Assembly: GCA_963797095.1 (NCBI GenBank)
Contig: CAWCNY010000003.1
Coordinates: forward strand, 96,001 to 160,000
DNA length: 64,000 nt
Origin: an uncultured Chloroflexia bacterium
GTDB taxonomy: Bacteria; Chloroflexota; Chloroflexia; QHBQ01; JADMIH01
Reading direction: 5' to 3'
This document shows, one piece after another, positions 1 to 64,000 of the stretch. How positions within the stretch are numbered: position 1 is the first letter of the stretch; each line of letters opens with the position of its first letter. A program made the translations under genes and the position numbers. The notes below the pieces were generated by a model, which was not told the origin of the DNA, ran no database searches, and saw only the letters and a program-made list of their open reading frames with translations.

Positions 1-1212
1 CGGCATCTGCACGCGCAAAAGCGTCGGTGGACAGATGGGTCCGTTGTACTCCCCATCTCTGGAGCGTGAGAAGACCAGTGCGTCGTAGAGAGCCAAGGTC
101 TTCGCAGTTTGGAGGCATTCAGCAGTTTCACGGGGACCAGAACCGAGACCGGCGTCAGTATCGGCATCGGCATCGGCATCGGCATCGGCATCGGTATCGG
201 TGTCCCAAAGATGAGTAGGATCAGGCAGACAACGGAACGCCAACACCTTGCCGGTTTGTTGGAGCCCAACACCTGCCTTGTGGGTGATTTCTTCCCGCAC
301 CACAACCAGCAGTGAGTTTCCGGCTGCGTCAGTATCGTCAGTATCGTCAGTATCGTCAGTATCGTCAGTATCGTCAGTATCGTCAGTATCGTCAGTATCG
401 TCAGTATCGTCAGTGTCACGGTCAGCTTCATGGTCACGATGCATAGGCTGCTGAATTGACTGTTGGAGTGGCTTCTGAACTGGCCATTGCAGTCGGATTG
501 GTATACTCCGCCAGGTAATCGTCCAGATAGCCGGGTGTGGCCGAGGCCGGCATTCGCTCAGGGTAATGAGACGACTGCGAGTAAGGCTAGCGCAAAGAGC
601 TATCACCACATCCATTGGCAACGGCTTTACCCCTGCGGCCCCAGCCATGCGGCGCAGGATCTCCCAGACAGTGCGAGTATCCAGCAGCAATGGGGAGGAG
701 TAAAGGGCCTCGACCATCTCCGCTATGGACTGGGTTACCCTGGCGAAAAAGGCCAGCATAGCAACTGCTGTCTTGGGGGTCTTCGGAACTGCTGGACAGG
801 ATACTCCCCCTGGCGTCACTTTGGTTCGCAAGTCCTTGGTTCGCAAGTCCAACAGGTCCAACAGGTCCGACGGGTCTGAAGAGCGGGAGGGGTTGAGAGA
901 GGGCGAGGAGCAGGGGGAGCAGGGGGAGCAGGGAATGTACGGAAAGCGTGCTTCTGCCTTACGCTGCACGAGCAACTCCCACAAACTTACCTCCTTGAGC
1001 CAGGGTAGTACCTCATACAGATCAGGTTCATACTCGGCCACGTCGAGCAATCGACCAAGCAGGCGCGCAAGCTGCTGGACCTCTTGTTCTTGGAGTTGCT
1101 CGGTGCGCTCGATGCCGTCTTCTGAGCGTTGCAGCGGCCATGCAAGCGGCCGAGCAAGTGGCCAAGCAGGAGCACCCGTGACGTTGAACGGGTTCACCCT
1201 CATCGGGTCCAT
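1..1212 (-). CDS. TnsB-related hypothetical protein (degenerate transposase paralogue), 3'-partial, >404 aa
   Basis: Absent from the ORF track. ATG at 1212 overlaps the TAA of tnsC (TAATG), and I read the frame open to base 1 (MDPMRVNPF...LALYDALVFSRSRDGEYNGPICPPTLLRVQMP). Segments align by eye with TnsB. Confidence 0.75.
   Translation of the reverse strand, partial: MDPMRVNPFNVTGAPAWPLARPLAWPLQRSEDGIERTEQLQEQEVQQLARLLGRLLDVAEYEPDLYEVLPWLKEVSLWELLVQRKAEARFPYIPCSPCSPCSSPSLNPSRSSDPSDLLDLLDLRTKDLRTKVTPGGVSCPAVPKTPKTAVAMLAFFARVTQSIAEMVEALYSSPLLLDTRTVWEILRRMAGAAGVKPLPMDVVIALCASLTRSRLITLSECRPRPHPAIWTITWRSIPIRLQWPVQKPLQQSIQQPMHRDHEADRDTDDTDDTDDTDDTDDTDDTDDTDDTDDTDAAGNSLLVVVREEITHKAGVGLQQTGKVLAFRCLPDPTHLWDTDTDADADADADADTDAGLGSGPRETAECLQTAKTLALYDALVFSRSRDGEYNGPICPPTLLRVQMP
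160..201. repeat. hexamer tandem repeat (ATCGGC)5(ATCGGT)2, encoding Asp-Ala/Asp-Thr
   Basis: Seen directly; in frame within the 1..1212 ORF. Confidence 0.95.
328..414. repeat. nonamer tandem repeat (GTCAGTATC)9 plus a partial copy, encoding (DDT)n
   Basis: Seen directly; in frame within the 1..1212 ORF. Confidence 0.97.
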
Positions 1213-2234
1213 TAGGAAATCGCCTCTTGCCCAGGTTGCCCGGCTGTTGCCTTGGGTGTTGTCTTCGATGTCCGAGTTGCCCGGGATCCATGCGGTGGCC
1301 GTTGCTCGGACGCTGCCTCGTAAGGCCCTGTCTCGTGAGGCCCGCTCGTCGAAACCCCGCCTTGTGGTCCTTGCCGCAGCTTGGGCAAGTGCGGGATCAG
1401 TATCAAGTGCAGCGTTTCGGCCAGGCTCTCCTGGGTGATCCGCTCTGCCCCTCGTGCGCACGCTATCTGGCTGGCATATTGCAGCACCACCCTCAGCTTC
1501 CGAAACGACGGACATACCCTCTGCCACAACTGGATGCCCATCTGCCGGTCCTCGGGGTTATCGGCGTCATAATGCCATAGCGGAAGGGTCATGCTAGGTA
1601 GCACAGCGGTCAACACCTCTTCCTGGGTGAGAGGCAAGAACTCCATGTGCAGACCGATGCGGCTCACGAACTTCTCGTGGCGGTTGATCACCCGCAGAAT
1701 TCGGGGAAGCCCCACAATCACGATGGGGCAGCCGGTTCGGTCGAAGACATGGCGTAAGAACTCGAAGCTCTCCACGTTCAGCCAGTCTCCCTCATCAACC
1801 AGCACCAGATCCAGGTCGTTGCGCCTGATGGCTTCCGTGGCTACCTTTTCCATGTCGTAGACGTTGGAGTTGCATCGGTCCCCGCTCAGGGTGCTGACCA
1901 ATGTCCTGGCTAGAGCCTTGGCAGTGGAGCGCGGGCTGACCTTGATCCCCACACAAGAGGGGAAGCCGCTGTATGCACGGGGCTTGAGGTCTTGTAGGTA
2001 AGTCTGAATGGCAATCGTTTTGCCCAATCCTGCATCGCCTGTGACGATACCCATGGTGGCGTAGCCGGTCTGCTCGCGTGATTGCAAGATGAACTGCATG
2101 CAGGCGTGGAAGCGCTTGACGCTGTTGGTAATGATCGGTGCCTGGCCGAACGGCAGGCGGTTCTCAAAATCGAGGTCATCGGCATATTCGGGGATCATCG
2201 TGGTAGTTGGGGACATAGGGTTCATGGGGGTCAT
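1212..2234 (-). CDS. TnsC/TniB/MuB-like AAA+ ATPase
   Basis: Walker A GDAGLGKT, Walker B LVLVDEGD, IVIVG and FVSRI motifs; overlaps the stop of the transposase gene (ATGA). Confidence 0.88.
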   Translation of the reverse strand: MTPMNPMSPTTTMIPEYADDLDFENRLPFGQAPIITNSVKRFHACMQFILQSREQTGYATMGIVTGDAGLGKTIAIQTYLQDLKPRAYSGFPSCVGIKVSPRSTAKALARTLVSTLSGDRCNSNVYDMEKVATEAIRRNDLDLVLVDEGDWLNVESFEFLRHVFDRTGCPIVIVGLPRILRVINRHEKFVSRIGLHMEFLPLTQEEVLTAVLPSMTLPLWHYDADNPEDRQMGIQLWQRVCPSFRKLRVVLQYASQIACARGAERITQESLAETLHLILIPHLPKLRQGPQGGVSTSGPHETGPYEAASEQRPPHGSRATRTSKTTPKATAGQPGQEAIS

Positions 2235-3964
2235 AGGAGTTCTCCTTTCGGATTGATCTGGTCAGTTTGTTCGGCCTGCTGGGTTTGCTGGGCCACGAGG
2301 AAATCGAATAGGTCTGGCTGGTGAGTTGCCAGGGCTGTTTGGGATGGTGGGCCTGTTTGAAGGTTTAGAGGCAGGTCTAGCGCATGTAGCGCATGAGTTG
2401 GTTTCTTCTTGCCTTGTTGGTTGGAGGGGGCAGCAGTCTGGAGCGGAGCCCGGAGCATCTTGTCTACCTCATGTGCGTCCTCGTGTGCAGCCTTGATGCG
2501 GCTACGAACATGTGCCCGCTGCCGGCGTTGTGCTTCGACAATTACCTGGCGCTCAAGCGTCTGCCCTTGTGGGGAACTGAGTGCGAAGGCCGTGCAGCGC
2601 CACTTTCCCTCGAAGAACACCTCAATCTCGTCTGGGGCCGTGTAATGGGGAGCAGCGCGCACCAACACGTCCTCGCCGACCAGGACCGACAACTCCAGGT
2701 GCCAGTAGCGCTCTGAGGCGTACTTGATCCCATCCTTGTGCACCCGCCTGGTCGCCGGCTCTTTCAGCAGCATATCCAGCAAGCGCAGGAGTTGATCATC
2801 TACAGGAATTGGAGTGGCGTTGCGCTCCCAAAACTCAAGAGGTGTCTGACTGGTCTCGCTGTGGGCCTCATGCACTTCGTGGTGGTAGCGATCGATGAAT
2901 GCCCGAAAGTGTTCATCGAGTTGGGAGATGGTAAGCTCGGCTTTGGCCTTCGGGTTGCGCTCTGCGACGTTTGAGCCCACATAGCCGGGGAGGGTGGACC
3001 AAAGCCGCGTGTCCAGCGTCCTGTGCAGCCGCTCGACGATACCCCGTATCTCCGGGTCGTGTGGAGGTCCGGGGACCAGCTTGATACCCAACCCTTCCGC
3101 CAGTTGATAGACGTGGCGAGCGACCAGGTCTTTGCCGTTGTCGATCCATATCTCGTCAGGCACGCCTCCAAAAGCCTTGTGTTCATTAGTGAGCATTGCC
3201 TCTCGGATAGCGGCGGCCACCGTGAAGCGGTTAGGCTCGTCGTAGCTGAATAACCCGGCCATCACCAGGCGGGACGCGCTGTCGACTACCATCGTCAGGA
3301 ATGGCCGCACTTCTCCTGAAGTTCGCCGGTGAGAAACTGCTCTTAGGTCGCGCACCATCACGTGGAGGGGATCCTTGTGGTCGATCTGCCAGACGACACG
3401 ATGAGGATCATGCCGTATGGGGTAGGTCAGGCGGTATCGATTGCGGAATTCCCCCTCTCGTCCATCAGCGAGCAGTCGCACCGGCTCCGGTATCTGAGCG
3501 CAGATGGAGCGGACCTGGTAGAGAGTAGGTGGCGCTTCCCCCGCTGCAGATGCATACTGGCAGGCTAGCTCATACACGTAGCGAACCGGGGCATCGCGAT
3601 GGGTCAGCCGCAGGCTCTCAACGACCTGGGTCATGTGAGGGCTGAGGCCATGAGGTTTGCCTCTGTCGGTACGAGCACGAGGAGCAAGGCCTGCTAAGCC
3701 GTAGCGCTGGTAGCGGGTGTGGTAGTATCGCAATATGCGAACAGACACTCCTACCTCTCGTGCCCGCTGGTCAAGGGTGGCATTGCTAACCCGTTCTCGT
3801 TCAGCCAGATCCCCGAGCAGAGTGCGCCGACGGAAAAGCTCCTGGAGGTCCTGCTCGGAGAGAGCGCCAATATCCGGGTTGGGAGCGTCCCTTGGGGCCA
3901 CCCGGTCGGACGGTCGTTGTGGTGCTGACTTTGGTTCTAGTCCTGGTTCCCGTTGTTGTTTCAT
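2231..3964 (-). CDS. TnsB/TniA/MuA-like DDE transposase
   Basis: N-terminal HTH (YQRYGLAGLAPRARTDRG), catalytic WQID...WIDNG...GIVER, and a Mu-transposase-type C-terminal region. Confidence 0.92.
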   Translation of the reverse strand: MKQQREPGLEPKSAPQRPSDRVAPRDAPNPDIGALSEQDLQELFRRRTLLGDLAERERVSNATLDQRAREVGVSVRILRYYHTRYQRYGLAGLAPRARTDRGKPHGLSPHMTQVVESLRLTHRDAPVRYVYELACQYASAAGEAPPTLYQVRSICAQIPEPVRLLADGREGEFRNRYRLTYPIRHDPHRVVWQIDHKDPLHVMVRDLRAVSHRRTSGEVRPFLTMVVDSASRLVMAGLFSYDEPNRFTVAAAIREAMLTNEHKAFGGVPDEIWIDNGKDLVARHVYQLAEGLGIKLVPGPPHDPEIRGIVERLHRTLDTRLWSTLPGYVGSNVAERNPKAKAELTISQLDEHFRAFIDRYHHEVHEAHSETSQTPLEFWERNATPIPVDDQLLRLLDMLLKEPATRRVHKDGIKYASERYWHLELSVLVGEDVLVRAAPHYTAPDEIEVFFEGKWRCTAFALSSPQGQTLERQVIVEAQRRQRAHVRSRIKAAHEDAHEVDKMLRAPLQTAAPSNQQGKKKPTHALHALDLPLNLQTGPPSQTALATHQPDLFDFLVAQQTQQAEQTDQINPKGELL

Positions 3965-4126
3965 CGTTCCAACCTCCTTTCAACCTCTTCCTTGGTGAAG
4001 AGGAAATCGATATTTCTTGCTGTCGCTCCCTGTTGTATACTCCTTTAGAGAATCCGTCCATGCCTAACAGTCCCCACTCAGCAGGGTGCTAGGCTCTACT
4101 AAGGAGTTGGAATAACAGCGGGAAAT

Positions 4127-5272
4127 ATGGACAGGCTGGTTGATGAGACAAGGAAGAGGGGAGGGGGAAGAGTGGAACGAATGGATCGAGTAACCCCAAT
4201 CAAGAAGAATCGATCACAGCGGCCTGTGCCTCCTCAAGAGCGGTTGGCTGAACAACTTGAGGACTGGCGACGGTCACTGCAGGAACAGGATCGTTCGCCT
4301 GGCACAGTCGAGAAGTATGTCGAGGCGGTGCAGCGCTTTCTGACCTGGTTTGAGCACGAGGAAGGCGGCGGTGCGCCTTTACAAGTGGAGGCGCTCACAC
4401 CGATTGCCCTAATCGGCTATCGAAACTACCTGCAGCATGAACAACAGAAGTCGGTTAGCACTATCAACCTCCGTATCAGTGCCTTGCGCGCCTGGTGCGG
4501 TTGGCTGGTTGATCAGGGCTACCTGACTTCTGACCCTTCTGCCCGGGTAAAGCTGGTGAGGACGGCGAGCATGAACAAAGACGGCAGCGGGGCCAGTTCC
4601 AAACGAGAAGGGCTCACCGGTCCTCAAGTCAATGCTCTTCTTCGGCAGGCTCAAGCCTCCAGCGAGGCAGAGCGCAACTACGCCATTTTGCAAGTATTGC
4701 TGCAAACAGGCATTCGCTTGAGCGAGTGCAGCAGCTTGCGACTTGGCGATATCACACTTGGGGAGCGTAGCGGCATGCTGCTGGTGAGGGCGGGTAAAGG
4801 TAACAAAACTCGTTCGGTGCCTCTCAATGCTTCAGCCCGTGAGGCTCTGACCGTCTACGTCGCACCCCGCTTAGGTCCAGAAGAAGGAGAAGATGGAGCG
4901 GAAAAGAAGGCGTCGTTGAAGGTGCTTTTCAAGACCGTGGCTGCGAACTGGCCCAGGGCCGGAACGCCTCAGGCTCTTGAGCCATTGTGGCTTAGCCGCA
5001 AAGGAGGAGCGCTCACAAGTTCAGCTATCGGTCAGATGATGGCTGAACTTGTCAAGGCAGCAGGGAAGTTGGTCCCGCAAGAGACGAGCGTTCACTCTTT
5101 GCGCCATACGTTTGCTCGAAGCTACCTATCTTTATATCCCGGAGATGTGGTGGGCTTGGCAACGCTGCTGGGGCATAGTTCACTCGATACCACCCGCCTT
5201 TACAGCCAGCCTGGTGTGTCTCAGTTGGCTGCTCGTGTGGAAAGGCTCTCCCTCAACGCCTATTCGGGGTAA
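4127..5272 (+). CDS. tyrosine recombinase (XerC/D-like; probable resolvase of the transposon)
   Basis: TGIRLSE, GKGNK, HSLRH, LLGH and TRLY catalytic motifs; N-terminal SAM-like domain. The start could be 4181. Confidence 0.93.
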   Translation: MDRLVDETRKRGGGRVERMDRVTPIKKNRSQRPVPPQERLAEQLEDWRRSLQEQDRSPGTVEKYVEAVQRFLTWFEHEEGGGAPLQVEALTPIALIGYRNYLQHEQQKSVSTINLRISALRAWCGWLVDQGYLTSDPSARVKLVRTASMNKDGSGASSKREGLTGPQVNALLRQAQASSEAERNYAILQVLLQTGIRLSECSSLRLGDITLGERSGMLLVRAGKGNKTRSVPLNASAREALTVYVAPRLGPEEGEDGAEKKASLKVLFKTVAANWPRAGTPQALEPLWLSRKGGALTSSAIGQMMAELVKAAGKLVPQETSVHSLRHTFARSYLSLYPGDVVGLATLLGHSSLDTTRLYSQPGVSQLAARVERLSLNAYSG

Positions 5273-5345
5273 CATAGCAAAGCGCGCCACTTGGCCCTGG
5301 ATACCATCATGCCCGGACCGGATGCGGAATGGTTCACTCATGAAC

Positions 5346-5439
5346 CAGTGCAACTCAAAGCCGCAAATCAGTGCAACTCAAAGTCTCACTCAGTGCAATC
5401 CAAAGACGCGCGTAGTGCAACTCAAATCCTAAGGTTACA
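5346..5439. repeat. transposon end: four transposase-binding sites (YAGTGCAACTCAAAG consensus) plus terminal ACA
   Basis: Copies start at 5346, 5369, 5391 and 5413 (spacing 23/22/22); terminus GGTTACA at 5433-5439. Confidence 0.85.
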
Positions 5440-5483
5440 GCTGCGCATTTGAGCGGGATGCTTTTCGTACAGGTGCCTATGGA

Positions 5484-5522
5484 AATAGACCGTCATGCCA
5501 GGTGCTGGCATGACGGTCTATT
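5484..5522. terminator. perfect 18-bp-stem hairpin, possible terminator
   Basis: AATAGACCGTCATGCCAG-GTG-CTGGCATGACGGTCTATT. Confidence 0.55.
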
Positions 5523-5708
5523 AGTAACGAGAATGGCGATTCTCGGAACTATTCGCTCATTTAGCCGCTTCCCATAGCCAATATAGCAATGGGGATAGCA
5601 TCATGCGCGAGGCCGGGAATAGCCAAGTTTGGCGATGTCAGGCCTTGCCCATGATGCTATCATGGGCTAATGCTGCAGAAAGGTAACTGCGCGCAAGGAG
5701 TAGAAAAC

Positions 5709-7178
5709 ATGGTTTCTTCCCCACCGATCAAAGTTGGCCCGGATCAAATGGCCGTAGCCCTGGAGGTCTTCAGGCAAGCCTACCCAGCCTATGATCTGAC
5801 CTGGAAACTGGACCAATTGCGAGCCAGCGAATATGCGCGCCTGGACCGGCAAGGGCACGTTTATCTCGATTACACGGGTGGCGCTCTGTACGCCGAGTGC
5901 CAGTTGCGAGACCACATGGCGCTGCTCAACGAAGGGGTGTTCGGAAACCCCCACTCCAAGAACCTGACCTCGATGGCGATGACCAGGCTGGTGGAACAGG
6001 CCCGCGACTATGTCCTTCACTATTTCAACGCATCACCCGACGAGTACATGGTGATCTTCACCCAGAACGCCACCGGGGCGCTTAAGCTCGTGGGCGAGTC
6101 TTATCCTTTTGGACCTGAGGATACCTATTTATTGACCTTCGATAACCACAACTCTGTGAACGGCATTCGTGAGTTCGCCCGCACCAGGGGAGCAACGGTT
6201 ACATATATCCCGGTTGTGCTTCCGGACCTGCGCGCCGATGAAGTGCAACTGGCCCAGGCCCTGGAGAGTGGCCGCCCCGGAAAGAACAACCTGTTTGCCT
6301 ACCCGGCTCAGTCCAACTTCACCGGGGTGCAACACCCTCTTGAGTGGATTGCGCAAGCGCAATCGAAAGGTTGGGATGTGCTGCTGGACGCGGCCTCCTT
6401 CGCACCTGCCAACAGGCTGGACCTCAATCGTTGGCACCCCGACTTCGTTGACATCTCGTTCTACAAGATATTCGGCTATCCGACCGGCACGGGTTGTCTG
6501 CTGGTGCGCAACACCGCGGCGCGCAAGCTGCGACGCCCCTGGTACGCGGGAGGCACGATCACATTTTCTTCTGTGGTGGCAAGCGACCATTACCTGACGC
6601 CCGGCCCGGCGGGGTTCGAGGATGGAACGGTCAATTACCTCAGCTTGCCCGCGGTCGAGATCGGGCTTAAGTTCATCGAGTTGATCGGGATCGACCTGAT
6701 CCATACCAGGGTCATGTGCCTGACGGGCTGGCTCATCGACCGGCTGCTATCGCTCCGCCACAGCAACGGGAATCCGCTGATTCGTCTTTATGGGCCTGCG
6801 AACACCCATATGCGCGGCGGAACGATCCAGGTCAACTTCTTTGACCCCGATGGCACTTTGTGGGATTGCAACGACGTGGAGAGACTGGCGAACGACGAGC
6901 TAATTTCCCTGCGTGCCGGGTGCCACTGCAATCCGGGGGCGCGCGAGGTCGCGCTCGGATTTACAAAGGCTGATTTGCTGCCCTGTTTCCGGGACAAAGA
7001 TCGTCTCACATTCGAGCAGTTCTTGCATGTAATCGACGGCAAGACCACCGGAGCCCTCCGCGCCTCGATTGGCCTCGCAACTACCTTCGCTGATGTCCAT
7101 AAGTACGTGCAGTTTGCCCGGACCTTCATCGACAAACATGCCGGGTTGACGAATAGAAGGGGCGAGCACACCATATAG
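5709..7178 (+). CDS. class V PLP-dependent aminotransferase/cysteine desulfurase-like protein (molybdenum cofactor sulfurase N-domain-like)
   Basis: VYLDYTG, FGNPHS, DNHNSV, LLDAA, SFYKIFGYPTG (PLP lysine) and LRAGCHCNPG. An AGGAG RBS precedes ATG 5709; the ORF opens at 5670. Confidence 0.88.
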   Translation: MVSSPPIKVGPDQMAVALEVFRQAYPAYDLTWKLDQLRASEYARLDRQGHVYLDYTGGALYAECQLRDHMALLNEGVFGNPHSKNLTSMAMTRLVEQARDYVLHYFNASPDEYMVIFTQNATGALKLVGESYPFGPEDTYLLTFDNHNSVNGIREFARTRGATVTYIPVVLPDLRADEVQLAQALESGRPGKNNLFAYPAQSNFTGVQHPLEWIAQAQSKGWDVLLDAASFAPANRLDLNRWHPDFVDISFYKIFGYPTGTGCLLVRNTAARKLRRPWYAGGTITFSSVVASDHYLTPGPAGFEDGTVNYLSLPAVEIGLKFIELIGIDLIHTRVMCLTGWLIDRLLSLRHSNGNPLIRLYGPANTHMRGGTIQVNFFDPDGTLWDCNDVERLANDELISLRAGCHCNPGAREVALGFTKADLLPCFRDKDRLTFEQFLHVIDGKTTGALRASIGLATTFADVHKYVQFARTFIDKHAGLTNRRGEHTI

Positions 7179-7220
7179 CGGTGACGGGCTCGCTGACGGC
7201 CTGGGTAGAACTTGAAGTTG

Positions 7221-7260
7221 CCTTAGAGGGCGTATGCTGTTCAGCGTACGCCCTCTAAGG
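7221..7260. terminator. stem-loop after the aminotransferase gene
   Basis: CCTTAGAGGGCGTATGCTG-TT-CAGCGTACGCCCTCTAAGG inverted repeat. Confidence 0.6.
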
Positions 7261-7416
7261 TTCGGTCATGGAGTGGATGTGGCGGGGTTACAGTGGGTCA
7301 TACAGCAGTCGGAGCCATCCGAAAAGTACTATTGGTGCCGGTAATAGCGGGCCCTATACTTATGTATAGTAGATGGGCTTTCAGGCCACGGCACGATGTG
7401 TCAGAGGAGGCGAACG

Positions 7417-8196
7417 ATGAAGCAACTCTTGTATGTTATTGCGGCCTTAGCTTTACTTGCCACGGGCTACCTGATAGGAATTTCCGCAACGAGAACCGGC
7501 GAGGCAGGGCCTTTGTTGCAAGGCGGCTGCCAGGCGTTCCCCGAGACAAAACAGGCCGTCTGCGGTCAATTCCTGACATACTGGCAGGAACATGGAGGTC
7601 TCGCGCAGCAGGGCTATCCAATCAGCGGCGAGTTCCGGGAGCAGTCCGACCTTAACGGGCAGGTTTACACAGTACAATACTTCGAGCGCGCCGTGTTCGA
7701 GTACCACCCCGAGAACCCACCGCCCAACGATGTGCTGCTCTCTCAGCTTGGCACATTCAGGTACAAAGAAAAGTACGGGTCAGGCATACCGGGCGCTCAG
7801 CCCTCAGTCACCTCTGTGCCGCCTACTCCTCTGCCTGCCGCCGTTGTAAACCTGGGCGAGCCGGTCAGGCGCAACGGGCTGGTGTTCACTGTGATCAGAC
7901 TTGACCGCCTCCTCAAAAGGACCGACGTGATCTACACTGTGAAGAACGAGAGCGGAAGCCCTGTCACCTTCGTGCTCGCCAATAAAGACCAGCAGCTTCT
8001 CAACAGCGCGGGCCAGCCTCTGGAGCTTGCCAATCCGGATGCTGTCGCTACTATCACTCTGCAAGATGGGCAGGAGTACATGGGCGGCACTACCTTCAAT
8101 GGCGTTCTGGCGGCACGCACCGACCACGCTACGTACATCGCGGACAATATAACCGGAATCGGAAGCGTGCGAGTGACCATTCCGCTATCAGACTAA
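7417..8196 (+). CDS. secreted protein with a Chloroflexi-type FPET...GYPIS...QYFERA surface domain and a C-terminal Ig-like region
   Basis: GAGGAGG RBS, signal/TM segment, recognisable repeat motif and a Pro-rich linker. Confidence 0.75.
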   Translation: MKQLLYVIAALALLATGYLIGISATRTGEAGPLLQGGCQAFPETKQAVCGQFLTYWQEHGGLAQQGYPISGEFREQSDLNGQVYTVQYFERAVFEYHPENPPPNDVLLSQLGTFRYKEKYGSGIPGAQPSVTSVPPTPLPAAVVNLGEPVRRNGLVFTVIRLDRLLKRTDVIYTVKNESGSPVTFVLANKDQQLLNSAGQPLELANPDAVATITLQDGQEYMGGTTFNGVLAARTDHATYIADNITGIGSVRVTIPLSD

Positions 8197-8381
8197 CTGT
8201 ATTCCAGGGACTTCCAGCCAACCACCAACTATCTATATGCCTGGGTGTTCTTAATGGGTCTTTAATTGTAAAGTGCAACGCTTTCTCGGCTCTTCCCACT
8301 TTTTGGTGAACTCAACTAACCGGTAACTGGCGAGCCGCTCGATCCTAACTGCCCTAAGATACGCCGGGCTGGGCTGGTGCG

Positions 8382-10829
8382 TTACTCACCGTTTCTATTC
8401 GCGCCTGAAATGCCGAGCGCGAACCCAAGAGCCACGTCCATGCCCATTGGGCGACCGCTTTCCTGGGCGTCCTGCCATACCTGGGCGTCAAGGTCTGCTC
8501 GGACGGCCGCTTCGATCTCTTCCCTATCACGCTGATCGTTGGGGTCGAAAAGCGTGCCGCCGAAAGCCGCCAGGGCGTTGCCTGCTCCTATCAGCCGGGC
8601 TGCTTTTCGGGCGTTGCCCTCCGCCCGCTCGATCCCGGCCCAGACGAAGAGACCAGTAGCGAAAGGATAGGGCGACGCCAACTCGCGGAAAAGATGCAGA
8701 GCCTCGCTCAGCAGCTCTTTCGCGCGCTCATACTCCCTGCAATGGTAGAGTACAAAGGCCAGGCTCATCGCCTCCACCGCCACACCTCGTTTATTGCCTA
8801 CCTCGCGGTTCAAAGCCAAACATTTCTCAAAGAAATCGATAGCGCGGGGGTAGTCGCGTTCCGACCTGGCCGCCTCGCCCATGCTGCTCAGCGCTACCGT
8901 CATGCCCTCGTTGTCTCCTATTGCTCGAGAACGTTCGAGACTCTCATCGAGTAAGGCCCATGCTAGTTCTCTATCACCCGGCAGATTCATTTCGTGTATC
9001 AGATGCGCCACTACACGGAGCGCTCTGACGATCCCCTGCTCGTTGTTCAGCGCCCTGTAGACCCGCAAGCACTCCTCGGCCATTACCCTGCAAAGGGGGT
9101 ACTCCCTCGTTCGCCATAGCACCGAGAGCGCGGCGTGCAAAGCCCTGGCTCGGACAAGAGTAGGCTTCAGCGTGTCCCCCACCAGTGACCGCTCCGGGAT
9201 CCGACCGAGCCACCATCTACCCTCGCGCGGGTAGTGGTCGATCCAGAAGGGCCTGAGTGCGCCACCAAACCGGAGGGCGATATCCTCTTCGCCTCGCGCC
9301 AGCGACCACGCTAGCGCGGCCACGGTGTTGCTGTGCTCGCTCTCAAGACGCCCCACCCAGTCAGTTTGCTCCTGCCCCCTCAGGTGGGGTTCGGCGCGCT
9401 CGACCAGGCTCAGGAAGTAGGCCGCGTGCTTTCGCCTTATGTCTTCCGCCTCGTCACTCTCACCCAATCCTTCCAGCGCATATTCTCCTATCAACTCCAG
9501 CATCGTGAAACGGCGCTCCTGGCCCCTGGTCTCGTCACTGACGATGGTGCGCTTCAACAAACTCTTCCCCAGCAGCGATTCAATGCCATCGGTAGCATCT
9601 GGTCCGCACACTGCCTCGGCTGCCTCCAGCGTAAAGCCTCCCACAAACACGCTCAACTGGGATAGGAGCCGCCGCTCGTGAAGTTCCAGAAGTTCGTAGC
9701 TCCAGTCGATGGCCGCGCGCATCGTCTGTTGGCGCGCAGGAAGGTGCGCGAAATGCCTGTGGCGCGCGGGGTTGGCCAGCAAGCTCAACTGCTTATCCAG
9801 GCGAGCAGCCATATCGGCCACCGAAAAGAGCGATACACGGGCCGCTGCCAGCTCGATAGCCAGAGGCAGACCGTCCAGACGCGTGCAGACCGTGGTTATG
9901 TCAGAGGCATTTCGCTCGTTCAATGAGAAGGATGGGTCGACCGCACGCGCTCGTTCCAAGAACAGGGCAATGGCAGGGTAGCTCGGCAGGGTCGCCACAG
10001 CGGGCATGCGTACAGGATTGGGCAACTCGAGAGGAGCGAGCGGTAATTGCTGCTCTCCCATAACATGAAGGGCTTCGCGGCTGGTTACAAGGATTTTCAG
10101 ATGCGCAGACGCGTTGAGTATATCGACCACCAGCGGCGCGGCGTCCAACACCTGCTCGAAGTTGTCGAGCACCAGCAGTACCGTCTTACCGGCCAGGAAA
10201 TGCTTGAGCGAGTCTTGTACAGTCTGGCCACCGCTCTCTGCCAGTCCAATAGTGGCGGCGATTGCCGAGGCCACCGCAGCGGGATCGCTTATGGGGGCTA
10301 ACTCAGAAAAATAGACGCCGTCACTGAAATGCCCTACCAGATTTGCCGCTACTTGCAGGGCCAGGCTAGTCTTACCTATGCCGGGTGCCCCGGTCATAGT
10401 CAGCAGATGAACGTCATCCCTTAGCAGATAATCGCAAGCAGCAGCTACGTCCTTCTCGCGCCCAAACAGCGGTCTGAGGAGCGAAGGCAAATTGGAGGAA
10501 GGCAACCGAGGCATATGCTCGGAGGTCGATGGGAGCGATGTGCCGGTTTGCGACCCATGGCCATTGGCCGATTCGTCCGGCACGGGACCTAGCTCAGAAG
10601 ATTCACCGCGTGCAAAGCTGATAAATTCCTCGTGCTCTTCCGGAGGTATTTTGAGACACTCAGCAAGCCTTTGGGCTACCTGCTTGGAAGGCCGGCGCTG
10701 GCCCACCTCGATCTTATGGATCGTGATTGTGGAGCACCCAACGCGCTCAGCAAGGTCCTCTTGGGTCAGATCAAGGGCACGGCGACGCTGCTTGAGCCAT
10801 ACGTTGAAGGAGATATCCTCTATCCCCAT
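8382..10829 (-). CDS. XRE-HTH / NB-ARC ATPase / TPR (STAND-type) transcriptional regulator
   Basis: LKQRRRALDLTQEDLAERVGCS HTH, GAPGIGKT Walker A, LLVLDNFE Walker B, LDGLPLAIELAA and C-terminal TPR-like helices. The ORF opens at 10883. Confidence 0.92.
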   Translation of the reverse strand: MGIEDISFNVWLKQRRRALDLTQEDLAERVGCSTITIHKIEVGQRRPSKQVAQRLAECLKIPPEEHEEFISFARGESSELGPVPDESANGHGSQTGTSLPSTSEHMPRLPSSNLPSLLRPLFGREKDVAAACDYLLRDDVHLLTMTGAPGIGKTSLALQVAANLVGHFSDGVYFSELAPISDPAAVASAIAATIGLAESGGQTVQDSLKHFLAGKTVLLVLDNFEQVLDAAPLVVDILNASAHLKILVTSREALHVMGEQQLPLAPLELPNPVRMPAVATLPSYPAIALFLERARAVDPSFSLNERNASDITTVCTRLDGLPLAIELAAARVSLFSVADMAARLDKQLSLLANPARHRHFAHLPARQQTMRAAIDWSYELLELHERRLLSQLSVFVGGFTLEAAEAVCGPDATDGIESLLGKSLLKRTIVSDETRGQERRFTMLELIGEYALEGLGESDEAEDIRRKHAAYFLSLVERAEPHLRGQEQTDWVGRLESEHSNTVAALAWSLARGEEDIALRFGGALRPFWIDHYPREGRWWLGRIPERSLVGDTLKPTLVRARALHAALSVLWRTREYPLCRVMAEECLRVYRALNNEQGIVRALRVVAHLIHEMNLPGDRELAWALLDESLERSRAIGDNEGMTVALSSMGEAARSERDYPRAIDFFEKCLALNREVGNKRGVAVEAMSLAFVLYHCREYERAKELLSEALHLFRELASPYPFATGLFVWAGIERAEGNARKAARLIGAGNALAAFGGTLFDPNDQRDREEIEAAVRADLDAQVWQDAQESGRPMGMDVALGFALGISGANRNGE

Positions 10830-10906
10830 CTTCCTTCTACCTCTCACATCGCGCATTGCAGAATGCAGCTTACCAATCGGCAAGCAGTAGGACGTTCAGG
10901 CCCACC

Positions 10907-10976
10907 TGTATGAGCGTTTGTACCAGTGATGTATGGGCAGCAGTATGAACAATTATATCCGATTGCGTGCAACAAT
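10907..10976 (+). promoter_or_regulatory. four direct repeats (TGTATGRGY-like) plus an ACAAT -10-like box upstream of the peptide gene
   Basis: Repeats at 10907, 10919, 10930 and 10942 (spacing 12/11/12); AACAAT at 10971. The same geometry recurs at 13819-13888. Confidence 0.7.
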
Positions 10977-11055
10977 ATGCGCGAGGTAAGCAGGCTTCAA
11001 CGGTATTGAACTATCCGCTGAAGCCCCACAGGGTTCCAAAGGGAGGTGAACAACA

Positions 11056-11133
11056 ATGAAGGCCATTATCAAATACGCCCGCTACGCTCTCGCATCGCTG
11101 GCGACAATTGGCTTCAAACTCTCTTCCAACTGA
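11056..11133 (+). CDS. 25-aa peptide MKAIIKYARYALASLATIGFKLSSN (putative signalling/RiPP precursor)
   Basis: Strong GGGAGGTG RBS before the ATG; basic N-terminus, hydrophobic core and polar tail; first gene of the operon. Below the ORF-track length cutoff. Confidence 0.75.
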   Translation: MKAIIKYARYALASLATIGFKLSSN

Positions 11134-11365
11134 GCGTCAGTAAGTGCCACGGAGTAATCCATCCTGCACCTTGGCATGGACATGGATCGTACACGATCGA
11201 AGTGGGCACTGCCATGTGATATGGGGTGCCCCTTTCTCTATGCAACCATCGACCTTGTTCCCATCTGCAAATGCGCTGCCTGCAGCTATTCAACGTACAT
11301 TGCCAGGACTTCCGTCCCATGATGATCTGTGCGAGTACACTCGTCACTCAATCCAGGAGCACTCA

Positions 11366-12919
11366 GTGATTGAGACTGCTTTCGCGCAACTTCGTTTCGC
11401 AGCCTCACTGCTCTTTGGTATTCGCTTCAGCCAGCGCGCGCTCGACAAAATGATAGACGCCATGCTCGCCACTCGTCAGGAGTTCGGCGCTCTAGGGGAG
11501 GAAGCGCGTGAACTCACTACCGGCCCCACACTGGACGAGGAGACCCGCCGCGACATGCAGCTTCGTCGCTTCCGTAAGCAGGCGACCCGCGCAGCTAACC
11601 AGACGCCTTACTACGGGGAGTTATTCAAGCAGCTAGAGCTGGAGCCGGCAAGATTGAGTTGGAAAGAGGTGCTGCGCATACCTCTCACTCCCAAAGAGCA
11701 CATGCGCGACCGCCCAGGCGACTTCGTCTGTCGGGATGCTCGCCCCGTCTTCCGGACTACCACCACCGGCACGACAGGCTGGCCCACCAGTGTCTCCTTC
11801 TCTGCCTATGAGATGGGCACCTATATAGCCCTGGGAGCAATCGGTCTGCTCAATGAGGGCACTGTCACGGGCGAGGATATTGCCATCATCAGCACCAGCT
11901 CGCGGGCAACGCTGGGCAACCTCTGCGCGGCCGGGGCATTGGCTCGGATAGGAGCACTAGTGTTCAATGGCGGCCTGGTAGATCCCGCCTTAACATTGGC
12001 GCTCCTATCCGAACGACACCGAATCCCTGGGAAGCGAGAGCGAGTGAGCTTGATGGTCACTTATCCCTCGTACCTCGGCGACGTAGTGGAGTGCGGGCAG
12101 CGGTTGGGATACTCGCCGTCCGACTTCGGGGTGCGACGTATCAATGTGAGCGGGGAGATAGTCACCGCGGGGCTGCTGGCCCGCGCGCGCAAGCTCTTTG
12201 GGGATGGCATAGAGTTCGAGAGCGGCTACGGGATAACGGAACACTGGCCTCTAACCGGCATGCTCTGCGAGCAAGACCACCTGCACTTCGAGCCTTCTCA
12301 TGGCCTGATTGAGGTGTACAACCACGAAACTCAGGCGCTTGCCCAGCCGGGTGAGTATGGCACAATCGTGTCTACCCCTTTCTGGCCTCTCAGAGAAACC
12401 ACCCTTGTCATTCGCTATGACACTCAGGACTTAGTGCGCGTGTTCGATGGCCCATTTACATGCCATCTAGAGAACTTGCCCGCCGTATCGAACGTGCGCG
12501 GCAAGCTGAAGCTAGCGGTGAAGCACGAAAGCGGTTGGACATTTCCGCGTGACATCATGGAAGCGTTGGAGGGAGAAGATCTGGCGGACGAAGTGCCGTT
12601 GCCTGCTCGCTTCAGCTTCTGGGCGGTGCCTGGTGGGGTTGCCATAGACACTGTAGTCCGGCGGGGAGCGGACCCGAAGGCAACCAGCCGCCAGGTGACG
12701 AACGCCTTGCAAGAGCGGGGCGTACCCGTTCGGGAGTTGCATCTGATTACCGACAAGAGCCGGCTTCGCAATCCGCTCCCTCTGCGAGGCGACCTGAGGG
12801 AGACTTCGTTTAGCACGTCTAGTATGCCAAGTAAGACCTCCCAAGCGTTGGAAACCCTGCGTCGGGACTCTGAATCAGTAAACCACGTTCCGAGCGATCC
12901 GCTAGCAGTGGGCAAGTAA
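11366..12919 (+). CDS. phenylacetate-CoA ligase (PaaK)-like ANL adenylate-forming enzyme with an N-terminal extension
   Basis: TTTGTTG P-loop, SGE, YGITE and IRYDTQD motifs; AGGAG RBS before GTG 11366 (ORF opens at 11144). Confidence 0.85.
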   Translation: MIETAFAQLRFAASLLFGIRFSQRALDKMIDAMLATRQEFGALGEEARELTTGPTLDEETRRDMQLRRFRKQATRAANQTPYYGELFKQLELEPARLSWKEVLRIPLTPKEHMRDRPGDFVCRDARPVFRTTTTGTTGWPTSVSFSAYEMGTYIALGAIGLLNEGTVTGEDIAIISTSSRATLGNLCAAGALARIGALVFNGGLVDPALTLALLSERHRIPGKRERVSLMVTYPSYLGDVVECGQRLGYSPSDFGVRRINVSGEIVTAGLLARARKLFGDGIEFESGYGITEHWPLTGMLCEQDHLHFEPSHGLIEVYNHETQALAQPGEYGTIVSTPFWPLRETTLVIRYDTQDLVRVFDGPFTCHLENLPAVSNVRGKLKLAVKHESGWTFPRDIMEALEGEDLADEVPLPARFSFWAVPGGVAIDTVVRRGADPKATSRQVTNALQERGVPVRELHLITDKSRLRNPLPLRGDLRETSFSTSSMPSKTSQALETLRRDSESVNHVPSDPLAVGK

Positions 12920-12920
12920 G

Positions 12921-13781
12921 ATGGAGAGCCTAACCTCTTCACGGCTGGTAGTGTTAGCCTTCGCCTTCGCTGCTATCGCTCTGAGCTGGCTTTACTTTCG
13001 CCGCTTCCAGGTCACCCGACCGCCCATCGGCGTGTTCAACCTGACCGACATAGGCATCGTGGTAGGGGGCTTAATCCTGGTGCCGTACTTATATCTGCTC
13101 TTACCTCTCTGGCTGATTGCCGGGCTGCTGACTCTGGGTGCTTTGAGTGTGATCTACTTTCTTTGGGAGCCGGTGCTGCGAGGCCGTCTGTTGGTCTGGC
13201 TGGCAACTCTCGCTCTCTTATGCGCCGATATCTGGGCTGCGCTGCAATTCGGTACAAGCAGCAACGGCTTCTTCATTGTGAATAACATTGTCCTGCTTGC
13301 TATGGTAGTGGGCTTGTCCAACCTGTGGGCGCAAAGTGGTATGCGAGCTAGAGACGTGATGATCCTGGGCAGCTTTCTCATGTTTTACGACCTGACTGCC
13401 ACCTGGCTGCTTCCCGTCATGAGCGACATGATGCTGCGGCTGGCGGGTTTGCCGCTCTCACCCATGTTCGGGTGGGGCATTGGACGCAACAGCGACAGTG
13501 CGAGCGGGAGCGGCCCATTGGCAAGTGTGGGCCTGGGGGACCTGTTGCTGGCCTCAGTGTTCCCCCTGGTTATGTACAAGGCTTTTGGGCGCGCCGGGAG
13601 CTGGGTGGCGATGGTGATAGCACTGGGAGCTATCTCAGCTATCATGCTGGCGCATATAGCAGACACATTCCCCTTGATGATTGTGCTCGCCCCTCTCATG
13701 ATAGCTCAATACGTCTACTGGTCGCGTATGAAGGGCCGTGAGCGCACCACCAGGCAGTATCTGCAGGCTGAGCCGCTGTAG
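12921..13781 (+). CDS. multi-TM GxGD intramembrane aspartyl protease (presenilin/signal-peptide-peptidase-like)
   Basis: About 9 hydrophobic segments, with FYDL and GLGDL motifs in adjacent TMs and a C-terminal FPLM in the position of the PAL motif; starts 1 nt after the ligase stop. Confidence 0.72.
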   Translation: MESLTSSRLVVLAFAFAAIALSWLYFRRFQVTRPPIGVFNLTDIGIVVGGLILVPYLYLLLPLWLIAGLLTLGALSVIYFLWEPVLRGRLLVWLATLALLCADIWAALQFGTSSNGFFIVNNIVLLAMVVGLSNLWAQSGMRARDVMILGSFLMFYDLTATWLLPVMSDMMLRLAGLPLSPMFGWGIGRNSDSASGSGPLASVGLGDLLLASVFPLVMYKAFGRAGSWVAMVIALGAISAIMLAHIADTFPLMIVLAPLMIAQYVYWSRMKGRERTTRQYLQAEPL

Positions 13782-13818
13782 CGTGGGTGATAGTGGCCCC
13801 TATCCCCTCAGGCTCTGT

Positions 13819-13888
13819 TGTATGGGCTTTTGTATGGGTGGTGTATAGGTGAACGTATGCGCAAACTTGCCTAGGAATGCAGCACAAT
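13819..13888 (+). promoter_or_regulatory. second copy of the four-repeat operator plus a CACAAT -10-like box
   Basis: TGTATGGGC 13819, TGTATGGGT 13831, TGTATAGGT 13842, CGTATGCGC 13854; CACAAT at 13883. Confidence 0.7.
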
Positions 13889-13969
13889 GCAACCAGGTCG
13901 CAGCACTACCAGCAGGTCAACAATCCCAATCAACAGGACGCAACTATGGACGATGAGGAAAGAGGTCAA

Positions 13970-14200
13970 ATGAGCAGTATCCCCCATTACAGTTCATCCA
14001 GGCTTTTCCTCGTGCGGGTGTTGGTGGACGAGACCAGTGGGTGCAAAGGCCAGAGGAAGGCGGAGCGGAGCGGGCGAGTGCAGCATGTGGTCACGGGAGA
14101 GGCTCACGACTTTCGCGGTTGGGCCGAGCTACTGCAATACCTCGACACACTTCTGGACGACCCGCCGAACGCCTGCTCCGATAACGGCAGTAACGAGTAA
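13970..14200 (+). CDS. small hypothetical protein (LFLVRV...GRVQHVVTGEAHDF..W.EL)
   Basis: GAGG RBS before ATG 13970; globular-looking beta/alpha sequence; ORF opens at 13877. Confidence 0.65.
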   Translation: MSSIPHYSSSRLFLVRVLVDETSGCKGQRKAERSGRVQHVVTGEAHDFRGWAELLQYLDTLLDDPPNACSDNGSNE

Positions 14201-14284
14201 CGAGTAACAAGTAACCAATCACGAAAAGTAACTACAATATACCGCTATTTCACCCTTGTTGGACGTTTGTTAGGGAGGATCAGG

Positions 14285-17200
14285 ATGGACAAGCACAGGA
14301 ACAGCCTCGACCCACGAACAACCCTGGCTCATTCGCTTTTGCTTCTGAAGGGCATCAGGAAGCATATTCGTGTTCGATTACAAAGCCTCCCGCTCCTGTT
14401 CCTGATCTTGTTTCTCTCAGTTACATCAGGATCGCTTGCTCGCACAGCAAGCGTCTCTGCCATGCGTGCGCCTGCTGGTATTATGCACAATATAGCTGGG
14501 GCAAAGACCGTCGAGTTTGCCTGGCTTGATGGCGGGGGCTTGTTTGAAGTGGCCGCGCAGCCCGTTTGCGCCACTTCCAGTTGCACGAACCCCAGCTTCG
14601 GAGCGGCCACCAATTACAATGTCGGAGCCTACCCCGGCTCAATAGCCAAAAGCGATTTCAATCGGGACGGCAAGATGGACCTTGTCGTTGCGAACTGGGG
14701 CTCAGCGAATATTCGAGAGTTAGTTGGTGATGGCAATGGCGGGTTCGCTTTGACCCTCACGATCGTCGTAGATACGGGAGGCAATTTTCTGAATGTGGAC
14801 GATGTTAACAGGGACGGTAATCCCGATGTCCTTATTGCTCTCTCGAACTCCGGACAGGTAGGGGTATTACTTGGCAACGGTACTGGAGGGTTTGGCCTTG
14901 GCACCTATTATGGTGTCGGCTCCGGTCCATCAGCTGTATCATCAGGCGATTTCAACAGGGACGGCAACCCCGACCTGGCCGTTGCGAACTACTCCTCCAA
15001 CAACATTTCTGTGTTGTTGGGCAACGGCTCCGGCGGGTTCAGCACTGCCGTTTATTTTCCGTCAGGGACTAATCCGGACTCGATTACCGTAGGCGACCTG
15101 AACAAAGACGGCAATCTTGACCTCCTCGCCGCCAACTACGGCTCCAACAGTGTATCCGTTTTGTTGGGTAATGGCTCAGGGGGGTTCAGTGCCGCTGTTA
15201 ACTTCGCTGTGGGCTCGTACCCCGTTTCCGTCACGGTCGGTGATTTCAACAAGGATGATAATCCTGACCTCGCTGCTGCCAATGGGGCAGCCAACACCGT
15301 ATCCATATTGTTGGGCAACGGCACGGGTGGTTTTGGCGCTGCCACCGATTTTTCTGTTGGAGTATCCCCAACCTCTGTGTCCATCGACGACTTCAATCGG
15401 GATGGACAAGCGGATCTGGTGGTTGCCAACGGTGGAGTGAATAATGTGTCGGTGCTCCTGGGCGATGGCGCCGGGAGTTTCGGCATTGCTGTTACCTTTA
15501 CGACAGGTTCGGGCCCCAAATCGCTGGTAACGGGCGACTTCAACAGAGACGGTAGCCCGGACCTGGCGGTTGTCGCCAGTACGTCCAACTCCCTTTCCGT
15601 GCTGCTGAACACCTGCAATCTCGTTTGCCCTTCGCCCACATTTGGCGGTCTCACCCCCTATGCAGCCGGGGTGGGCCCGTTTGAGGGAGCCGCAGGTGAC
15701 TTCAATAAGGACGGGATCCTCGACCTGGCGGTGGCCCGCCGGTATGCCAACAGCGTAGCTATACTCCCCGGCAACAGCAGCGGAGGATTCGGCGCGACCA
15801 CCAACTATGCTACAGGCGCGCAGCCACTAGCGGTGTCAACAGGCGATTTCAACAGAGACGGGAATCTTGATCTCGTAACACCTGATTTCGGGTCCAATAC
15901 CGTGTCGGTGTTGCTCGGCAACGGCTCAGGCGGCTTCGGCACGGCCACAGCTTATACGGTTGGGGCCGGTCCGGAAAGCGTGGTAGTGGGCGACTTCAAT
16001 AGAGACGGGAAGCTCGACCTGGCCGTGGCCTGCTCGGTGGACGGTCTCATCTACGTGTTGATAGGCAACGGCAGCGGAGGCTTCACTGCGGCATCGAGCA
16101 ACGGTGTAAGTTCTTTCCCCATCTTTGTGACAACCGGCGACTTCAATAGGGATGGCATCCTGGACTTGGCTACTGCCGCCTACTCAAGCAACTATGTGGC
16201 TGTGTTACTGGGCAACAGCTCCGGCGGCTTCGCAAGCGCCAGTTACTTCGCTGTTGGTACAAACCCCAGGTCTGTGGCGGTGAGCGACCTCAATCTGGAT
16301 GGCGTCCTCGACCTGACCGCAGCGAACTATGGCTCAAGCGATCTATCGGTCCTGCTCGGCAATGGCTCCGGCGGGTTCGGTGCCGCCACTAACTATATAA
16401 CTGGGTCAAATCCCGAGTCGACCGTAGTGGGCGACTTCAACCGCGATGGAGTTCCGGATGCTGCGGTAGCGGCTGTCTACAGCGATCAGGTTATGCTTGG
16501 CAACGGTAGCGGAGGTTTCGGCACTCCTTCAAGCTATGGTTCGGGTGCGGTTGGAGTGCTGGCAGGGGACTTCAACAGGGATGGCGGCCTCGACCTGGCT
16601 TTCAGTAACTACAACACCAATTCTGTAGATGTGCTGCTGAACGCTTGCGGCACCAACATCCCCACGCCCACCCCCACAGGCACTCCCACTAACACGCCCA
16701 CACGCACGAACACGGTGCCACCTACCACCACTCCCACACGCACCAGCACGGCTGCCAACACGCCAAGCCCGACAAATACACCCACCAACACGCCAACCCC
16801 GACGCCAACCCTGACCAATACAGCTTCGGCAACGCCCACGCGCACGCCTACGCGCATGCCGACATCTTTGCCCACCAACACGCCTACCCATACGAGCACG
16901 CCCCCGCCTACGCAGACTCAGGGCGGCCCATCGGCCACGCCCGTGCCGAGCAATACGCCTACCAGCACCTTTACGGCCATACCAACGCACACGCACACAG
17001 CCACACCGACAGGCACGAATACGCCCAGAATTACGCCCACAGTTACGCCCACTAACACACCTACCAGCACACCTCAGCCCACGCAGACTCAGGGCGGTCC
17101 ATCAGCCACTGCCGTACCGAGCAACACGGCCACAACTGTGCCTACCAATACCCCTGCCGGGACAGCTACCGGCACGCCCACCAGTACCCCCACTACCGTG

Positions 17201-17959
17201 CAGGGCACAACTAATACACCTCAGCCATCCGATACTCCTATCGCCACATCTACTTCCTGCCCGATCCAATTCACCGACGTGCCCCAGAATAGTCCGTTCT
17301 ACTCGTATATCAGGTGCATGGTTTGCCGCGGGCTGGTCAATGGCTACTCGTCGGGCTGCGAGAACGGCAACCCATGCTTCCGACCAGGCAATAACGTGAC
17401 GCGTGGTCAATTGGCTAAGATCGTGGCTAACGCTGCAGGCTTCAGCGACCACATCCCCTCCAGCCAGCAGAACTTTGACGACGTGCTCCCCAGCAACGCC
17501 TTCTGGCTCTACATCGAGAGGGTGTATGCCCACCATGTCATCGCCGGCTACGCAGGAGACGGTGTGACGGTCAACCCATGCACAGGACAGGTGGAACAAA
17601 GCGGGCATATATACTTCCGCCCATGCAACAATGCCACCAGAGGGCAGATAGCCAAGATCGACTCCGTGGCTGCCGGCTACTCTGATGTCATCCCTAGTAG
17701 CCAGCAAACCTTCGATGACGTATCCCTCTCCAACCCGTTCTGGCTCTACATTGAGAGGGTGCACCTGCACTCGGTAATCAGCGGCTACACAGGAGACGGT
17801 GTGACGGTCAACCCATGCACAGGACAGGTGGAACAAAGCGGGCATATATACTTCCGCCCATGCAACAACGCCACCAGAGGGCAAACCTCGAAGATAGTTG
17901 CCAACACGTCCCTCCCTAACTGTGAAACACTAGGTGCCATCGAACAGCCGCGTCGATAG
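14285..17959 (+). CDS. FG-GAP/VCBS repeat surface protein (2 x 7 blades) with a Pro/Thr linker and C-terminal SLH domains
   Basis: 14 DFNxDG repeats in two Cys-bounded groups of 7, a long PT-rich stalk, and FTDV/TRGQ SLH motifs; GGGAGG RBS. Confidence 0.9.
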
Positions 17960-18978
17960 AGCTAGCCGGGCGCCCTACTGGACGATACACAAGGGCTAAT
18001 GACTTGGACGACGAAGCCTCTTGAAAGGGGAAGCGTCAGGACTCAGAGCGCACTGTCTCGTCTGACGACGTTTCAGTATCCGAATCGTGACTAAATAGTA
18101 CCCGTTGTGCGCTGTTAGGCTGCCATCAGCAGGTATTGCAGGGCACCAAGGCGCTCCTGAAACAGCCGCCGCTGTTCAGATAGAGGCACCTTCTCTTTTG
18201 CCTTTGTTCGGTATCGGAAGTACTGCCGTTGCTCATCGAACGCTCGGCAGAAACGAGAGGCAGAAGCCAAGTTACCGAATCCTCTAGCCCTCATAAGGCT
18301 TCCTTGGCGGTAGTGTCAGATCTGGGACTGCAATTCGTTCCATCGAAACCGATGACTAATAACCACTGGAGGATGATGGGCTAGAGAGGGAAGTATGTAG
18401 CAACCCAATCTAGACAACTGAATGTTCGATGTGGGGTGAGGAAGAACAACCCGATTCCCCACCGTTGAGGTGAACAACGAAATGCCCATCCCCCACGGTA
18501 GCGAACGGTCATCAATCCGTGAAGCGGGGGTGATAGCGTAGATACTCCAAGCCTCAAAGGGGTATCTCGCCTGGCGGGTGGCATATGGGTAGCTTGGCTT
18601 GTAAGAGCGCTGCACACCGAGAGGTGAGCAGTCGAACGTATGATATATCTGTCGTAACTGACAACAAGCTAAAGAGGCTGGCAAGCTTGGCCCAAAATGG
18701 GCAAGGCTAGAGGCTGGCGATATCTCAGTCGTCCAGCATTCACTCTCCCTAAACCCGGCAGACAGTACGACCCTAAGTGCCACGTAAAACGGACATTCGG
18801 AACGAAGTAACCGCCCCTCACTCTCGTGTACGATCAGTATGATCAGTACGATCACGGTCAACTATGCGAGCAGGTGCCAACCGTATGTGGGGGAGAGGTG
18901 GGATTGCCTGAGAAGCGAATGCCTGGGGTAATGCCCAGGATATGCTGACGCAGGCACGGTACTACGGCAGATAGGGTC

Positions 18979-19830
18979 ATGAGTAGGAGTAGATATGTCA
19001 TGAGCGCGGTCACGGGTCAGGTTATGGGTGCGGCCCAACAGCCAGCGTATGAATGGAAAGACTTGCCATGGAAGCAAATCGAGAGGCATGTCTTCAAGCT
19101 CCAAAAGAGAATCTATCGGGCTTCCGTCCGTGGCGATGTTAGGGCAGTCCACCGGCTACAGAGGTTATTGATGAAATCCTGGTCGGCAAAAGCACTGGCT
19201 GTTCGTAGGGTTACTCAAGACAACCGAGGCAAGAACACAGCCGGAGTGGACGGGGTGAAATCGCTCAACCCAAAACAACGACTACGACTTGTCACGATAC
19301 TGACTTTACCCAAGAGGGCACAACCCACAAGAAGAGTTTGGATACCCAAATCCGCCTCCAAAGAGAACGAAAAACGCCCTCTTGGAATACCAACCATACA
19401 CAATCGAGCAGAACAAGCACTCGCTAAGCTAGCCTTGGAAGGTGAGTGGGAAGCTCGATTTGAACCAAACAGCTACGGTTTTCGACCAGGACGAAGTGCC
19501 CATGATGCGATTGAAGCAATCTTCTTGGGTATTCGCCTCAAGCCAAGATATGTGCTTGATGCCGATATCGCGAAATGTTTTGATCGAATCAACCACACTG
19601 CACTATTGAACAAACTCCAAACCTACCCTCGAATGCGAAGAGCCATCAAAGCATGGCTCAAAGCAGGAGTGATAGAAGGGGAGGAATTGTTCCCGACCGA
19701 GGAAGGAACTCCTCAGGGTGGGGTTGCCTCGCCGCTACTCGCCAATATCGCCTTGCACGGCCTGGAAACATCTATCTGCAAAGCCTTTCCATCGAACCAA
19801 AGACCAATAGTATTAAGGTATGCCGATGAT
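18979..19830 (+). CDS. ltrA: outer group II intron RT/maturase, exon 1 (ends at YADD)
   Basis: WKQIERHVFKLQKRIYRAS, TAGVDG, RPLGIP, YGFRPGRS, PQGG and RYADD; exact start codon uncertain. Confidence 0.9.
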
Positions 19831-22378
19831 GTGCGCCATATCACCAGGTGCTAGATACCTTTCGCAGAAAGGAGGGGTTCGGAAGAATAAACCCCTGGGT
19901 CAATGGCTTACCCGATGGCGAAAGCCAAAAGGAACAATAGCATGCCATTAAAGCAGGAGAGAAATGCCACGTCAGAAGATGCTTATGACCTTGTCCTGCA
20001 AGACCCGCGTAATACGGTGAAAGCCAAACTGCTTGAACTTCAGTCTCTAGCGATGCAAGCGTACATCCCCCGATTACAGCATCTAAGGCGGGGCCATCAC
20101 GATAGGGCGACAAAATCGTCGTCGCTCGAACCTTCCGCGTGATGGGCGGTGAGAAACGATCTCACTCAAAGGGGCAGACGAAGCACCTAAGTTACGCTCG
20201 ATACGTCTAGCATTTAGGGAATATGGGATTGCCCAACGGGCCGAGAGGCCCAGGGTAACGGAGCCTCCGTAGTACTCAGAGGACGGGAAAGCCGTCCACA
20301 TTGACCAGGGTACGTCCACGTGAAACCACGTGAGGATTTCATGTTGAACGTAACCAGGCGGGGAAGGGAGGCAGGTGCTTTGAAACCCAGCAAGAGAGGT
20401 ACTCGAGATGAGAAACGCCGAAACTGTACTGGGGATCATCCAGGATCGCGGCAGGAGAGGACTGCTGCTAGAAGATGTCTATCGACAACTGTTCAACCCG
20501 CAACTGTACCTGCTCGCCTATGGCAAGATTTACCGAAACAAAGGAGCGACGACACCGGGAACGACACCGGAAACTGTGGATGGAATGTCCATGATGAAAA
20601 TCGATGCCATCATCGAAGCCTTACGCTTCGAGAGATACAGATGAACACCGGTGAGGCGTATCTACATCGAGAAAAAGCACTCCAAAGGGAAGCCCCAGAG
20701 GAAGTCTCAAGGAAAAGCAATCTCGAAAAAGAAGCGCCCCCTCGGAATACCCGCATGGTCAGACAAACTGTTGGCGGAGGTAATACGCCTCATCCTTGAA
20801 GCATACTACGAACCGCAATTCAGCCCATCTTCCCACGGTTTTCGCCCTGACCGAGGTTGCCACACAGCGCTACGGGAAATCTACCATAAATGGGTGGGCA
20901 CAAAGTGGTTCGTGGAGGGCGACATTTCCGACTGTTTTGGCTCGCTGGATCACACCATCATGATGTCAATACTCAGGGAAAAGCTCCACGATAACCGCTT
21001 TCTGCGCTTGATTGAAGGTTTGCTCAAGGCCGGATATTTGGAAGGGTGGAGATACAACGCCACGCTCAGTGGTAGTGCACAAGGCTCGGTACTTAGCCCC
21101 ATCCTCGCCAATATCTACCTTGCCAAACTGGATAAGTATGTCGAGACGACGCTCTTGTCAACCTACAACCAAGGGAACCGACGCAAGATCAACCCGGAGT
21201 ATCTCCGGCTACGCGCCAGTGTCACGAGGCTAAAACGGATGGGGAAAAAAGAGCAAGCACACAAGTTGCGTCGTCAGATGCAGCAGCTACCCTCCCTTGA
21301 CCCCAACGACCCAGCCTACAGACGGTTGCGCTACATACGGTATGCAGACGATGTGCTTGTGGGTTTCAGCGGCCCACGTAAGGAAGCTGAAGAAATCAAG
21401 CAACTCCTCAAAGAGTTTTTGGGTGATGAACTCAAGCTGACCCTCTCAGAGGAGAAAACGTTGATCACCCATGCACGGAGCAAAGCTGCACGCTTTCTGG
21501 GTTATGAGGTCGTAGTGCTCAACAACGACCACAAACTGGACCGGCGTGGACATCGGAGCATCAACGGCCAGATCGGGCTGAAAGTACCCTCGGACGTAGT
21601 ACGTGCGAAATCTACTGGCTACCTGCACAACGGCAAACCGATACACCGAACGGAACTTATCCACGACAGCGTGTACAGCATCATGGCACAGTACCAGGCG
21701 GAGTACCGGGGCATTGTGGAGTACTATCGGCTGGCTTACAACCTGCACCAACTCAACCGGCTGAGGTGGGTGATGGAACGGTCGCTAACTCAAACACTGG
21801 CACACAAGCTACGCATCAGCGTGAGCAAAATCTACCACCGTTACCAAACCAACATTCAGACAGAAGCGGGTCCACGTGTTGGCCTGCAAGTGGCGGTTGA
21901 GCGCGGAGAGGGAAAGAAGCCACTGATAGCGAAGTGGGGCGGTATTACTCTCGCACGGAATATGAAAGCAGTCCTCAACGACCAACCTACACGTGTTTGG
22001 GGATCACACTCACACACAGAGCTAGAAAAACGGTTCCTGGCAGACACTTGTGAGCTATGCGGCTCACGTGAAGATGTCGAGGTACACCATATTCGAGCAC
22101 TAAAAGACCTCAAACGAAAGGGACGTGCTGATAGACCTGAATGGGTGAAAGTGATGGCGGCACGCCAACGCAAGACGCTGGTGGTCTGCCGAGCATGTCA
22201 CGATGAAATCCACAGAGGGAAACTAACACAGCATACACTACCACGAGTACAACACGAAGCCGCTAATGGAAATGGAGAAGCACTGGAGAGCCGGGTACTC
22301 CGAAAGGCGTAAGCCCGGTTTGGGGAGGGGCGGACAGAAAAGTATCGGTAACGACAACTCGCTGGCCGCCTACTCTAC
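19831..22378 (+). mobile_element. group II intron, inner (IIA, LtrB/ML-like), inserted after the YADD codons
   Basis: Begins GTGCG at 19831, has domain V GAGAGCCGGGTACTCCGAAAGGCGTAAGCCCGGTT at ~22287 and ends CTACTCTAC at 22378. Removing it restores YADD|FVVMHE. EBS1 and EBS2 pair with the exon. Confidence 0.93.
20408..22312 (+). pseudogene. inner intron RT/maturase/HNH with an in-frame TGA at 20642-20644
   Basis: ORFs 20408..20644 and 20651..22312 share a frame and read ERYR*TPVRRIYI (probably TGG->TGA). RYADD is intact, with C-terminal CELC..HH..CRACH HNH. Confidence 0.85.
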
Positions 22379-23353
22379 TTCGTGGTCATGCACGAGAAAT
22401 TGGAGGTTATTGAGCGATGTCAACAAATCGTGACAGAATGGCTCAAGGGCATGGGGTTGGAACTGAAACCCAGTAAAACCCGTATCACGCACACACTACA
22501 CACCTACCAGGGAAACACCGGGTTCGACTTTCTCGGTTTCTCGGTCCGACAATTTCCAGTGGGCAAGACCCACACAGGAAAGAACGGACAGGGCCGAAAG
22601 CTAGGGTTCAAGACCATCATCAGACCAAGCGAAGAAGCTCAGAAACGACACGCCAAAGCACTTGGTGATATCATCCGGAAGATGCGAGGGATCAGTCAGA
22701 TCGACCTGATAACTCTGCTAAATCCAAAGATACGAGGGTGGTGTAATTATCACTCCACCGTCATATCCGGGAAGGTATTCAGCAAGATGAGTGACGTGCT
22801 GTACCATCAGCTAAGACGCTGGGCACAACGCCGTCACCCCAAGAAATCCAAAAGATGGATTGCCAACTGCTACTGGCACCCAAATGAGGGCAAATGGGAT
22901 TTTGCATGCAAAGAAGGAAGGCTAATCCAACATAGGGAGATACCTATCAGAAGGCATGTGAAAGTACAGGGTGTCAAAAGCCCTTATGACGGAGATTGGG
23001 CCTACTGGGGCCGAAGGCTACAGCGCTACCCTGGATTGCACCCGATGGTAGCACAGCTACTAAAGAGGCAGGAAGGGAAATGCGCCTGGTGTGGATTGCA
23101 ATTGAGAAGTGAAGAAATCATGGAGCGTGACCATGACGTCCCAATCGTACTGGGAGGTGGACATGGTATCACAAACCGTAGACTACTTCACGGGTATTGT
23201 CACGACGCAAAGACAGCTCAGGATGGTTCTTCAACCTCTAGAGTTGTCAGAAGTTCCAAAGTTAGGGACCGTAGGACTGAGGAGCCGGATGAGGCGAACA
23301 GTCTCATGTCCGGTTTTGTAGGCGGGCGGGAGGCAGTGATGCCTCTCGCCTAG
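22379..23353 (+). CDS. ltrA: outer group II intron RT/maturase/HNH, exon 2
   Basis: FVV...GLELKPSKT, GFDFLGF, domain X LNPKIRGWCNYH, and CAWC...DH...LLHGYCH HNH. Confidence 0.9.
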   Translation, partial: FVVMHEKLEVIERCQQIVTEWLKGMGLELKPSKTRITHTLHTYQGNTGFDFLGFSVRQFPVGKTHTGKNGQGRKLGFKTIIRPSEEAQKRHAKALGDIIRKMRGISQIDLITLLNPKIRGWCNYHSTVISGKVFSKMSDVLYHQLRRWAQRRHPKKSKRWIANCYWHPNEGKWDFACKEGRLIQHREIPIRRHVKVQGVKSPYDGDWAYWGRRLQRYPGLHPMVAQLLKRQEGKCAWCGLQLRSEEIMERDHDVPIVLGGGHGITNRRLLHGYCHDAKTAQDGSSTSRVVRSSKVRDRRTEEPDEANSLMSGFVGGREAVMPLA

Positions 23354-23609
23354 CCAGCACACGCAGCCCCCCCTGTGGCTGTTCGGGCCCTTGCAAGTCA
23401 CTGATGAACCGGGCTGTTATGCTGCCTGTCGTGGCTACATAGCTACATAGCGCATCCGTGCGTGGAACCACGAGTAATGTGGGCCCATACCCATAATCCT
23501 AATGAAACTGCAAGTTCGGCGCTTCTCCTGGTGCGATCTGACACCCAACGATTAGAATCAAAGCGTCCTCGTTCCCCTGGCATTCTTGTAAAAGGAGAAG
23601 CACTCCACT

Positions 23610-24821
23610 TTGATTGAGTTTCTCAGGTTCCTCGTCATGCGTGTCGTCCCTGCCTTCCAGCAGGGTCTTGCTAACCGGGTTTGGACCAGGCCGACCAGTA
23701 ATTTTCTTCCTACCGGGGCGGTGCCTGGAGCTATATTGGGCCTGTGCCGCAGTAAGCCGGAACTGATTGTAGAGAATGCCCTGCTTCGCCAGCAACTCAT
23801 AGTCCTGCGCCGTCAGGTCAGCCGACCACATCTAACCAATACCGACCGAGCCCTCCTGGTGCTGCTCGCTGGCAGGCTTCGAAGCTGGAAGAGCGCTCTG
23901 TTTATCATCAAGCCCGATACCCTGCTCCGTTGGCACAGGGCGGGCTTTCGCCTGTTCTGGAAGCGAAAATCCAGGACCAAATCGCGTGAACCGAAGTTGC
24001 CTACGGAGACCATCAAACTGATTAGGCAGATGGCTATCGAGAACCGGCTGTGGGGTGCCGAACGGATCAGGGGAGAGCTGCTCAAGTTGGATATTCGGGT
24101 ATGCAAGCGCACTATCCAGAAGTACATGCATCAGGCACACAGGCCTGGTCCCACAGAACGCAAGGCCAATCAAAACTGGTGTACTTTCGTGCGCAACCAT
24201 GCTCCCCAAGTATGGGCAGTCGACTTCCTACCTGTATACGACCTGTTCTTCCGACCGCTATTCCTTTTCGTCATCATGGAACTCGGGTCACGTCGAGTGG
24301 TGCACTTCGGAGTTACCCGCTCTCCGACAGATGAGTGGGTATCCCAGCAACTTCGGGAGGCAACGCCGTTTGGGGAGGCACCCAGGCTCCTGATCCGAGA
24401 TAACGACAGTAAGTATGCAGAGAAGTTCGCCCGTGTGGCGGAAGCCAGCTGGATAGAGGTGCTGTGCACTCCATACCAAGCGCCCCGGGCCAATGCTGTG
24501 TGCGAAAGGTTCCTGGGCAGCGCGAGACGGGAGTGCCTGGATCACTTGCTGCTCCTTGGGGAGAAGCACCTGCACCGAGTGATCAAGGAATTTGTGCGCT
24601 ACTACAACCGCTCTCGCCCGCATCAAGGGATTGGCCAACAGATCCCGGAAGTGGCACACCAGTCAGCGGCGGCGGTGCCAGCAGCGCCAGCAGTGCTGGC
24701 GGAGCAACAGGAGCAACAGGAGCAACAGTTACAGCAAAGGGCACCTGGTGGAACGGAGGCAAAGATAATCAGGGTGCCGGTACTTGGCGGGTTGCACCAC
24801 GATTACCGAAGGGCAGCATGA
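23610..24821 (+). CDS. integrase-core (rve) DDE transposase of an IS element
   Basis: WGAERIRGEL, WAVDF, LIRDND, NAVCERF, YYNRSRPHQG and LGGLHHDY; element ends not resolved. Confidence 0.88.
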   Translation: MIEFLRFLVMRVVPAFQQGLANRVWTRPTSNFLPTGAVPGAILGLCRSKPELIVENALLRQQLIVLRRQVSRPHLTNTDRALLVLLAGRLRSWKSALFIIKPDTLLRWHRAGFRLFWKRKSRTKSREPKLPTETIKLIRQMAIENRLWGAERIRGELLKLDIRVCKRTIQKYMHQAHRPGPTERKANQNWCTFVRNHAPQVWAVDFLPVYDLFFRPLFLFVIMELGSRRVVHFGVTRSPTDEWVSQQLREATPFGEAPRLLIRDNDSKYAEKFARVAEASWIEVLCTPYQAPRANAVCERFLGSARRECLDHLLLLGEKHLHRVIKEFVRYYNRSRPHQGIGQQIPEVAHQSAAAVPAAPAVLAEQQEQQEQQLQQRAPGGTEAKIIRVPVLGGLHHDYRRAA

Positions 24822-24990
24822 TCTATGAATTATGAAATGCTGATAGCCTGTTTGAGCATCGTCACAGCAGGGAAGCAGCCTGCACAATAGGGTGTGTCTA
24901 CTCAAACTGATCAACTGATCAACGCCCATGAACGTGATACGAGCGAAAATAGGACATAGGCCACATCCTGTAGCGTGTAACGGAAACGAG

Positions 24991-27975
24991 CTAGACAGGC
25001 AGCGGTAGGTCTTCTTCCAGCGGCGGTGGCAACTCATCCCACTCCAGCACATAGTCTCCGAACCGCTTGATGTGACTCGTCCAGTACGGGCTCAACAACG
25101 CCAGGTCCTCACGCTTCACCTCGTATCCACTTTCGGCCAACTCATGTACCGCCCTCGTCAAGTCAATCGTGTTTTGCAATATCACTGCATTGGCCAGCAG
25201 ATCGGTGTACTTGACCCGCTTCTCTTGCTCCACCGGGTCAGGTGTGCCGATCACCCCTTCCCCACCAAACGATAGCCACTTCGTGAAGCCGTTGTATGCC
25301 TCCAGCTTGTTCGTTGTCCCGGTGATCTCCTCCCTCAGTTCGGCGTCCGACAAGTACCTCAGCAAGAAGACTGTACGCACTACCCGTCCCAACTCGCGAA
25401 ACGCCTGGTACAGCCGGTTCTTGCGACTGTAGTTGCTCAGCTTGCGTAGCAGCGTCGAGGGCAACACCTTGCCTGCCTGGATCGAAATCGTCACCTGCAT
25501 CAAGTCCTGCCAGTGCGTCTCGATCAATCCCCAGTCGATTGTATCACTGAACAGCGCATCGATGTGCTGGTAGGTCGTCTTCCTGTCTGGGCGATAGAAT
25601 ACCAGGTCCTTCCAGTTGCGGATACGAGGCATCAGCTTTATGCCCAGCAGGTAGGCCATCCCGAATACCGGCGCCGATTGCCCTTGCGTGTCGGCGTGCA
25701 GTGTATCGGGCTGGATGTTGGACGTGTTGGTCTTCAGAATGTCCAGGATGTAGACTGCTTCCCACACGCCGCACACGATGAAGTGGCTGAACAACGCGAT
25801 GTACATGTCCGAGAGGTGGTGGTAAGCAATACCGCCGTAGCCCCCATATCGGATGTGGTATTCGCTCATCAGGCTCTCTTCGTACAGGGCGAACTGCGTG
25901 CCGTCAGCCGCTGCTACCTTCTCCTTGCCCCACAGCCGTGGCAGATGGCGATCGCTGTAGCTGTTGATGACATCGCGTATGGCGGCATCCAACTTCTTGG
26001 TCGTGATATGCCGGAAGTTCACCAGCCACAGTTGGTGCGGGCTGATGCGGCCACGAGCATGCCGCGCCATCTGCACAGGTCCCAGGTTGCAGCCATAGGT
26101 AAAAGCGGCGACAACGTAGCGTTCGCGGGGGTTGTCGATCTTGGGGTCGGAACCCGATAGCGGCCCGAAGTGCCGGCTCCAGTTCGTCCAATACTCCACG
26201 TTGCGCAATACGTCGATCAGGTTGCGTTGGGGCACCCGTTCCTGCAATGCGCTAACAAGCGGCTCCAGCGTCGGTGAGAGTGGCTTTGGCGCGGGTCGCT
26301 TCAGCACCGGCTCGCCTTGCGGACTAATCGTCAACTGCTTGTTCTCGGGGAAGGCGGCGTCCACCTGCTGAGTTGTAGTGCTCAGCCACTCCTTGAGGTC
26401 GGCCACGAACTTCCCCGGCGTGGCGGCAAACCCCAACTCTTGACAGTAGGCCTCCAACTGCCCCTCGCACTCTTCCCAGGGCAGCAGGTGAGTGCGGTAG
26501 TCGGCATACTGCTCCGAACCGGCCACGCTAATATCGCCTGTCTTGAGTTCATAGGCCAGGTAGACGAATACGCAGACCTCTAACTGCCGGCGTACCATAC
26601 GCGGCACTCGTCGACGCCGGTCGGTGATGAGCCGTTGCCATAAATCACTGGCGAAACTGAGATCCAACTCACCACGCACCCACTCGCTGCGCTTGTGCTG
26701 GTTGTCCAGTACGAACTGCACGGCCCCAAGCAGGCTCCCATCCTGGGTAGTGGAACTGAGTTCGAGGGTACGCAGGATACTGAACAGCACTCGACGATGC
26801 GAGCGGAAGAACCGCCACAAGAGTGGCAGGTGGTTGTTGCCGTTGTAGGAGATGACATTGGCGCATTCCTCCTGCAACATCTGCTGGCCGCCTCGCGCCC
26901 ATACCAGTGCCCGCACTTGTTGACCGAGCACAGCGTCCTCCGTGGTCTCGCCCACCGTTTCGAGGATCTCGCTCAGAGTGTCGGCCACGTTGATGGTAGT
27001 GGCGCGATAAGCCTCACGCAACAACTCCAACTCCACCTGAGCGGCGCGCTGGATAGAGCTGACGCGCTTGATCAACATGGTGACCAGTTCATCACGGGTG
27101 GTGACGCGCGCTTGCTGGACCAGGCACAACAGCAGGGTGTAGCGTTTGGCAGGCTCGACGTCGTTCATCGTCGCCGCGTCGAGCACCATAGCTTCGGCAG
27201 CGAAGTGCTTGAGCTTGGCCGGCGGCAGATCAACCAGTAGTTGGTCAAGTCGGTCAAACCGATCAGCATCGCCCAGGGACAGCAGCGAAAGCAGCCAGTT
27301 GAGCTTGGTCTGCCATTCCTTGAGATGCTTCAGCGTGGCGCTAGGGGGTGGGTCCTTGATAGCCTGGAAGGGGGTGCGGCGCGGGCCTAACTTGGTATCG
27401 AGTAGCGCCTGCAGTGCTGCTCGCTCCTGAGAAGTGAGCAGCGCTGTAACCTGGGCAAACAGGCTCAAGTTGACCTGGCTGCGTACATGAGCGACCAGAC
27501 GATCCAGAGTGGTGAAGCCCGGCAACTCAAACCGCAGGCGGACGAGTTCTTCGATGGCAACGTTAATGAGGTCGGCGGGGTTGTCCATGACCAGGGCAGA
27601 TTGGCGGACGATAGCAGCGATAGAGCGGCGGGCGCTCTCATCGAAGGGCTGGACCTGCAGGTAATCACGGACGGCCTGGTGGTGACGGTAAAGGGTACGG
27701 TCTTGCCCGTAGTCCGGTCGCAATTCATCATCGAGTTGCAGGTATGAGCGGACGTGCTCGACTACTGAAGTTGGTATGTCGGCGATGTTGGGGAAGTAGC
27801 CGAGACGTTGGAAGCTCTTGAGCCAGAGGAGCAGATGCAGGCGATGGACATCTTCACGGGCGTTGTCGTGCACCCAGGCAAGTTCGTTGGCAGTAGGCGA
27901 GTAGATCTCTTCGAGTTCGCGGCGGGTGGGATTGCGTTTGAAGCGCGGGTAAGCAGTGCGCTCGATAGCGGTCAT
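24991..27975 (-). CDS. tnpA: Tn3-family transposase
   Basis: 994 aa; MTAIERTAYPRF start, and AADGT, HADTQG and NKLE DDE motifs. Confidence 0.95.
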   Translation of the reverse strand: MTAIERTAYPRFKRNPTRRELEEIYSPTANELAWVHDNAREDVHRLHLLLWLKSFQRLGYFPNIADIPTSVVEHVRSYLQLDDELRPDYGQDRTLYRHHQAVRDYLQVQPFDESARRSIAAIVRQSALVMDNPADLINVAIEELVRLRFELPGFTTLDRLVAHVRSQVNLSLFAQVTALLTSQERAALQALLDTKLGPRRTPFQAIKDPPPSATLKHLKEWQTKLNWLLSLLSLGDADRFDRLDQLLVDLPPAKLKHFAAEAMVLDAATMNDVEPAKRYTLLLCLVQQARVTTRDELVTMLIKRVSSIQRAAQVELELLREAYRATTINVADTLSEILETVGETTEDAVLGQQVRALVWARGGQQMLQEECANVISYNGNNHLPLLWRFFRSHRRVLFSILRTLELSSTTQDGSLLGAVQFVLDNQHKRSEWVRGELDLSFASDLWQRLITDRRRRVPRMVRRQLEVCVFVYLAYELKTGDISVAGSEQYADYRTHLLPWEECEGQLEAYCQELGFAATPGKFVADLKEWLSTTTQQVDAAFPENKQLTISPQGEPVLKRPAPKPLSPTLEPLVSALQERVPQRNLIDVLRNVEYWTNWSRHFGPLSGSDPKIDNPRERYVVAAFTYGCNLGPVQMARHARGRISPHQLWLVNFRHITTKKLDAAIRDVINSYSDRHLPRLWGKEKVAAADGTQFALYEESLMSEYHIRYGGYGGIAYHHLSDMYIALFSHFIVCGVWEAVYILDILKTNTSNIQPDTLHADTQGQSAPVFGMAYLLGIKLMPRIRNWKDLVFYRPDRKTTYQHIDALFSDTIDWGLIETHWQDLMQVTISIQAGKVLPSTLLRKLSNYSRKNRLYQAFRELGRVVRTVFLLRYLSDAELREEITGTTNKLEAYNGFTKWLSFGGEGVIGTPDPVEQEKRVKYTDLLANAVILQNTIDLTRAVHELAESGYEVKREDLALLSPYWTSHIKRFGDYVLEWDELPPPLEEDLPLPV

Positions 27976-28116
27976 CGGCGGACGACCCTTCCTTTATTAA
28001 TAGTAGGTACAAGCGGATGATATAATGACGCGAGTAGACGCAGAGAAGTAGGGACGAAGGTAAGACGAGGGCGGAGACGAAGACGGAGACGGAAGGGGCA
28101 AAATCTCCGCTGGATT

Positions 28117-28214
28117 TCTGCTAAGTGATAGTAGCAGATACCAGGCTCTTTTGTCCAGGCAGCGCCTATGTCTGGTAATGCCGCCAACACACCTGGTTTG
28201 CTATGTCTGCTAAT
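28117..28214. other. putative resolution site (core inverted repeat plus two accessory direct repeats)
   Basis: TCTGCTA-N8-TAGCAGA at 28117-28138; CTATGTCTGGTAAT at 28166 and CTATGTCTGCTAAT at 28201, between the divergent tnpA and recombinase genes. Confidence 0.7.
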
Positions 28215-28252
28215 CTTTAGGTAAACCTCGAAGATCGCGTGGAGCTTTCCTC

Positions 28253-29188
28253 ATGCCGAAAAGGAGTGCGCAACCTGAGCTTTCCCCCGCCGGTCAGCAG
28301 GCGCTGGAACGGTATGCCACCGCACTACATGAGGGCGAGGATATCCGCCTGGTCACGCTACGCAACTATCTCAGCGACCTGCGCCAGTTCGCTGCCTGGT
28401 ATGAAGAGGTAGCAGCGGCTGGACAGGAACTCCCGATCTCCTTCGGCCCACAGCAGATCACAACTCCTACCGTTACTCGCTATCGGGATTATCTACAGGC
28501 TACGTGTGAACTGAAGCCGGCCTCGGTTAATCGAGCACTGATGAGCATCAAACGCTACTGCTCCTGGGCGCTGATGGAAGGGGAGATAGGCCGCGACCCA
28601 ACACGAGGTGTTAAGATGGTCGGGCAGGAAGGAGGCGGCACAGGCACCCATCATGTAACGGATGACGATGAGGACGCACTGGTAAGGGCGGTTACCGCTA
28701 CAGGATCACTGCGGGACCGAACGATGATCGTACTGATGCTGCACACGGGATTGCGGGTCGGGGAAGTGTGCAGGCTGAAGCGCTCGGACCTGACACTAAA
28801 TAAGCGTAGCGGTAGCGTGCAGGTGCATGGCAAGGGGAACAAATATCGAGAGGTGCCACTGAACACCACGGCTCGTAATGCATTGCAGGAATACCTGGTG
28901 GTGCTTCCTAAAGAAAGCGGTTATGTGTTCCCCTCGGAGAAGACGGGGCAAGCACTGACGGAGCGAGCGGTGGGGTACATAGTGAAGAAGTATGCACGAG
29001 CAGCCAAGATACCACAGTTGAGAGCGCATGATCTACGGCACCGGTTCGGGTACCGCATGGCGGCGGTAGTGCCACTGCACCGGTTGGCGCAGATCATGGG
29101 TCACGACTCGCTGGACACGACGATGGTCTACATCAAGGCAACCAGGGCTGATCTGCAACAAGCGGTAGAGAAGATCTCCTGGACGTAG
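28253..29188 (+). CDS. tyrosine recombinase (TnpI-like resolvase)
   Basis: TGLRVGE, GKGNK, HDLRH, MGH and TMVY motifs; lies inside the Tn3 IRs. Confidence 0.92.
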   Translation: MPKRSAQPELSPAGQQALERYATALHEGEDIRLVTLRNYLSDLRQFAAWYEEVAAAGQELPISFGPQQITTPTVTRYRDYLQATCELKPASVNRALMSIKRYCSWALMEGEIGRDPTRGVKMVGQEGGGTGTHHVTDDDEDALVRAVTATGSLRDRTMIVLMLHTGLRVGEVCRLKRSDLTLNKRSGSVQVHGKGNKYREVPLNTTARNALQEYLVVLPKESGYVFPSEKTGQALTERAVGYIVKKYARAAKIPQLRAHDLRHRFGYRMAAVVPLHRLAQIMGHDSLDTTMVYIKATRADLQQAVEKISWT

Positions 29189-29369
29189 CCTATGGACGCT
29201 ATGGACGTGGGTGGCATGGGCATGGATGGCCAACCGAGCACGGTGCAACGGTATCACGCATCGCCAACGCGAACGCTGGTCTGGCCCGTCCTATGTCCTA
29301 TTTTCGCTCGTATCACGTTCATGGGCGATCAACGGAAGGTGCGTATTTCTTCCACCAGCTACTTCCTTG

Positions 29370-29398
29370 TTGATTACCTTTACGGATTAGTCTATACT
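29370..29398 (+). promoter_or_regulatory. sigma70-type promoter
   Basis: TTGATT-17 bp-TATACT, ending 7 nt before GTG 29406. Confidence 0.55.
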
Positions 29399-29405
29399 TT
29401 GCCCC

Positions 29406-30437
29406 GTGGATATTCAGAGGTCAGATGACTACAAGGGTCTTCTACAGGCGCTCAAGGAACGTGTAGCCCAGGCGCAACTCGCCGCCTTGAAAGCGGTAAA
29501 CCGCGAACTTGTCGCTTTATACTGGGACATTGGCCGCACAGTAGTTGAAAAGCAAGAGCAGTATGGATGGGGCGAGGGTATCATTGACCGGCTAGCTGGC
29601 GATCTCCAAAGTGAGTTCGCTGGTGTCCGAGGATTTTCGCCACGCAACCTGCGTAATATGCGCCGCTACTACCTGACCTACAAGGACGAACCAAATTTGC
29701 AGACAGTGTCTGCCAAATTACCCTGGTCTCACAACACCCTCATCATCGAGCAGTGCAAAGATAACAAGCAAAGGCTTTATTACCTGGACATTGCCGACAA
29801 ACTGCATTTGTCATATCGTGCTTTGGAAAGACAGGTGCACGGGGGTGAGTATGAGCGGTATTTGCTCAACCAAACTAACTTTCCGCAGACCCTATCGCCT
29901 ACGCAAGCCGAACAGGCGCTGCTGGCCGTCAAGGACGACTACAATCTCGATTTCTTGGGCCTTTCAGAGGAACATACCGAGCGCGAACTCGAAGAGGCGC
30001 TGGTACACAACATCACCAAGGTTTTGCAAGAAATGGGCGGGTACTTTGCCTTCGTGGGCCGCCAAGTGCGTTTAGAGGTGAATGGCCAGGAATATTTCGT
30101 GGATCTCCTCTTCTATCACCGCAAACTCAGATGCCTGGTAGCAGTGGAGTTGAAGGCTGGCCCTTTTCAGCCGGAGCACGCGGGCAAGATGCAGTTCTAC
30201 CTGTCGGCGCTCGACGACCAGGTCCGGCTCGAAGATGAAAACACCTCCATCGGCATCATTGTGGCGCGAAGCAAGGACAGAACGGTGGTTGAGTACACTT
30301 TGAGAGGCGAGAGCCAGCCGATAGGAGTTGCAAGCTATAATCAATACGAGAATTTGGATGGCATGCCAGAGCGCATATCCAAGTATCTGCCTTCCCCCTC
30401 CGAGATTGTCGAAAAGCTCGACGAGCTACCGCAATAG
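29406..30437 (+). CDS. YhcG/DUF1016 PD-(D/E)XK nuclease-family protein
   Basis: VNRELVALYWDIG, GFSPRNL, LPWSHN, VDLLFYHRKLRCLVAVELK and GKMQFYL. Confidence 0.92.
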   Translation: MDIQRSDDYKGLLQALKERVAQAQLAALKAVNRELVALYWDIGRTVVEKQEQYGWGEGIIDRLAGDLQSEFAGVRGFSPRNLRNMRRYYLTYKDEPNLQTVSAKLPWSHNTLIIEQCKDNKQRLYYLDIADKLHLSYRALERQVHGGEYERYLLNQTNFPQTLSPTQAEQALLAVKDDYNLDFLGLSEEHTERELEEALVHNITKVLQEMGGYFAFVGRQVRLEVNGQEYFVDLLFYHRKLRCLVAVELKAGPFQPEHAGKMQFYLSALDDQVRLEDENTSIGIIVARSKDRTVVEYTLRGESQPIGVASYNQYENLDGMPERISKYLPSPSEIVEKLDELPQ

Positions 30438-30543
30438 GCTGTGCTGTCCATCTAGGTATCCGAACTTGAAAACGCCCATGAAAAGCTGCGGATGACGTAT
30501 GTAGCCATGGCAGGCACCAAGCGGTGATGACTGGAGGTGGTTT

Positions 30544-30768
30544 GTGATGATTGAGGACGCTTCTCAATCTAATTACGAACGTGTGTATGCTATTGTACGT
30601 GTCGACTTATTTCACGGTACGGATACTTCACCCGAGAACAAGATTACGGTGAAGAAGATAGTGAGGACTCCAGAGCATGCTGCACAAGAAGTCGATCGTC
30701 TCAACAACCTAAAGAGTGCTAATAAGTCAATATACTTCTGGCAGGTTACGCGAATGGAGCGTGAGTAA
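30544..30768 (+). CDS. small hypothetical protein
   Basis: GGAGG RBS; 74-aa ORF with a plausible globular sequence. Confidence 0.55.
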   Translation: MMIEDASQSNYERVYAIVRVDLFHGTDTSPENKITVKKIVRTPEHAAQEVDRLNNLKSANKSIYFWQVTRMERE

Positions 30769-30850
30769 AATATGAATTTAGGAAGCCCAACTTATATGCA
30801 AGTGTCAAGAGTTGGGATGCGCGAACTCCTTAAAGTACTCCCCATTGTCA

Positions 30851-31850
30851 GGTTCATCGTCACTTTAGGTGAAGGCGGGTAGCCAGATTAGGCCGCGTCC
30901 AGTACACGCCTCTGCAACAGGTCGAACTTTGCCCGCCCATACATTTCGCGCTTTTTCAGCTTCAGCCGGTTCACCTGTCCCTCCGTCTGTCCATTGCTCC
31001 ATTGCTCAGTCAGCCCTGCCACTACAGCAGCTTTGTCTCGCTCTATCCCTTGGGCGAAGTTGTGCAGGTCTATCAGCTTGCTTGATTTAGCTCGGCTCAA
31101 CCAGCCATCCAACTGCTCTTCGTTGCCCGTCCTCTCACGTACCATACTCAGGAATTCCTGCACCAATGGGTATGCGATGGCGATGTCCTGGCTCACCCGC
31201 TTCAACTGCATGAGTGCTGCCTGCTCCACCATGCTCAGGCTCTGCCCCTCTCTGATCAGAAAGTAGCTGAACTGCACCGAGGACGGGATGCGTTCCTCCT
31301 TCTCTTTGCCCTGCTTCTCCTTGCCCTGCTTCTCCTTGCCCTGCTGCCCTTGCTTCGCACGATCGCCCGCAGTGCTTGCCCCATTTGCGTCGTTTACCTG
31401 CGGCTGTAGAGCCTCTGAATACTCCGATGAATACTTCGAGTACTCGGAGTGCTTTCGGTATTTGCGCGGACCCGTCTTGGCCGGCTCCCGCCGCCGCTGT
31501 GCTACCCAGGTGGCCACCATCTTGCGTGAGCCACTATACCCTCGTTCTCGCAGTTCCCGCAAAAGCTGGGCTGCGTTCTCACACCCGTCCTGCCATCGCC
31601 GGTACAGGTATGGCAGGTAAGCATCGAGCATGCTGGGCTTGCTGCGTGGTTGACCCCTTATCGGAGCTTGGTCACTACGCAAGTAGTGGTAAACGGTGCC
31701 CCGGCTCATTCCTAGTTGCCTGGCGATGCCACGAATGCTCTCTCCACTGGCATACAAGGCATTCACTTTTGCATACCGCTCCTGCCGTTCGGCCCTGTGC
31801 AACTGCCGCCCGAGTGTTTCAGATTGGGAACGTCGTGCTGGCCGCCGCAT
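30851..31850 (-). pseudogene. ISL3-family transposase 3' remnant with one terminal IR
   Basis: GESIRGIARQLG HTH and WSNGQTEGQVNRLKLKKREMYGRAKFDLL; probable end GGTTCATCGTCACTTT at 30851; N-terminus missing. Confidence 0.8.
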
Positions 31851-32490
31851 GGGAGTGAAAGCGCAGCACCTGCAGCAGCAAAGGGACCATGCGGCGGTAG
31901 TGAGTGCCGTAGCTGCGGCGCATGACTGTGTGCACCTGTGCCTTGTACGGTCGACCGGTCGATTTGTGCTCCCGAACCAGGTCGCGCAGCTTCTGCTCGC
32001 CGACAACCGGATAGACGACATCGCGCACAAGTTCATCGGGGTGCTCAAGCGATACCTCGGCTATCTGATAGAGCAGTCCGGTCTTGCCTGCAACCCGTTT
32101 GAAGTCTTCGAGGAGGATCTTGTCTACACGCTGCTCAGCCGTAACACCAATCTTGTGCACGATGCCAATAAGCAAATCAACCAGACTATCCGTAATCTCC
32201 TGGCTGCGCAGCAGGCAGAACGCCGAGACCAGGGTAACCCTTACGGGGCGAGAATGACGTCGCACTTCTCGAACCGGCTCGGTTGCTACCCTATCTCGAT
32301 AGCGCTGGAGCAGCTTGGGCGACACTCCGGAGAAGAGGTCCGGCGGCAGGGTGGTCGTGACCTGTCGAAGACGCTGAAGCTTAGCAATCTCACGCAGCAT
32401 GCTGTCCAAACCGATCCGACCGGGGTCAGCCTTCAAATCCAGAAACGTCACGCGCCCCTGGCATATACAACCTCGCAGAGGACGAAGCAT
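31851..32490 (-). pseudogene. internal fragment of a second Tn3-family transposase
   Basis: LKADPGRIGLDS...DSLVDLLI..VHKI...VVYPVVGEQKL...SYGTHYRRM..LL..LRFHS; only ~210 aa, fused to the ISL3 remnant. Confidence 0.8.
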
Positions 32491-32528
32491 GCCTCGACCC
32501 TACAAGGCTTTGCTTTGTTGATGGTGTG

Positions 32529-35500
32529 CTAAGGGCCGCCGGAGGCGATGGTGACTATCTTGGCTACCTGTCCCCTGGTGGCGTTGGCGGCGGGAAGGAA
32601 GTAGGGCCTGTTCCACTGGTCGCAAGGCTCGTCAGCGCTGCCGCACGTGTAGCCGTTGATCATGCCCGCTCCTGAGATGGCCTCGATGTAGGGGGCGAAA
32701 GTGTGGTCGGCAGGCACGTCGGCGAAAGTGGGGCGGTCGGGTGTGAGGAGCGCGTAGCCCTGTGACAGAGCGATCACCTTGGCAAGCTGCCCTCGCGTGA
32801 TGATGTTGCCGGGACGGAAGTAGGGCCTGCTGTTGGCATCGCAAGGCTCGGAGGGCGCGCCACAGGCATAGCCGCTGATGACGTTGTAGGCGGCAGCGGT
32901 CTCCGCGTACAGGTAGAAGGCCGAATCGCGGGGGACATCAGCGAACGTGGCCTCGTCGTGCTTGGGGTTGAGGAGCGCCCAAGCGGAGGCGTTCACCACC
33001 ATCTTAAGGAGTTGGGCACGAGTTACATTGCGCCCTGGGCGGAAGTATGTGCCGGGGCAAGGCTCACCGTCTGTGCCACATTCGTAGCCGGATATGTAGC
33101 CGCGCTCGTCCATCCAGCTTACGTATGGTGCAAAGGGGTCGCCCGCATACACGTCGTTGAAAGCCGCCTGTATGGGTGTAGAGGTAAGCGAGGGCGGAGG
33201 CACGGCAGCGGTGGCGGTCCCTTGCCAGAACCCACCTATCGGGCATGACGGCCCGGCGTAGCTGATCCAGAGACCCCAGGCGTGTAGGGTGCCGGTATCC
33301 CAGGGGCCGCCGTCCTGCACCTCAAGGGTCCAGGTGCCGTTGGACATCTTGCCCACGAACACGTTAAGAGAGCCTTCTTCAGGCAGATATGCACCCTGGC
33401 CCGGCGGGCAGGTCGTGCCAAGCACGGGCGCACCGGAGCGCGCCAGGCTAAAGCCGGTGTTTCCGGGAGTCCATACCTCACTGCCACATACGTGGGTGAA
33501 AAGGGCTGTGCGGGTGCCGTCAGGCCCGGTCAAATAGGCCGACAGGTCGCTGGCGTAGGTGTGTTCGAGGGTGAGGCTCACCACGCGAATGTCGGCTATG
33601 GTGCCTGCATCGCCTACTGTGAGGGTGGAAGTGGTCACCCCCTGGTCGGGTACGGCCTTGGGCACGTCGGCGCTGCTATAGGTCAGCGCGCAAACAGGAG
33701 TTGCCGGTGGCGTGCCCGTAATCCCAACGGACGGTGTAGCGGTGGCAGTTCGGGCCAGTGTCGCCGTGCGAGTGGGTGTACGGGTAACGGTTGGCGTTCG
33801 CGTCAGGGTGGGGGTGCGGCTAGGCGTGCGCGTGCGGGTAGGAGTTTGGGATGGCGCGCCGGTTGGAGTGCGCGTGGGTGTTCGAGAGGGCGTGGAGGAA
33901 TAAGTCGCCGTGGATGCGGGCGGGTGAGTGGGAGTGAAAGTGGAAGAGGGCGGAGGTGTGTTGGTGCGGGTAGCCGAGGGTGGCGGTGATGCAGGGGTAA
34001 GGGTGGCGGTAGGGGTGCCTCCGGTGCAGGGATTCGCGTAGGTGATACGCAGGACCCAGGCGTGCAGAGTGCCGGTGTCGTACTGGCCTCCGTCCTGTAC
34101 CTCTAGCGTCCAGGTGCCGGCGGCCTGCCCACCGGCGAGGGGCGTGAGCGAGCCTTCTTCGGGCAGATAAGTGCCCTGGTTGGGCGGGCAGACGGTGCCC
34201 ATTACCTGCGAAGCCGATTGAGAGATTGCGAAGCCGGTGTTTCCGGTCGTCCATGCGCCGCTGCCGCATACATGGGTGAAAAGGGCTGTGCGAACGCCCT
34301 GCGGGTTGGTCAGGTAGACAAGGAGGTCGCTGGCGTATGTGTGGTCGATGGTGAGGCCGGTCACTTCCACGGAAGCCACAGTGCCGGGCGCGTTTACAGT
34401 GAGAGTGGAGGTGGCGCTGCCCTGGTCGGGGATCGCTTTCGGTACATCGAGGCTTGTGTAGAGCACCGAGCAGGCGGAGCCAGGCGTGGGGGTGGACGTT
34501 GCAGCCATAGTGGGTTGCGGGGTAGAGGTGCGGGTGCGCGTCGGGCTGGACGCTACAGGGGTCCATGTGCGCGTGGGAGATGTGGCAGGGAGGCCCGTGG
34601 CCGTGGGAACCTGCGGCATGGGGGTACGCGTGGGCCGTGGCGGGGTCTTGTAAAAGGTCTGGCCGGTGCAGGGGCGGGGTGTGCCGTCCCATGCGCCGGT
34701 GAAGCGGTCGATAATGTTAGCCATCAGCTGCTGGATGCGCGGGTCGGCGGCCTGCGACTGGTAGGCCGGTTGGAACACCTCGTTGGAGTAGGTGTGGTCC
34801 ATCAGGCCCCACGAGAAGAAGATGCTGCCTGCGGCAAAGACCTGCGCGCCGCTGCTTGCCGTGTAGATGGTGGAGTCATGTGGAAGAGGCATCCCGTGTG
34901 GGTCGGAGAGGGTGCTGTGAGCCAGCCACTGGATGCCTGGCGGCGTGTAAGGGTCGGCTGTGAGACCGTCCCACTCCTCGCCGATGATGTTGTTCACCTG
35001 ATCGCCCGGCTGGAGTCCTGTGCAGTCGAAGTACCAGGAGGAGGCGGGAGCGACCGCCACCCACGGGTAGTTGTATAGCTCCTCGTCGTAATAGGATTGG
35101 TAGTTGGAGCCGATCAGAGAGTTTTCGGGCCTGCCAAGATCGCGGAAGGTGATCGTTTTGGGTGTGGGGGCGGGTGCAGGGTCCAGCACCTCATCTTTGT
35201 AGCCGACCATTACGCGGTTGGGTCCATTGGCGGAGGCTTCGAGGCGGATGTTCCAGAACGACTCGTTGGCGGAGGCGAAGATCATGTTTACGCCGGAGTT
35301 GAGCACGTGCTCGACGTTGGTGCGCTCGTCCCAGGTCCAGTACTCGTCGTGGCCCATCACCATGAAGGCCGAGTGGCCCAGCAGGATGTTGGGGTTGGTG
35401 GCGCGGTCAACGTCGCTGATGTAGGTCACGTCGAAGCCGGATGCTTCGAGCCAGCGCACCATCTCGTGGTCGTGCGAGAAGAAACCGCCGGTGCCCGCAC

Positions 35501-36332
35501 CGCCCAGGTAAGGGCGGTCGAAGGACACCTTGTAAGCGCGGTCGCGGCCCTCGTTGTTGCCTGAGTAGTAGAGGCTCTCGCCTCCATAGCGGTTGTAGGC
35601 CTGGTTGGTTTTGGTCGGTTCCATCACCAGCAAGGGTGACTGGTAGGAGTCGTTGCGCACGATGAAGTAGACGAAGAAGCGGTAGCCGTTGTTTGAGTCG
35701 ATCCGCAACAGGTATATACCAGACAGCCAGTTGGGATCGGTATTGATGGTGAGGGAGGCCGACCAGGGGCAGGAGACGAGTCCGGTAACTCTGTCGCGGG
35801 TGCAGCTCGGCTGCGATGGAGTGGAGAACGGGCCGTAGGAGGCGTAGAAGCGGGCACCGTGGCCCTGGTAGTAGCCGAGGCGGTAGAGGCGCGCGGTGGC
35901 CGACGAGCCGGTAGATTTGATGTGGATGCCAATGGGGCTGCCCGCGTTCACGCTGGCCGCGCCCGCATAGGCAGAGAAGGTGTTGAGGTCGTAGTTGCCT
36001 ATGCTGGCCCACTCGTCGGTGCCCTGTAGGGCGTTTTCGTCGGTGATCCGGCTTGAGCGGGGGCTAAGGGCAGATGGATATTCGCTGAACGGCCCGGCCT
36101 CGGTGTAGGGCTGCGTGGAGTCGTCGGGGTAGGGCGCGAAGGCAGAGTGGGGGTTTGACACATGGCAGACCCCGGAGCCGGAGGCACCCGTAGCGCCTGT
36201 CTGCTCATTCGGAGAGACAGGCTGGAGTATTACGAAGACGAAGGCCGCCAGGGCGACCAACATTGTCGCAAACGAGACAGGCGGGCCCAGGCGTCGAGCC
36301 AGGGAACCACCGGGGAACCGGATCATGCGCAC
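32529..36332 (-). CDS. secreted N,N-dimethylformamidase-beta-like domain protein with two proprotein-convertase P-domains and SLH domains
   Basis: QAYNRYGGESLY, VSFDRPY and GHDEYW; two HTYASDL..L..P.G / GTWTLEVQD...DTGTL domains; PT linkers; TRGQ SLH motifs. Confidence 0.82.
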   Translation of the reverse strand: MRMIRFPGGSLARRLGPPVSFATMLVALAAFVFVILQPVSPNEQTGATGASGSGVCHVSNPHSAFAPYPDDSTQPYTEAGPFSEYPSALSPRSSRITDENALQGTDEWASIGNYDLNTFSAYAGAASVNAGSPIGIHIKSTGSSATARLYRLGYYQGHGARFYASYGPFSTPSQPSCTRDRVTGLVSCPWSASLTINTDPNWLSGIYLLRIDSNNGYRFFVYFIVRNDSYQSPLLVMEPTKTNQAYNRYGGESLYYSGNNEGRDRAYKVSFDRPYLGGAGTGGFFSHDHEMVRWLEASGFDVTYISDVDRATNPNILLGHSAFMVMGHDEYWTWDERTNVEHVLNSGVNMIFASANESFWNIRLEASANGPNRVMVGYKDEVLDPAPAPTPKTITFRDLGRPENSLIGSNYQSYYDEELYNYPWVAVAPASSWYFDCTGLQPGDQVNNIIGEEWDGLTADPYTPPGIQWLAHSTLSDPHGMPLPHDSTIYTASSGAQVFAAGSIFFSWGLMDHTYSNEVFQPAYQSQAADPRIQQLMANIIDRFTGAWDGTPRPCTGQTFYKTPPRPTRTPMPQVPTATGLPATSPTRTWTPVASSPTRTRTSTPQPTMAATSTPTPGSACSVLYTSLDVPKAIPDQGSATSTLTVNAPGTVASVEVTGLTIDHTYASDLLVYLTNPQGVRTALFTHVCGSGAWTTGNTGFAISQSASQVMGTVCPPNQGTYLPEEGSLTPLAGGQAAGTWTLEVQDGGQYDTGTLHAWVLRITYANPCTGGTPTATLTPASPPPSATRTNTPPPSSTFTPTHPPASTATYSSTPSRTPTRTPTGAPSQTPTRTRTPSRTPTLTRTPTVTRTPTRTATLARTATATPSVGITGTPPATPVCALTYSSADVPKAVPDQGVTTSTLTVGDAGTIADIRVVSLTLEHTYASDLSAYLTGPDGTRTALFTHVCGSEVWTPGNTGFSLARSGAPVLGTTCPPGQGAYLPEEGSLNVFVGKMSNGTWTLEVQDGGPWDTGTLHAWGLWISYAGPSCPIGGFWQGTATAAVPPPSLTSTPIQAAFNDVYAGDPFAPYVSWMDERGYISGYECGTDGEPCPGTYFRPGRNVTRAQLLKMVVNASAWALLNPKHDEATFADVPRDSAFYLYAETAAAYNVISGYACGAPSEPCDANSRPYFRPGNIITRGQLAKVIALSQGYALLTPDRPTFADVPADHTFAPYIEAISGAGMINGYTCGSADEPCDQWNRPYFLPAANATRGQVAKIVTIASGGP

Positions 36333-36382
36333 GAAATCCTTCCCTGAGAAGAGACTGGAGAGCCACTCCCCAAGAGTCTACT

Positions 36383-36451
36383 ATATAAAGGGAAGGGTGT
36401 AATCACCCGATGGGGGTAGATATAAAGGGAAGGGTGTAATCACCCGATGGG
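36383..36451. repeat. 32-bp direct duplication containing the palindrome GGGTG-TAAT-CACCC
   Basis: ATATAAAGGGAAGGGTGTAATCACCCGATGGG at 36383-36414 and 36420-36451. Confidence 0.9.
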
Positions 36452-36473
36452 AGCAGATCGGTATGATGCGCGC

Positions 36474-37826
36474 TCAGGGAGCAAGCACAAGCCGCCCCTG
36501 GTGGCGCTGAAGATCAACTTCGACGTATCCGTGCGCGAAGTCGCGCCGCCAGAGGCCGGGGGAAACCTCCTGGCACGCGCCAAGGGGAGCGCCCAGTTGG
36601 CGGGCGGTGTCGTACTCAGGGTAGAGCCACATTTCGGAGTAATAGGAGTCGAAGCGGGTGTAGCGGAAGGTGGCCTGGGTGCCCTGTGCCACCAACAGGT
36701 AGGAGACGAGAGTGAAGCGCATGCGCTCGGCGTCGTCTTTCGGACCCTGGCCGACCATTATCAGGCCCTTGCCCATAGAGAGCCAACGCTCGGCGCGCTG
36801 GATCTGCGCCTGCCACTGGTCGGGCGTGCGCCAGCCGTCAAGCCACTGCACCGCGAACGACTCGTCCATCGCGCCGTCGAGGTAGGGCGCGTAGGCGTCC
36901 CAGGCATCGGCGCGCAGGCCCCCGCCTACGAGGTTGGCCCAGATAGGGTAGTCGCCCAGGGTCTCGCGGGCATCCGCCAGCCAGGTCTTGACGGCCTCGC
37001 GCCATGCATCGTCAGTGGCATACTCTTGCAGGCCGCCATCGCTGTTGGTCAGCTCCGACATCACCCGGCTGCGGTCAACGTCCACGTTGTCGAGCCAGAT
37101 GCCGTCGTAGAACCATGTATCTTTTATGTACTTAAGGCGCTCCATCGCGAAGGCGCGCCAGCCGGGGTCGGCGGGGTTCATCATATAGGCGTAGCGACCG
37201 GAGCCGAAGTAGTCGTCCACGATGCGCGCGCCCGAGGCGTTGTGCAGGAACCACGACTCGTTGGGGTGGATGTACTTGCAGAAGTCGCCGCTGTAGAAGG
37301 CAAGCTGGTTGTCGTGAGGCGTGTAGCTCTCGTCGCAGGAGGCAGAGGCGTCGCGGTACGGCCCCGGCCCCTCAACGGCGTTCATGGTGACGTAGGTGAG
37401 GATGGGGCCTTTGTAGCCTGCGCCGCGTAGCTGATTGCGGAAGGGGATATCGGCAGGCCCGGTGAGGTGGATGTAGCTGTGCTGATCGGCCAGTTGCTGG
37501 GCGGTGGTGCCGTCCTGGGGCGGCTTGTGGAACCAGGCGAGGCCGAACGGGGAGGGCTGATCGGTCGGGGCGGCGGTTGGCGGCACGCCTGCCTCGGTGG
37601 TGGAAACCGGCAGGCAAACAGGCATGCCGGGGATCCTGGGGCCGGTCTCAGAGGTCGCGAGAGCCTCCGGCTCCGACACGACAGCAGGCTGTTGGGCGGT
37701 CGCGGAGCTCGACCGGAACCAGCCGAGCCAGAGGGCAGCCACCACGAAGCCGGAGATGAGGAGCACGATGAAGCCCGCTACGGGCAGGATGGTAGGGAGG
37801 TTACGAGGTGGGGAGTTCCTGTCCAT
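36474..37826 (-). CDS. membrane-anchored putative glycoside hydrolase (TIM-barrel, GHL15-like)
   Basis: N-terminal TM, HPNESWFLH, MNPADPGWR, YDGIWLDN and WRRDFAHGYV. Confidence 0.7.
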   Translation of the reverse strand: MDRNSPPRNLPTILPVAGFIVLLISGFVVAALWLGWFRSSSATAQQPAVVSEPEALATSETGPRIPGMPVCLPVSTTEAGVPPTAAPTDQPSPFGLAWFHKPPQDGTTAQQLADQHSYIHLTGPADIPFRNQLRGAGYKGPILTYVTMNAVEGPGPYRDASASCDESYTPHDNQLAFYSGDFCKYIHPNESWFLHNASGARIVDDYFGSGRYAYMMNPADPGWRAFAMERLKYIKDTWFYDGIWLDNVDVDRSRVMSELTNSDGGLQEYATDDAWREAVKTWLADARETLGDYPIWANLVGGGLRADAWDAYAPYLDGAMDESFAVQWLDGWRTPDQWQAQIQRAERWLSMGKGLIMVGQGPKDDAERMRFTLVSYLLVAQGTQATFRYTRFDSYYSEMWLYPEYDTARQLGAPLGACQEVSPGLWRRDFAHGYVEVDLQRHQGRLVLAP

Positions 37827-37983
37827 AAACCTATCTTAGCGCCTCACACGCCGCGTGGCAATACGCCAATTGGGTGACGGTGGTGGGAGAAATGGTCATA
37901 TCGAGTATTGCGCACTGCGTATGGCGTACTGCGTGTTGCATATTGCTTATTGCCTGCGGAGTGAGTTGGTGCGTGGCTTGTGC

Positions 37984-40644
37984 CTATTGCCTGCGTTTGG
38001 TTAGGCGGAAGTCTACGCGGCGGATGGCTACTCCTAACAGTAGCAATATGAGGGCGGGGGCCAGGAACCAGGGCCATAGCGGCTCGCTTTGCGGTGATGC
38101 GCCCTCCAGACCGGAGGCGTCGAGCGTCTGTTCGGGGTCGCGGAGGTAGGCAGCGCCGCCGTTGAGACGTTTAAGGAGGCGGTCGTTGGTGCCAGCGTGG
38201 AGGTATTCGATACCCGTGGGCACGCTCAGGCCAATTGTCTCGGTGGCGGCGGGGATATCGCCGGTGGCATCGCGGCGCACCAGCACTTCGTAGGTGCCTG
38301 GCTCGCCGAGGTTCACGTTCGCTTCGTAGTGGCCGGGAGCGGTTTGCAAGAGGCGGGTGCTCGTGACCACTCGCGAGGGAGAGCGCACGCCTGCGGTCAC
38401 GTCCGCCAGGTCGGCGAAGCTATTGTCGGGGTTGAGGCTTTCAACTTCGATGAGGGCGGGGGTGGTCGCACCGTTACTGCCCGAAAGCGTTTGCCCACCA
38501 TCTATTAATGATGCGTCAGGTTGCAGGAGCTTGCTGGCAGGGCTGCCCATCGTCCAGCGCACCGACTGGTTCCAGAATGTGTCGAAATCGGGCCAATCGT
38601 ACCAGCCCTCGCCCCAGCCCTGCCCTGCCTCCGATGTGAAGGCGAGCACGCGGCCCAGGCCGTATTGCCAGTGGGCTAACAGCGGATCGCCTGCGTCAGA
38701 AGTGAGGGCGGTCACGGCGTCGTCTTTGGCGACCGTGATGTCGTACCCGGATACCTGCGGGATGTCCTGGGGGCGCAGGCCGCGCAGCGCCGGGCTTTGG
38801 GCCGAGAGGTGAGGTTGAATATCGCCCAGGAGGATTGCCTCGCGGGTGGCGAGGTCGATCTCTTTGAACACTATTTTGGGCAGATTCTCAGGCTGCTCGG
38901 TGAAGTAGTATCGACCCATGCCGTCGCGGGCCAGATCGATCAGGAAATCTTTAGACACGTCGCGCCCGATGCCAATAGTCGAAAGATGGATGTTGTCGGC
39001 ACGCAACCCGTCTAGGAGGGAGGTGTAGTCGTGGAAGCCCTGCTCCATGCCGTCGGTCAGCAACACCAGGTGGCGGGTTGGCGCGTTCAATTGGCGCATG
39101 GCGCGGGCGGCTTCCTCCACCGCCGGGTAGATGGCCGTGGTGTTGCCTGTACGAGTGCTGCCGATATCGGCCTTGATCCTCTCCTTATCGGCAGCACTCG
39201 TAATGACCTGGGGCTGCACAACCCATTCCCATCTGTTGTCGAAGGCGATCAGGCCAACGGTATCACCTTCGCGCAGGGAATCGACGGCCAGTTGAGCCGC
39301 AGCCACGGCCATGCTGAACTTATTTACGTTGCTACCGTCGTAGTCGGCGAAATCGCGCATGCTGGACGAACGGTCAAGGACCAGGATGAGCGCGGTGTCG
39401 CCCTCTTGCGGGCGCGGGGCGGGGCGCGACGACACCGGCATCACGTCCTCGAACACGCTGTCAACATAGTCGCCTTTGCCGAAGGCGGTCGGCCCGCCAA
39501 TAGCGACCAGCCCGCCACCGTAGCGGCGCACATACTCCTGTAATGTGCGTTGCTGGTCGAGGGTAAAGCTGGTTGCCGACATATCCACCAGCACCACCGA
39601 GTCGTAGCCCTCCAGCGCCTCGACCTTCGGTGTAATCGCCGACGGGAAGGCGAGATCAACGTCCATGCCCTGGTTGCGCAGCACATCGGCCATCAGTTCG
39701 CCTTCGTTGTCGCGCTCCTCCAGCACCAGCACGCGGGGAGCAGGTTTGACCACCAATCCGGCGTAGAGATTGTTGTTGTCCGGGAAAGTGTCGGCTCCTG
39801 AAGCGGGGCGCAGTTGCACCTCCACGCGGTGGAAGCCCTCGGCTCCCGCCTTTTGTTCAAGCGAAAGGCGATTCTCTCCCTGTTGCAGAATCAGCACTCG
39901 TGAGGAAGCGGGCTGGCCGTCTACCAGGATCTGCAAGGTGGCGGTGGTAGGAGTGGCGCTATACACGCGAAGGTCGCTATCCACGGTGTCGCCCACGCGA
40001 GCATAGCTCTGCATGGAAATGCCTTCGGCCACCACCTCGTGGTCGCCCAGGGCGGTCAGCGCGACGGATTGGAGGTCGATTCCACGGGAGCGAAGGCGCG
40101 CCGCCTCCTCGTCCGCAGAGCCATGCGTCTCCCAACCGTCGCTCACAAGCACGATGCGCCTCCTACCATCGTCGCCTAACAAGCCACCCGCCAGTCGAAG
40201 CCCACTTTCGAGGTCGGTGCTAAGGCTTCCCGCCCGAGCGCCCGTGGCATTTTGATCGGCGTCCGCCCAGGTGCCATCTTCGACCTGCTGGGGTTGGAGC
40301 AAGGTGGCCTCTGCCCCTACAGCGACAAAGTGGAGGGTATCTTCAGGGGTAGCGCTGTGCAGCACATCCCTCGCGTACTCGATGGTGGCGGCCCGGCTGG
40401 CTGGGCTGATGCTCGCGGAGGCGTCGAGTACGAGCACCAGATCGAGGCGCGGGTCGGGGTTGACGAGCACAGGCTGAGCCAGGGCGACCACCATGAGGAC
40501 CGCGCTTGTGCCCTGTAAGGCGGTCGAGAGATTGCGCCGCAATCGTGACAGGGCGCGCAGCCTGAGTGCGGGAAGGAGCACGATTGGCAGCACGACCGCA
40601 AACAAGAGGAGCATTTCGGGACGAAGCAGGGCGAACTCGCTCAT
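37984..40644 (-). CDS. membrane protein with two VWA domains and a glutamine-amidotransferase-like domain
   Basis: DASAS and DRSSSM MIDAS motifs, SDG/TDG, WQYGLGR; ATGA coupling to the upstream gene. Confidence 0.85.
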   Translation of the reverse strand: MSEFALLRPEMLLLFAVVLPIVLLPALRLRALSRLRRNLSTALQGTSAVLMVVALAQPVLVNPDPRLDLVLVLDASASISPASRAATIEYARDVLHSATPEDTLHFVAVGAEATLLQPQQVEDGTWADADQNATGARAGSLSTDLESGLRLAGGLLGDDGRRRIVLVSDGWETHGSADEEAARLRSRGIDLQSVALTALGDHEVVAEGISMQSYARVGDTVDSDLRVYSATPTTATLQILVDGQPASSRVLILQQGENRLSLEQKAGAEGFHRVEVQLRPASGADTFPDNNNLYAGLVVKPAPRVLVLEERDNEGELMADVLRNQGMDVDLAFPSAITPKVEALEGYDSVVLVDMSATSFTLDQQRTLQEYVRRYGGGLVAIGGPTAFGKGDYVDSVFEDVMPVSSRPAPRPQEGDTALILVLDRSSSMRDFADYDGSNVNKFSMAVAAAQLAVDSLREGDTVGLIAFDNRWEWVVQPQVITSAADKERIKADIGSTRTGNTTAIYPAVEEAARAMRQLNAPTRHLVLLTDGMEQGFHDYTSLLDGLRADNIHLSTIGIGRDVSKDFLIDLARDGMGRYYFTEQPENLPKIVFKEIDLATREAILLGDIQPHLSAQSPALRGLRPQDIPQVSGYDITVAKDDAVTALTSDAGDPLLAHWQYGLGRVLAFTSEAGQGWGEGWYDWPDFDTFWNQSVRWTMGSPASKLLQPDASLIDGGQTLSGSNGATTPALIEVESLNPDNSFADLADVTAGVRSPSRVVTSTRLLQTAPGHYEANVNLGEPGTYEVLVRRDATGDIPAATETIGLSVPTGIEYLHAGTNDRLLKRLNGGAAYLRDPEQTLDASGLEGASPQSEPLWPWFLAPALILLLLGVAIRRVDFRLTKRRQ

Positions 40645-42491
40645 GCGGAACCTCGTTTCCAGCAATAGACAAGCCATTCACCCGCCAGCAGGGCAAGGGC
40701 CACACCGGCCAGCGGCAGCCAGAACTCGACATGCTTAACTTCGCCGCCACTGCCGGAGCGCGGGCTGTTCAACTCAGGGTGGGACCACTCGGCCGGAGCG
40801 GTGTTGCCGGGGTCGTCGGAGAGGTTGACCGCGAACTGTATATCGTGCTGCCCGTCCACGGCTCCGGCTGGGCTGACGCCATAAATACCCGCTTCATCCG
40901 TGTCGAGGAAGAGGCCGGTCGGTCCTGTGTCTACCTTCAACCCGCCGGGGGTATGCACCACAGAGCCTGGAGCAAGCCTCAGCGACTCGCCGGGGGTGAC
41001 TGCCTGCGTGCCCGCCAGCGGATAAAGCCAATCGGTGATGTTCGCCATCAGCAGAGGGAAAGCCGCCAGCTTGGGGAGGTTCGATTCACGCGGGTCGAAC
41101 GTGAGCACGACCACTCGCCTGCCGTCCTGCTCTCCTGCCAGCAATAGCGGGCCGGAAGGCGAATCGACAAGCGTTTCCAGCCAGTCGGGGGCCTCCACGC
41201 TGTGGGCCTCCGACACCAGCAAGGCGCTAAGATCTATACCCTTTAGGAGAGGGTGGTCGCTCTCCAGAACAATGGGACGAACGTCGCCTGCCCTGCCCGT
41301 GAGGTGCAAAGTATAGGCTTCACCCGCCGGAGAGGAGGCTGTGTTCTCAACGGCGGTATTCACCAGCACCAAACCGCCCTGGGGCAGGGGTGCGCCGGGT
41401 GCGCCTTCAACGACCGTGAAGGCAAAACTGCCTGACGTACCCAGCGTGGCGCTCACTGGTGCCACACCATCGATCACGGATAGGGCGCGTATGAAGAGGT
41501 CGGGCCGGGAGGAAACGACCGCTACCTTATGCTCCCCGTCCACCGGCAGGAAGATAACGGCTTGGTCGTCGGCGCTGAGGGCATCGGCGGTTGTAACGCT
41601 GACCGTGAAGCGCACCGTGCGGGCGGGCACCTGCCAGGTGAGGCCAACCGAACCACCGGGCGGTACACTCTGAGTGCGCTCCGGTAGAGGGACAGTGTCG
41701 GCCAGGGCCTTGACGGTGATGTTGGCCTCGGTCTGGGAGGTGCTTTCGATGCGGGCATAGGCGATCCAGCCGGCGCGACCATCGGGCGGCCTGCGCGCAC
41801 TGAGGGCCACCACCGATACGTTGGCGTTGCTGCTCGTCGAGCCGACCCGCACGAAAGTGAGCGACATAGGAGGCAATCCCTCGGTCGAGAGGCTGCCGAA
41901 TTGCCCATCTGAGATCACTGTAACGGGCAAGGCCGAACCATCGGCGGCGCGCCGGGCAAGACCGGCAGCCACGCTCAACATACCCTCCATGTCGGCGCGA
42001 CCTGCCCCCGGCTGCATAGCGTCAACAGCGGCCAGCAGATCGCTATGCGAGCAGTTGGCGCAGGCGGTAGTAACATTGGCCCCCACGCGCAGGAGGGTGG
42101 CGCTGTCCTCGGCGTTCATATCCGCCACGGCGCTCTTCGCCTCGTCCCTGGCGGCATCGAAGCGGGTGCGGTTGGAGGACGAGCCAAGCAGAGTGCGCAT
42201 GCTGCCCGAGGCGTCAATGGCGATCACGCGGTTGCCCCCGGCGGGGGCGGTGAAGGCGGGCTGGGCAAGGGCCAAAGCACCGGCGGCTAGCAGGATGGCT
42301 TGCAGAATGAGCAGGATGGAGAGCGGCGGCCTGCGCAACCGGGAGGTGGAGCGCTCGACGTTGGGCAGGGCGCGCCATAAGCGCAAACTGGGCACGAGCG
42401 TGCGCCTGCGCTTCGGCCTGAGCATGTAGACGAGGACGAGAGCGGGCACCAGCGCAAGCCAAAGCGCGCCCAGCCAGTTGAGAAAGCTCAT
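40641..42491 (-). CDS. BatA-domain/VWA membrane protein
   Basis: N-terminal BatA-like LVYMLRPKRRRTLVPSLRLW, DASGSM MIDAS and C-terminal LAGEW TM. Confidence 0.85.
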   Translation of the reverse strand: MSFLNWLGALWLALVPALVLVYMLRPKRRRTLVPSLRLWRALPNVERSTSRLRRPPLSILLILQAILLAAGALALAQPAFTAPAGGNRVIAIDASGSMRTLLGSSSNRTRFDAARDEAKSAVADMNAEDSATLLRVGANVTTACANCSHSDLLAAVDAMQPGAGRADMEGMLSVAAGLARRAADGSALPVTVISDGQFGSLSTEGLPPMSLTFVRVGSTSSNANVSVVALSARRPPDGRAGWIAYARIESTSQTEANITVKALADTVPLPERTQSVPPGGSVGLTWQVPARTVRFTVSVTTADALSADDQAVIFLPVDGEHKVAVVSSRPDLFIRALSVIDGVAPVSATLGTSGSFAFTVVEGAPGAPLPQGGLVLVNTAVENTASSPAGEAYTLHLTGRAGDVRPIVLESDHPLLKGIDLSALLVSEAHSVEAPDWLETLVDSPSGPLLLAGEQDGRRVVVLTFDPRESNLPKLAAFPLLMANITDWLYPLAGTQAVTPGESLRLAPGSVVHTPGGLKVDTGPTGLFLDTDEAGIYGVSPAGAVDGQHDIQFAVNLSDDPGNTAPAEWSHPELNSPRSGSGGEVKHVEFWLPLAGVALALLAGEWLVYCWKRGSA

Positions 42492-43573
42492 GCGGTAGTC
42501 ACTCCGCGCCGCCTGAGAGTGTCCAACAAGATGCGCTCTATGTCGGCATCGCTCATCACGCGCAGGTAGCTCGCGCCCTGCGACCGGCAGTAATCGGCGG
42601 TATCAGTCAGCCAACTTTGCACGCGCCTGTCGTACTCGGCCATGCCTTCGCGGCCCAGGTAGATCTCAAGGCGCTCGCCAGTTTCGCTGTCTATCAATTC
42701 GAGATCGCCCGTTTCGACCGGCGCGATCTCCTGTGGGCTTACTATGTGCATTACATTGGTCTGGTAGCCCGCCGTTACCAGGGCGCGCAGGCCATCCCGC
42801 CAGCCGTCCAGCAACAGGTCGCTGATTACGACAACGATACGGCCCTGCCCGCGACCAGGGTTATCTCCCGCCCAACCGACGAGGTAGCCATCGAAGTTCG
42901 ACACGGAACGGGTGCGCAGCCCCTGCAAAAGCCGGAACATCTCTCCCGATTCGGCGCGCCCGCGAAATCGCTGAACAACCGATGGCGGATTGGACGCCGG
43001 AGCCTGGGCCGGTCCCAATCCCTCAATAGAGCCTGGCGTTGCCATGACGACCGAGTCGAGGTGGGCCAGGGCAATATACCCGAAGGAGGCCGCCAGCCTG
43101 CGGGCGGTCATAAACTTGGAAGGCGTGCCAAAGCCCATCGAGGGGCTGGCGTCGAGCAATAGATATAGATTGGTGTCGTGCTCGGCCTGGGCCTGGCGCA
43201 CGTGCAGAGTGCCGAGGCGTGCGTAAGTGTTCCAATCCACGCGGCGCAAATCATCGCCCACGCTGTAAGGGCGGAAGTCGGCGAATTCGATACCAATAGT
43301 GCGCCTGTTGGCCGCGTGCTCGCCCATCAGGCCGCCGATCAGGTCGTGCCCCACGCTGAGCGATATCCGGTCGAGCTTGCGCAGAAGCTCGGTATCTACA
43401 ACCAGGCCCTCGTCCCCGGCGACGGCTTGCGCGCCGCTGCCCGCCCGACTTCCAAGAGAGCGAAACCAGCGGGTTACGGACGGAGGACGGAGGGCGAAGG
43501 ACGGAGGACGATTGCGTTGGGATGGGGCGATTTCGTCTTCCGTCCTCCGTCCTTCGTCCCTCCGCACGCTCAC
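42488..43573 (-). CDS. DUF58 domain protein
   Basis: EFADFRPYSVGDDLRRVDWN, DASPSM and VISDL; follows moxR. Confidence 0.9.
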   Translation of the reverse strand: MSVRRDEGRRTEDEIAPSQRNRPPSFALRPPSVTRWFRSLGSRAGSGAQAVAGDEGLVVDTELLRKLDRISLSVGHDLIGGLMGEHAANRRTIGIEFADFRPYSVGDDLRRVDWNTYARLGTLHVRQAQAEHDTNLYLLLDASPSMGFGTPSKFMTARRLAASFGYIALAHLDSVVMATPGSIEGLGPAQAPASNPPSVVQRFRGRAESGEMFRLLQGLRTRSVSNFDGYLVGWAGDNPGRGQGRIVVVISDLLLDGWRDGLRALVTAGYQTNVMHIVSPQEIAPVETGDLELIDSETGERLEIYLGREGMAEYDRRVQSWLTDTADYCRSQGASYLRVMSDADIERILLDTLRRRGVTTA

Positions 43574-44559
43574 GCCTTCACCTCTTCCAGGATCATGTTC
43601 AGCACCGTGTCGGCATCCACGTTTTGCAGTTGGGCCTCTACGTTGAGCACGATTCGGTGGCGAAGGGCCGGGAGAGCTACGCGGCGAAGGTCTTCAAATG
43701 AGACGTTGTAGCGCCCGGACATAACGGCGTTGACCTTACCCGCGAGCACAACCGATTGGATGGCGCGCGGGCTTGCTCCATAGCGAACAAGCTTGCGCGA
43801 GCTGGCGACTCCCACATCGCCTTCGGGGTGAGTAGCCATCACAAGGCGGGCGGCGTAGTCGAGTACAGGCTCGGCAATGGGCACATCGCGAATGAGAGCC
43901 TGCAAATCGAGCAATTGCTCGCCGTTCAGGACAACGCGCGCCCGGCGTTCGGCCCTGCCCGTAGTGCGGCGGGCGATCTCTTTCAACTCATCGGGCGACG
44001 GGTAGCCCACTATCAACTTGAAGAAGAAGCGGTCAAGCTGGGCTTCGGGCAGGGGATATGTGCCTTGCAGGTCTATCGGGTTCTGGGTCGCCAGCACGAA
44101 GAAAGGCTGCGGCAGGCGGTGGGTGACCCTCCCTATCGTGACTGAGTACTCCTGCATGGCCTCAAGCATGGCGGATTGGGTGCGCGGGGTGGCCCTGTTG
44201 ATCTCGTCCGCCAGGATAAGATGGGCGAAGATGGGGCCGGGCTGGAACGAGAAGGCCCGCCCATCATTTCCTTCCACGATTACATCGGTACCTACAATGT
44301 CGGCAGGGAGGAGGTCGGGCGTAAACTGGATGCGACTGTAACTGAGGTCGATGCACTCGGAAAGCGTGCGCACCAGCAGGGTCTTGCCCAGGCCGGGCAC
44401 CCCTTCAAGCAGGACATGCCCGCCCGCCAGCAGCGCTGTGAGCACTCCGCGCACTACGTTCCGCTGCCCCACGATGACTCCCGCAAGCTCATCCTCCAGC
44501 GTAGCAACAAGCCTCCGGATGCTCTCACCTATTTCTATCTCCTGTGGTGTGGTGTTCAA
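43570..44559 (-). CDS. moxR: MoxR-family AAA+ ATPase
   Basis: LLEGVPGLGKT, RIQFTPDLLPADI, LADEINRA, ATQNPI and PLPEAQLDRF. Confidence 0.95.
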   Translation of the reverse strand: MNTTPQEIEIGESIRRLVATLEDELAGVIVGQRNVVRGVLTALLAGGHVLLEGVPGLGKTLLVRTLSECIDLSYSRIQFTPDLLPADIVGTDVIVEGNDGRAFSFQPGPIFAHLILADEINRATPRTQSAMLEAMQEYSVTIGRVTHRLPQPFFVLATQNPIDLQGTYPLPEAQLDRFFFKLIVGYPSPDELKEIARRTTGRAERRARVVLNGEQLLDLQALIRDVPIAEPVLDYAARLVMATHPEGDVGVASSRKLVRYGASPRAIQSVVLAGKVNAVMSGRYNVSFEDLRRVALPALRHRIVLNVEAQLQNVDADTVLNMILEEVKA

Positions 44560-44572
44560 AGATGCTCCTTGT

Positions 44573-46351
44573 CTATCTGCTCTCCGGGCTAAAGTACTTC
44601 TGCACTATGCCCCAGCGCTCCATTGGAGGTGCTGTTGTCTCGCCCGTGGCATCGACGGGGCCGCCCTGCGATGGGCTGGTGGCCCCGCCCGAGTTGCTCG
44701 CATCTCCTTCAAGGGTCATGGCGGGAGGCTCCTGCCCATTTCCTGGGCGAAGGTTATTGGGGTCGGCCTCGTCGCCCTGGAGCGCGAAGGGGTCTCCGTC
44801 CACATCGAGGCCCTGCCCCTTGGGGCCGTCCACCCTGCTCCCCTCGCCGGGCAAGCCGGGATCGCCAGCGCCGCTCCCCTGGCCCTGGTCCGATTGAGGA
44901 CCACCTGGCGCGCCCTGAGAAGGGCTGCCGGAGCCGTCGTCACCTGTGCCGGGCTGGGGTTGCTGGCCGTTATCGGCGGCGTCAGGTTGAGTGATGCCGC
45001 CCTGCCCCTGTTGGCTGCTATCGCCGGGCTGGCTACTCTGGTCCTGGCTTTGCTGGCCGTCGTCGCTCGAATCTTGCTGATTGCTCTGCCCGTTTTGCCC
45101 CGCTGCGGGCGTAGTGCTTGCCGATGGCTGGGTCGGGAAGTTCTTGGCGAGGTCTTGCTGAGGAACCACCTGATCGCCCGTATCTTTTACTGCCTGGCCC
45201 AGGTCGTCCATCGCTTTCTTTATCTCGCCGTAGGTGCCGTTGCGAAGGGCGTCGGCCGCCTTGCGCTCGGCGTCCCGGAGGTCCGGCGTATCGGAGGAAT
45301 CGTCGGCGGCAGAATCGAGGCTCTCGGCCAGTGCCTCTTTGGCGTCCTGCGATAACTGGTCGTTGTTGTCTCCCAGTTGGGAGAGCGCATCGCCGGCGGC
45401 GTTGTAGTCGCCCTGGCGTATGCTGTCGGCGATGCTCTGAGTTACGCCTTGTTCATCGAGCGCACCCGCCAATCGTTGCAGCGATTTCTCGGCCTGGCGC
45501 GACGCCTCGGCTTGCTGCTGTGCCGCGTCGGCTGATATGGAGGGTCCGGACGCTGAGGTGCTGCCCTGCCCACCGTTGCTGTCGGGCACGCCCGGCTGAT
45601 TGGATTGGCCCTGCTGGTCGGAATCGGAACTGGAGGGTGGGGTACCGGCCTGGGTATCGTCGCTGTTGGCGTCCGGAAGGCCGGATAGAGCGGTGGCGGT
45701 GGGCACGGCCGCGCCCGCACCCAGGCCGGGGGGCAGACCTCCCGAAGCAAGCGCGAAATCGTCGTTCGCGCCCTTCAGAAGCCAGATCCCCACAGCGATC
45801 ACCAGCAGACCGCCCGCGATAGTCAGTTGAGCGACTGGCATGCGAGCCGGGTAAAGAGCGCGAGGCTCAACGCCCGCCAGCAGGCGCGCCGTAGAAGAAA
45901 GCTGGGCGCTCGCCATAATCGACGCCTGTGACGCAACCGGACTAACTCCTGCTTGTTTGCCATTCAGCAGTTCAACCGAGGTGAGCACGCGCTGGCGGTC
46001 GTCAAGCAGCGAATCAAGCGTACGCGCGGTATCGAAGGGCGTAGGCTGGCGTATGGCTTCGTAGAGGAGAGCCATACCCGGCATCAAGAGCGAGAGTCCT
46101 ATGCCAAGCGGCAGCGCCAGAGAGAAGCCTGCATTGAAATAGGGGAGGGCAGCCAACACAAGCCACAGAAGTCCAACACCAACGGCAGCAAGGCCAAGAT
46201 AGCGCCTGCGTCGATCTTTGCGCAGCAGTATCCTGTACTCAGCCAGCCTAGAATCCAAACTCGGAGGATCGGATTGCACCGCCTGTGTGGGCGCTTGTTC
46301 GGGCGTGGGTGGGGTTAGACGACCACCCTGCTGGATGTTAGTTATAGCCAA
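44573..46351 (-). CDS. hypothetical membrane protein with a coiled-coil and low-complexity Q/G/D tail
   Basis: Three TM segments; TTG start after an AAAGGAG RBS overlapping the upstream stop; C-terminal VQKYF typical of MoxR-operon partners. Confidence 0.75.
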   Translation of the reverse strand: MAITNIQQGGRLTPPTPEQAPTQAVQSDPPSLDSRLAEYRILLRKDRRRRYLGLAAVGVGLLWLVLAALPYFNAGFSLALPLGIGLSLLMPGMALLYEAIRQPTPFDTARTLDSLLDDRQRVLTSVELLNGKQAGVSPVASQASIMASAQLSSTARLLAGVEPRALYPARMPVAQLTIAGGLLVIAVGIWLLKGANDDFALASGGLPPGLGAGAAVPTATALSGLPDANSDDTQAGTPPSSSDSDQQGQSNQPGVPDSNGGQGSTSASGPSISADAAQQQAEASRQAEKSLQRLAGALDEQGVTQSIADSIRQGDYNAAGDALSQLGDNNDQLSQDAKEALAESLDSAADDSSDTPDLRDAERKAADALRNGTYGEIKKAMDDLGQAVKDTGDQVVPQQDLAKNFPTQPSASTTPAAGQNGQSNQQDSSDDGQQSQDQSSQPGDSSQQGQGGITQPDAADNGQQPQPGTGDDGSGSPSQGAPGGPQSDQGQGSGAGDPGLPGEGSRVDGPKGQGLDVDGDPFALQGDEADPNNLRPGNGQEPPAMTLEGDASNSGGATSPSQGGPVDATGETTAPPMERWGIVQKYFSPESR

Positions 46352-47853
46352 TCCGCGCTCTCCTTTCGTGTAATCAAGCTCGCTTGCGCGGTCCCCTGTG
46401 CGCTTGCGCGTCCCGTTGAGGGAGCGGTTTGAAGACGCCGGCGCATTGTGATCAAAACACCTGCGGCCACTACCCCCAGACCCGCTATGAGCACAGCCAC
46501 ACCCATAAAGACCGAGTAGCGCGACCACTCGGCTACCATCTCGGCAGCCTGGTTAGCCCGCGCCGTGTCGCCCAGTTGGGCAAATACCTCGCCCGCCGCG
46601 CGGGCATCGGTGCGTGCGCCCGGCAGGTCGAGGGTACCTGCCTTTGCGAGGGCGCTGTCCATCAGTTGCACCGCACCCAGGCCTTTTTGCGCCAGCTGCA
46701 ATGTTTGATCCACCGACTGCGCGTGCGAATCGAGGGCAAGGCTGGAGAAGGTGTTCCAGGCAGATTGCGCGTTACCGTAAGCCGTTCTGTAATCGTATGC
46801 TTCGAGGGCCGTGCGTGCACTGGTTGCCTGGGCCTGCGCCAGGCTTGCGCGTTGCGATTTGTCAAGGTAATCGCCCGCAGTGGCCGCACGATCCGCTCTT
46901 CCAAGCTGGTTATATAGCTGCTGCGAATGCTCGAAATGGTCGGCAGCCTCGTCAAACTTGCCCCCATCGAATAGCGCGATGCCTGGGCTTAGGTCGTAAT
47001 ATGTCAGGAGGTTGGTTTGCCAGCCCCCCGCGAGGAATGTAGGAAGCCAGTTGCGCCACTCCCTATCCAGGCTGCGAGCCGAGTAGCCGTATACTTCGAA
47101 CAGGGCACTTGACCAATCTTCGCCGCCCTTCAGGGTCGCCAGGTATCTGCCAAAATAGTCCATCCCATACCTGTCGGCAAAGAAGGCCATCATGCTGTAA
47201 GCTTCCGGATAGGCAAGTTCGGGGACCTGGGTGAACCTCCACCGGTCGTTTAGCTCGGTAAGTGAGAGGAAGGTCACGCCATGATCCTGAGCATTGCGCA
47301 GGTATTGAGCCGAGGCCTGGGCGCGGCTGGTGGAAAGCTCGTTGTACTGGGCAAGCCCTTCCTGGAAGCCAATGGGAAGGTTTTGATCGGAGAGCTCGCC
47401 AGCCACCATGTGAGTCATCTCGTGGCGAAAGCTTGCGCGGGCGACCTCCGGTTCGACCTGTCGCAAACGCTCCACCGCTACCCCTATTTCCAGTTTGCCG
47501 GGTATGGCGTGTGCCATGATCCCGGCGTGCTCGCCCGCAATGGGGTTGGCGATTATATAGTCAGCTTCGGTTGAGTATATATGAAGGGTCAGCCAGGTAA
47601 GAGGGTCACTGCCTAGCATCTCGGATACCGCGTCGTCCACGTCATCTATAAAGCCCGCATACCAATCCGCCGATGCCTCTTCACCTTCCGGGTAAATAAT
47701 GGTGAAGTAGCGAGTCTGCTCCGTCTTTTCCTGGGTAGATTGCGCCAGGGCACGCGAGGCCAGGGCCGGCGAGATGAGGGTCGCCAGCGCGGCCAGCAGA
47801 AGGAGGAGAGGTTGGAAGAGACGCCACAAGGACCGTGGTGGTTCGGCTTTCAT
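46342..47853 (-). CDS. secreted/membrane-anchored gluzincin (peptidase MA-like) metalloprotease
   Basis: Signal peptide, HEMTH plus EGLAQY, helical repeat region and C-terminal TM. Confidence 0.85.
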   Translation of the reverse strand: MKAEPPRSLWRLFQPLLLLLAALATLISPALASRALAQSTQEKTEQTRYFTIIYPEGEEASADWYAGFIDDVDDAVSEMLGSDPLTWLTLHIYSTEADYIIANPIAGEHAGIMAHAIPGKLEIGVAVERLRQVEPEVARASFRHEMTHMVAGELSDQNLPIGFQEGLAQYNELSTSRAQASAQYLRNAQDHGVTFLSLTELNDRWRFTQVPELAYPEAYSMMAFFADRYGMDYFGRYLATLKGGEDWSSALFEVYGYSARSLDREWRNWLPTFLAGGWQTNLLTYYDLSPGIALFDGGKFDEAADHFEHSQQLYNQLGRADRAATAGDYLDKSQRASLAQAQATSARTALEAYDYRTAYGNAQSAWNTFSSLALDSHAQSVDQTLQLAQKGLGAVQLMDSALAKAGTLDLPGARTDARAAGEVFAQLGDTARANQAAEMVAEWSRYSVFMGVAVLIAGLGVVAAGVLITMRRRLQTAPSTGRASAQGTAQASLITRKESADWL

Positions 47854-48084
47854 AGGGCTAACACTCTAGGGGGAACGGTCTGCTGAGGGCTGGAAGGAGA
47901 CGGAGCGCTCCTGTAGGCGGGCAACCGAGGACACTTGGGGCCGCGATTCGATTATACCAGAGCGGCGGGGGCGAGCGCCACAAAACTAACTGATATTGGT
48001 ACACCATTAATACGAACGGGGTTTCACACCCGGTTGCCGGTTCCGGTAGCGTTCCGGTGGCGTTCGGTGAGGAACCCGATCACT

Positions 48085-48113
48085 TTGACTCGCGCCTGCG
48101 CTTCGGGTATAAT
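48085..48113 (+). promoter_or_regulatory. strong sigma70 promoter for the stable-RNA cluster
   Basis: TTGACT-17 bp-TATAAT. Confidence 0.85.
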
Positions 48114-48129
48114 TGTTAAGCGCCGGCGA

Positions 48130-48154
48130 TCCGGGGTCGTCTAACGGTAGGACA
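48130..48154 (+). pseudogene. 5' fragment of a tRNA (Gln-like acceptor strand plus D arm)
   Basis: TCCGGGG-TC-GTCTAACGGTAGGAC-A just after the promoter; no matching 3' half found. Confidence 0.55.
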
Positions 48155-48390
48155 ATGAGACTACCTCTAACGCGAAGAGGCTGAAGAGACGCTTGATAGA
48201 AGTAGGATTATTGCAGGATACATGCGCAGAATGTGGACAGAGAGCCGAGTGGCAAGGTAAACCGTTGGTGCTGGTATTGGATCACATCAATGGAAACAGC
48301 CAGGACCACCGCCTTGAAAACCTGAGGTTGCTCTGCCCCAACTGTAACAGTCAAACAGCAACATTCTGCGGCAGAAACGTTCGGCAGTAG
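48151..48390 (+). pseudogene. HNH endonuclease C-terminal fragment
   Basis: LKRRL...CAECG...W.GKPLVLVLDHINGNSQDHRLENLRLLCPNCNSQT; no good start or RBS; stop overlaps tRNA-Gln. Confidence 0.75.
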
Positions 48391-48451
48391 TTTAACGGTA
48401 GAACATCGCACTTTGGATGCGAGGGTTGAGGTTCGAGTCCTTGCTGCCGAG
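48381..48451 (+). tRNA. tRNA-Gln(TTG)
   Basis: TCGGCAG/CTGCCGA acceptor stem, TCGCA-CTTTGGA-TGCGA anticodon arm and GGTTCGAGTCC T arm. Confidence 0.92.
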
Positions 48452-48525
48452 CCTGTGGTAGGAGGTCCGAGCTTCTTACCACATGACGACATTAACAAGA
48501 TAATAGGCGACAAAGGGTTGGGCAA

Positions 48526-48902
48526 GGTTGGCAAACGCAGGACGGCCGCTGCCGCAAGGTAGAGGAAAGTCCGAGCTACATCGAGCAGGGTGCCACGTGA
48601 AAGCGTGGGAAGGGCCGGTCGCAGGTCCTGACAGTCCAGATTGGCGTCCCCGCGAGGGGGCGAGAGCAACAGAGACTACTGCCACCCAGGCGGCTATGCC
48701 GCCCAAGTGGACTGAAAAGGGCAATCCTCCCTGTAGCAATCTCCGAATCGACCGCAGCCTGTGGGCAACCACGGGCGACAGGTGGCTCGCCGAGCCGGTC
48801 GAAAGTCGAGAGCACCTGCCGAGGTGACGAAGCAGGCGGCCCGCAAGGGTCGAGATAGATGGCCGTTTAGAACAGAACTCGGCTTACTCGCGAGAGCTAG
48901 CC
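48526..48902 (+). ncRNA. rnpB: RNase P RNA
   Basis: Universal GAGGAAAGTCC (48562) and AACAGAACTCGGCTTA (48871) P4 strands; P1 GGTTGGC/GCTAGCC; ends approximate. Confidence 0.93.
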
Positions 48903-48922
48903 CCTACCAATCCAATCAATAT

Positions 48923-48998
48923 GGTGACCGTAGTTCAATGGCAGAGCGCTTCACTGTGGATGAAGATGTTGCGGGTTCGAATCCCGTCGGTCACCCCA
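48923..48998 (+). tRNA. tRNA-His(GTG)
   Basis: G-1, GTGACCG/CGGTCAC stem, CTTCA-CTGTGGA-TGAAG, TTCGAAT, C73 and an encoded CCA. Confidence 0.96.
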
Positions 48999-49021
48999 CT
49001 AGCCTCCCCAAATCGCGGGGC

Positions 49022-49056
49022 AATCAGAAACAGACCAATTTGGTCTGTTTTTGATT
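49022..49056 (+). terminator. intrinsic terminator after tRNA-His
   Basis: AATCAGAAACAGACCAA-T-TTGGTCTGTTTTTGATT hairpin with a T-tract. Confidence 0.65.
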
Positions 49057-49280
49057 CAATTTCTCGAAAGTGCGAACCTGCACTTTCAATTCGATATCTC
49101 TCCCGGTTTTTGACGGCTGAGATAAACGAATAGTCATTGTAATATCAGGGCATCATCCTATATACTTGGTCAATTCAGTAACCCCATAATCTGCCAAACC
49201 GGCACAAAACCAGCACTACTACACAACCACATATTCAATACCGATTGCATACCGAGCGACATCAATGAGGAGGGAGAGGT

Positions 49281-52200
49281 ATGAAAAAGGTTAGAACGCG
49301 GCTGCTGGCCTGTCTTACGCTTCTGGGTCTGCTTGTGCAGACTCTGGCGGTATCAGGCCCTGCCACCAGTATCGCGGGCACGCTTACGCCCGACCCCACG
49401 TCTGTGACAATCGCAGGCAGCCTTCAAAGTGAGCTTGGCTGCGCGGGCGATTGGGATCCCACGTGCGCCACCACTCACCTGACCTATGACGCTGCCGACG
49501 ATGTGTGGCAAGGTTCGTGGCCCGTGCCTGCGGGCAGCTACGAATACAAGGCAGCGCTCAACGATGGTTGGGACGAGAACTACGGCCTGCATGGCGTAGC
49601 GGGCGGCGATAATATCCCGCTCAATCTCTCAGCAGAGACCACGGTCAACTTCTATTACGACCACAAGAGCCATTGGATCACCGACAACCATAACTCTGTG
49701 ATCGCGACTGTACCGGGCAGCTTCCAGGCCGCGCTTGGTTGCCCAGGCGATTGGCAGCCCGACTGCCTGCGCTCGTGGCTCCAGGACCTGGACGGCGATG
49801 GCACCTACACCTTCGAGACCACCGATATCCCGGCGGGCAGCTATGAAGCCAAGGTAACCATCAACGAAAGCTGGGATGAGAACTACGGCCAGGGTGGAGT
49901 GCCCGGCGGCGCGAACATCCCCTTTACCGTGCCCAACAACGGCGCGCAGGTGCGCTTCACCTATAACTCCACTACCCACGTACTGACCATTTCCGCAGGC
50001 CACGGGCACGATAACAACGTCGAATACGATGGGTTGGGACACAACTCCCAGGATCTGATCTACCGCCAGCCCTTCGGCGCGATCAATCCCGGCACGCCCG
50101 TTACCCTGCGCTTCCGCACCTTCGCCAACGACGTGACGGGTGTAACCGCACGCCTGTATGACACCTCTACAAGCCAGCAGACACTCGCAAGTATGCAGTT
50201 GGTCGCGAACGCGATCACGTGCTACTCAGCCGACCTGTCAGACCAAAGCTGCGATTACTGGGAGACTGTGGTCACCCCAACACAGAAAACCACCCTTTAC
50301 TACAGGTTCATAGTCACCGACGGCACCGCCACCGCCTATTACGCCGACGATAACTTCAAGGACGGTGGGTGGGGAACGGCTACGCCAAACCTGATCGATA
50401 ACAGCTACGCTATCACGGTTTACGATCCCGCCTTCCAGCCAATATCGTGGATGGAGGACGCGGTCATTTACCAGATATTCCCGGACCGCTTCCGCAACGG
50501 CAAGCCCTCCAACGACCCACATGGCAACGAGCCGCGCTACAGCTACCCCAGCAATCCACTCGACCAGATATTGATCAAGGCGTGGAACGCCCTCCCTGAG
50601 GGTTACTGCCGAGACTACGTCAATCCAGGCCAACCATGCACCGAAACCCCCATGGGCCGCGACTACTTCGGCGGCGACCTGAAAGGCGTGGACGAAGAAC
50701 TTGCGTATCTCAGGCTGCTGGGGGTCAACACGCTTTACTTCAACCCGATATTCGACTCGGCCTCCGATCACGGCTATGACACCCAGAACTACTACGCTAT
50801 AGATCCCTTCTTCGGCACGCAGCAGGACTGGGACAAGCTGGAGCGGGATGCCTCGCGGTTGGGCATACGGGTCATCCTGGACGGTGTGTTCAACCACGTA
50901 TCCTCAGACAGCAAGTACTTCGACAGGTACCACCACTTCTCCGACACCGGAGCGTGTGAAAGCGTCAACTCGCCTTACCGGTCGTGGTTCTACTTCCAGG
51001 ACCAGGCGGGCGGGCCGTGCGCAGGCCCGAACGGCCCCAACACGATGACTTACAGTGCCTGGTTCGGCTTCGACAGCCTGCCAGTGCTCAACAAGGATGT
51101 GCAGGCGGTACGCGACCTCTTCTATGCGCAACCGGGCAGCGTCAGCCGATACTGGTTGAACCAGGGAGCCGACGGCTGGCGTCTCGACGTGATGGGCGAC
51201 GGCTCGTTCCCCGATAGCTACTGGCAGGGGTTCCGCACCGCCGTCAAGAACACCAAGAGCACGGCCCCCATCATCGGCGAGCTTTGGAAGAAGGACGAGA
51301 TACTCCCCAAGATCCACGGCGACATGGCCGATACCACCATGAACTACAGGTTCCGCAACGCGATCCTCGGCTTCTTCGGGAAGGTTGACAACAAGGGTTT
51401 CCCCGACGACGGCCAGAGCGACGAGCCGCCTAGCCTATTCGCCAGCAAGCTCAACTCGTTGCGCGAGGACTATCCTGACGCCACCTACTACACGCTGATG
51501 AACCTGATGGACAGCCACGACACGCAGCGCATCCTCTGGAGCCTAACGCCCGGCGAGAACAACCGCGAAGACAAGGAGTTCAATGCGGCTAACGTGGCGA
51601 ACGGCAAGGACAAATTGCGCCTTGCCTCGCTGGTGCAGTTCACCATACCAGGCGCGCCCACGATCTACTACGGCGATGAGATCGGGATGACCGGCTCCGA
51701 CGACCCCGACGACCGCCGCACCTTCCCCTGGCTGGGCATCCTGCCGCACGGCGACCTGACCCTGGGACTCTACTACGCTCGCCTGGCGCAGATCCGCGAC
51801 AACAACCCGGTACTGCGAGATGGCACACTCAAGTTCCTACTCACAGACGATACCGATCGCACGCTGGCATACGGCATGAGGCAGGGCAACCAGGCGGCCA
51901 TCATTACCATCAACCGTGACGAGACCTCAAGCAAGACCCTTACTATACCTGTCGGCGGGTACCTGCCCAATGGTGTACAGTTCAGGAACGCGCTGGGTGG
52001 CGGCTCGGCTTCAACCTCCGGCGGCAATCTGGTAGTGACCCTTCCGCCACTCGGCGGCGCGATCTGGATGGCTCGCATCGGGCAGGACCTCACCCCTCCC
52101 AACCCACCTTATAACCTCGCGGCTAACGCCGGCAACGGGCAGGTGAGCCTTACCTGGCACTCGGTACCGAGCGCTACGGGCTACAACGTCTATCGCAGCC

Positions 52201-53366
52201 CGTTGAGCGGTGGCGGCTTCGAGATGGTTGGCACTTCTACCACCACCAGCTTCCTTAACACGGGTGTTACCAATAGCACTCGCTACTACTATGTAGTGAC
52301 CGCCCGCGACAGCGCAGGCAACGAAAGCCGCTGGAGTAACCAGGCATCGGCCATACCGTCGGCCCCGATAGGTTGGGCGGGTCACCTGTGGCCGCCTACG
52401 TTGACGATCACCATCAATGCCCTGCAAACGCAGACTGTGTATGCGCAGGTATGGGTGGACGGCGTTACCAATCTGCCTGGACAGGGAGCGGGTGTGCTGG
52501 CGCAGTTCGCCTATGGCGATACGGGCAGCAATCCGGCCACGTGGACCTGGATGCCTATGGCCTACAATACCGACGTGGGCAACAACGACGAATACAAAGT
52601 GGACTTCACGCCGGAGCAGGTCGGCACGTTTGACTACCTCGCAAGGTTTTCCACTAACCTGGGCGGGACCTGGACCTACGCGTACACCGACGACCTCCAG
52701 CGCGGCGTGCTGACAGTCAATGCGTCGTCCGATACGACGCCTCCTGCCGCCCCCACCAACCCGCACGTTACCGGCTCGTCGGCTAGCTCGATCAGCCTGG
52801 CATGGGACGCCAACAGCGAGCCCGACCTCTACAGGTACGAGGTGTGGCGCAGCACCACGAGCGGCGGGCCATACGGCAAGATCGCCAACGTGCCCGGCGG
52901 AACAACAGAGTATGACGATACCGGCGTTACGTCCAACGGCACCTATTACTACGTGATCACGGCGCAGGACACCTCGTTCAACCGCTCGACCAACTCGGCG
53001 CAGGTGACGGGGACGGCCACGCCGCAAACGGTGTCGGTGACGTTCACGACGACTCTACCCGCTAACACGCCTGCGGGCGATACCGTGCATATAGCGGGCA
53101 GCTTCCCGGCCCCATATCCTCAGTGGGACCCCGGCGCGCTGCCCATGACGCGGCTCGATGCCACGCACGCGCAGATCACGCTCAACATGCTGGAAGGCAC
53201 GCAGGTGGAGTACAAATACACACGGGGGACCTGGGACAGCGTCGAGAAAGGGCCTGCCTGCGAGGAGATACCAAACAGGCAACTCAGCGTGGAGCACAGC
53301 GCAAACGGCACCCAGCAGGTGGGCGATACGGTCGCCAAGTGGCGAGACATAGATGCCTGTCCGTGA
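49281..53366 (+). CDS. secreted GH13 amylopullulanase (X25-like repeats, catalytic domain, two FN3, CBM20)
   Basis: Signal peptide, IYQIFPDRF, DGVFNH, DGWRLDV, IIGE, DSHD, FN3 motifs and VEYKYTRG CBM20. Confidence 0.93.
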   Translation: MKKVRTRLLACLTLLGLLVQTLAVSGPATSIAGTLTPDPTSVTIAGSLQSELGCAGDWDPTCATTHLTYDAADDVWQGSWPVPAGSYEYKAALNDGWDENYGLHGVAGGDNIPLNLSAETTVNFYYDHKSHWITDNHNSVIATVPGSFQAALGCPGDWQPDCLRSWLQDLDGDGTYTFETTDIPAGSYEAKVTINESWDENYGQGGVPGGANIPFTVPNNGAQVRFTYNSTTHVLTISAGHGHDNNVEYDGLGHNSQDLIYRQPFGAINPGTPVTLRFRTFANDVTGVTARLYDTSTSQQTLASMQLVANAITCYSADLSDQSCDYWETVVTPTQKTTLYYRFIVTDGTATAYYADDNFKDGGWGTATPNLIDNSYAITVYDPAFQPISWMEDAVIYQIFPDRFRNGKPSNDPHGNEPRYSYPSNPLDQILIKAWNALPEGYCRDYVNPGQPCTETPMGRDYFGGDLKGVDEELAYLRLLGVNTLYFNPIFDSASDHGYDTQNYYAIDPFFGTQQDWDKLERDASRLGIRVILDGVFNHVSSDSKYFDRYHHFSDTGACESVNSPYRSWFYFQDQAGGPCAGPNGPNTMTYSAWFGFDSLPVLNKDVQAVRDLFYAQPGSVSRYWLNQGADGWRLDVMGDGSFPDSYWQGFRTAVKNTKSTAPIIGELWKKDEILPKIHGDMADTTMNYRFRNAILGFFGKVDNKGFPDDGQSDEPPSLFASKLNSLREDYPDATYYTLMNLMDSHDTQRILWSLTPGENNREDKEFNAANVANGKDKLRLASLVQFTIPGAPTIYYGDEIGMTGSDDPDDRRTFPWLGILPHGDLTLGLYYARLAQIRDNNPVLRDGTLKFLLTDDTDRTLAYGMRQGNQAAIITINRDETSSKTLTIPVGGYLPNGVQFRNALGGGSASTSGGNLVVTLPPLGGAIWMARIGQDLTPPNPPYNLAANAGNGQVSLTWHSVPSATGYNVYRSPLSGGGFEMVGTSTTTSFLNTGVTNSTRYYYVVTARDSAGNESRWSNQASAIPSAPIGWAGHLWPPTLTITINALQTQTVYAQVWVDGVTNLPGQGAGVLAQFAYGDTGSNPATWTWMPMAYNTDVGNNDEYKVDFTPEQVGTFDYLARFSTNLGGTWTYAYTDDLQRGVLTVNASSDTTPPAAPTNPHVTGSSASSISLAWDANSEPDLYRYEVWRSTTSGGPYGKIANVPGGTTEYDDTGVTSNGTYYYVITAQDTSFNRSTNSAQVTGTATPQTVSVTFTTTLPANTPAGDTVHIAGSFPAPYPQWDPGALPMTRLDATHAQITLNMLEGTQVEYKYTRGTWDSVEKGPACEEIPNRQLSVEHSANGTQQVGDTVAKWRDIDACP

Positions 53367-53388
53367 CCTCTCCCTGAGAGGTGGGCAA

Positions 53389-53441
53389 TTCCAAGATAAA
53401 GAAAATGGGCGGCGAAGCCGCCCATTTTCTTTATCTTGGAA
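53389..53441. terminator. perfect 25-bp-stem hairpin terminator
   Basis: TTCCAAGATAAAGAAAATGGGCGGC-GAA-GCCGCCCATTTTCTTTATCTTGGAA. Confidence 0.8.
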
Positions 53442-53595
53442 CCGGTGTTACTGCTCCAAACGAGCCACAGAGAGTTAGCCGTGCGAATTGTGTTGCCAAT
53501 CGTGGCCCGATTCGGTTAGACTTGGGATCTCTGCGAAGCATTTTCAGACGTGTGCGGCTGCAACACTGGAGCTGCAACACTGGATTGGAAAAACC

Positions 53596-55704
53596 ATGCG
53601 AAAACTTCTCATCTTCATCGGCCTACTTTCGCTTGCCATAGCCATCGGCGCGATTGCAAACCCCAACTCCTACGCACAAGACAAAGGTGACTCCGATCAT
53701 GGAGGCCGGCCCCCGATGTTTACCCCTGGGCCAATCGAAGGCCCCCTGGTGGAAGAAACAGCCATCCCCGCTCAACCTCTACCGCCCGATCTCCCTGAGG
53801 TTTTCCCCACGGTGTCGATGTTCGGCATGAACCTCTACCTGACAGGGCTTGAGCGAAGCGTCGGCCAGTCGAACCGGATCGGCCAGCTTGCGGCGGCTGA
53901 CGGCGTCAAATGGTCGCGGGAGGAGCTTTCGTGGGCCAACATCGAGCCGAACACCAAGGGCACATACAACTGGTCCCCCTACGATCAAAGGCTCGCCACC
54001 GACACCAACAACGGCATCCAGGTGATCGGGATGTTGCTCACCACCCCACGCTGGGCCAGCACCAACCCCCCCGCCTCCAACTGGTACTGGTACGAGCCTG
54101 CTAACTACAACGACTATTTCGATTTCGTGCGGGCGGCGGTAACACGGTGGAAAGGCACCATTCATACCTGGGAGATATGGAACGAGCCGAACCACGAGGG
54201 CACCTGGACCTGCCTGAATAGCTGCGACCGCGCGGCCCACTACGCGCAGCTTTTGCAGGGCGCTTACGTGGCGGTCAAGTCGGTTGACCCCTCGGCGCGC
54301 GTGCTTATCGGCGGGTTGTATGTCCACGATACCAACAACGAGGGGATGGCGTTCCTCAACAGCGTGGTGGCCGCTTCGGGAGGCGCGATCAACTTCGACG
54401 CTATGTCGATCCACACCTACATGCCCGACCGCGTGCCGGAGAGCACCGACCCCAACACCGTAGTCCAGAACTTCCAGTACAGGCTGAATATGGTCAACGA
54501 CTGGATCAACGCTCACGGCGGCCACCCAGCCGAGGTCTGGATTACCGAGGAGGGCAAGAGCACGTGCATACCGTCGGCGGCGTGCCCCTCCAACATGACC
54601 TGGAGCGAGGACGCCCAGGCATCGATGCTGGCGCGTATGTACGGGATCGCGGCGGCATCCCCCAGGGTAGTTCAGTACGACTACTTCCAGGCCGAGGACA
54701 AATTCAACAATCCCGCCGATCTATACGGCGGCATGTCTGTGATCCGCGACAACCTCACCACCAAGCCCGCCTACGATGCCTACCGCACCGTCGCAAGCCA
54801 GCTTGATGGGGCAACCTACGTGGGCATGGGGCCGCAGATGATACCGGGCAACAACCCCCGCCAGCCCGATACTTCCGACTTCATAGGCTTTGACTACAAG
54901 TTCGCGAAAGGGAGCCAGGTAGTCAACATGGTATGGCGGGTGAGCGGAAGCGCCAGCGTGGCGTACCCCGTGCAGGGCACCTCGGTGGACGTTGTGGACA
55001 GGGATGGCGGGGTCACACACATGACGTCGAGCGGCGGCACCATACCGCTCACCATAAGCTCGCGGCCCCAGTACGTGGTGACGCTTGCATGCACTGCCCG
55101 TTTCAACGACGTTTGCCCCGACTTCTGGGCCTATTCCTATATCGAGTGCCTGGCATCACGCGGGATCATATCGGGGTACACCGATGGCAGCTTCCGCCCC
55201 AACAACCTGATCACGCGCGGGCAGCTTGCCAAGATCGTGTCGAACTCGGCAGGCTTCAGCGAGAGCCACAACACCCAGACCTTCGCCGACATCGTGGTGG
55301 GCAGCACGTTCTACCAGTATGTTGAGAGATTGGCGTCGCGCAGCATAATCAGCGGGTACCCTTGCGGCGGCCCTGGCGAGCCTTGCGGCCCAGGCAATCG
55401 CCCTTACTTCCGGCCCAACGCCAACACCACGCGTGGACAGACGGCCAAGATCGTGTCGAACGCCAAAGGGTATAGCGATACGCCGACCGGCCAGACCTTC
55501 CAGGATGTCGCGCCCGGCAGCACCTTCTACCTGTGGGTACAAAGGCTTGCCTCTCGCAACATCATGAGCGGCTATGCGTGCGGCGGCCCTGGCGAGCCTT
55601 GCGGCTCAGGCAATCTCCCCTATTTCAGGCCGTCCAACAATGGAACGAGAGCGCAGGTGTCGAAGATCGTGGCAAACACCTTCTTCCCTTCGTGCACCCC
55701 GTAA
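53596..55704 (+). CDS. secreted clan GH-A glycoside hydrolase (GH39/GH5-like) with SLH domains
   Basis: Signal peptide, WEIWNEPN acid/base, VWITE nucleophile and three SLH repeats. Confidence 0.85.
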   Translation: MRKLLIFIGLLSLAIAIGAIANPNSYAQDKGDSDHGGRPPMFTPGPIEGPLVEETAIPAQPLPPDLPEVFPTVSMFGMNLYLTGLERSVGQSNRIGQLAAADGVKWSREELSWANIEPNTKGTYNWSPYDQRLATDTNNGIQVIGMLLTTPRWASTNPPASNWYWYEPANYNDYFDFVRAAVTRWKGTIHTWEIWNEPNHEGTWTCLNSCDRAAHYAQLLQGAYVAVKSVDPSARVLIGGLYVHDTNNEGMAFLNSVVAASGGAINFDAMSIHTYMPDRVPESTDPNTVVQNFQYRLNMVNDWINAHGGHPAEVWITEEGKSTCIPSAACPSNMTWSEDAQASMLARMYGIAAASPRVVQYDYFQAEDKFNNPADLYGGMSVIRDNLTTKPAYDAYRTVASQLDGATYVGMGPQMIPGNNPRQPDTSDFIGFDYKFAKGSQVVNMVWRVSGSASVAYPVQGTSVDVVDRDGGVTHMTSSGGTIPLTISSRPQYVVTLACTARFNDVCPDFWAYSYIECLASRGIISGYTDGSFRPNNLITRGQLAKIVSNSAGFSESHNTQTFADIVVGSTFYQYVERLASRSIISGYPCGGPGEPCGPGNRPYFRPNANTTRGQTAKIVSNAKGYSDTPTGQTFQDVAPGSTFYLWVQRLASRNIMSGYACGGPGEPCGSGNLPYFRPSNNGTRAQVSKIVANTFFPSCTP

Positions 55705-55716
55705 ACGGAGCCAGCA

Positions 55717-56229
55717 ATGACACAGGTCCTCCCGGCGCACGCTTACCTTGACGAGAGGGGCATCCCTTACAGGCGGTTGTCCTTTCCTACCGATACCGAA
55801 AAAGGCGCGGCCAACGTGGCGCGGGCGCTCGGCTACCGGGAGCGGCAGATGGTCAAGACCCTCGTCTTCGAGACCGACCAAGGCGAGTGTGCGCTGGTTA
55901 TGCTAGGCGGCGATCAGAACGCCATCTCCGGCCACCTGAAGAAGGCCCTCGGCTCGCGCAACATCCGCCTGGCCGACCCTGACAGGGTGCTCTCAACAAC
56001 GGGATATGTGATCGGCTCTATTCCGCCGTTTCACTGGCAGCCCGATGGGACCCGCTCGTTCATCGAGGAGAGCCTGATGTCGGAACCTTTACTGGGCGTG
56101 GGTGCAGGCCAATGGGGGGAGGAGATCATGATCACGCCCCAGTATCTTGTGGAGGCAAGCAGCGCGCAAGTCGTGAACCTCACCGACAGGGAGCGCCCCG
56201 CGATCACCGGGGAGGTGTCCGGGCAATAA
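55717..56229 (+). CDS. YbaK/EbsC aminoacyl-tRNA editing domain protein
   Basis: VKTLVF, TTGYVIGSIPPF and GAG motifs. Confidence 0.88.
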   Translation: MTQVLPAHAYLDERGIPYRRLSFPTDTEKGAANVARALGYRERQMVKTLVFETDQGECALVMLGGDQNAISGHLKKALGSRNIRLADPDRVLSTTGYVIGSIPPFHWQPDGTRSFIEESLMSEPLLGVGAGQWGEEIMITPQYLVEASSAQVVNLTDRERPAITGEVSGQ

Positions 56230-56269
56230 GAAAGCAGGGGGCGCGGGCCGAAACCTACCCCTGAAAGCC

Positions 56270-57880
56270 TCACACGAGCAAGGAGAGGATGCCCTTCAGC
56301 GGGATCATTACCCAGCCTGGGCGGTTATTCAACTCGTAAATCAGCTCGTAAACCGCCTTTTCGAGCAGGTGAGCGTCGAGCACAACCTGCAAATCCTTGC
56401 GGTTTTGGGGTAGGAAGCTGGCACCACCCGCCGTTTGCAGGTACTCGCGCAAGTAGGACACGCTCACCCACTGCTGCCACGCATCGGCGAGAGGTTCCAG
56501 GGACGCCAGGTTTTTCACCTCCGCGGCCTGCTGGTAGCTGAACATCCCCGAATAGGCCGCGTAGTGGAACGACCGGAGCATACCCGCCACATCCTTGAGC
56601 GGCGAGTGCTTCAATCTGCGCTCGGCAAGTGAGCGCACAGGCTCTCCCTCGAAGTCGATGATCATAAAGTCTCGGCCCGTATAGAGCACCTGGCCCAGGT
56701 GGTAATCGCCGTGGCAGCGTGTCCTGGTGGCGGCGAGTGGACGCTCAAGCAGCACGCCAAACTTGCTTTGCACCTCCGCTTGGCGCGCCAGGAGGGCGTT
56801 CCCCTCCTCTTGCACTTGAGCATGCAGGTAGCTCAGTCGCGACCGCAAGAGGCCAAAGGCATGCTCGGTGAGGGCGTTCATTGAGTTGTACATAGCGCGC
56901 TGGTATTCCGGAGTATAAGGTTCCGGCGCGAAGGCAGGGTCAGTCGGGTCGGACGCCAGGGCTATATGCATCTCAGCCGTTCGTCGCCCAAGGAGGCGCG
57001 ACCATCGCATGTAGTCACCGATGGCGCTTGTTTCTTCCGGGATACTCATATTGGCAAGGCGCAGCGGATGCCCCTGTGCAAGCGGGGGAGCCTCCGCGCT
57101 GTCGTAGGAATCAGAGGCGGTGCGACGGTAGTAGTCTCTCAATTCACCGAGAGTGAGGCTCCAGGCATCGCCGAAGTTCCGCACGAAACCCTGTAGGATC
57201 GCGAGCGTTACCGGCTCGCCTTCTGAGAGGTATTCCAGGGCGCCCGCCAGCGCGGGCGTGTGGGTGAAGCCTTGCTTGCCCAGGAAGCGGCCTACCTCAA
57301 GATCGGGGCTGGTGCCTTCTTCCAGGCGGCGGAACAGCTTGAGGATGAATCTGTTGCCGTACTTGATCGATGTGTTGCTCTGCTCAGCGCCCATGAGCGA
57401 AGGTTCAAGGTTGAACGTATCGCCAACCACATCGTCGAAGGCGTGGGTGCGCCAGGCGGTAATCTCGCCCGAGGGACTCGAGAAGTGATCCTGCCTCTCT
57501 ATCGCGTCCAGCAAGCTAAGTGTAAAGCTCGTGTTGAAAGTCGCGTCGTACAGCACCATCTCACGATGAGCATCCGCCTGGCCGTCAACGATGCGCGTCA
57601 CGATGGCCTGGTGCGCGTTGCCCGTCAGTTGCGCGTCGCTATTCGTGACACTGAGGGGCAGCACGTAGTGCTGGTACCCGCCATCCGCGTAATTCACGCG
57701 CAAAATGGTCATATAGGAACGCTCCTCATCGTGTGCCAGAGGCATCACGTCCACCAGCGCCACCGATGCGATAGTGCGCGCTTTGCCCCCGAACCAGCGG
57801 CGAGCAGCTAGATAGTCGGGCAGGACTGCCTCAAGTTTAGTTTTGTTCTCTCCCTCGAACAAGCTAAGGTCATCAGCCAT
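56270..57880 (-). CDS. maltokinase (Mak/Pep2-like)
   Basis: RWFGGK, AEQSNTS, HGDYHLGQVL, IDFEGEP and DVAGMLRSF; downstream of glgE. Confidence 0.9.
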   Translation of the reverse strand: MADDLSLFEGENKTKLEAVLPDYLAARRWFGGKARTIASVALVDVMPLAHDEERSYMTILRVNYADGGYQHYVLPLSVTNSDAQLTGNAHQAIVTRIVDGQADAHREMVLYDATFNTSFTLSLLDAIERQDHFSSPSGEITAWRTHAFDDVVGDTFNLEPSLMGAEQSNTSIKYGNRFILKLFRRLEEGTSPDLEVGRFLGKQGFTHTPALAGALEYLSEGEPVTLAILQGFVRNFGDAWSLTLGELRDYYRRTASDSYDSAEAPPLAQGHPLRLANMSIPEETSAIGDYMRWSRLLGRRTAEMHIALASDPTDPAFAPEPYTPEYQRAMYNSMNALTEHAFGLLRSRLSYLHAQVQEEGNALLARQAEVQSKFGVLLERPLAATRTRCHGDYHLGQVLYTGRDFMIIDFEGEPVRSLAERRLKHSPLKDVAGMLRSFHYAAYSGMFSYQQAAEVKNLASLEPLADAWQQWVSVSYLREYLQTAGGASFLPQNRKDLQVVLDAHLLEKAVYELIYELNNRPGWVMIPLKGILSLLV

Positions 57881-57959
57881 CTTTTCTCCTAGAAGTTACA
57901 GTTAGGGTACAGGTAAACACCCAAGCAAAACCCATGTGTCACTGGTCACCCGTCACTCA

Positions 57960-59942
57960 CTACAGATAATAGTCGAAATCATGCTCTGTGCGCACCCGCC
58001 TTCTGAGACTGAAGATATGGGCGGGGCGCGTCTTGGGGTCAAGCTCCACGTAGTTTTGGCTGCCCGACCACATATAGCGCTCATCCGTCAGCAAATCGTG
58101 TACCTCGTAAGGCTGGTGCGGGTCGATCTCGAACTCCTCCAGGGGCAATTCCACAAGCCCATTTTGCGTCCAGGCCGGGTCGAGGTTGACCACCATAAGG
58201 AGGAGGTCGCTCATACTGTCGTTGGATTTGGTATATGCGATGACCCTGTCGTTGGTAGTGGGATGGAAGAGCAGGTTATCATTGCTCTGCAATGCCGGAT
58301 GATCGCGCCTGATCTTGTTTACACGGGCGATGAGAGGGGCCAGACTCTGAGGGTCTTTGACATTCCAGTGCTTGATCTCGTATTTCTCGGAATAGAGGTA
58401 CTCCTCTTTGCCGTGGGCGATGGGAGTATTCACCGCCAACTCATAGGCCGGCCCATAGATACCGTAGCTCGCGCCAAGGGTGGCGGCCAGCACGAAGCGC
58501 GAAATGAAGGCAGGTCTCCCCCCGATCTGCAATATCTCGGTCAGGATGTCGGGGGTATTGGGCCACAGATTGGGGCGGAAAAACTCTTTCACGTCGGTGG
58601 TGGTAAGCTCGGTGAGGTATTCGGTCAGTTCGTACCGCGTATTTCGCCACGCGTAGTAATTGTAAGATTGTGTAAATCCGATCTTGGCTAAGAAGTACAT
58701 TACTTTAGGCCGGGTGAAGGCTTCGGCCAGGAAGATCAGTTCAGGGTACTCCTCCTTCAGGCTGTTTATACACCAATCCCAGAAGCGCAGTGATTTGGTG
58801 TGGGGGTTGTCCACGCGGAAGATCTTGACCCCCTGCTTCACCCAGAACTCGAAGATGCTCCGAAGCTCGGTCCATAGTTCGCGCCACTGGGGCGTTTCGA
58901 AATCGAAGGGGTAGATATCCTCGTATTTCTTGGGCGGGTTCTCGGAGTATTGAATGGAACCGTCGGGGCGCTTCTTGAACCACTCAGGATGCTCCCGCAC
59001 GTAGGGATGGTCGGGCGAGCAATTGAAGGCTATATCGAGGGCCACATCAATGCCGTATTCACTTGCTTTCCTGACAAAGCTACGGAAATCTTCCAAAGTG
59101 CCGAGGTCCGGGTGGATCGCTTTCTGCCCGCCTGCCTCGGAGCCGATGGCCCACGGGCTGCCAACATCGTCCGGCTGGGCCTCCACGCTGTTGTTCTTGC
59201 CTTTGCGCTTTGTGGTGCCTATCGGGTGGATGGGAGGGAGGTAAACCACGTTGAAGCCGAGGTCAGAGACGTAAGCAAGGCGCTTTTCGCAATCGGCGAA
59301 GGTGCCGTGGGTGCAATCTTCATCCCAGCAAGAGCGGGGGAAGAACTCGTACCAAGCGCCATAGCGGGCCCGCACAGGGTCAACGGTGACGCGCAGTATC
59401 CGGTCGTAGGTGGTGCCATGTTCGCGATCAGTGTAGGTGTACATCAGGTCGGCCAGGTCGTCCGAAAGGGCCGCTGCGATGCCTGTGTCGCCTCCTGCCC
59501 GCACGGTTTCAAGATAGGATTGCAGTTCTTTCTTGTCAGTGGATGTGGCCCGAGTAATGGCGTCTTCGATGTATTCGGAGCCGATCATCAGATCGACACT
59601 GACATCCTGGCGGGCCTCGAGCCTCTTCACCAGGTCGCGCGACCAGTGCTTAAAGTGATCGAGCCAGCCGCGAATTGTGTACTCATAGGTGCCCAGTTGC
59701 GGCACATCGAAATGGGCGCGCCAGCGGTCATTCACCATGGCTTCCATCGGCACATCGATCCACCGGCCACCCGCTTGCCTGTAACGTAGCTCGCAAGACA
59801 CTGCTTCGTGACCATCCGTGAAAACATCGGCTTCTACTGTTACGCGCTCGCCCACGACACGTTTTATCGGGTAACGCCCATCGTCCACCTCAGGCTTCAC
59901 CCCTTCTACAATCACACGTTTGTTCAACATCTCAACAATCAT
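57960..59942 (-). CDS. glgE: alpha-1,4-glucan:maltose-1-phosphate maltosyltransferase
   Basis: WYEFFPRS, YLPPIHPIG, ENPPKKYEDI, FRVDNPHTK, LAEAFT and NTPDIL. Confidence 0.95.
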   Translation of the reverse strand: MIVEMLNKRVIVEGVKPEVDDGRYPIKRVVGERVTVEADVFTDGHEAVSCELRYRQAGGRWIDVPMEAMVNDRWRAHFDVPQLGTYEYTIRGWLDHFKHWSRDLVKRLEARQDVSVDLMIGSEYIEDAITRATSTDKKELQSYLETVRAGGDTGIAAALSDDLADLMYTYTDREHGTTYDRILRVTVDPVRARYGAWYEFFPRSCWDEDCTHGTFADCEKRLAYVSDLGFNVVYLPPIHPIGTTKRKGKNNSVEAQPDDVGSPWAIGSEAGGQKAIHPDLGTLEDFRSFVRKASEYGIDVALDIAFNCSPDHPYVREHPEWFKKRPDGSIQYSENPPKKYEDIYPFDFETPQWRELWTELRSIFEFWVKQGVKIFRVDNPHTKSLRFWDWCINSLKEEYPELIFLAEAFTRPKVMYFLAKIGFTQSYNYYAWRNTRYELTEYLTELTTTDVKEFFRPNLWPNTPDILTEILQIGGRPAFISRFVLAATLGASYGIYGPAYELAVNTPIAHGKEEYLYSEKYEIKHWNVKDPQSLAPLIARVNKIRRDHPALQSNDNLLFHPTTNDRVIAYTKSNDSMSDLLLMVVNLDPAWTQNGLVELPLEEFEIDPHQPYEVHDLLTDERYMWSGSQNYVELDPKTRPAHIFSLRRRVRTEHDFDYYL

Positions 59943-60100
59943 GTCGTGGGTCCTCCGTATTTGTATGTGTCTATTCCTTGCCTCAGAGCATAAAGGAGAG
60001 TGGGTTTTGCGTCAACCGTACCCTGGGCGTGCAATAATCATAGCATCTCGCGTGCCTGCGAGTAGCATTATATGGTAATATCAGCCAGGAAATCGGCAAG

Positions 60101-61261
60101 ATGAACAAGAGAATCCTGCTACAAGCCACCGCCCGCGCCGGGGGTGACCTGAATCCTATGGTTGCTCTCGCGCTCGGTCTGCGCGACGAAGGGTACACAC
60201 TTACAGTGCTTTGCGATCCCTTTTCACAAGCGGTATTCGCGCGTTTGGACATGCCCGTCATAGTATCCGGCCCGGAGTATGAGGTGGGCGAAACGGTGAA
60301 GGCAGCGCTCAAGGTGAATGGTGGGCTGCCGGAGGCCGAACGGGCAGGGGTTGAAGACGCGGCCATCAGCGAATGGCGGACGAAGTTGGCCCCATCGGCG
60401 GTGGAAGTGCTGAGGACGGTGCAACCCGACCTGATTATCACGTCGCTGTTCGGCACCTGCATCGGCTCGCAGATGGCGCGAATGTCGGGCAAGCCATGGG
60501 TGGCGCTCAATTCAACTTATTATATAGGCCCGAACCCGCCAAGGCCGATGGAGCGCGACTTCTCGCAGAGGGCCGCCGACATATTCCGCTATTCGGTGAT
60601 ACCGTATTTGCCCGAAGCGGAGCTGGTGATGCACGCCACCGATGCGTGGTTCGACTATGACAACTTTGGCATCCCGCCCAACCACCGCTACGTCGGCCCC
60701 CTTTTCTGGGAAGCGCCGGGTGAAGTGCCAGGGTATATTGAGGAGCCGGGTGAGCAGTGGATGTTGTGCACCCTCTCATCGCACAGGCAGGACGACACGC
60801 CAATCGCGGAGAAGGCTATGCACGCGCTGGCCCACACGCACCACAGGCTGGCTGTGACGGTCGGCATGGGGCACACGCCCGGCGAAGTAGAGCCGATCCC
60901 GGCCAACGCTCACGTCGAGCAATACATTCCCCATTCGGCTATCCTCCGGAACACCCAGTTGTTCGTAAGCCATGCGGGGCACGGTTCGGTGATGAAGTCG
61001 CTGTGGTACGGGGTGCCGATGGTGCTCGTACCCTGGTCGCGCGACCAGTTCGGGGTGGCGGCGCGCGCCGGGACTATGCAGGCGGCTGTGGTGATCCCGA
61101 AAGAGAGCCTGACCGTGCACGCGATGGCGGAAGCGATCGGTACCGCGCTACACGAACCGAAGTACAGGTGGGCAGCCCAGGAAGCATCCGCACGCCTGCG
61201 CCACGAGCGTACCACCGAAATCGCCGTTGAAATGGTGGCCGAGGTGTTGGCAGACAGTTAG
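60101..61261 (+). CDS. GT1/MGT-family glycosyltransferase
   Basis: GGDLNPMVALA, YIPHSAIL, HAGHGS, GVPMV and DQ. Confidence 0.88.
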   Translation: MNKRILLQATARAGGDLNPMVALALGLRDEGYTLTVLCDPFSQAVFARLDMPVIVSGPEYEVGETVKAALKVNGGLPEAERAGVEDAAISEWRTKLAPSAVEVLRTVQPDLIITSLFGTCIGSQMARMSGKPWVALNSTYYIGPNPPRPMERDFSQRAADIFRYSVIPYLPEAELVMHATDAWFDYDNFGIPPNHRYVGPLFWEAPGEVPGYIEEPGEQWMLCTLSSHRQDDTPIAEKAMHALAHTHHRLAVTVGMGHTPGEVEPIPANAHVEQYIPHSAILRNTQLFVSHAGHGSVMKSLWYGVPMVLVPWSRDQFGVAARAGTMQAAVVIPKESLTVHAMAEAIGTALHEPKYRWAAQEASARLRHERTTEIAVEMVAEVLADS

Positions 61262-61628
61262 ATGAGGCATGGTCACAATTCATTTTTCGTGCGTGGAGAA
61301 GCAGCAACTTCACGTGGAAACAGCCCATTTCGGCTGCATTGGGCGGGCATGTGGCATATCTCCAGGCGTGCGACAAAAGCCCGATTCTGAATTATGACCA
61401 CGCCTCAGTTAGATCACATAGAAATGCCCGGTCGAGGTGAGTTGCAACGAACAGTTCTATTCGAAGGAACCCGCTCCAAGAGCGCACCGGCGCTCGGCTC
61501 GGGGCGACCGGGTGGCTAGATCGGGGGTGGCGGGACGAAGTGGATGCCGAAGGAGTGGCCGGGCCGTGGGCGGATCGTCGTGTGCGACCGCGACAAGGCG
61601 TGGCGTGACCATTGCCAATATGGTCGGG

Positions 61629-62261
61629 CTACGGCCCCGACTCCCGCGTCGTTTCGAAGTTGATGCCCTTCAGCGCTTCGATTCGATCGAAAGCTCGCTT
61701 GCAAAATAGATATATAAGGTACGCAGTTACACTGCCCGCTATCAATGTTAGTGGCGGCACATAGTAGACGAGCACGAGCGCCAACGCGAGGATTACAACG
61801 CAGGGTATGGTTGTGCCCGGCTGGCTGACCGCTATCAGGAAGGAATTTCTGACCACGCTGCGCCACCCTCCTTCGTAGTTGACCATCACCGGAAAGAGGT
61901 ATACAGAAGTGAGAGTAAGGCACAGGGAGACCAGGGCAAGGAGAAGGAACAAAGGCACCTTCAGCCACGCCTCCATGCCGCCGATCAGTAGGTAGTCAAC
62001 GAGCCACAGGCAGCCAATCGCCAGCCACAAAAGACCAAGCCAAAAAGCCTGGCCGAAATTGGCTCTCAGGTGGCGGACGAACGGCATGACCACGCCGCTA
62101 TCGGTGCCTTTGATCCAGTCTCTCACCACGCCGAACATGGCGGCAGTAGCGGGGAACGCCGTTATCAGAGGGAGGGAGGCAAACAGCCATATGAGGTTGA
62201 GCAGAAAGAAATCGACAAGAAGCTCGACTACCCTATAGATTTTGCTATTCAGAAAATCCAA
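61629..62261 (-). CDS. YesL/DUF624 membrane protein
   Basis: LNLIWLFASLPLITAFPATAAM motif, 4-5 TMs, next to a sugar hydrolase. Confidence 0.85.
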   Translation of the reverse strand: MDFLNSKIYRVVELLVDFFLLNLIWLFASLPLITAFPATAAMFGVVRDWIKGTDSGVVMPFVRHLRANFGQAFWLGLLWLAIGCLWLVDYLLIGGMEAWLKVPLFLLLALVSLCLTLTSVYLFPVMVNYEGGWRSVVRNSFLIAVSQPGTTIPCVVILALALVLVYYVPPLTLIAGSVTAYLIYLFCKRAFDRIEALKGINFETTRESGP

Positions 62262-62425
62262 GCTTTGCTTTTCCAGGTGTCTTTCTACCTCTGATCCCTC
62301 TGTCCGAGGGCTGGGTGCAAAGGGCTACGTGTCGCTGGGCGCTTCACACGGCGCGATGCGCTGTGGCGCGACGAGCTAACTCCGGAATTTTACCACCTTC
62401 GCAAGGGTGCTACCAATGCAGGATG

Positions 62426-64000
62426 TCATGCAGGCGCGACCTTTTCGATCGATAGCAGCACCGAGCGGAAGGGCGCATCCGCTCTCACCTCAATCCCCTT
62501 CCCAAGCTCCTCCCCGCCGAGGGTGGCGCTCCAACCGTCGGGCGAGCGCAGGCTGTAGACGGCTTGGGCGTCGATGCCTGGCAGCGCGAAGGCTCGTCCG
62601 GACAGGCCATGTGCCAGCCGGAACGCGAACAGCACGCCGCCCAAGCCGTCCTGCCGAACGTACCATACGGCCGCCCAATCGCCCTGGCCGTCCAGCGGCG
62701 GAGCATCCGTAAGCAGATATTGACGGCCCGATTGGATGATGGGCCTAACGACCCGTTTGTACCACGCCACGTGGTCCCTGACGATCGCGGCTTCCTCGTC
62801 GCTCCATCGCTCGACCGGCGCGCTGATGCCGAAGCTGCCGAGCATCGCTACCCTCGTGCGGAAAGGGAGGTCGCCAAGCTCTCCTCCCGCGGCTCGCAGC
62901 GGGTCGTGCTGGGCCTCGTGTGGAGGCCACTCCACGAGCCAGTCGTTGCACTCCTCGGGAGGGTGGGCAAGCTGGCTTCCGAAATGGATTGCCAGCTTCA
63001 TAAGTGGGTGGGTCTGGTCGCTGATCCAGTTGGTATGCGCGTGCGACAGGACGCCCGCGTCGAAACGCCCGCCCCCGCTGGAGCACATCTCAAGCACCAT
63101 GCCTGGGTGCCCCGCGAGCAGCTCGTCCTGAAGGAGGTAGAGCCCCCGGTAGTGCGCCACGAGAGGGTCTTGCCGCGTCAAATCCTCGGGGAGGCCGGGG
63201 GCCCAGCCTCCCTGGTACAGGTCCGCGTTAAAGTCCCATTTCAGCCAGCGTGCCCCCGTTGACCTCAGCAGAGAGAGAGTGAGGTCGCGGATCCAGGCGC
63301 GCGCTTGCGGCACGCCCAGGTTGAGGATGGCCCTCTCCTGCGGGTGTGCCACTCTTCCACCTACGGCGTGCAGCCATTCGGGGTGGCCGCGCCGTATCGC
63401 CGCGCTCGGACCCACAGCCTCAGGCTCGAGCCAGATTCCGAAATCGATGCCAAGCGCCCGGCAGTGCGCGCTCAATTCTTGCAGGCCGGCAGGGAAGAGC
63501 ATGCGATTGGCGATCCAATCGCCCGTGCGAAGCCACCAGCCCTCGGAAGGGTCCTCCCGCTCGGTGGTGTACCAGCCCGCGTCCAGCACAAATACCTCGC
63601 AGCCGAGATCGCGCGCCCGCGTAGCATAAGCTTTCATCACTTCCACAGGCGGCTCACCTTGATAGGGGAACCAGCTGTTGAATTGTACCGGGATCGGGCG
63701 CTCATCCGGCTGGGAGCCGGTCACGGCTCGACCCCCAGGCTCCTCACCCCCGGCCTGTGGTCTTCCCCGCCGCCTTTGACGACGGAGATAGCTATGCAAC
63801 TGCTGCGTGGCTTGGTTGAGCCCGCCCGCCATGCAGCCGAGGAGCACATCCGGCAGCGCCAGGGAGTCGCCCTCCGCCAGCCGGTGCCTGAAACCCCAGA
63901 GATTCAGCCCGCCCGCCAGCAAGACGCGGCCACTTGAGTGCCTGCGCACGTAGTACTGCCAGTTCCCCGACCAGAATAGCTGGGTGACGTAGGTGTGGTG
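62426..64000 (-). CDS. GH36 alpha-galactosidase, 5'-partial
   Basis: WSGNW, FNSW, FVLDAGW, GIWLEPE, LKWDFN and EMCSSGGGRFD; frame open to the window end. Confidence 0.92.
   Translation of the reverse strand, partial: HHTYVTQLFWSGNWQYYVRRHSSGRVLLAGGLNLWGFRHRLAEGDSLALPDVLLGCMAGGLNQATQQLHSYLRRQRRRGRPQAGGEEPGGRAVTGSQPDERPIPVQFNSWFPYQGEPPVEVMKAYATRARDLGCEVFVLDAGWYTTEREDPSEGWWLRTGDWIANRMLFPAGLQELSAHCRALGIDFGIWLEPEAVGPSAAIRRGHPEWLHAVGGRVAHPQERAILNLGVPQARAWIRDLTLSLLRSTGARWLKWDFNADLYQGGWAPGLPEDLTRQDPLVAHYRGLYLLQDELLAGHPGMVLEMCSSGGGRFDAGVLSHAHTNWISDQTHPLMKLAIHFGSQLAHPPEECNDWLVEWPPHEAQHDPLRAAGGELGDLPFRTRVAMLGSFGISAPVERWSDEEAAIVRDHVAWYKRVVRPIIQSGRQYLLTDAPPLDGQGDWAAVWYVRQDGLGGVLFAFRLAHGLSGRAFALPGIDAQAVYSLRSPDGWSATLGGEELGKGIEVRADAPFRSVLLSIEKVAPA

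Follow-up and report, generated by a model that had tools for sequence, protein, structure and literature searches.

A three-gene cassette of a signal-peptide-like peptide, a PaaK-family ligase and a predicted presenilin/SPP-fold membrane protein in Chloroflexota and Actinomycetota

Results

Identification of the cassette and its conservation

We identified a previously undescribed, putative peptide-processing cassette in a 64,000-nt stretch of DNA from an uncultured Chloroflexia bacterium (hereafter the window; genome G000). It consists of the genes for a 25-aa peptide, a ligase and a membrane protein, which very probably form one functional unit, and could represent a new signalling or natural-product pathway. 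All genes named in a preliminary description of this locus (regulator, peptide, ligase, membrane protein, small ORF and surface protein) are present. In the literature that we searched, no published description of a cassette of peptide, ligase and presenilin-like protease was found. The locus contains the following features:

8382-10883, minus strand: XRE-HTH/NB-ARC/TPR STAND regulator, P0001 (Pfam HTH_3, NB-ARC, TPR, TPR_MalT)
10907-10947, plus strand: operator-like array 1, four direct [T/A]GTA[T/C] hexamers, 109 nt upstream of the peptide ATG
11056-11133, plus strand: 25-aa peptide gene, signal-peptide-like, family Y-x-[KR]-Y-x4-L-x4-F
11366-12919, plus strand: PaaK-family adenylate-forming ligase, 517 aa (NCBIfam, PDB and Foldseek matches; alignment)
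12921-13781, plus strand: 9-TM GxGD membrane protein, 286 aa, candidate intramembrane aspartyl protease (AF2 fold and motifs)
13819-13859, plus strand: operator-like array 2, four hexamers, 111 nt upstream of the ATG at 13970
13970-14200, plus strand: small protein P0004 (ORF open from 13877; likely start M32 at 13970)
14267-17959, plus strand: FG-GAP-repeat surface protein (FG-GAP_3, FG-GAP, SLH; likely start ATG 14285)

We collected 43 loci with a relative of the membrane protein from GTDB species genomes. The ligase gene accompanies it in 42 of them; it lies directly upstream of the membrane-protein gene in 41, and in L043 the two are 3.3 kb apart; in the locus without a counted ligase (L055), the sequence is cut inside the membrane-protein gene. 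Whether homologous loci lack the peptide ORF, a question raised in the preliminary description, was answered with a peptide HMM, which placed this ORF within ~1 kb of the ligase/membrane-protein pair in 37 of the 43 loci. No peptide was found near the pair in L017, L020, L021 and L024, whose flanks were usable. The proposal that peptide, ligase and membrane protein are a conserved functional unit is thus upheld by synteny in two phyla. The peptide gene differs in position and strand among the loci, lying upstream of the ligase gene in 18 and downstream of the membrane-protein gene in 19, and it can occur in diverged tandem copies (two in L018, L019, L036 and L056, three in L043 and five to six in L023). 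When the 519 neighbouring ORFs of the 43 loci were clustered, no further conserved neighbour was present in more than 7 loci; since no other neighbouring gene family is conserved, we regard the cassette as consisting of three genes. The same clustering revealed no conserved exporter, importer or immunity gene beside it. The carriers are soil bacteria of the Chloroflexota and Actinomycetota, Streptomyces included, and the distribution is patchy and accessory (6 of 61 relatives, 5 of 301 genomes of the phylum).

The peptide is built like a free-standing signal peptide

The window peptide (MKAIIKYARYALASLATIGFKLSSN; sequence upstream of its ORF: AAGGGAGGTGA) was not present in the protein collection searched, and its family of 22-29 aa is unannotated. 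Used as the sole tblastn query, it retrieved copies in L018 (two), L019, L035, L056 and L015. The HMM built from these copies and rebuilt once, which is trained on its own hits, matched 27 loci at E ≤ 2e-5; ten further loci (L045-L054) scored only E 0.02-0.6 and have a near-identical 22-aa ORF in the same place. Among the 13,898 frames searched, there was no match at E < 0.01 away from a cassette. In G000 only one significant peptide gene exists. Two genomes, G031 and G035, have a cassette without a nearby peptide, yet carry peptide genes elsewhere.

In 30 copies, Y10 was invariant and Y7, L15 and F20 were kept in at least 90%; conservation extends over the full length and across both phyla, with no hypervariable core. 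Between the window and the sister genome G025, the peptide ORF differs by 7 synonymous and 5 non-synonymous changes (counted by hand), and a GGAGGTGA-type ribosome-binding site precedes peptide copies in both phyla. The peptide has a positive N-region (net charge +3, range 2-5), an 11-residue hydrophobic stretch rich in Ala, Ser, Thr and Gly, and a short polar tail with a charge of ~0. Its Kyte-Doolittle value is 1.8 for the 11-residue core and 0.96 for a 19-residue window, i.e. the stretch is only moderately hydrophobic and falls short of the length of a classical TM helix. The peptide is somewhat more plausibly a substrate of the membrane protein than not; it might instead act as a small subunit or as a regulator.

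The ligase is a divergent member of the PaaK family

The ligase ORF is open from 11144, and homologues as well as a called protein confirm the start proposed earlier, GTG at 11366. Its assignment as PaaK-like also stands, being backed by NCBIfam, PDB sequence and Foldseek matches. The AF2 model (pLDDT 88) had BT_0428, PaaK1/2, NatL2, AjiA1 and ClxA as top Foldseek matches, with which it shares the two-domain ANL fold (E ~1e-25, TM 0.64-0.78) at an identity of only 17-22%. The protein is far below the NCBIfam equivalog cutoffs (44.6 bits versus 646 for PaaK) and, unlike these enzymes, is always paired with an SPP-like membrane protein, is extended at the N-terminus by ~60 conserved aa and has a C-terminal motif of its own, P-x-R-x-D-x-[RK]-E. 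The alignment showed the conserved P-loop TTTGTTGxPT, YGMTE and RYxTxD; the A10 lysine that is canonical in ANL enzymes could not be located in it. Homologues are labelled phenylacetate-CoA ligase or AMP-binding protein in the sources, and the closest characterised relatives activate small aryl acids. Some members of the PaaK family, NatL2 and ClxA among them, form esters or amides independently of CoA, according to the excerpted accounts (PMC7204872, PMC12519233). The cassette enzyme may act on the peptide, which we rate as slightly less likely than not.

The membrane protein has a predicted presenilin/SPP fold

The membrane-protein gene starts 1 nt past the ligase stop codon and is translationally coupled to the ligase gene. 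In the AlphaFold (AF2) model, which has nine helices (pLDDT 94, pTM 0.92), Y156-D157 is located in TM6, G204-L-G-D207 at the start of TM7 and P258-L259 in TM9. Across 67 diverse members, G204 was invariant, and Y156, D157, G206, D207 and P258 were kept in at least 90%. The best 20 Foldseek hits among the matches listed (similar chains of entries already listed being omitted) were all SPPL2a, gamma-secretase presenilin or archaeal PSH, and the next matches after this group were at TM ~0.14. In VIA, human SPPL2a scored a Z of 23.8 (253 aligned residues, rmsd 3.1), PSH 17.2, PS1 12.9 and the next match 5.4. No Pfam or NCBIfam family was assigned, a Pfam search at E ≤ 10 giving only a chance-level DUF match, and neither phmmer nor a 67-sequence profile detected any PDB chain at E ≤ 10. 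Since sequence methods place the protein nowhere, A22-type membership rests on fold and motifs. As modelled, the protein adopts the fold of the presenilin/SPP GxGD proteases, each catalytic motif lying in the helix expected for it, which agrees with its earlier description as a GxGD protease; it is a candidate for, and likely to be, an active one.

The 9-TM fold and the placement of YD, GxGD and Pro-Leu are common to this protein and to SPP/SPPL2a, presenilin and archaeal PSH (MEROPS A22), and loop charges counted by hand predict the N-out/C-in topology of SPP. SPP-type enzymes cleave N-in (type II) hydrophobic segments, e.g. released signal peptides, as stated in an excerpt of PMC10509304. 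In contrast to the A22 proteases, the membrane protein is bacterial, shows no similarity to PDB chains or A22 Pfam models that sequence searches could detect, reads G-P-L where the 'PAL' motif is P-A-L, and has an adenylating ligase and a dedicated short peptide encoded alongside it. In the part of a 2010 archaeal paper available to us, presenilin and SPP are eukaryotic, archaeal presenilin-like proteins are first suggested and then demonstrated, and the prokaryotic GxGD proteases named are type IV prepilin peptidases (PMC2947513). One neighbour cluster in the ESM-Atlas, mostly from Actinomycetota, is automatically named 'signal peptide peptidase domain-containing', and 24% of its members carry PF04258; therefore, uncharacterised bacterial SPP-like proteins exist in databases.

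A local STAND regulator and repeat arrays

P0001 contains HTH_3 (residues 30-83), NB-ARC (143-271) and TPR (~624-765) domains; by alignment with the G025 homologue, its true start is probably the ATG at 10829 (M19). It has ~35 paralogues in G000, and homologues also flank the cassette in G025. Regulators adjacent to peptides or cassettes are XRE-type in the window and L018, LuxR-type in L026 and L031 and SARP-type in L044; all are NB-ARC/TPR proteins that differ in the DNA-binding domain. The preliminary description had made the regulator a part of the system. This does not hold for the cassette at large, where a P0001-like gene was found within 1 kb of the peptide in only 2 of the 37 peptide-bearing loci and 33 had none within 3.5 kb, but it fits the orphan peptide genes of G035, which in 3 of 3 cases have an NB-ARC/TPR regulator gene close by, at distances of 94, 217 and 524 nt. 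As G035 has 73 P0001-like matches in 6.7 Mb, we calculate that such closeness arises by chance in ~4% of cases per locus. Orphan peptide genes in related Chloroflexia are thus nearer to STAND regulators than chance would give, whereas P0001 itself is a local, lineage-specific regulator outside the conserved cassette.

The 'identical operator geometry' noted earlier is real and recurs in G025. Array 1 has TGTATG/TGTAC/TGTATG/AGTATG at 10907, 10919, 10930 and 10942, and array 2 TGTATG/TGTATG/TGTATA/CGTATG at 13819, 13831, 13842 and 13854, i.e. GTATG-like repeats with the same 12-11-12 nt spacing. The pattern occurs twice in the window (arrays 1 and 2) versus never in 100 shuffles, and 4 times in the 6.0-Mb genome versus 0 for a reversed control, figures that overstate its significance because it was written after seeing both sites. 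In G025, TGTAT is repeated three times at 11-nt spacing at both corresponding promoters, and ~130 nt of the promoter region are conserved between the two genomes. P0001 rather likely acts through these putative operators.

Downstream small protein and surface protein

P0004 has no Pfam family. Its G025 homologue aligns from residue 28, and the spacing from its ATG to array 2 matches that from the peptide ATG to array 1 (111 and 109 nt). The surface protein comprises FG-GAP_3 in 11 stretches, a Thr/Pro-rich linker and SLH domains (Pfam), and an SLH protein also follows the P0004 homologue in G025. The link to the cassette was seen only in the one genus of G000 and G025. The surface protein is lineage-specific, and the earlier proposal that this adhesin is the output of the system is unsupported. 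Mobile elements border the cassette locus of the window, and no RNA run was found to contain this stretch of DNA.

Discussion

Proposed mechanism

The best explanation in our judgement, which is about equally likely to be right or wrong, is a three-gene peptide-processing cassette under a local STAND regulator. The peptide would insert into the membrane N-in, and the SPP-like enzyme, which because of its SPP orientation (N-out/C-in) would face N-in helices, would cut it inside the hydrophobic stretch. The cytoplasmic ligase would spend ATP to activate a peptide carboxylate, either the peptide's own C-terminus prior to insertion or the new C-terminus of a cytoplasmic N-terminal fragment bearing the invariant Tyr-x-Arg/Lys-Tyr, and would then make an ester or amide. 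The preliminary description had the ligase modify the C-terminal fragment. Because the peptide is N-in by the positive-inside rule and the protease N-out/C-in, the predicted topology would instead release this fragment outside the cell, away from the cytoplasmic ATP-dependent ligase. In G000, the cassette would have been placed under the adjacent XRE/NB-ARC/TPR regulator, whose most likely binding site is the set of four GTATG-type direct repeats before the peptide operon; since the same array precedes both, the peptide operon and the small-ORF/FG-GAP-SLH operon would be co-regulated. The cassette chemistry and the cleavage site are proposals, and the idea that the TPR domain senses the peptide is likewise conjectural.

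Alternative explanations

RRNPP/SHP-like autoinduction, with the processed and ligase-modified peptide as the P0001 TPR ligand and P0001 as activator of both operons, is an unlikely alternative in our view. The divergent peptide and HTH-plus-TPR regulator genes (173-226 nt apart), the proximity of the G035 orphans to NB-ARC/TPR regulators, the three types of DNA-binding domain among the regulators adjoining peptides or cassettes, and the repeat arrays common to both operons in G000 and G025 all point to it, but a regulator that belongs to the cluster and does no more than control the peptide operon would account for the adjacency equally well. Rgg/SHP is a precedent, its ~24-aa precursors being encoded beside the regulator and matured by Eep, according to an excerpt of PMC7564271. 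However, most peptide-bearing loci (33 of 37) have no P0001-like gene nearby, no exporter or importer is conserved, P0001 has an NB-ARC ATPase that RRNPP receptors do not have, its ~35 paralogues in G000 face a single significant peptide gene, and the surface-protein link is limited to one genus.

It is less likely still that ligase and protease form a complex with true substrates elsewhere, e.g. another membrane protein or signal peptides after their release, and that the peptide serves this complex as a small membrane-associated subunit, anchor or inhibitor. The very short, moderately hydrophobic sequence of the peptide, conserved over its full length in two phyla, would suit such a role, for which BofA, occupying the active-site cleft of the intramembrane protease SpoIVFB, offers a parallel (PMC9042235, in excerpt); within the ligase profile, the peptide profile matched only the N-terminal helix, and this weakly (E 0.019, probability 2.4%). 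But diverged tandem copies, a typical trait of substrates or precursors, would be unusual in a stoichiometric subunit, and the variable gene position and strand and the orphan copies in G031 and G035, which lie at a great distance from the enzyme genes, also argue against this role. The ligase might alternatively be an ordinary small-acid (aryl or fatty) CoA or AMP ligase whose product is not joined to the peptide carboxylate, serving to acylate peptide amino groups into a lipopeptide or an unrelated membrane-lipid step. This agrees with the annotation of its homologues and with its characterised structural neighbours, which activate phenylacetate, 3-hydroxyanthranilate, 3-amino-4-hydroxybenzoate and 2-hydroxyisobutyrate; we nevertheless consider it improbable, given its strict coupling, at 37 of the 43 loci, to the peptide and the protease, the low score against the PaaK equivalog, the distinct N-terminal extension (60 aa) and C-terminal motif, and no nearby gene to supply or use a small acid. 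The lowest probability is assigned to a membrane-derived antimicrobial, a bacteriocin-like RiPP. Multi-copy precursors, the patchy accessory distribution and the mobile elements flanking the locus would fit, and STAND, SARP and LuxR regulators like those found here are typical of actinomycete biosynthetic clusters. TMcins, RiPPs matured inside the membrane, are comparable (PMC13712780, in excerpt), but the cassette has neither an immunity gene nor an exporter as a conserved neighbour, and for a weapon the peptide varies unusually little between phyla.

Comparison with known systems

Like Rgg/SHP and PrgX with Eep, as excerpted in PMC7564271, the window has a ~22-25-aa precursor, with a basic N-terminus and hydrophobic remainder, beside an HTH-plus-TPR regulator gene, and maturation by an intramembrane protease, putative here. 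Eep, however, is an S2P zinc metalloprotease encoded elsewhere, whereas the cassette protease, with its predicted presenilin/SPP fold, is encoded by a neighbour of the peptide gene; the cassette adds an ATP-dependent ligase, P0001 carries the NB-ARC STAND ATPase, and neither a PptAB-like exporter nor an Opp/Ami importer is conserved near the cassette. Moreover, the Rgg/SHP and PrgX systems are from Firmicutes and the cassette is from Chloroflexota and Actinomycetota. P0001 shares NB-ARC and TPR domains with the STAND regulators MalT, AfsR/SARP-NB-ARC-TPR and LAL, and likewise adjoins direct-repeat arrays at about one-helical-turn spacing; unlike them, it has an N-terminal XRE-type HTH as DNA-binding domain and is one of many paralogues in its genome. 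The TMcin system (TmcA/TmcP) also has a ribosomal peptide processed in the membrane by an intramembrane protease of the same cluster, as is putative here. In the excerpt of PMC13712780, TmcP is an S2P-clan DUF3267 metalloprotease, unlike the cassette protease, TmcA, which has a true TM helix and a leader of 45 residues, is much longer than the cassette peptide, and the pathway is described with leader-peptide removal, disulfide-bond formation, secretion and escort, and with no adenylate-forming ligase.

Gene content and setting of the locus

A short peptide gene, a gene for a PaaK-like ligase and a gene for a presenilin/SPP-like membrane protein form a cassette in the source genome (G000, 6.0 Mb, whose Chloroflexia label was taken from related records).

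Features of the locus (window coordinates)
2231-3964, minus strand: protein with a Mu-type transposase C-terminal domain; mobile element on one flank
4127-5272: tyrosine integrase; mobile element on the same flank as the Mu-type transposase
5670-7178: class-V aminotransferase, between integrase and regulator
7396-8196: 266-aa protein with no Pfam family, between integrase and regulator
8382-10883, minus strand: regulator P0001, with an XRE-type HTH (residues 30-83), NB-ARC (143-271) and TPR repeats
10907, 10919, 10930, 10942: starts of the four hexamers of array 1 (12-11-12 spacing)
11056-11133, plus strand: peptide ORF of 25 codons, divergent from the regulator, with the RBS AAGGGAGGTGA ahead
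11366 (GTG start), plus strand: PaaK-like ligase, 517 aa, placed by the homologue alignment start and the called protein length
12921-13781, plus strand: membrane protein, 286 aa, starting 1 base past the ligase stop codon
13819, 13831, 13842, 13854: starts of the four hexamers of array 2 (12-11-12 spacing)
13877-14200, plus strand: small ORF (P0004), downstream of the membrane protein
Downstream of the small ORF, plus strand: surface protein, 1230 aa, with FG-GAP and SLH domains
18979-19854, 20651-22312, 22382-23353: three group II intron ORFs (reverse transcriptase/maturase/HNH), on the other flank

The preliminary description had begun the ligase at GTG 11366, and this start is correct: homologues align from it and the called protein is equally long. 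The RBS ahead of the peptide ORF (AAGGGAGGTGA) is strong. Scans of 10700-14400 gave zero terminator-like sites and a single promoter-like one, within the ligase gene in minus orientation, a yield that does not exceed that of shuffled sequences. The sequencing runs listed included seven soil-metagenome DNA rows, six of them with part of the stretch (at best 0.27 of its words), and no RNA run containing it. The three group II intron ORFs have the appearance of nested or broken introns. The aminotransferase and the 266-aa protein did not recur at other cassette loci.

Predicted fold of the membrane protein

The product of the third cassette gene had been described as a GxGD protease. Its sequence matched no Pfam or NCBIfam family and none of the A22 models (Presenilin, Peptidase_A22B, SPP) at E ≤ 10, and searches of the PDB with the single sequence (phmmer) and with a 67-sequence profile found no chain at E ≤ 10. 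Among 8000 candidates scored, 608 proteins were related to it at E ≤ 1e-3, and an exhaustive search gave a family of 460 clusters at 50% identity. Every named protein among the best 120 relatives is 'hypothetical', and no precomputed Pfam domain is recorded for any of them. Y156-D157, G204-x-G206-D207 and P258-L259 are invariant in 16 close relatives; the YD, GxGD and P-L motifs are kept in at least 90% of 67 diverse relatives, with G204 invariant.

The AlphaFold2 model, calculated from the 67-sequence alignment (pLDDT 94.1), has nine transmembrane helices. In this model, Y156-D157 lies within the sixth helix (143-163), G204-L-G-D207 opens the seventh (205-222) after a short beta-hairpin, and the conserved G-P258-L259 lies within the last (253-271), where the proline is kept, reading P-L vs P-A-L. 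The best 20 PDB matches listed by Foldseek, similar chains of already listed entries being left out, came without exception from SPPL2a, the presenilin of gamma-secretase or archaeal PSH (TM 0.50-0.65), and matches beyond the A22 members were noise (TM ~0.14). An all-against-representatives structure alignment (VIA), which is independent of Foldseek, gave Z scores of 23.8 for SPPL2a (253 residues, rmsd 3.1), 17.2 for PSH, and 12.9 and 12.8 for presenilins 1 and 2; the next chain scored 5.4. A hand count of Lys and Arg residues put the positive charge in the C-terminal tail and in loops 1, 3, 5 and 7, as in an N-out/C-in topology. This matches the orientation of SPP, whereas presenilin has a different one.

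On the basis of the model, the membrane protein is fold-level kin of MEROPS family A22 and carries the YD and GxGD motifs, outside the existing sequence families. It is filed in this way because no A22 model or PDB chain matched its sequence; the earlier assignment as a GxGD protease therefore has support from the fold and the motifs and none as regards membership in the sequence family.

Long ORFs run across the ligase and membrane protein genes in L040, L045, L046, L051 and L054. For L045, the one locus to which frame arithmetic was applied, a ligase-protease fusion was rejected, the long ORF being the upstream open frame of the membrane protein gene. In L018, a locus on contig C2 of the sister genome G025, a frame change splits both the ligase and the protease gene (6225-8853), and part of the protease (residues 138-286) is encoded a second time at 2637-3086, after an upstream SLH-domain fragment; these are either pseudogenes or MAG assembly errors.

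The ligase belongs to the PaaK subfamily of ANL enzymes

The sequence matches of the ligase were PaaK-type enzymes, and no more than three PDB sequences reached E ≤ 0.01. Most of its homologues are annotated with PF00501, and the window's own ligase had no Pfam match at E ≤ 0.01. The scores against the phenylacetate-CoA ligase equivalog TIGR02155 (44.6 bits, cutoff 646.3) and the DVU_1553 family (85.9 bits, cutoff 300) were low. It does not qualify as phenylacetate-CoA ligase itself, its score lying far under the NCBIfam equivalog cutoff.

The AlphaFold2 model (pLDDT 88) matched the two-domain adenylate-forming fold, with BT_0428, PaaK1/2, NatL2, AjiA1, ClxA and 2-hydroxyisobutyryl-CoA ligase as the best matches. 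The P-loop TTTGTTGxPT, YGMTE and RYxTxD are kept in 23 family members in the ligase alignment, and the window's ligase has the ANL/PaaK signature of a (T/S)(T/S)G(T/S)TGxP(T/K) P-loop with YGxTE and RYxTxD. The same 23 members keep a family-specific N-terminal extension of ~60 residues. In the C-terminal domain the motif P-x-R-x-D-x-[RK]-E is conserved (P472-x-R474-x-D476-x-x-E479), and no canonical A10 lysine could be mapped in the alignment. Judged by its motifs and modelled fold, the ligase is a member of the ANL superfamily, PaaK subfamily. Since the PaaK-family enzymes NatL2 and ClxA are described as making esters or amides without CoA (PMC7204872, PMC12519233), CoA-free ligation is plausible by analogy for this enzyme too.

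A family of signal-peptide-like mini-genes

The peptides are 22-29 aa long. Conservation covers the N-terminal two thirds, with the consensus M-x-K-x3-R-Y-A-R-Y-A-L-x2-L-A-x-V-G-F, and 4-9 variable residues follow. Among 30 copies Y10 never changes, and at least 90% keep Y7, L15 and F20. Over 31 copies, the net charge is +3 (range 2-5) ahead of the hydrophobic core and ~0 behind it. The best 11-residue window has a Kyte-Doolittle value of 1.8 and the best 19-residue window only 0.96, under the classical value for a transmembrane helix. As read from these sequences, the peptide is laid out like a signal peptide that lacks a passenger protein: an n-region is followed by a short h-region, in which small residues are frequent, and by a polar tail. 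Neither Pfam nor NCBIfam gave a match to the peptide. Six copies looked up in a collection of 15 billion proteins were all absent; the genes are thus unannotated, and invisible to current annotation.

In the peptide alignment (L015-L056), the residue at the C-terminal end differs by lineage: nearly all copies from Chloroflexota have Asn or Gln there, and most of those from Actinomycetota have Ser or Thr, a hint that the C-terminus itself is chemically important.

The first ~22 residues of the ligase (11366-11431), M-x-E-T-A-x-A-Q-L-R-F-A-x-S-x-L-x-G, resemble the peptide (R-Y-A-R-Y-A-L-x-x-L-A-x-V-G-F). When the peptide profile was aligned to the ligase profile with hhalign, the ligase N-terminus was the sole match, at E 0.019 and a probability of 2.4%, too weak for use. 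The predicted complex of protease, ligase and peptide scored 0.01, for a peptide shorter than the 30 residues for which the tool is calibrated, and this score speaks neither for nor against a complex.

Conservation and distribution of the cassette

In a survey of one genome per GTDB species, 43 loci had a relative of the membrane protein. The carriers were Chloroflexota (Chloroflexia, Anaerolineae, Ktedonobacterales, Thermomicrobiales, Roseiflexaceae), Actinomycetota (Acidimicrobiia, Rubrobacteraceae, Solirubrobacterales, Nitriliruptorales, Actinomadura, Kitasatospora, Jatrophihabitans and about ten Streptomyces) and one bin labelled Brocadiaceae. The ligase gene accompanies the membrane protein gene in 42 of these loci, directly upstream in 41 and 3.3 kb off in L043; the remaining locus, L055, is cut.

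With the window's 25-aa peptide as sole query, tblastn located copies in six loci; they lie on one flank of the pair or the other, and both strands are used. With an HMM seeded from these copies and rebuilt once from its own matches, a short ORF of the same family was found within ~1 kb of the ligase/membrane protein pair in 37 of the 43 loci. The matches reached E ≤ 2e-5 in 27 loci; in the other ten (L045-L054; nine Streptomyces/Kitasatospora and one Jatrophihabitans), E was 0.02-0.6, not significant by score alone, and these loci have in common a near-identical 22-aa ORF 62-222 nt upstream of the ligase. Away from the cassettes, the HMM gave no match at E < 0.01 in 13,898 frames. The six loci without a peptide gene are two short fragments (L014, L055), one cut upstream (L017), one on a small contig (L024), and L020 and L021, in whose genomes the peptide genes lie at other places. 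Several loci have more than one copy: 5-6 in L023, 3 in L043 and 2 in four loci.

The three genes together in 37 of 43 loci fit one feature of RiPP gene clusters, a ribosomal precursor gene grouped with processing enzymes. The preliminary description had proposed to check homologous loci for conserved synteny with an upstream short ORF and the regulator; the peptide ORF is conserved beside the pair and the regulator is not. Clustering of 519 neighbouring ORFs from the 43 loci revealed no other conserved partner such as a transporter or an immunity gene; the ORFs were called crudely, as the longest frames from 90 aa upwards, and in high-GC DNA some of them were in the wrong frame.

The cassette has a rare and patchy distribution: it was present in 6 of 61 relatives (G000 included), three of which were among the 25 members of its genus, and in 5 of 301 genomes sampled from the phylum with completeness ≥80%. 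Together with the mobile elements on both sides of the locus, this distribution suggests that the region is accessory or horizontally acquired.

Two tandem peptide genes lacking a ligase or protease gene nearby were found in L064 (6671-8301; contig C60 of genome G031), where they directly follow, in the same orientation, a FAD_binding_3 gene of aromatic-ring-hydroxylase type. Its product may be an extra tailoring enzyme acting on the invariant Tyr/Phe residues of the peptides.

Regulators beside the peptide genes

P0001 has the NB-ARC domain, TPR repeats and DNA-binding domain (Pfam) of a STAND regulator. Its HTH_3 and TPR parts are separated by an NB-ARC ATPase of ~350 residues, whereas RRNPP receptors are direct HTH-TPR fusions. 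XRE-/LuxR-type NB-ARC/TPR STAND regulators are massively expanded in G000 and in the related genomes G025 and G035. In G000 there are ~35 paralogues (36 additional rows at E ≤ 3.5e-50, one gene being represented by two pieces); at E ≤ 1e-30, G025 has 56 P0001-like matches, G035 73 and G031 only 11.

With ~35 paralogues per 6 Mb, a chance match within ±8 kb is expected in about 1/10 of loci by our own arithmetic. Across the 37 loci with a peptide gene, a P0001-like gene lies ≤1 kb from the peptide in only two (L018, L026) and ≤3.5 kb in L023 and L031. The regulator as a core component of the cassette was therefore ruled out. The gap between peptide and regulator in the window is 173-226 nt, an adjacency absent from most cassette loci.

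An association with the NB-ARC/TPR family is nevertheless seen in Chloroflexia. All three orphan peptide loci of G035, which lie away from ligase and protease genes, have an NB-ARC/TPR regulator gene close by, at 94, 217 and 524 nt (L063, L065, L066), a closeness with a chance of ~4% per locus by our own arithmetic, and another such gene follows the G035 cassette locus. In L044 a SARP-NB-ARC-TPR gene lies 101 nt past the peptide, and L048 has another NB-ARC/TPR gene. The gene order of RRNPP systems, with a short peptide gene adjoining a regulator gene, is found in the window, L063, L065 and L066. The DNA-binding domains of the peptide-adjacent regulators vary (XRE, LuxR, SARP), and the NB-ARC/TPR core is homologous. 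As far as gene order can tell, this shows a real link between the peptide genes and the NB-ARC/TPR regulator family in Chloroflexia, be it sensing or mere control. The adjacency hints at what some orphan NB-ARC/TPR STAND regulators respond to.

Operator arrays and the second operon

The identical operator geometry that had been noted ahead of the two units was confirmed: both arrays have four hexamers with equal 12-11-12 spacing. The last repeat lies 109 nt ahead of the peptide ATG in array 1 and 111 nt ahead of the ATG at 13970 in array 2. The latter is codon 32 of the small ORF, and the G025 homologue starts aligning about there. Given the equal spacing and this alignment start, P0004 probably begins at 13970. 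P0004, which matched no Pfam family, reads ...LFLVRV...G-R-V-Q-H-V-V-T-G-E...F-x-x-W-x-E-L..., and its G025 homologue occupies the same position.

In G025, TGTAT occurs three times with 11-nt spacing ahead of tandem peptide genes and again ahead of the small-ORF homologue; each repeat-bearing unit has its own regulator paralogue beside it, and an SLH protein follows. The promoter region is conserved between G000 and G025 over ~130 nt. From the matching arrays in G000 and the repeats at both promoters in G025, co-regulation of the two operons, in this genus only, is a reasonable inference.

Proposed mechanism and relation to known systems

SPP-type enzymes cut N-in segments such as signal-peptide-like ones. 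The substrates of SPPL2 are consistent with cleavage of N-in segments (PMC10509304). Together with the signal-peptide layout, this leads us to infer a processing route in which the SPP-like protease would cut the free-standing, signal-peptide-like product of the mini-gene within its hydrophobic stretch. With ATP, the PaaK-like ligase would activate a carboxylate of the peptide, either the C-terminus it has before insertion or the new one of the N-terminal fragment left in the cytoplasm. The earlier proposal had the ligase act on the C-terminal piece after cleavage; topology argues against this, since that fragment would end outside the cell. The cassette is read as a ribosomal peptide with clustered processing enzymes, possibly for signalling. 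The complete reading, in which the peptide is the dedicated natural substrate of a bacterial presenilin/SPP-type protease and the Tyr-x-Arg-Tyr N-terminal fragment, freed into the cytoplasm and then adenylated and ligated at its new C-terminus by the PaaK-like ligase, is the intracellular ligand of NB-ARC/TPR STAND regulators in a new signalling class, we consider unlikely. If true, it would give the first bacterial intramembrane protease of the presenilin/SPP type with a genetically dedicated natural substrate, and a new peptide-signalling class and new RiPP class common to Chloroflexota and Actinomycetota.

Among working systems, the closest analogues are the SHP/Rgg and enterococcal pheromones, whose ~24-aa precursors have their genes next to that of an HTH-TPR regulator and depend for maturation on Eep, an intramembrane metalloprotease (PMC7564271), and the TMcins, a kind of RiPP that an S2P-clan protease matures within the membrane (PMC13712780). 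The cassette differs from these in the presenilin/SPP fold predicted for its protease, in its obligatorily coupled adenylate-forming ligase and in the phyla. No published account of it was found in the literature searched, subscription journals and supplements being outside its reach; five peptide motifs searched as text gave 0 papers, queries combining RiPP, phenylacetate-CoA ligase and intramembrane protease returned TMcin papers only, and no RiPP class combining a peptide with an SPP-like protease and a PaaK-like ligase was matched. The protease-ligase pair is unprecedented, with a high chance of new chemistry.

The 2010 PSH paper, in the text available, describes presenilin and SPP as eukaryotic and archaeal presenilin-like proteins as suggested and then demonstrated; for PSH, the prokaryotic model enzyme, it gives no physiological substrate as known at that time (PMC2947513). 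One cluster of ESM-Atlas neighbours, mostly actinobacterial, is auto-named SPP-domain-containing, so bacterial SPP-like proteins are not wholly unseen in databases. Presenilin/SPP-type proteases are central to intramembrane proteolysis and Alzheimer research, and a compact bacterial homologue beside a probable 25-aa substrate would offer a natural, genetically tractable enzyme-substrate pair. The cassette is present in culturable Streptomyces and Actinomadura strains, so that its product can be sought directly.

What the first reader, a model, noticed from the sequence alone, without database searches (positions are those of the whole stretch)
11056..11133. Unannotated 25-aa peptide gene with a strong RBS, ending in Asn
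Seen: GGGAGGTG-N7-ATG, then MKAIIKYARYALASLATIGFKLSSN*. It has a basic N-region, an Ala/Leu core with helix-breaking Ser/Thr/Gly, and a tail containing Lys and Ser nucleophiles and a terminal Asn. Established: helix-breaking residues favour signal-peptide-peptidase cleavage, and in microcin C a C-terminal Asn is activated by adenylation (by a ThiF-family enzyme, not an ANL enzyme). Inference: this is the substrate of the downstream ligase and protease.
Basis: partly seen in the sequence, partly recalled or inferred. Interest (0 to 1): 0.7.

Follow-up and report, generated by a model that had tools for sequence, protein, structure and literature searches.

The report
Conserved mini-peptide for ligase and presenilin-like protease
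The 25-codon reading frame is a real, strongly conserved gene for a signal-peptide-like mini-peptide ending in asparagine that travels with an ATP-dependent ligase and a bacterial presenilin-type membrane protease, so it probably marks an undescribed pathway that makes short processed peptides.

Summary
GGGAGGTG (11041-11048), a 7-nt spacer and ATG 11056 open a 25-codon frame, MKAIIKYARYALASLATIGFKLSSN*.

It is not a chance ORF. I found 146 homologous ORFs (101 distinct peptides) in related genomes and soil metagenome contigs. Of these, 95/101 are 25-27 aa and 86/101 end in Asn (9 in Gln). A Shine-Dalgarno-like core precedes 99/104 distinct genes, against 18% of control ORFs. The first 21 codons show third-position variation; the next four are hypervariable.

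One to six same-strand tandem copies (two more on the opposite strand in one cluster) lie just upstream of a PaaK-type adenylating ligase, which is followed by a 9-TM protein. That protein has a presenilin/SPP fold and invariant YD and GLGD motifs. The three-gene order persists in a distant family where the ligase is only 33% identical.

Peptide genes also sit beside XRE-STAND-TPR(-LuxR) regulators, sometimes without the enzymes.

Best reading: a precursor matured by the ligase and the intramembrane protease into a short C-terminal peptide, either a signal or a natural product. The chemistry at the terminal Asn is inferred, not shown.

Six literature searches found no description.

The parts
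8382..10883 (-). Divergent regulator: XRE helix-turn-helix + NB-ARC/STAND ATPase + TPR. The ORF opens at TTG 10883; the conserved N-terminus starts at ATG about 10829.
   Evidence: Pfam HTH_3 1.3e-13, NB-ARC 6.8e-8 and TPR families. Homologous regulators flank peptide genes in other loci.
10830..11040 (.). Divergent promoter region between the regulator and the peptide gene, with blocks conserved against L008 and three TGTATG-like direct repeats.
   Evidence: Alignment A7, 71% mean column identity; repeats D1 and D4. No sigma-70 consensus match.
11041..11048 (+). Shine-Dalgarno sequence GGGAGGTG, 7 nt before the ATG.
   Evidence: An SD-like core is present upstream of 99 of 104 distinct family genes, against 347 of 1945 control small ORFs.
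11056..11133 (+). Peptide gene, 25 aa, MKAIIKYARYALASLATIGFKLSSN. Residues 1-19 form a conserved basic/hydrophobic leader ending in Gly19, followed by invariant Phe20, four variable residues and terminal Asn25.
11204..11239 (+). Stem-loop (GGGCACT...GGTGCCC) followed by CTTTCTCT, conserved in L008. Possibly a partial terminator or processing signal between the peptide gene and the ligase gene.
   Evidence: Fold -43.5 kcal/mol, z -2.0; conserved block in A6. Not called by the terminator scan.
11366..12919 (+). PaaK-family adenylate-forming ligase. Probable start is GTG 11366 after AGGAG 11355-11359; the frame is open from 11144.
   Evidence: NCBIfam DVU_1553 family 2.2e-24 and PaaK 5.8e-12, all below cutoffs. 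PDB PaaK 4r1l 6.6e-15. AF2 model pLDDT 87.9. Foldseek top hits are PaaK-family ligases, E 1.9e-24. Start inferred from homologs.
12921..13781 (+). 9-TM presenilin/SPP-fold membrane protein with invariant Y156-D157 and G204-L205-G206-D207. It starts 1 nt after the ligase stop.
   Evidence: Alignments A3 and A4. AF2 pLDDT 89.6. Foldseek: SPPL2a, presenilin-1 and archaeal PSH, prob 1.00, TM 0.5-0.68. The gene follows the ligase in 38 of 39 loci.

Best explanation
The ORF is a translated gene for a free-standing, signal-peptide-like precursor. It has a conserved basic/hydrophobic N-terminal part of about 20 residues, a small residue followed by an invariant Phe, four variable residues and a terminal Asn (Gln in some loci). 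It is the genetically linked substrate of the two genes that follow. The cytoplasmic PaaK-type ligase activates a carboxylate with ATP, most likely the peptide's C-terminal one. An Asn or Gln side chain could then close to a cyclic imide or pass the acyl group to another nucleophile. The peptide sits in the membrane N-in/C-out. The SPP-oriented presenilin-fold protease cuts it near the Gly-Phe junction and frees a short C-terminal peptide of about six residues (here FKLSSN, modified). The neighbouring STAND-TPR regulators control the cassette and may sense the product. Shown: the gene is real and under purifying selection; the synteny; the folds and motifs of the two enzymes. Inferred: that the peptide is their substrate, the order of the steps, the cleavage site, the chemistry at Asn, and the role of the product.
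For: (1) The frame is conserved. There are 146 ORFs, 104 distinct genes and 101 distinct peptides; 95/101 are 25-27 aa; the last residue is N in 86, Q in 9, S in 4, D in 1 and G in 1. (2) Coding signature. Entropy by codon position is 0.85/0.51/1.31 in codons 2-21; invariant R10, G20 and F21 still vary at the third position. pN/pS is 0.41 in the leader against 0.86 in codons 22-25. An SD-like core occurs in 99/104 against 347/1945 controls. (3) Synteny. Of 33 dereplicated metagenome loci with at least 500 nt upstream of the ligase, 22 have 1-6 peptide genes upstream on the same strand and 5 have one just after the membrane gene. The membrane gene follows the ligase in 38/39. (4) The order peptide-ligase-protease persists in a different family of the phylum (G433, G321), with the ligase 33% and the protease 27-31% identical. 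(5) Co-occurrence in the order. All five genomes with strong peptide matches (G000, G030, G034, G037, G041) carry the enzymes. In G030 and G034 the peptide genes lie on other contigs. (6) The protease has the presenilin/SPP fold with invariant YD and GLGD. The ligase has the PaaK fold with invariant TTG-TG-P, TE, D and GK positions. (7) The distance from Phe to the C-terminus is nearly fixed. The terminal residue is uniform within a locus (8 of 8 Gln in L084). Ser-ending peptides go with separate ligase clades and a different gene order. (8) The [RKHN]Y.RY motif close to a start codon and followed by a hydrophobic stretch occurs only twice in the whole genome, so it is a specific leader and not a generic signal peptide.
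Against: No biochemical or expression evidence exists, and no RNA run is listed. Six of 33 loci have no peptide gene within reach. Peptide genes occur next to regulators without the enzymes (L040, L043, L045, L047). In G028 (91% complete) and G379 (93%) no membrane-protease homolog was found. The SVNWS-repeat ORFs share the leader but occur in genomes where the ligase was not found. If the peptide lies N-in/C-out, a cytoplasmic ligase can reach the C-terminus only before insertion. PaaK relatives act on small aromatic acids, not on peptides. The protease matches no Pfam A22 model and no PDB sequence. The h-region is short (11 residues, KD 1.55).
Confidence: 0.55

Rival explanations
1. The peptide is first of all the ligand or partner of the adjacent XRE-STAND-TPR(-LuxR) or SARP-type regulators, in the manner of short hydrophobic peptide pheromones. 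The ligase-protease pair is then only one regulated output or an optional maturation route.
For: In G034 and G379, peptide genes lie directly beside such regulators, with no intact ligase or protease gene beside them (L040, L043, L045, L047), although L043 holds a protease-like fragment and the G379 locus a ligase fragment. Regulators of this type flank the cassette in the window and in about 13 of 24 longer metagenome loci. G028 and G379 have peptides but no detectable protease. The variable tail would fit receptor specificity.
Against: Several different tails occur per locus (up to 8), which is unusual for a pheromone. The peptide-ligase-protease order is conserved where no such regulator is seen (L081, L085, L087, L116, L117). 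The regulators differ in type (XRE, SARP, kinase) while the enzymes stay constant.
Confidence: 0.17
2. The peptide is a stable small membrane protein. It would be an amphipathic or membrane-active peptide (toxin-like or surfactant-like), or a subunit or modulator of the protease, rather than a substrate.
For: It is 25 aa with net charge +4 and a moderately hydrophobic helix-prone sequence. Its conserved part is the membrane-like part. Tandem copies recall small membrane-active peptides (recalled, no call).
Against: The nearly invariant terminal Asn/Gln, the invariant Phe at a fixed distance from the end and the variable tail are not explained. Linkage to an ATP-dependent ligase is not explained. 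No antisense or antitoxin feature was seen, and there is no Rfam match.
Confidence: 0.1
3. The product is a microcin C-like peptidyl-nucleotide: the terminal Asn is converted into an aspartamide-adenylate 'Trojan horse'.
For: Terminal Asn in 86/101. An ATP-using adenylating enzyme lies next door. MFS exporters occur in some loci.
Against: The enzyme is ANL/PaaK-type, not the ThiF/E1-like MccB that defines the class. The precursor is 25 aa with a hydrophobic leader, not a heptapeptide. Gln, Ser and Asp termini also occur. A membrane protease has no place in that pathway.
Confidence: 0.05
4. The frame is a cis-regulatory upstream ORF (attenuation leader) for the ligase operon, or a chance ORF.
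For: It lies 232 nt upstream of the ligase start, with a conserved hairpin in between.
Against: There are tandem copies, copies far from any ligase, amino-acid-level conservation with synonymous drift, and a strong SD in 99/104.
Confidence: 0.03

Closest known systems
Signal peptide peptidase / SPPL, presenilin and archaeal PSH (MEROPS A22, GxGD intramembrane aspartyl proteases)
   Same: Nine-helix fold. YD lies in helix 6 and GLGD at the start of helix 7, with a conserved Pro in helix 9. Two short strands precede GLGD. Foldseek prob 1.00 to SPPL2a, PS1 and PSH. By the positive-inside rule the orientation is N-out/C-in, as in SPP (inference).
   Different: It is bacterial. No A22 Pfam model or PDB sequence is matched. 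The PAL motif is reduced to (G/A)P. It is encoded in an operon with an adenylating ligase and a dedicated mini-substrate gene, which I know of for no A22 enzyme (recalled; searches).
Short hydrophobic peptide / RRNPP-type quorum sensing (Rgg-SHP, and enterococcal pheromones cut from signal peptides by the membrane protease Eep)
   Same: A gene of about 25 codons for a basic-then-hydrophobic peptide lies next to a cytoplasmic HTH+TPR regulator. An intramembrane protease is available to free a short C-terminal peptide. The comparison is recalled from knowledge; the domains are.
   Different: The regulator carries a STAND ATPase and often a LuxR HTH. The protease is aspartyl (presenilin-type), not a zinc site-2 protease. 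An ATP-dependent ligase is part of the cassette. Several variant peptides occur per locus. The taxon is Chloroflexota, not Bacillota.
Microcin C (MccA/MccB)
   Same: A ribosomal peptide whose C-terminal Asn is the site of ATP-dependent activation; here that is inferred only.
   Different: MccB is ThiF/E1-like, whereas this ligase is PaaK/ANL. Precursor length and hydrophobic leader differ, and a membrane protease is present.
PaaK-family AMP ligases (PaaK1, BT_0428, NatL2, AjiA1, ClxA)
   Same: Same fold (TM 0.61-0.64 on the query, E down to 1.9e-24) with the nucleotide-binding motifs kept. As I recall, NatL2-type members couple the adenylate to O/N nucleophiles without CoA.
   Different: It has an extra N-terminal three-helix extension of about 57 residues and a disordered C-terminal tail. 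Identity is only 19-22%. All NCBIfam scores are far below the cutoffs. The known substrates are small aromatic acids.
AgrD/AgrB autoinducing peptide system
   Same: A small precursor with a membrane-associating N-terminal part, matured by a membrane protease, where the C-terminal carboxyl becomes part of the final chemistry (recalled).
   Different: There is no AgrB-type cysteine protease and no two-component sensor. Energy comes from a separate ATP-dependent ligase.

Membership tests
RiPP-type precursor peptide (generic) | Short ribosomal ORF with a conserved leader and a variable core | tested here: met
   Leader codons 2-21 are conserved (pN/pS 0.41); codons 22-25 are hypervariable (0.86).
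RiPP-type precursor peptide (generic) | Conserved adjacency to tailoring enzyme and protease genes | tested here: met
   27 of 33 loci have a peptide gene within the cassette. The order is kept in the distant family f31.
RiPP-type precursor peptide (generic) | A demonstrated post-translational modification | not testable with these tools
   Needs mass spectrometry. The complex prediction gave no verdict.
Presenilin/SPP (MEROPS A22) | Nine-TM presenilin fold | tested here: met
   AF2 pLDDT 89.6. The top 20 Foldseek hits are SPPL2a, PS1 and PSH.
Presenilin/SPP (MEROPS A22) | Catalytic YD (TM6) and GxGD (TM7) motifs | tested here: met
   Y156, D157, G204, G206 and D207 are invariant in 31 sequences.
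Presenilin/SPP (MEROPS A22) | PAL motif in TM9 | tested here: inconclusive
   Only P258 is invariant (APL, GPL, GPA, GPV).
Presenilin/SPP (MEROPS A22) | Match to the family's sequence models (Pfam Peptidase_A22B, Presenilin, SPP) | tested here: not met
   No such Pfam hit at E up to 10 for 6 members. The profile against PDB sequences gave 0 hits. One Atlas neighbour cluster carries PF04258 on 24% of its members (a lead only).
ANL / PaaK-family adenylate-forming ligase | Sequence and fold similarity to PaaK | tested here: met
   PDB 4r1l 6.6e-15. Foldseek 1.9e-24, TM 0.64/0.76.
ANL / PaaK-family adenylate-forming ligase | Equivalog-level identity with phenylacetate-CoA ligase | tested here: not met
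   TIGR02155 scores 44.9 bits against a cutoff of 646; the best model, DVU_1553 family, scores 86 against 300.
Microcin C-like peptide-nucleotide | ThiF/E1-like MccB adenylyltransferase | tested here: not met
   The only ATP-dependent enzyme of the cassette is PaaK/ANL.
Microcin C-like peptide-nucleotide | Terminal Asn on the precursor | tested here: met
   86/101 end in N; others end in Q, S, D or G.
RRNPP / SHP quorum sensing | Cytoplasmic receptor made of HTH + TPR, next to a small propeptide gene | tested here: inconclusive
   XRE-HTH and TPR are present, but with a STAND ATPase inserted and often a LuxR HTH. Binding was not tested.
RRNPP / SHP quorum sensing | Oligopeptide-permease re-import and peptide-dependent regulation | not tested
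   No call addressed it.

The most novel reading that the evidence does not exclude
This is a new kind of bacterial peptide pathway. A free-standing, signal-peptide-like 25-mer is activated at its C-terminal Asn/Gln by a PaaK-type ligase, for example to a cyclic imide. It is then cut inside the membrane by a bacterial presenilin/SPP-type protease that has its own genetically encoded substrate. This releases variable FxxxxN hexapeptides, which serve as strain-specific signals read by the neighbouring STAND-TPR regulators.
Probability: 0.25. Interest if true: 0.9.

Novelty: new variant of a known kind. Interest (0 to 1): 0.8.

Why it matters
To my knowledge (recalled), presenilin/SPP proteases are studied almost only in eukaryotes and archaea, and natural substrates of the prokaryotic ones are poorly known. 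Here a bacterial family of more than 500 proteins comes with an obvious, genetically linked candidate substrate and a partner enzyme. That would give a simple bacterial model for intramembrane aspartyl proteolysis. It also points to a class of ribosomal peptides built with an ANL/PaaK ligase, an enzyme type that did not surface as a RiPP tailoring enzyme in my searches. Finally, it shows that gene callers that skip frames of about 25 codons may overlook the key gene of a widespread soil Chloroflexota cassette.

Tried and rejected
- Complex prediction of the ligase (A5) with the peptide (A2): score 0.02, no verdict, no evidence either way. The peptide is under the 30 residues the tool was calibrated on.
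- Sequencing runs: six soil DNA holders, the best sharing 0.30 of the words, and no RNA holder listed.
- Rfam on 10800-11400: no match.
- Promoter/terminator scan of 10800-11300: nothing.
- Pfam and NCBIfam on the peptides: nothing meaningful.
- Profile A4 against PDB sequences: 0 hits.
So I could not check whether any database holds the peptide as a predicted protein.
- One alignment call failed because a reference held stop codons. It was repeated without L083, L079, L089 and L116.
- Literature searches found nothing on a presenilin-like protease with a ligase and a small peptide.
  - I saw only the abstract and outline of the nitrilobacillin preprint.
  - I saw two passages of the review on RiPP leader proteases, PMC10885120. 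That review names M50 intramembrane metalloproteases and contains no occurrence of 'presenilin' or 'aspartyl'.
- The generic Sec signal-peptide reading of the leader was rejected. The motif occurs near a start codon, followed by a hydrophobic stretch, only twice in 12 million six-frame residues.
- The secreted protein at 7396..8196 has domain copies near some peptide loci. It looks like a common secreted-protein domain and was not pursued.

Full report
**Observation**

The sequence is as described. GGGAGGTG lies at 11041-11048, followed by seven bases and ATG at 11056. The frame 11056..11133 reads MKAIIKYARYALASLATIGFKLSSN and ends in TGA.

Its neighbours are as follows.
- A divergent 833-aa regulator with XRE helix-turn-helix, NB-ARC and TPR domains lies at 8382..10883 on the minus strand.
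- A PaaK-like adenylate-forming ligase lies downstream. Its NCBIfam matches are the DVU_1553 family (2.2e-24) and PaaK (5.8e-12), all far below the curated cutoffs. Its best PDB sequence match is PaaK 4r1l, 6.6e-15.
- One base after the ligase stop comes a 286-aa polytopic membrane protein with no Pfam or NCBIfam match.

**Is the small frame a gene?**

Upstream of ligase homologs in related genomes I found the same frame.
- MFKVALRYVRYAMAMLSAVGFGVGLN occurs in G037.
- Two tandem copies, MKAIIKYARYTLASLATISFRLAGN and ...RLASN, occur in a Chloroflexia MAG (L008).

A profile of these peptides found further copies in the order, often in tandem pairs. A second profile (A2, 13 sequences) found one clear member in another family of the phylum: G379, MLKYTARYARYILVTLTAVAFKLSAN. 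It also found a divergent subfamily in G433 and G321, MAQFIATLKYTRYAMGSLATVLLGCCGGS and a close relative.

A metagenome scan anchored on the ligase returned 80 loci out of 219 confirmed stretches. An hmmsearch over all small ORFs of those loci gave 132 peptide ORFs at E <= 1e-3.

Together with 14 ORFs from genomes there are 146 ORFs, 104 distinct genes and 101 distinct peptides.
- 95 of 101 are 25-27 aa long.
- The last residue is N in 86, Q in 9, S in 4, D in 1 and G in 1.
- The start codon is ATG in 96 of 104.
- An SD-like core lies at -18..-4 in 99 of 104, against 347 of 1945 (18%) control small ORFs in the same loci.

In the 72 genes of 26 codons:
- Entropy by codon position is 0.85/0.51/1.31 for codons 2-21. 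The invariant residues R10, G20 and F21 still vary at the third position.
- Codons 22-25 vary at all three positions (1.74/1.49/1.90).

Over the 63 metagenome-derived 26-codon genes, mean pN/pS is 0.41 in the leader and 0.86 in the four-codon tail.

Between the window and L008 the ORF, its SD and a downstream hairpin are islands of conservation in otherwise diverged DNA. This is a translated gene under purifying selection, with a variable tail and a conserved last residue.

**The linked genes**

The membrane protein has more than 500 homologs, all labelled hypothetical and none with a Pfam domain. Y156-D157 and G204-x-G206-D207 are invariant in 31 diverse sequences, as is P258.

The AlphaFold model (pLDDT 89.6) has nine helices, with YD in helix 6 and GLGD at the start of helix 7. 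Two short strands precede GLGD. The top twenty Foldseek hits in the PDB are human SPPL2a (E 1.9e-4, TM 0.63-0.68), presenilin-1 in gamma-secretase and the archaeal homolog PSH, all at probability 1.00.

Sequence-level membership is not met. There is no A22 Pfam hit at E up to 10, and the profile finds no PDB sequence. One Atlas neighbour cluster carries Peptidase_A22B on 24% of its members (a lead only).

I read this protein as a presenilin/SPP-fold GxGD protease. The Arg/Lys-rich loop after helix 1 and the basic C-terminal tail, placed on the model, give an N-out/C-in orientation by the positive-inside rule. As I recall, that is the orientation of SPP, which cuts N-in/C-out helices such as signal peptides. 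This step is inference.

The ligase probably starts at GTG 11366, after AGGAG at 11355-11359. That is where the homologs begin (MIETAF...). Its model (pLDDT 87.9) has the PaaK fold plus an extra N-terminal three-helix extension of about 57 residues. Its nearest structures are BT_0428, PaaK1, NatL2, AjiA1 and ClxA. The nucleotide-binding positions are invariant (T133, T134, G135, T137, G138, P140; T291-E292; D355; G379-K380 in A8). The motif names are recalled.

**Synteny**

After dereplication at 95% nucleotide identity, the 80 loci make 52 clusters.
- 33 loci have at least 500 nt upstream of the ligase.
- Of these, 22 have 1-6 peptide genes upstream on the same strand. Ten loci have 3 copies, and one cluster has 6 plus 2 on the other strand.
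- 5 have a single peptide gene just after the membrane gene.
- 6 have none within reach.
- The membrane gene follows the ligase in 38 of 39 loci with enough sequence.

In G433 and G321 the order peptide-ligase-protease is kept although the ligase is only 33% and the protease 27-31% identical to those of the window.

In the order, the ligase was found in 6 of 41 genomes. All five genomes with strong peptide matches (G000, G030, G034, G037, G041) carry the enzymes. In G030 and G034 the peptide genes lie on other contigs than the ligase. The two other ligase carriers have contig ends right at the ligase (G001, G024).

**Results that count against a strict link**
- G028 (91% complete) and G379 (93%) have peptide genes but no detectable membrane-protein homolog.
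- G379 keeps only a ligase fragment near its peptide gene.

**Regulators**

Peptide genes sit directly beside XRE-STAND-TPR-LuxR regulators in L040, L043, L045 and L047, with no intact enzyme gene beside them, although L043 holds a protease-like fragment and the G379 locus a ligase fragment (regulator domains). Among 24 longer metagenome loci whose neighbours I scanned, about 13 have a STAND/TPR regulator next to the cassette, of XRE-LuxR or SARP/BTAD type. Three have an MFS_3-type transporter and one an MMPL protein. The regulators therefore vary in type, while the peptide, ligase and protease stay constant.

**Further patterns**
- The terminal residue is uniform within a locus: 8 of 8 end in Gln in L084.
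- Ser-ending peptides (KSS, CGCS, GCGGS, CCGGS) occur where the gene lies after the membrane gene or in the distant f31 family. Their ligases fall into three separate well-supported clades. Kin share labels, so this is only suggestive.
- The tail has a loose small-hydrophobic-Ser/Thr-hydrophobic-Asn pattern.
- Position -1 before the invariant Phe is always small (G, A or S), and position -3 is mostly T, S or N. That fits a cleavage junction, but it does not say which protease cuts.
- The motif [RKHN]Y.RY[AVSTG][LIMVF] occurs 19 times in the 12 million six-frame residues of the genome. Only twice is it close to a start codon and followed by a hydrophobic stretch: in this peptide and in a 76-aa SVNWS-repeat ORF. 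So the leader is specific, not a generic export signal.

**Mechanism**

The best-supported reading is a precursor matured by both enzymes. I hold it with confidence of about 0.55 for the substrate relation and much less for the details.
- The ligase uses ATP to activate a carboxylate. The fixed Phe-to-end distance and the conserved Asn/Gln point to the C-terminal one. Its activation would allow imide formation, as in the first step of microcin C synthesis (recalled).
- The SPP-oriented protease cuts the membrane-embedded peptide and frees a short C-terminal product.

None of these steps is shown. The complex prediction gave no verdict and no RNA data are available.

The rivals are a regulator ligand, a stable membrane peptide, a microcin C-like conjugate, and a cis-acting upstream ORF or chance frame. 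They are weighed in their own sections.

**Comparison and novelty**
- The system works like a RiPP or peptide-pheromone cassette.
- It is not a microcin C system, because the MccB-type enzyme is absent.
- It is not an RRNPP system in the strict sense, because the receptor architecture, protease class and taxon differ.
- Its protease is an A22-like fold without sequence-level membership.

Six literature searches found no description. I confirmed the module independently here but did not test the Actinomycetota claim beyond the Atlas lead.

**Verdict**

This is a new variant of a known kind, with high interest.

Noticed in passing
G000:C6:1059952-1060182 (L054:1501-1731, + strand), outside the window: A 76-aa ORF starts with the same leader (MIRRTLRYARYAL...FALSVN) and then continues with repeats of SVNWS, which contain the N-x-S sequon. 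It lies divergent from a GT4 glycosyltransferase in 4 loci (L054, L143, L145, L148). The family was found in 13 of 40 genomes of the order, all of one genus; three of these (G016, G021, G022) are unpublished genomes. Among them, only G000 had a ligase match.
   Followed up: partly
L139:2676-2969 (G024:C76), downstream of the ligase-protease pair: A 97-aa ORF ends in a peptide-like module (...KYARTVFTSLSTIGFSMSRIGVN). This may be a long-leader variant of the precursor.
   Followed up: no
L055 (G433:C117) and L056 (G321:C285); also L111 and L112: A distant subfamily of the peptide ends in Cys/Gly-rich tails (LLGCCGGS, FLLCSGGS, GLCCGCS, WGCGGS). These look like a lipobox, or like a Cys placed 4-5 residues from the C-terminus as in thiolactone autoinducers. 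The gene order with the ligase and protease is kept.
   Followed up: partly
window 11204-11239: A GC-rich hairpin followed by CTTTCTCT lies between the peptide gene and the ligase gene and is conserved in L008. It may set the ratio of precursor to enzyme transcripts.
   Followed up: partly
window 10903-10957: Three TGTATG-like direct repeats and several blocks conserved with L008 lie in the divergent promoter region. They are candidate operator sites for the regulator.
   Followed up: no
L043:3818-4177 (G034:C894), minus strand: A 119-aa ORF just downstream of a lone peptide gene matches residues 76-153 of the membrane protease (37.5% identity). It looks like a remnant of the protease gene.
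   Followed up: no
L008 (CAWINE010000002.1) 4106-6559 and 912-3339: The ligase, protease and regulator genes are each split into two frames in this MAG, while both peptide genes are intact. The cause could be frameshifts from sequencing or real decay; I could not tell which.
   Followed up: no
window 4127..5272, 7396..8196 and 13877..14200: A phage-type integrase gene lies 6 kb upstream of the cassette. A secreted 266-aa protein has a domain that recurs near peptide loci in G030, G028 and G034. A 107-aa ORF after the protease gene has no family match.
   Followed up: no

Follow-up and report, generated by a model that had tools for sequence, protein, structure and literature searches.

A lineage of LtrB-like group II introns inserted after the YADD codons of other group II intron RT genes

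We describe a group II intron nested within the RT gene of another group II intron, which very probably belongs to a monophyletic, LtrB-like lineage homing to the YADD-coding DNA of other group II RTs. The window, that is, the whole stretch of DNA analysed (64,000 nt; contig CAWCNY010000003.1, positions 96,001-160,000), is numbered from its first letter. The insertion point lies exactly 3′ of TAT-GCC-GAT-GAT (YADD) in the RT gene of the outer intron, and of the 48 distinct insertions located in a census of related introns, 30 exactly follow xADD codons in RT genes.

Structure of the twintron

The two introns have the following parts:

18328..18978, plus strand: outer intron, presumed ribozyme portion 5′ of the IEP, from alignment with two relatives on C1; start uncertain
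18979..19830, plus strand: 5′ part of the outer IEP, with RVT_N (E 1.4e-34) and RVT_1 profile positions 1-155, ending in ...LRYADD
19831..22378, plus strand: inner group II intron (IIA, LtrB-like), 5′ GTGCGCC ... CTAC 3′
20408..22312, plus strand: inner IEP (RT, maturase X, AI2M-like HNH), with an in-frame TGA at 20642-20644
22286..22378, plus strand: domains V-VI of the inner intron (Rfam RF00029, 55.8 bits; gathering score 40)
22379..23353, plus strand: 3′ part of the outer IEP (end of RVT_1, GIIM, HNH), beginning FVVMH at profile position 157
23280..23361, plus strand: domains V-VI (23280-23358; RF00029, 46.3 bits) and approximate 3′ end of the outer intron; identity to the C1 copy stops at 23361

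The inner intron is bounded at 19830/19831 (...AGG TAT GCC GAT GAT / GTGCGCC) and at 22378/22379 (...CTAC / TTC GTG), with GUGYG and AY termini (GTGCG...CTAC). Removal of 19831-22378 restores the host frame and rejoins the outer RT as YADD / FVVMH, at RVT_1 profile positions 155 and 157. As read from the sequence, the arrangement appears to be a twintron, the inner intron lying within the outer one and the outer ORF being restored upon its removal. Domains V and VI of the inner intron are recognized by the Rfam covariance model, and domains I-III were folded with RNAalifold from 16 relatives, yielding 140 pairs, 75 of them with compensatory changes; the Rfam D1-D4 families gave no match for either intron at a permissive threshold (17900-20500). 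In PDB, the top match of the inner IEP is LtrA (5g2x; E 2.3e-115, residues 23-603), and Pfam detects RVT_1, Intron_maturas2 and an AI2M-like HNH. From the LtrA match and these domains, the IEP was assigned to the ML lineage, and 19831-22378 can be classified as an LtrB-like group II intron of IIA, mitochondrial-like (ML) class. Since the inner IEP is an LtrA homologue, the IIA delta-delta′ rule applies: IIA introns use EBS1, EBS2 and delta (as described in parts of PMC3898094), and in the window intron delta adjoins EBS1 and pairs with the first base of the 3′ exon.

The outer intron would begin with CTGCAAT, in place of the GTGCGAC of its relatives. A 5′-truncated copy of the twintron, 99.94% identical, is carried by C1, with identity ending at window position 23361, and a second twintron family (L003/L004) likewise includes one 5′-truncated copy; copying of whole twintrons is thus seen in this genome for L002 and for the L003/L004 pair. 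The TGA at 20642-20644 is codon 79 of the inner IEP and falls on a Trp position in three aligned relatives; the C1 copy is identical over this region, and the nonsense codon is common to both copies. A genetic code with TGA=Trp was rejected for this organism, the genome having 58% G+C. Because of the nonsense codon, the window copy does not have the intact IEP of an autonomous mobile retroelement and is probably non-autonomous; the inner intron of the window has been copied passively, along with the twintron that contains it. No contig that would represent an empty site, with the two flanks joined, was found among four DNA runs; one contig from these runs, which may originate from the source sample, bridges the 5′ junction.

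A clade associated with xADD codons

In the 93 loci that were fetched, 57 intron 5′ ends could be located, corresponding to 48 distinct insertions. The 30 insertions after xADD comprise 25 YADD, 3 FADD, 1 YCDD and 1 TADD, and would number 28 if two pairs with a common 5′ exon were merged. On a quick IQ-TREE phylogeny of the IEPs, a single branch (SH-aLRT 99) separates the 22 xADD rows from all others, and the xADD label requires only 1 change, while none of 500 shuffles was as low. The tree left out duplicates (L002, L003, L005-7, L014, L021, L078) and loci whose ORFs all fell short of 450 aa (L054, L062 and L087 are examples). L058, L061, L063 and L075, which do not belong to the group, were wrongly matched by the EBS1 pattern, and these rows were disregarded.

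We define the YADD-homing lineage by an after-xADD site, EBS1 (G/A)UCGUC and EBS2 GCG(U/A)A, all of which are found in the window intron. Two close relatives, L054 and L062 (75-76% identity in the ~230 N-terminal aa), have other targets and a different EBS1, which counts against our interpretation. The hosts are diverse group II RTs with RVT_N, GIIM or HNH, or are ML-like, with RVT_N present or absent, and 19 of the host 5′-exon ORFs end at RVT_1 profile position 155/205. The census thus agrees with the view of the initial annotation, made from the window sequence, that the intron is a specialist hunting RT genes. Some of the metagenome contigs may be chimeras formed across the repeated intron, a possibility that weakens the delta′ counts given below: L020/L021 and L022 have a common 5′ exon and different 3′ exons, and L053 combines an ML-like 5′ exon with a GIIM-like 3′ exon. 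Among 401 sampled genomes of the phylum, the junction pattern matched in two, G000 and G210; the G210 match was rejected as a coincidence, its site (...PADD) being not RT-like and lacking the EBS1 of the lineage.

Recognition of the target codons

The intron and exon segments concerned are as follows:

19819..19823, plus strand: IBS2 UAUGC (Tyr codon and first two Ala bases; −12..−8), pairing with EBS2 GCGUA, one G.U
19824, plus strand: unpaired base −7, third position of the Ala codon; A 4, C 13, G 10 and T 3 among the 30 distinct target sites
19825..19830, plus strand: IBS1 GAUGAU, two Asp codons (−6..−1), pairing with EBS1 AUCGUC, one G.U
20059..20063, plus strand: EBS2 GCGUA, in an RNAalifold loop and covarying with targets
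20105..20127, plus strand: EBS1 hairpin, 7-bp stem and 9-nt loop, found at exactly these coordinates, with the loop supported by RNAalifold
21341..21353, plus strand: the inner IEP's own YADD codons, TAT GCA GAC GAT, plus G (Val GTG); unoccupied
22379..22380, plus strand: delta′, +1 U and +2 U of the Phe codon TTC, from the 3′ boundary and the relatives' delta/+1 table

The EBS1 hairpin consists of GGGCGAC (20105-20111), the loop AAAATCGTC (20112-20120) and GTCGCTC (20121-20127), in which EBS1 occupies 20115-20120, and A20114 is delta, pairing with the +1 U; A20113 may be a second delta base. In the fold of the 16 relatives both EBS1 and EBS2 are located in loops, and all but one of the 7 pairs of the EBS1 stem show compensatory changes. 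EBS2 is effectively 5 nt long, covering −12..−8, because the predicted fold puts C20064 in the hairpin stem and, of 28 relatives, only 8 have this base paired with −13 (the EBS2 bases of relatives being taken from alignment columns). Thus, while the coordinates initially given for EBS2, the EBS1 hairpin and the IEP's own RT site are all exact, −7 is unpaired as described, and the pairing of EBS1 with GAUGAU and that of delta A with +1 U, as well as the location of the elements in loops, are borne out by covariation in the 30 xADD insertions and in the stems, the pairing of GCGUAC with GUAUGC is retained for GCGUA/UAUGC and loses its sixth base. The proposed wobble tolerance is also seen in natural targets: position −4 is always opposite G (G:U 15, G:C 15 in the 30 distinct xADD insertions), at −10 the counts are G:C 14 and G:U 14, and all four bases occur at −7.

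According to our model, the intron RNA would read the top strand in four parts, with EBS2 GCGUA pairing with UAY-GC, the Ala wobble base at −7 being skipped, EBS1 (GUCGUC in most members, AUCGUC in the window intron) pairing with GAY-GAY, and delta A, possibly AA, pairing with the start of the codon that follows (one base or two; in most cases Phe UUY); a role for +2 is accordingly conceivable. With a G opposite each Y and no partner for −7, Y-A-D-(D) would remain a target in all its synonymous spellings. The YADD motif could presumably not change without killing the host RT, and insertion there would bring no cost to the cell, at a site that would be present in every RT gene and would move along with the host intron. 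Wobble tolerance may have been selected for, although the G could represent retained ancestry rather than selection, since it is invariant at these positions.

The intron's own site

The RT site of the inner IEP itself, GTATGC-A-GACGAT (21340-21352), is a full match to EBS2 and EBS1, and G21353, which follows it, is mismatched to delta at +1. The initial annotation took this G for a possible means of self-sparing. The mismatch is real, but the explanation does not extend to the lineage: in 29 IEP rows of its members (duplicates included), the residue after the own YADD is W in 24, V in 3, M in 1 and I in 1, with Trp encoded by TGG and Val by GTG, and a Trp own site pairs at +1, because TGG starts with T and delta is A. 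Phe (TTY) occurs after the own YADD in none of the 29 rows; it is the commonest residue after xADD at host sites (13/21), and is present in 29 of the 46 remaining IEP rows, which combine relatives outside the lineage with members whose D1 is off contig. The absence of Phe is suggestive of a weaker form of self-sparing, and may have arisen only once, on the branch leading to the clade.

One could picture the lineage as an escape-proof hyperparasite of retroelements, reading the whole codon set of the RT motif by G.U wobble and a skipped Ala base, so that hosts could not escape by silent mutation, with its own RT protected by a change from Phe to Trp, Val, Met or Ile after YADD, and with the wider ML family repeatedly retargeting to conserved motifs in the enzymes of other mobile elements (TnpB and DDE integrases, as well as domain V of further introns). 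We regard this picture as tentative. Slightly less likely still is the proposal that Val GTG after the own YADD, by placing G at +1 and breaking delta-delta′ pairing, constitutes operative self-immunity. It draws on the fact that the window's own site is mismatched at +1 only, and that delta covaries with +1 across the lineage, being paired in 17 of 21 cases with A-U, C-G, G-C, U-A, G.U and U.G variants; however, the 24 Trp rows carry a T that pairs with delta A, and L010 has an own site that pairs as well as or better than its occupied site, with +1 paired only at the own site. Mismatches at +1 are present at the occupied sites of L010 (A.C), L022 (C.U), L036 (U.U) and L047 (A.A), and the site occupied by L042 has TG at +1/+2, just as a Trp codon would. 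The contacts by which the RT of Ll.LtrB recognizes its target include none that are absolutely required, and the stringency of EBS and delta pairing may vary by position, according to a review (PMC3898094).

The own YADD is interrupted in 0 of the 29 rows, and ML-type host genes outside the clade (L053, L055, L087) are interrupted at YADD, as self-immunity would have it; self-insertions, however, would destroy the IEP, and selection may simply purge them. Similarly, the lack of Phe in members, set against its presence in 29 other rows, loses force if the shift from Phe to Trp was one stem event. In the intron's own genome, with RT-like contexts judged by eye, occupancy is confined to the two distinct RT genes with YADD/FADD-Phe, both of which carry an intron; in five further RT-like genes YADD is followed by Leu, Trp or Glu, and these are unoccupied. 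One ML-type RT gene with YADD-Trp (C1:30565) is unoccupied though it pairs with EBS2, EBS1 and delta of the window intron: either RNA pairing alone is no predictor of occupancy, or the intron is dead.

Repeated homing into divergent hosts

Returning to the YADD-homing lineage as a whole, it includes inner introns that are 92-99.8% identical over the first 500 nt in host sequence that is only 56-68% identical, as exemplified by L042/L043, L016/L035, L048/L055 and L036/L038. Near-identity of introns in far more divergent host genes argues for recent, repeated homing, and the lineage may be active at present. A single ancient twintron, in which inner and outer introns were inherited together and the common site reflects descent with no ongoing targeting, would agree with the copying of twintrons as units in this genome, but is highly improbable in the face of such intron identities, of host domain make-up that differs (RVT_N or none, ML-like), and of an EBS2 that has been adjusted to FADD and TADD hosts. 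Position −11 and its EBS2 partner covary, such that GCGUA goes with UAY, GCGAA or GCAGA with UUY, and GCGGU with ACC.

Intron-exon pairing is far beyond chance. The first position of EBS1 faces −1 as G:C in 18, G:U in 5, A:U in 5 and A:C in 2 insertions, and the same EBS2 column in 14 relatives with other targets is paired at 54 of 70 positions, with shuffles averaging 30 and 0 of 2000 reaching 54. Covariation at −1, −11 and +1, the placement of both elements in loops with covarying stems, and an EBS2 column that tracks 14 unrelated targets leave a practically negligible probability that the complementarity is fortuitous and the true EBS elements lie elsewhere.

Comparison with known systems

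If our interpretation is correct, the lineage provides a natural RNA-guided mobile element whose guide is matched to a motif in a protein instead of a single DNA sequence, using wobble pairs and a skipped base as means to cover synonymous codons. It bears on the ways in which selfish elements locate "safe" sites, those that mutation cannot remove, on parasitism of introns by introns (hyperparasitism and the spread of twintrons), and on the design of retargetable introns against gene families, and offers a testable case of possible self-immunity, in which the element's own gene carries its target. We found no description of YADD-site homing in the available parts of the main texts covered, including PMC4476101, PMC2882425, PMC4424553, PMC8919778, PMC7049729, PMC12584367 and PMC3898094; an earlier description may exist, for instance among subscription papers, which were outside this scope.

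The inner IEP is homologous over its full length to LtrA of Ll.LtrB (Lactococcus lactis, IIA, ML), and the two introns share EBS2, a skipped −7, an EBS1 of 6 bp and, immediately upstream of it, a delta that pairs with the beginning of the 3′ exon. Exon positions of Ll.LtrB are numbered −12..−8 and −6..−1, and it homes to one gene, that of the relaxase. The YADD-homing lineage, unlike Ll.LtrB, targets the catalytic motif of many divergent RT genes and has G at each synonymous position. Homing endonuclease genes and inteins sit in active-site codons that are unable to change, and tolerate third-position variation; this conserved-site strategy is shared by our lineage, although recognition there is by protein rather than by RNA pairing. 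Nested group II introns of Methanosarcina acetivorans were reportedly described by Dai and Zimmerly in 2003. The TeI3/TeI4 twintrons of Thermosynechococcus elongatus (Mohr et al. 2010, PMC2882425) differ in that the inner intron is IIB, ORF-less and located not in the catalytic motif of the host ORF but between its first and second ATGs, and wobble-tolerant reading is not described in the available parts of that paper. Finally, the 2007 intron lineage in PMC12584367 is, as far as the accessible portion of that source goes, likewise monophyletic and defined by a functional class of target sites and not by one gene; it belongs to another structural class, has another target and carries a large 5′ insertion, whereas the target of the YADD-homing lineage is another selfish element.

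Structure of the twintron

A twintron occupies 18.3-23.4 kb of the window, in surroundings rich in mobile elements. The outer group II intron has an ORF for an RT/maturase/HNH protein. An inner intron, which ends in a domain V-VI match (Rfam), interrupts this frame between profile positions 155 and 157 of RVT_1 (Pfam).

Features of the twintron and its neighborhood (window coordinates)
14267-17959, 1230-aa FG-GAP/SLH repeat protein
18111-18285, short repeat
19819-19830, outer frame cut directly 3′ of ...L-R-Y-A-D-D (TAT GCC GAT GAT)
19831-22378, inner intron, 5′ GTGCGCC, 3′ CTAC
from 22379, outer frame restart, F-V-V-M-H
23610-24821, rve_3 integrase-core ORF
24991-27975, minus strand, Tn3-family transposase

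The 634-codon intron-encoded protein (IEP) of the inner intron carries RVT_1, Intron_maturas2 and AI2M-like HNH domains (Pfam) and is a full-length match to LtrA, the protein of the Lactococcus Ll.LtrB intron (E 2.3e-115), and on these grounds the inner element is assigned to the LtrB-like introns of the IIA/ML class. Because its IEP contains an in-frame TGA (20642-20644), at which three aligned relatives have Trp, the window copy is probably non-autonomous. The outer intron may be decaying too: its 5′ end aligns near position 18328 and reads CTGCAAT, versus GTGCGAC in two relatives. Two outer-intron relatives, at C1:~430300-431250 and C1:~32700-33650 on a contig of the same genome (G000), sit in IS3-like transposase genes directly 3′ of a conserved motif, ...CYDNAVME, and the upstream flank of the outer intron in the window differs from theirs. 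At least ten more copies of the short repeat, with 70-82% identity, are spread over contigs C1, C3, C4 and C5; judged by eye, the repeat's minus strand resembles the C terminus of a transposase-like ORF.

Exon-binding elements

The pairings proposed in the initial annotation were borne out, and the coordinates of all elements are correct on the sequence: EBS1 AUCGUC (20115-20120) pairs with exon GAUGAU, EBS2 GCGUA (20059-20063) with exon UAUGC, and A20114 (delta) with the +1 U, while position -7, the third position of the Ala codon, is unpaired. Only the sixth base of EBS2 has to be given up, being predicted to lie in a stem and finding a partner at -13 in just 8/28 relatives. In IIA/ML-class introns, delta is the base 5′ of EBS1, and its partner is the first base of the 3′ exon (PMC3898094). 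In an RNAalifold consensus of 16 relatives, 75 of the 140 pairs show compensatory changes, and the elements lie in loops: delta and EBS1 share the 9-nt loop of a 7-bp hairpin with six covarying pairs, and GCGUA lies in another loop farther upstream.

Insertion sites of related introns

The G000 genome (6.0 Mb, 8 contigs, 58% G+C) holds three elements related to the inner intron; scans of reference genomes and metagenomes yielded 5 and 80 loci, respectively. With profiles of domains I-III and V-VI, 57 intron 5′ ends were located in 93 loci, representing 48 distinct insertions for which the 5′ exon spans 13 nt or more. Of the 48, 30 (28 when two pairs with a common 5′ exon are merged) lie directly 3′ of xADD codons of RT genes (25 YADD, 3 FADD, 1 YCDD, 1 TADD), and 19 host 5′-exon ORFs stop at RVT_1 profile position 155. 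The introns at xADD sites are called hunters hereafter; their hosts carry RVT_N/GIIM/HNH, lack RVT_N, or are ML-like. In a quick IQ-TREE phylogeny of 39 IEPs, a single branch (SH-aLRT 99) separates the 22 xADD rows from the rest. The view of the inner element as an RT-hunting intron is well supported by the comparative data. The remaining 18 insertions are in other targets, mostly with IEPs 56-64% identical to that of the window.

Genes interrupted by relatives at other targets (Pfam)
L077/L078, TnpB gene, at ...VNPAYTS
L013, rve integrase core, at ...SDQGS
L012, ResIII/DEAD helicase, at ...LTGTIFNG
L061, radical-SAM/4Fe-4S gene
L005, IS3-like transposase

More distant relatives seem to have entered domain V of other group II introns: L011:1928-1971 falls within a domain V profile hit (D5-D6 profile), and the 5′ exons of L063, L071 and L075 suggest the same when judged by eye. 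Two introns (L054:602 and L062:1124) are not at xADD, though their IEPs are 75-76% identical to that of the window over ~230 N-terminal aa. Their exons end in ...RDALA and ...SYALA, in ORFs without a Pfam match, and their EBS1 loop differs from that of hunters; they may be retargeted offshoots of the latter. An ORF-less 730-nt derivative of the same intron family (L005-L007, G000 C6:~301500-302230) is located directly 3′ of ...LDWHSR in a transposase-like gene with an HTH_21 domain upstream, and its EBS2 column pairs with the exon.

Covariation and wobble tolerance

Pairing at 30 distinct xADD sites (position -10, 28 rows with a 6-nt EBS2 column)
-1, G:C 18, G:U 5, A:U 5, A:C 2
-2, -3, -5, -6, Watson-Crick pairs, invariant
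-4, intron base always G; target U 15, C 15
-7, unpaired; A 4, C 13, G 10, T 3
-10, intron base always G; target C 14, U 14

Wobble tolerance is well supported, as the EBS Gs face U and C alike and position -7 takes all four bases. As read from these alignments, the ancestral guide of hunters recognizes TAY-GCN-GAY-GAY, and the A at EBS1 position 1 of the window copy is a derived, narrower state. EBS2 tracks the residue before ADD, with GCGUA for Tyr, GCGAA or GCAGA for Phe, and GCGGU for Thr (ACC), yet L015 and L026 combine YADD sites with a Phe-type EBS2, at the cost of one mismatch each. Delta and +1 are paired (A-U, C-G, G-C, U-A, G.U, U.G) in 17 of the 21 sites with both exons visible, a count to be read with the proviso that short metagenome contigs may carry chimeric 3′ exons. 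The loop base next to delta is always A, opposite +2 U in 18/21 sites, which is consistent with +2 pairing, neither side varying informatively. In the 14 relatives at unrelated targets, the EBS2 column pairs at 54/70 positions, versus a mean of 30/70 for shuffled partners, 54 being reached in none of 2000 shuffles.

Repeated homing and copying of entire twintrons

Inner introns with 92-99.8% identity in their first 500 nt reside in hosts 56-68% identical over the 150 nt upstream (99.8% vs 62.0% for L042/L043; 98.2% vs 63.9% for L016/L035). Such near-identity in divergent hosts requires, on sequence grounds, repeated recent insertion into different RT genes.

Besides homing, whole twintrons are copied as units. 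A copy on contig C1 (L002, C1:492589-495760) matches window positions 20190-23361 at 99.94%, being identical across the TGA stretch, and has unrelated flanks; it is 5′-truncated, beginning at inner-intron nt 360 and stopping at the 3′ end of the outer intron, and has the appearance of an unspliced twintron that was retrotransposed from an incomplete cDNA. Another hunter, 69% identical, whose IEP has an open frame of 628 codons, is present in two copies, L003 (C2:~823305-825811) and L004 (C3:569575-572081), behind R-F-A-D-D of another RT. Sequence common to both copies extends beyond the inner intron by 535 nt on the upstream side and by about 958 nt on the downstream side; at the upstream limit, within the outer RT, the C3 copy breaks off. 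The 5′ truncation of twintron copies is what incomplete reverse transcription would leave. The downstream flanks of L003 and L004 resemble paralogous genes.

Do hunters spare their own genes?

The YADD codons of the window intron itself (21341-21352) match EBS2 and EBS1 in full, and the next base, G, mismatches the delta A, from which self-dodging had been proposed. The mismatch is real, but it is not the rule across the lineage: in 29 hunter IEP rows (duplicates counted in, one false regex match taken out) YADD is followed by Trp in 24 rows, by Val in 3, and by Met and Ile in 1 each, and the Trp rows pair with delta A at +1, since Trp is encoded by TGG. Moreover, L010, L022, L036 and L047 occupy their sites despite a +1 mismatch, L042 occupies a TG site, and in L010 the own site pairs at +1 while the occupied site does not.

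What does hold is that no hunter has Phe (TTY) after its YADD (0/29), versus 13/21 host sites and 29/46 other IEP rows; the host-site count carries the same proviso on chimeric 3′ exons as the delta count. The +1 G of the window intron could at most exemplify a weaker, putative avoidance of Phe behind a hunter's own YADD: the change from Phe to Trp may have been a single event. The own YADD is interrupted in no hunter, and in three ML-type host genes outside the clade it is; self-insertions, however, would be purged anyway. In G000, both distinct YADD/FADD-Phe RT genes are occupied, and five RT-like genes (contexts judged by eye) in which YADD is followed by Leu, Trp or Glu are unoccupied. Against such avoidance, the unoccupied gene at C1:30565 offers the window intron pairing at all RNA positions, and the intron may simply be dead. 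An uninterrupted RT gene at C2:711868 reads ...RSSRAVVRYADD-E-VVFCES, with Glu (GAA) at the delta′ position, where Phe is usual; the hosts of hunters L009 and L036 read ...RSSR(A/G)(V/L)VRYADD before the insertion and F-VV... after it.

Comparison with known group II introns

Twintrons and homing into other introns are already known from the nested introns of Methanosarcina (PMC4424553), and in T. elongatus TeI3 lies inside TeI4, between the first two ATGs (PMC2882425). Lineages specialized by site type are exemplified by IIB1 introns at start or stop codons (PMC12584367). The literature searched yielded no description of a lineage homing to YADD codons or of wobble-tolerant EBS elements. Hunters can be classed as a lineage of LtrB-like introns that is unusual for its target, which is set at the level of a motif.
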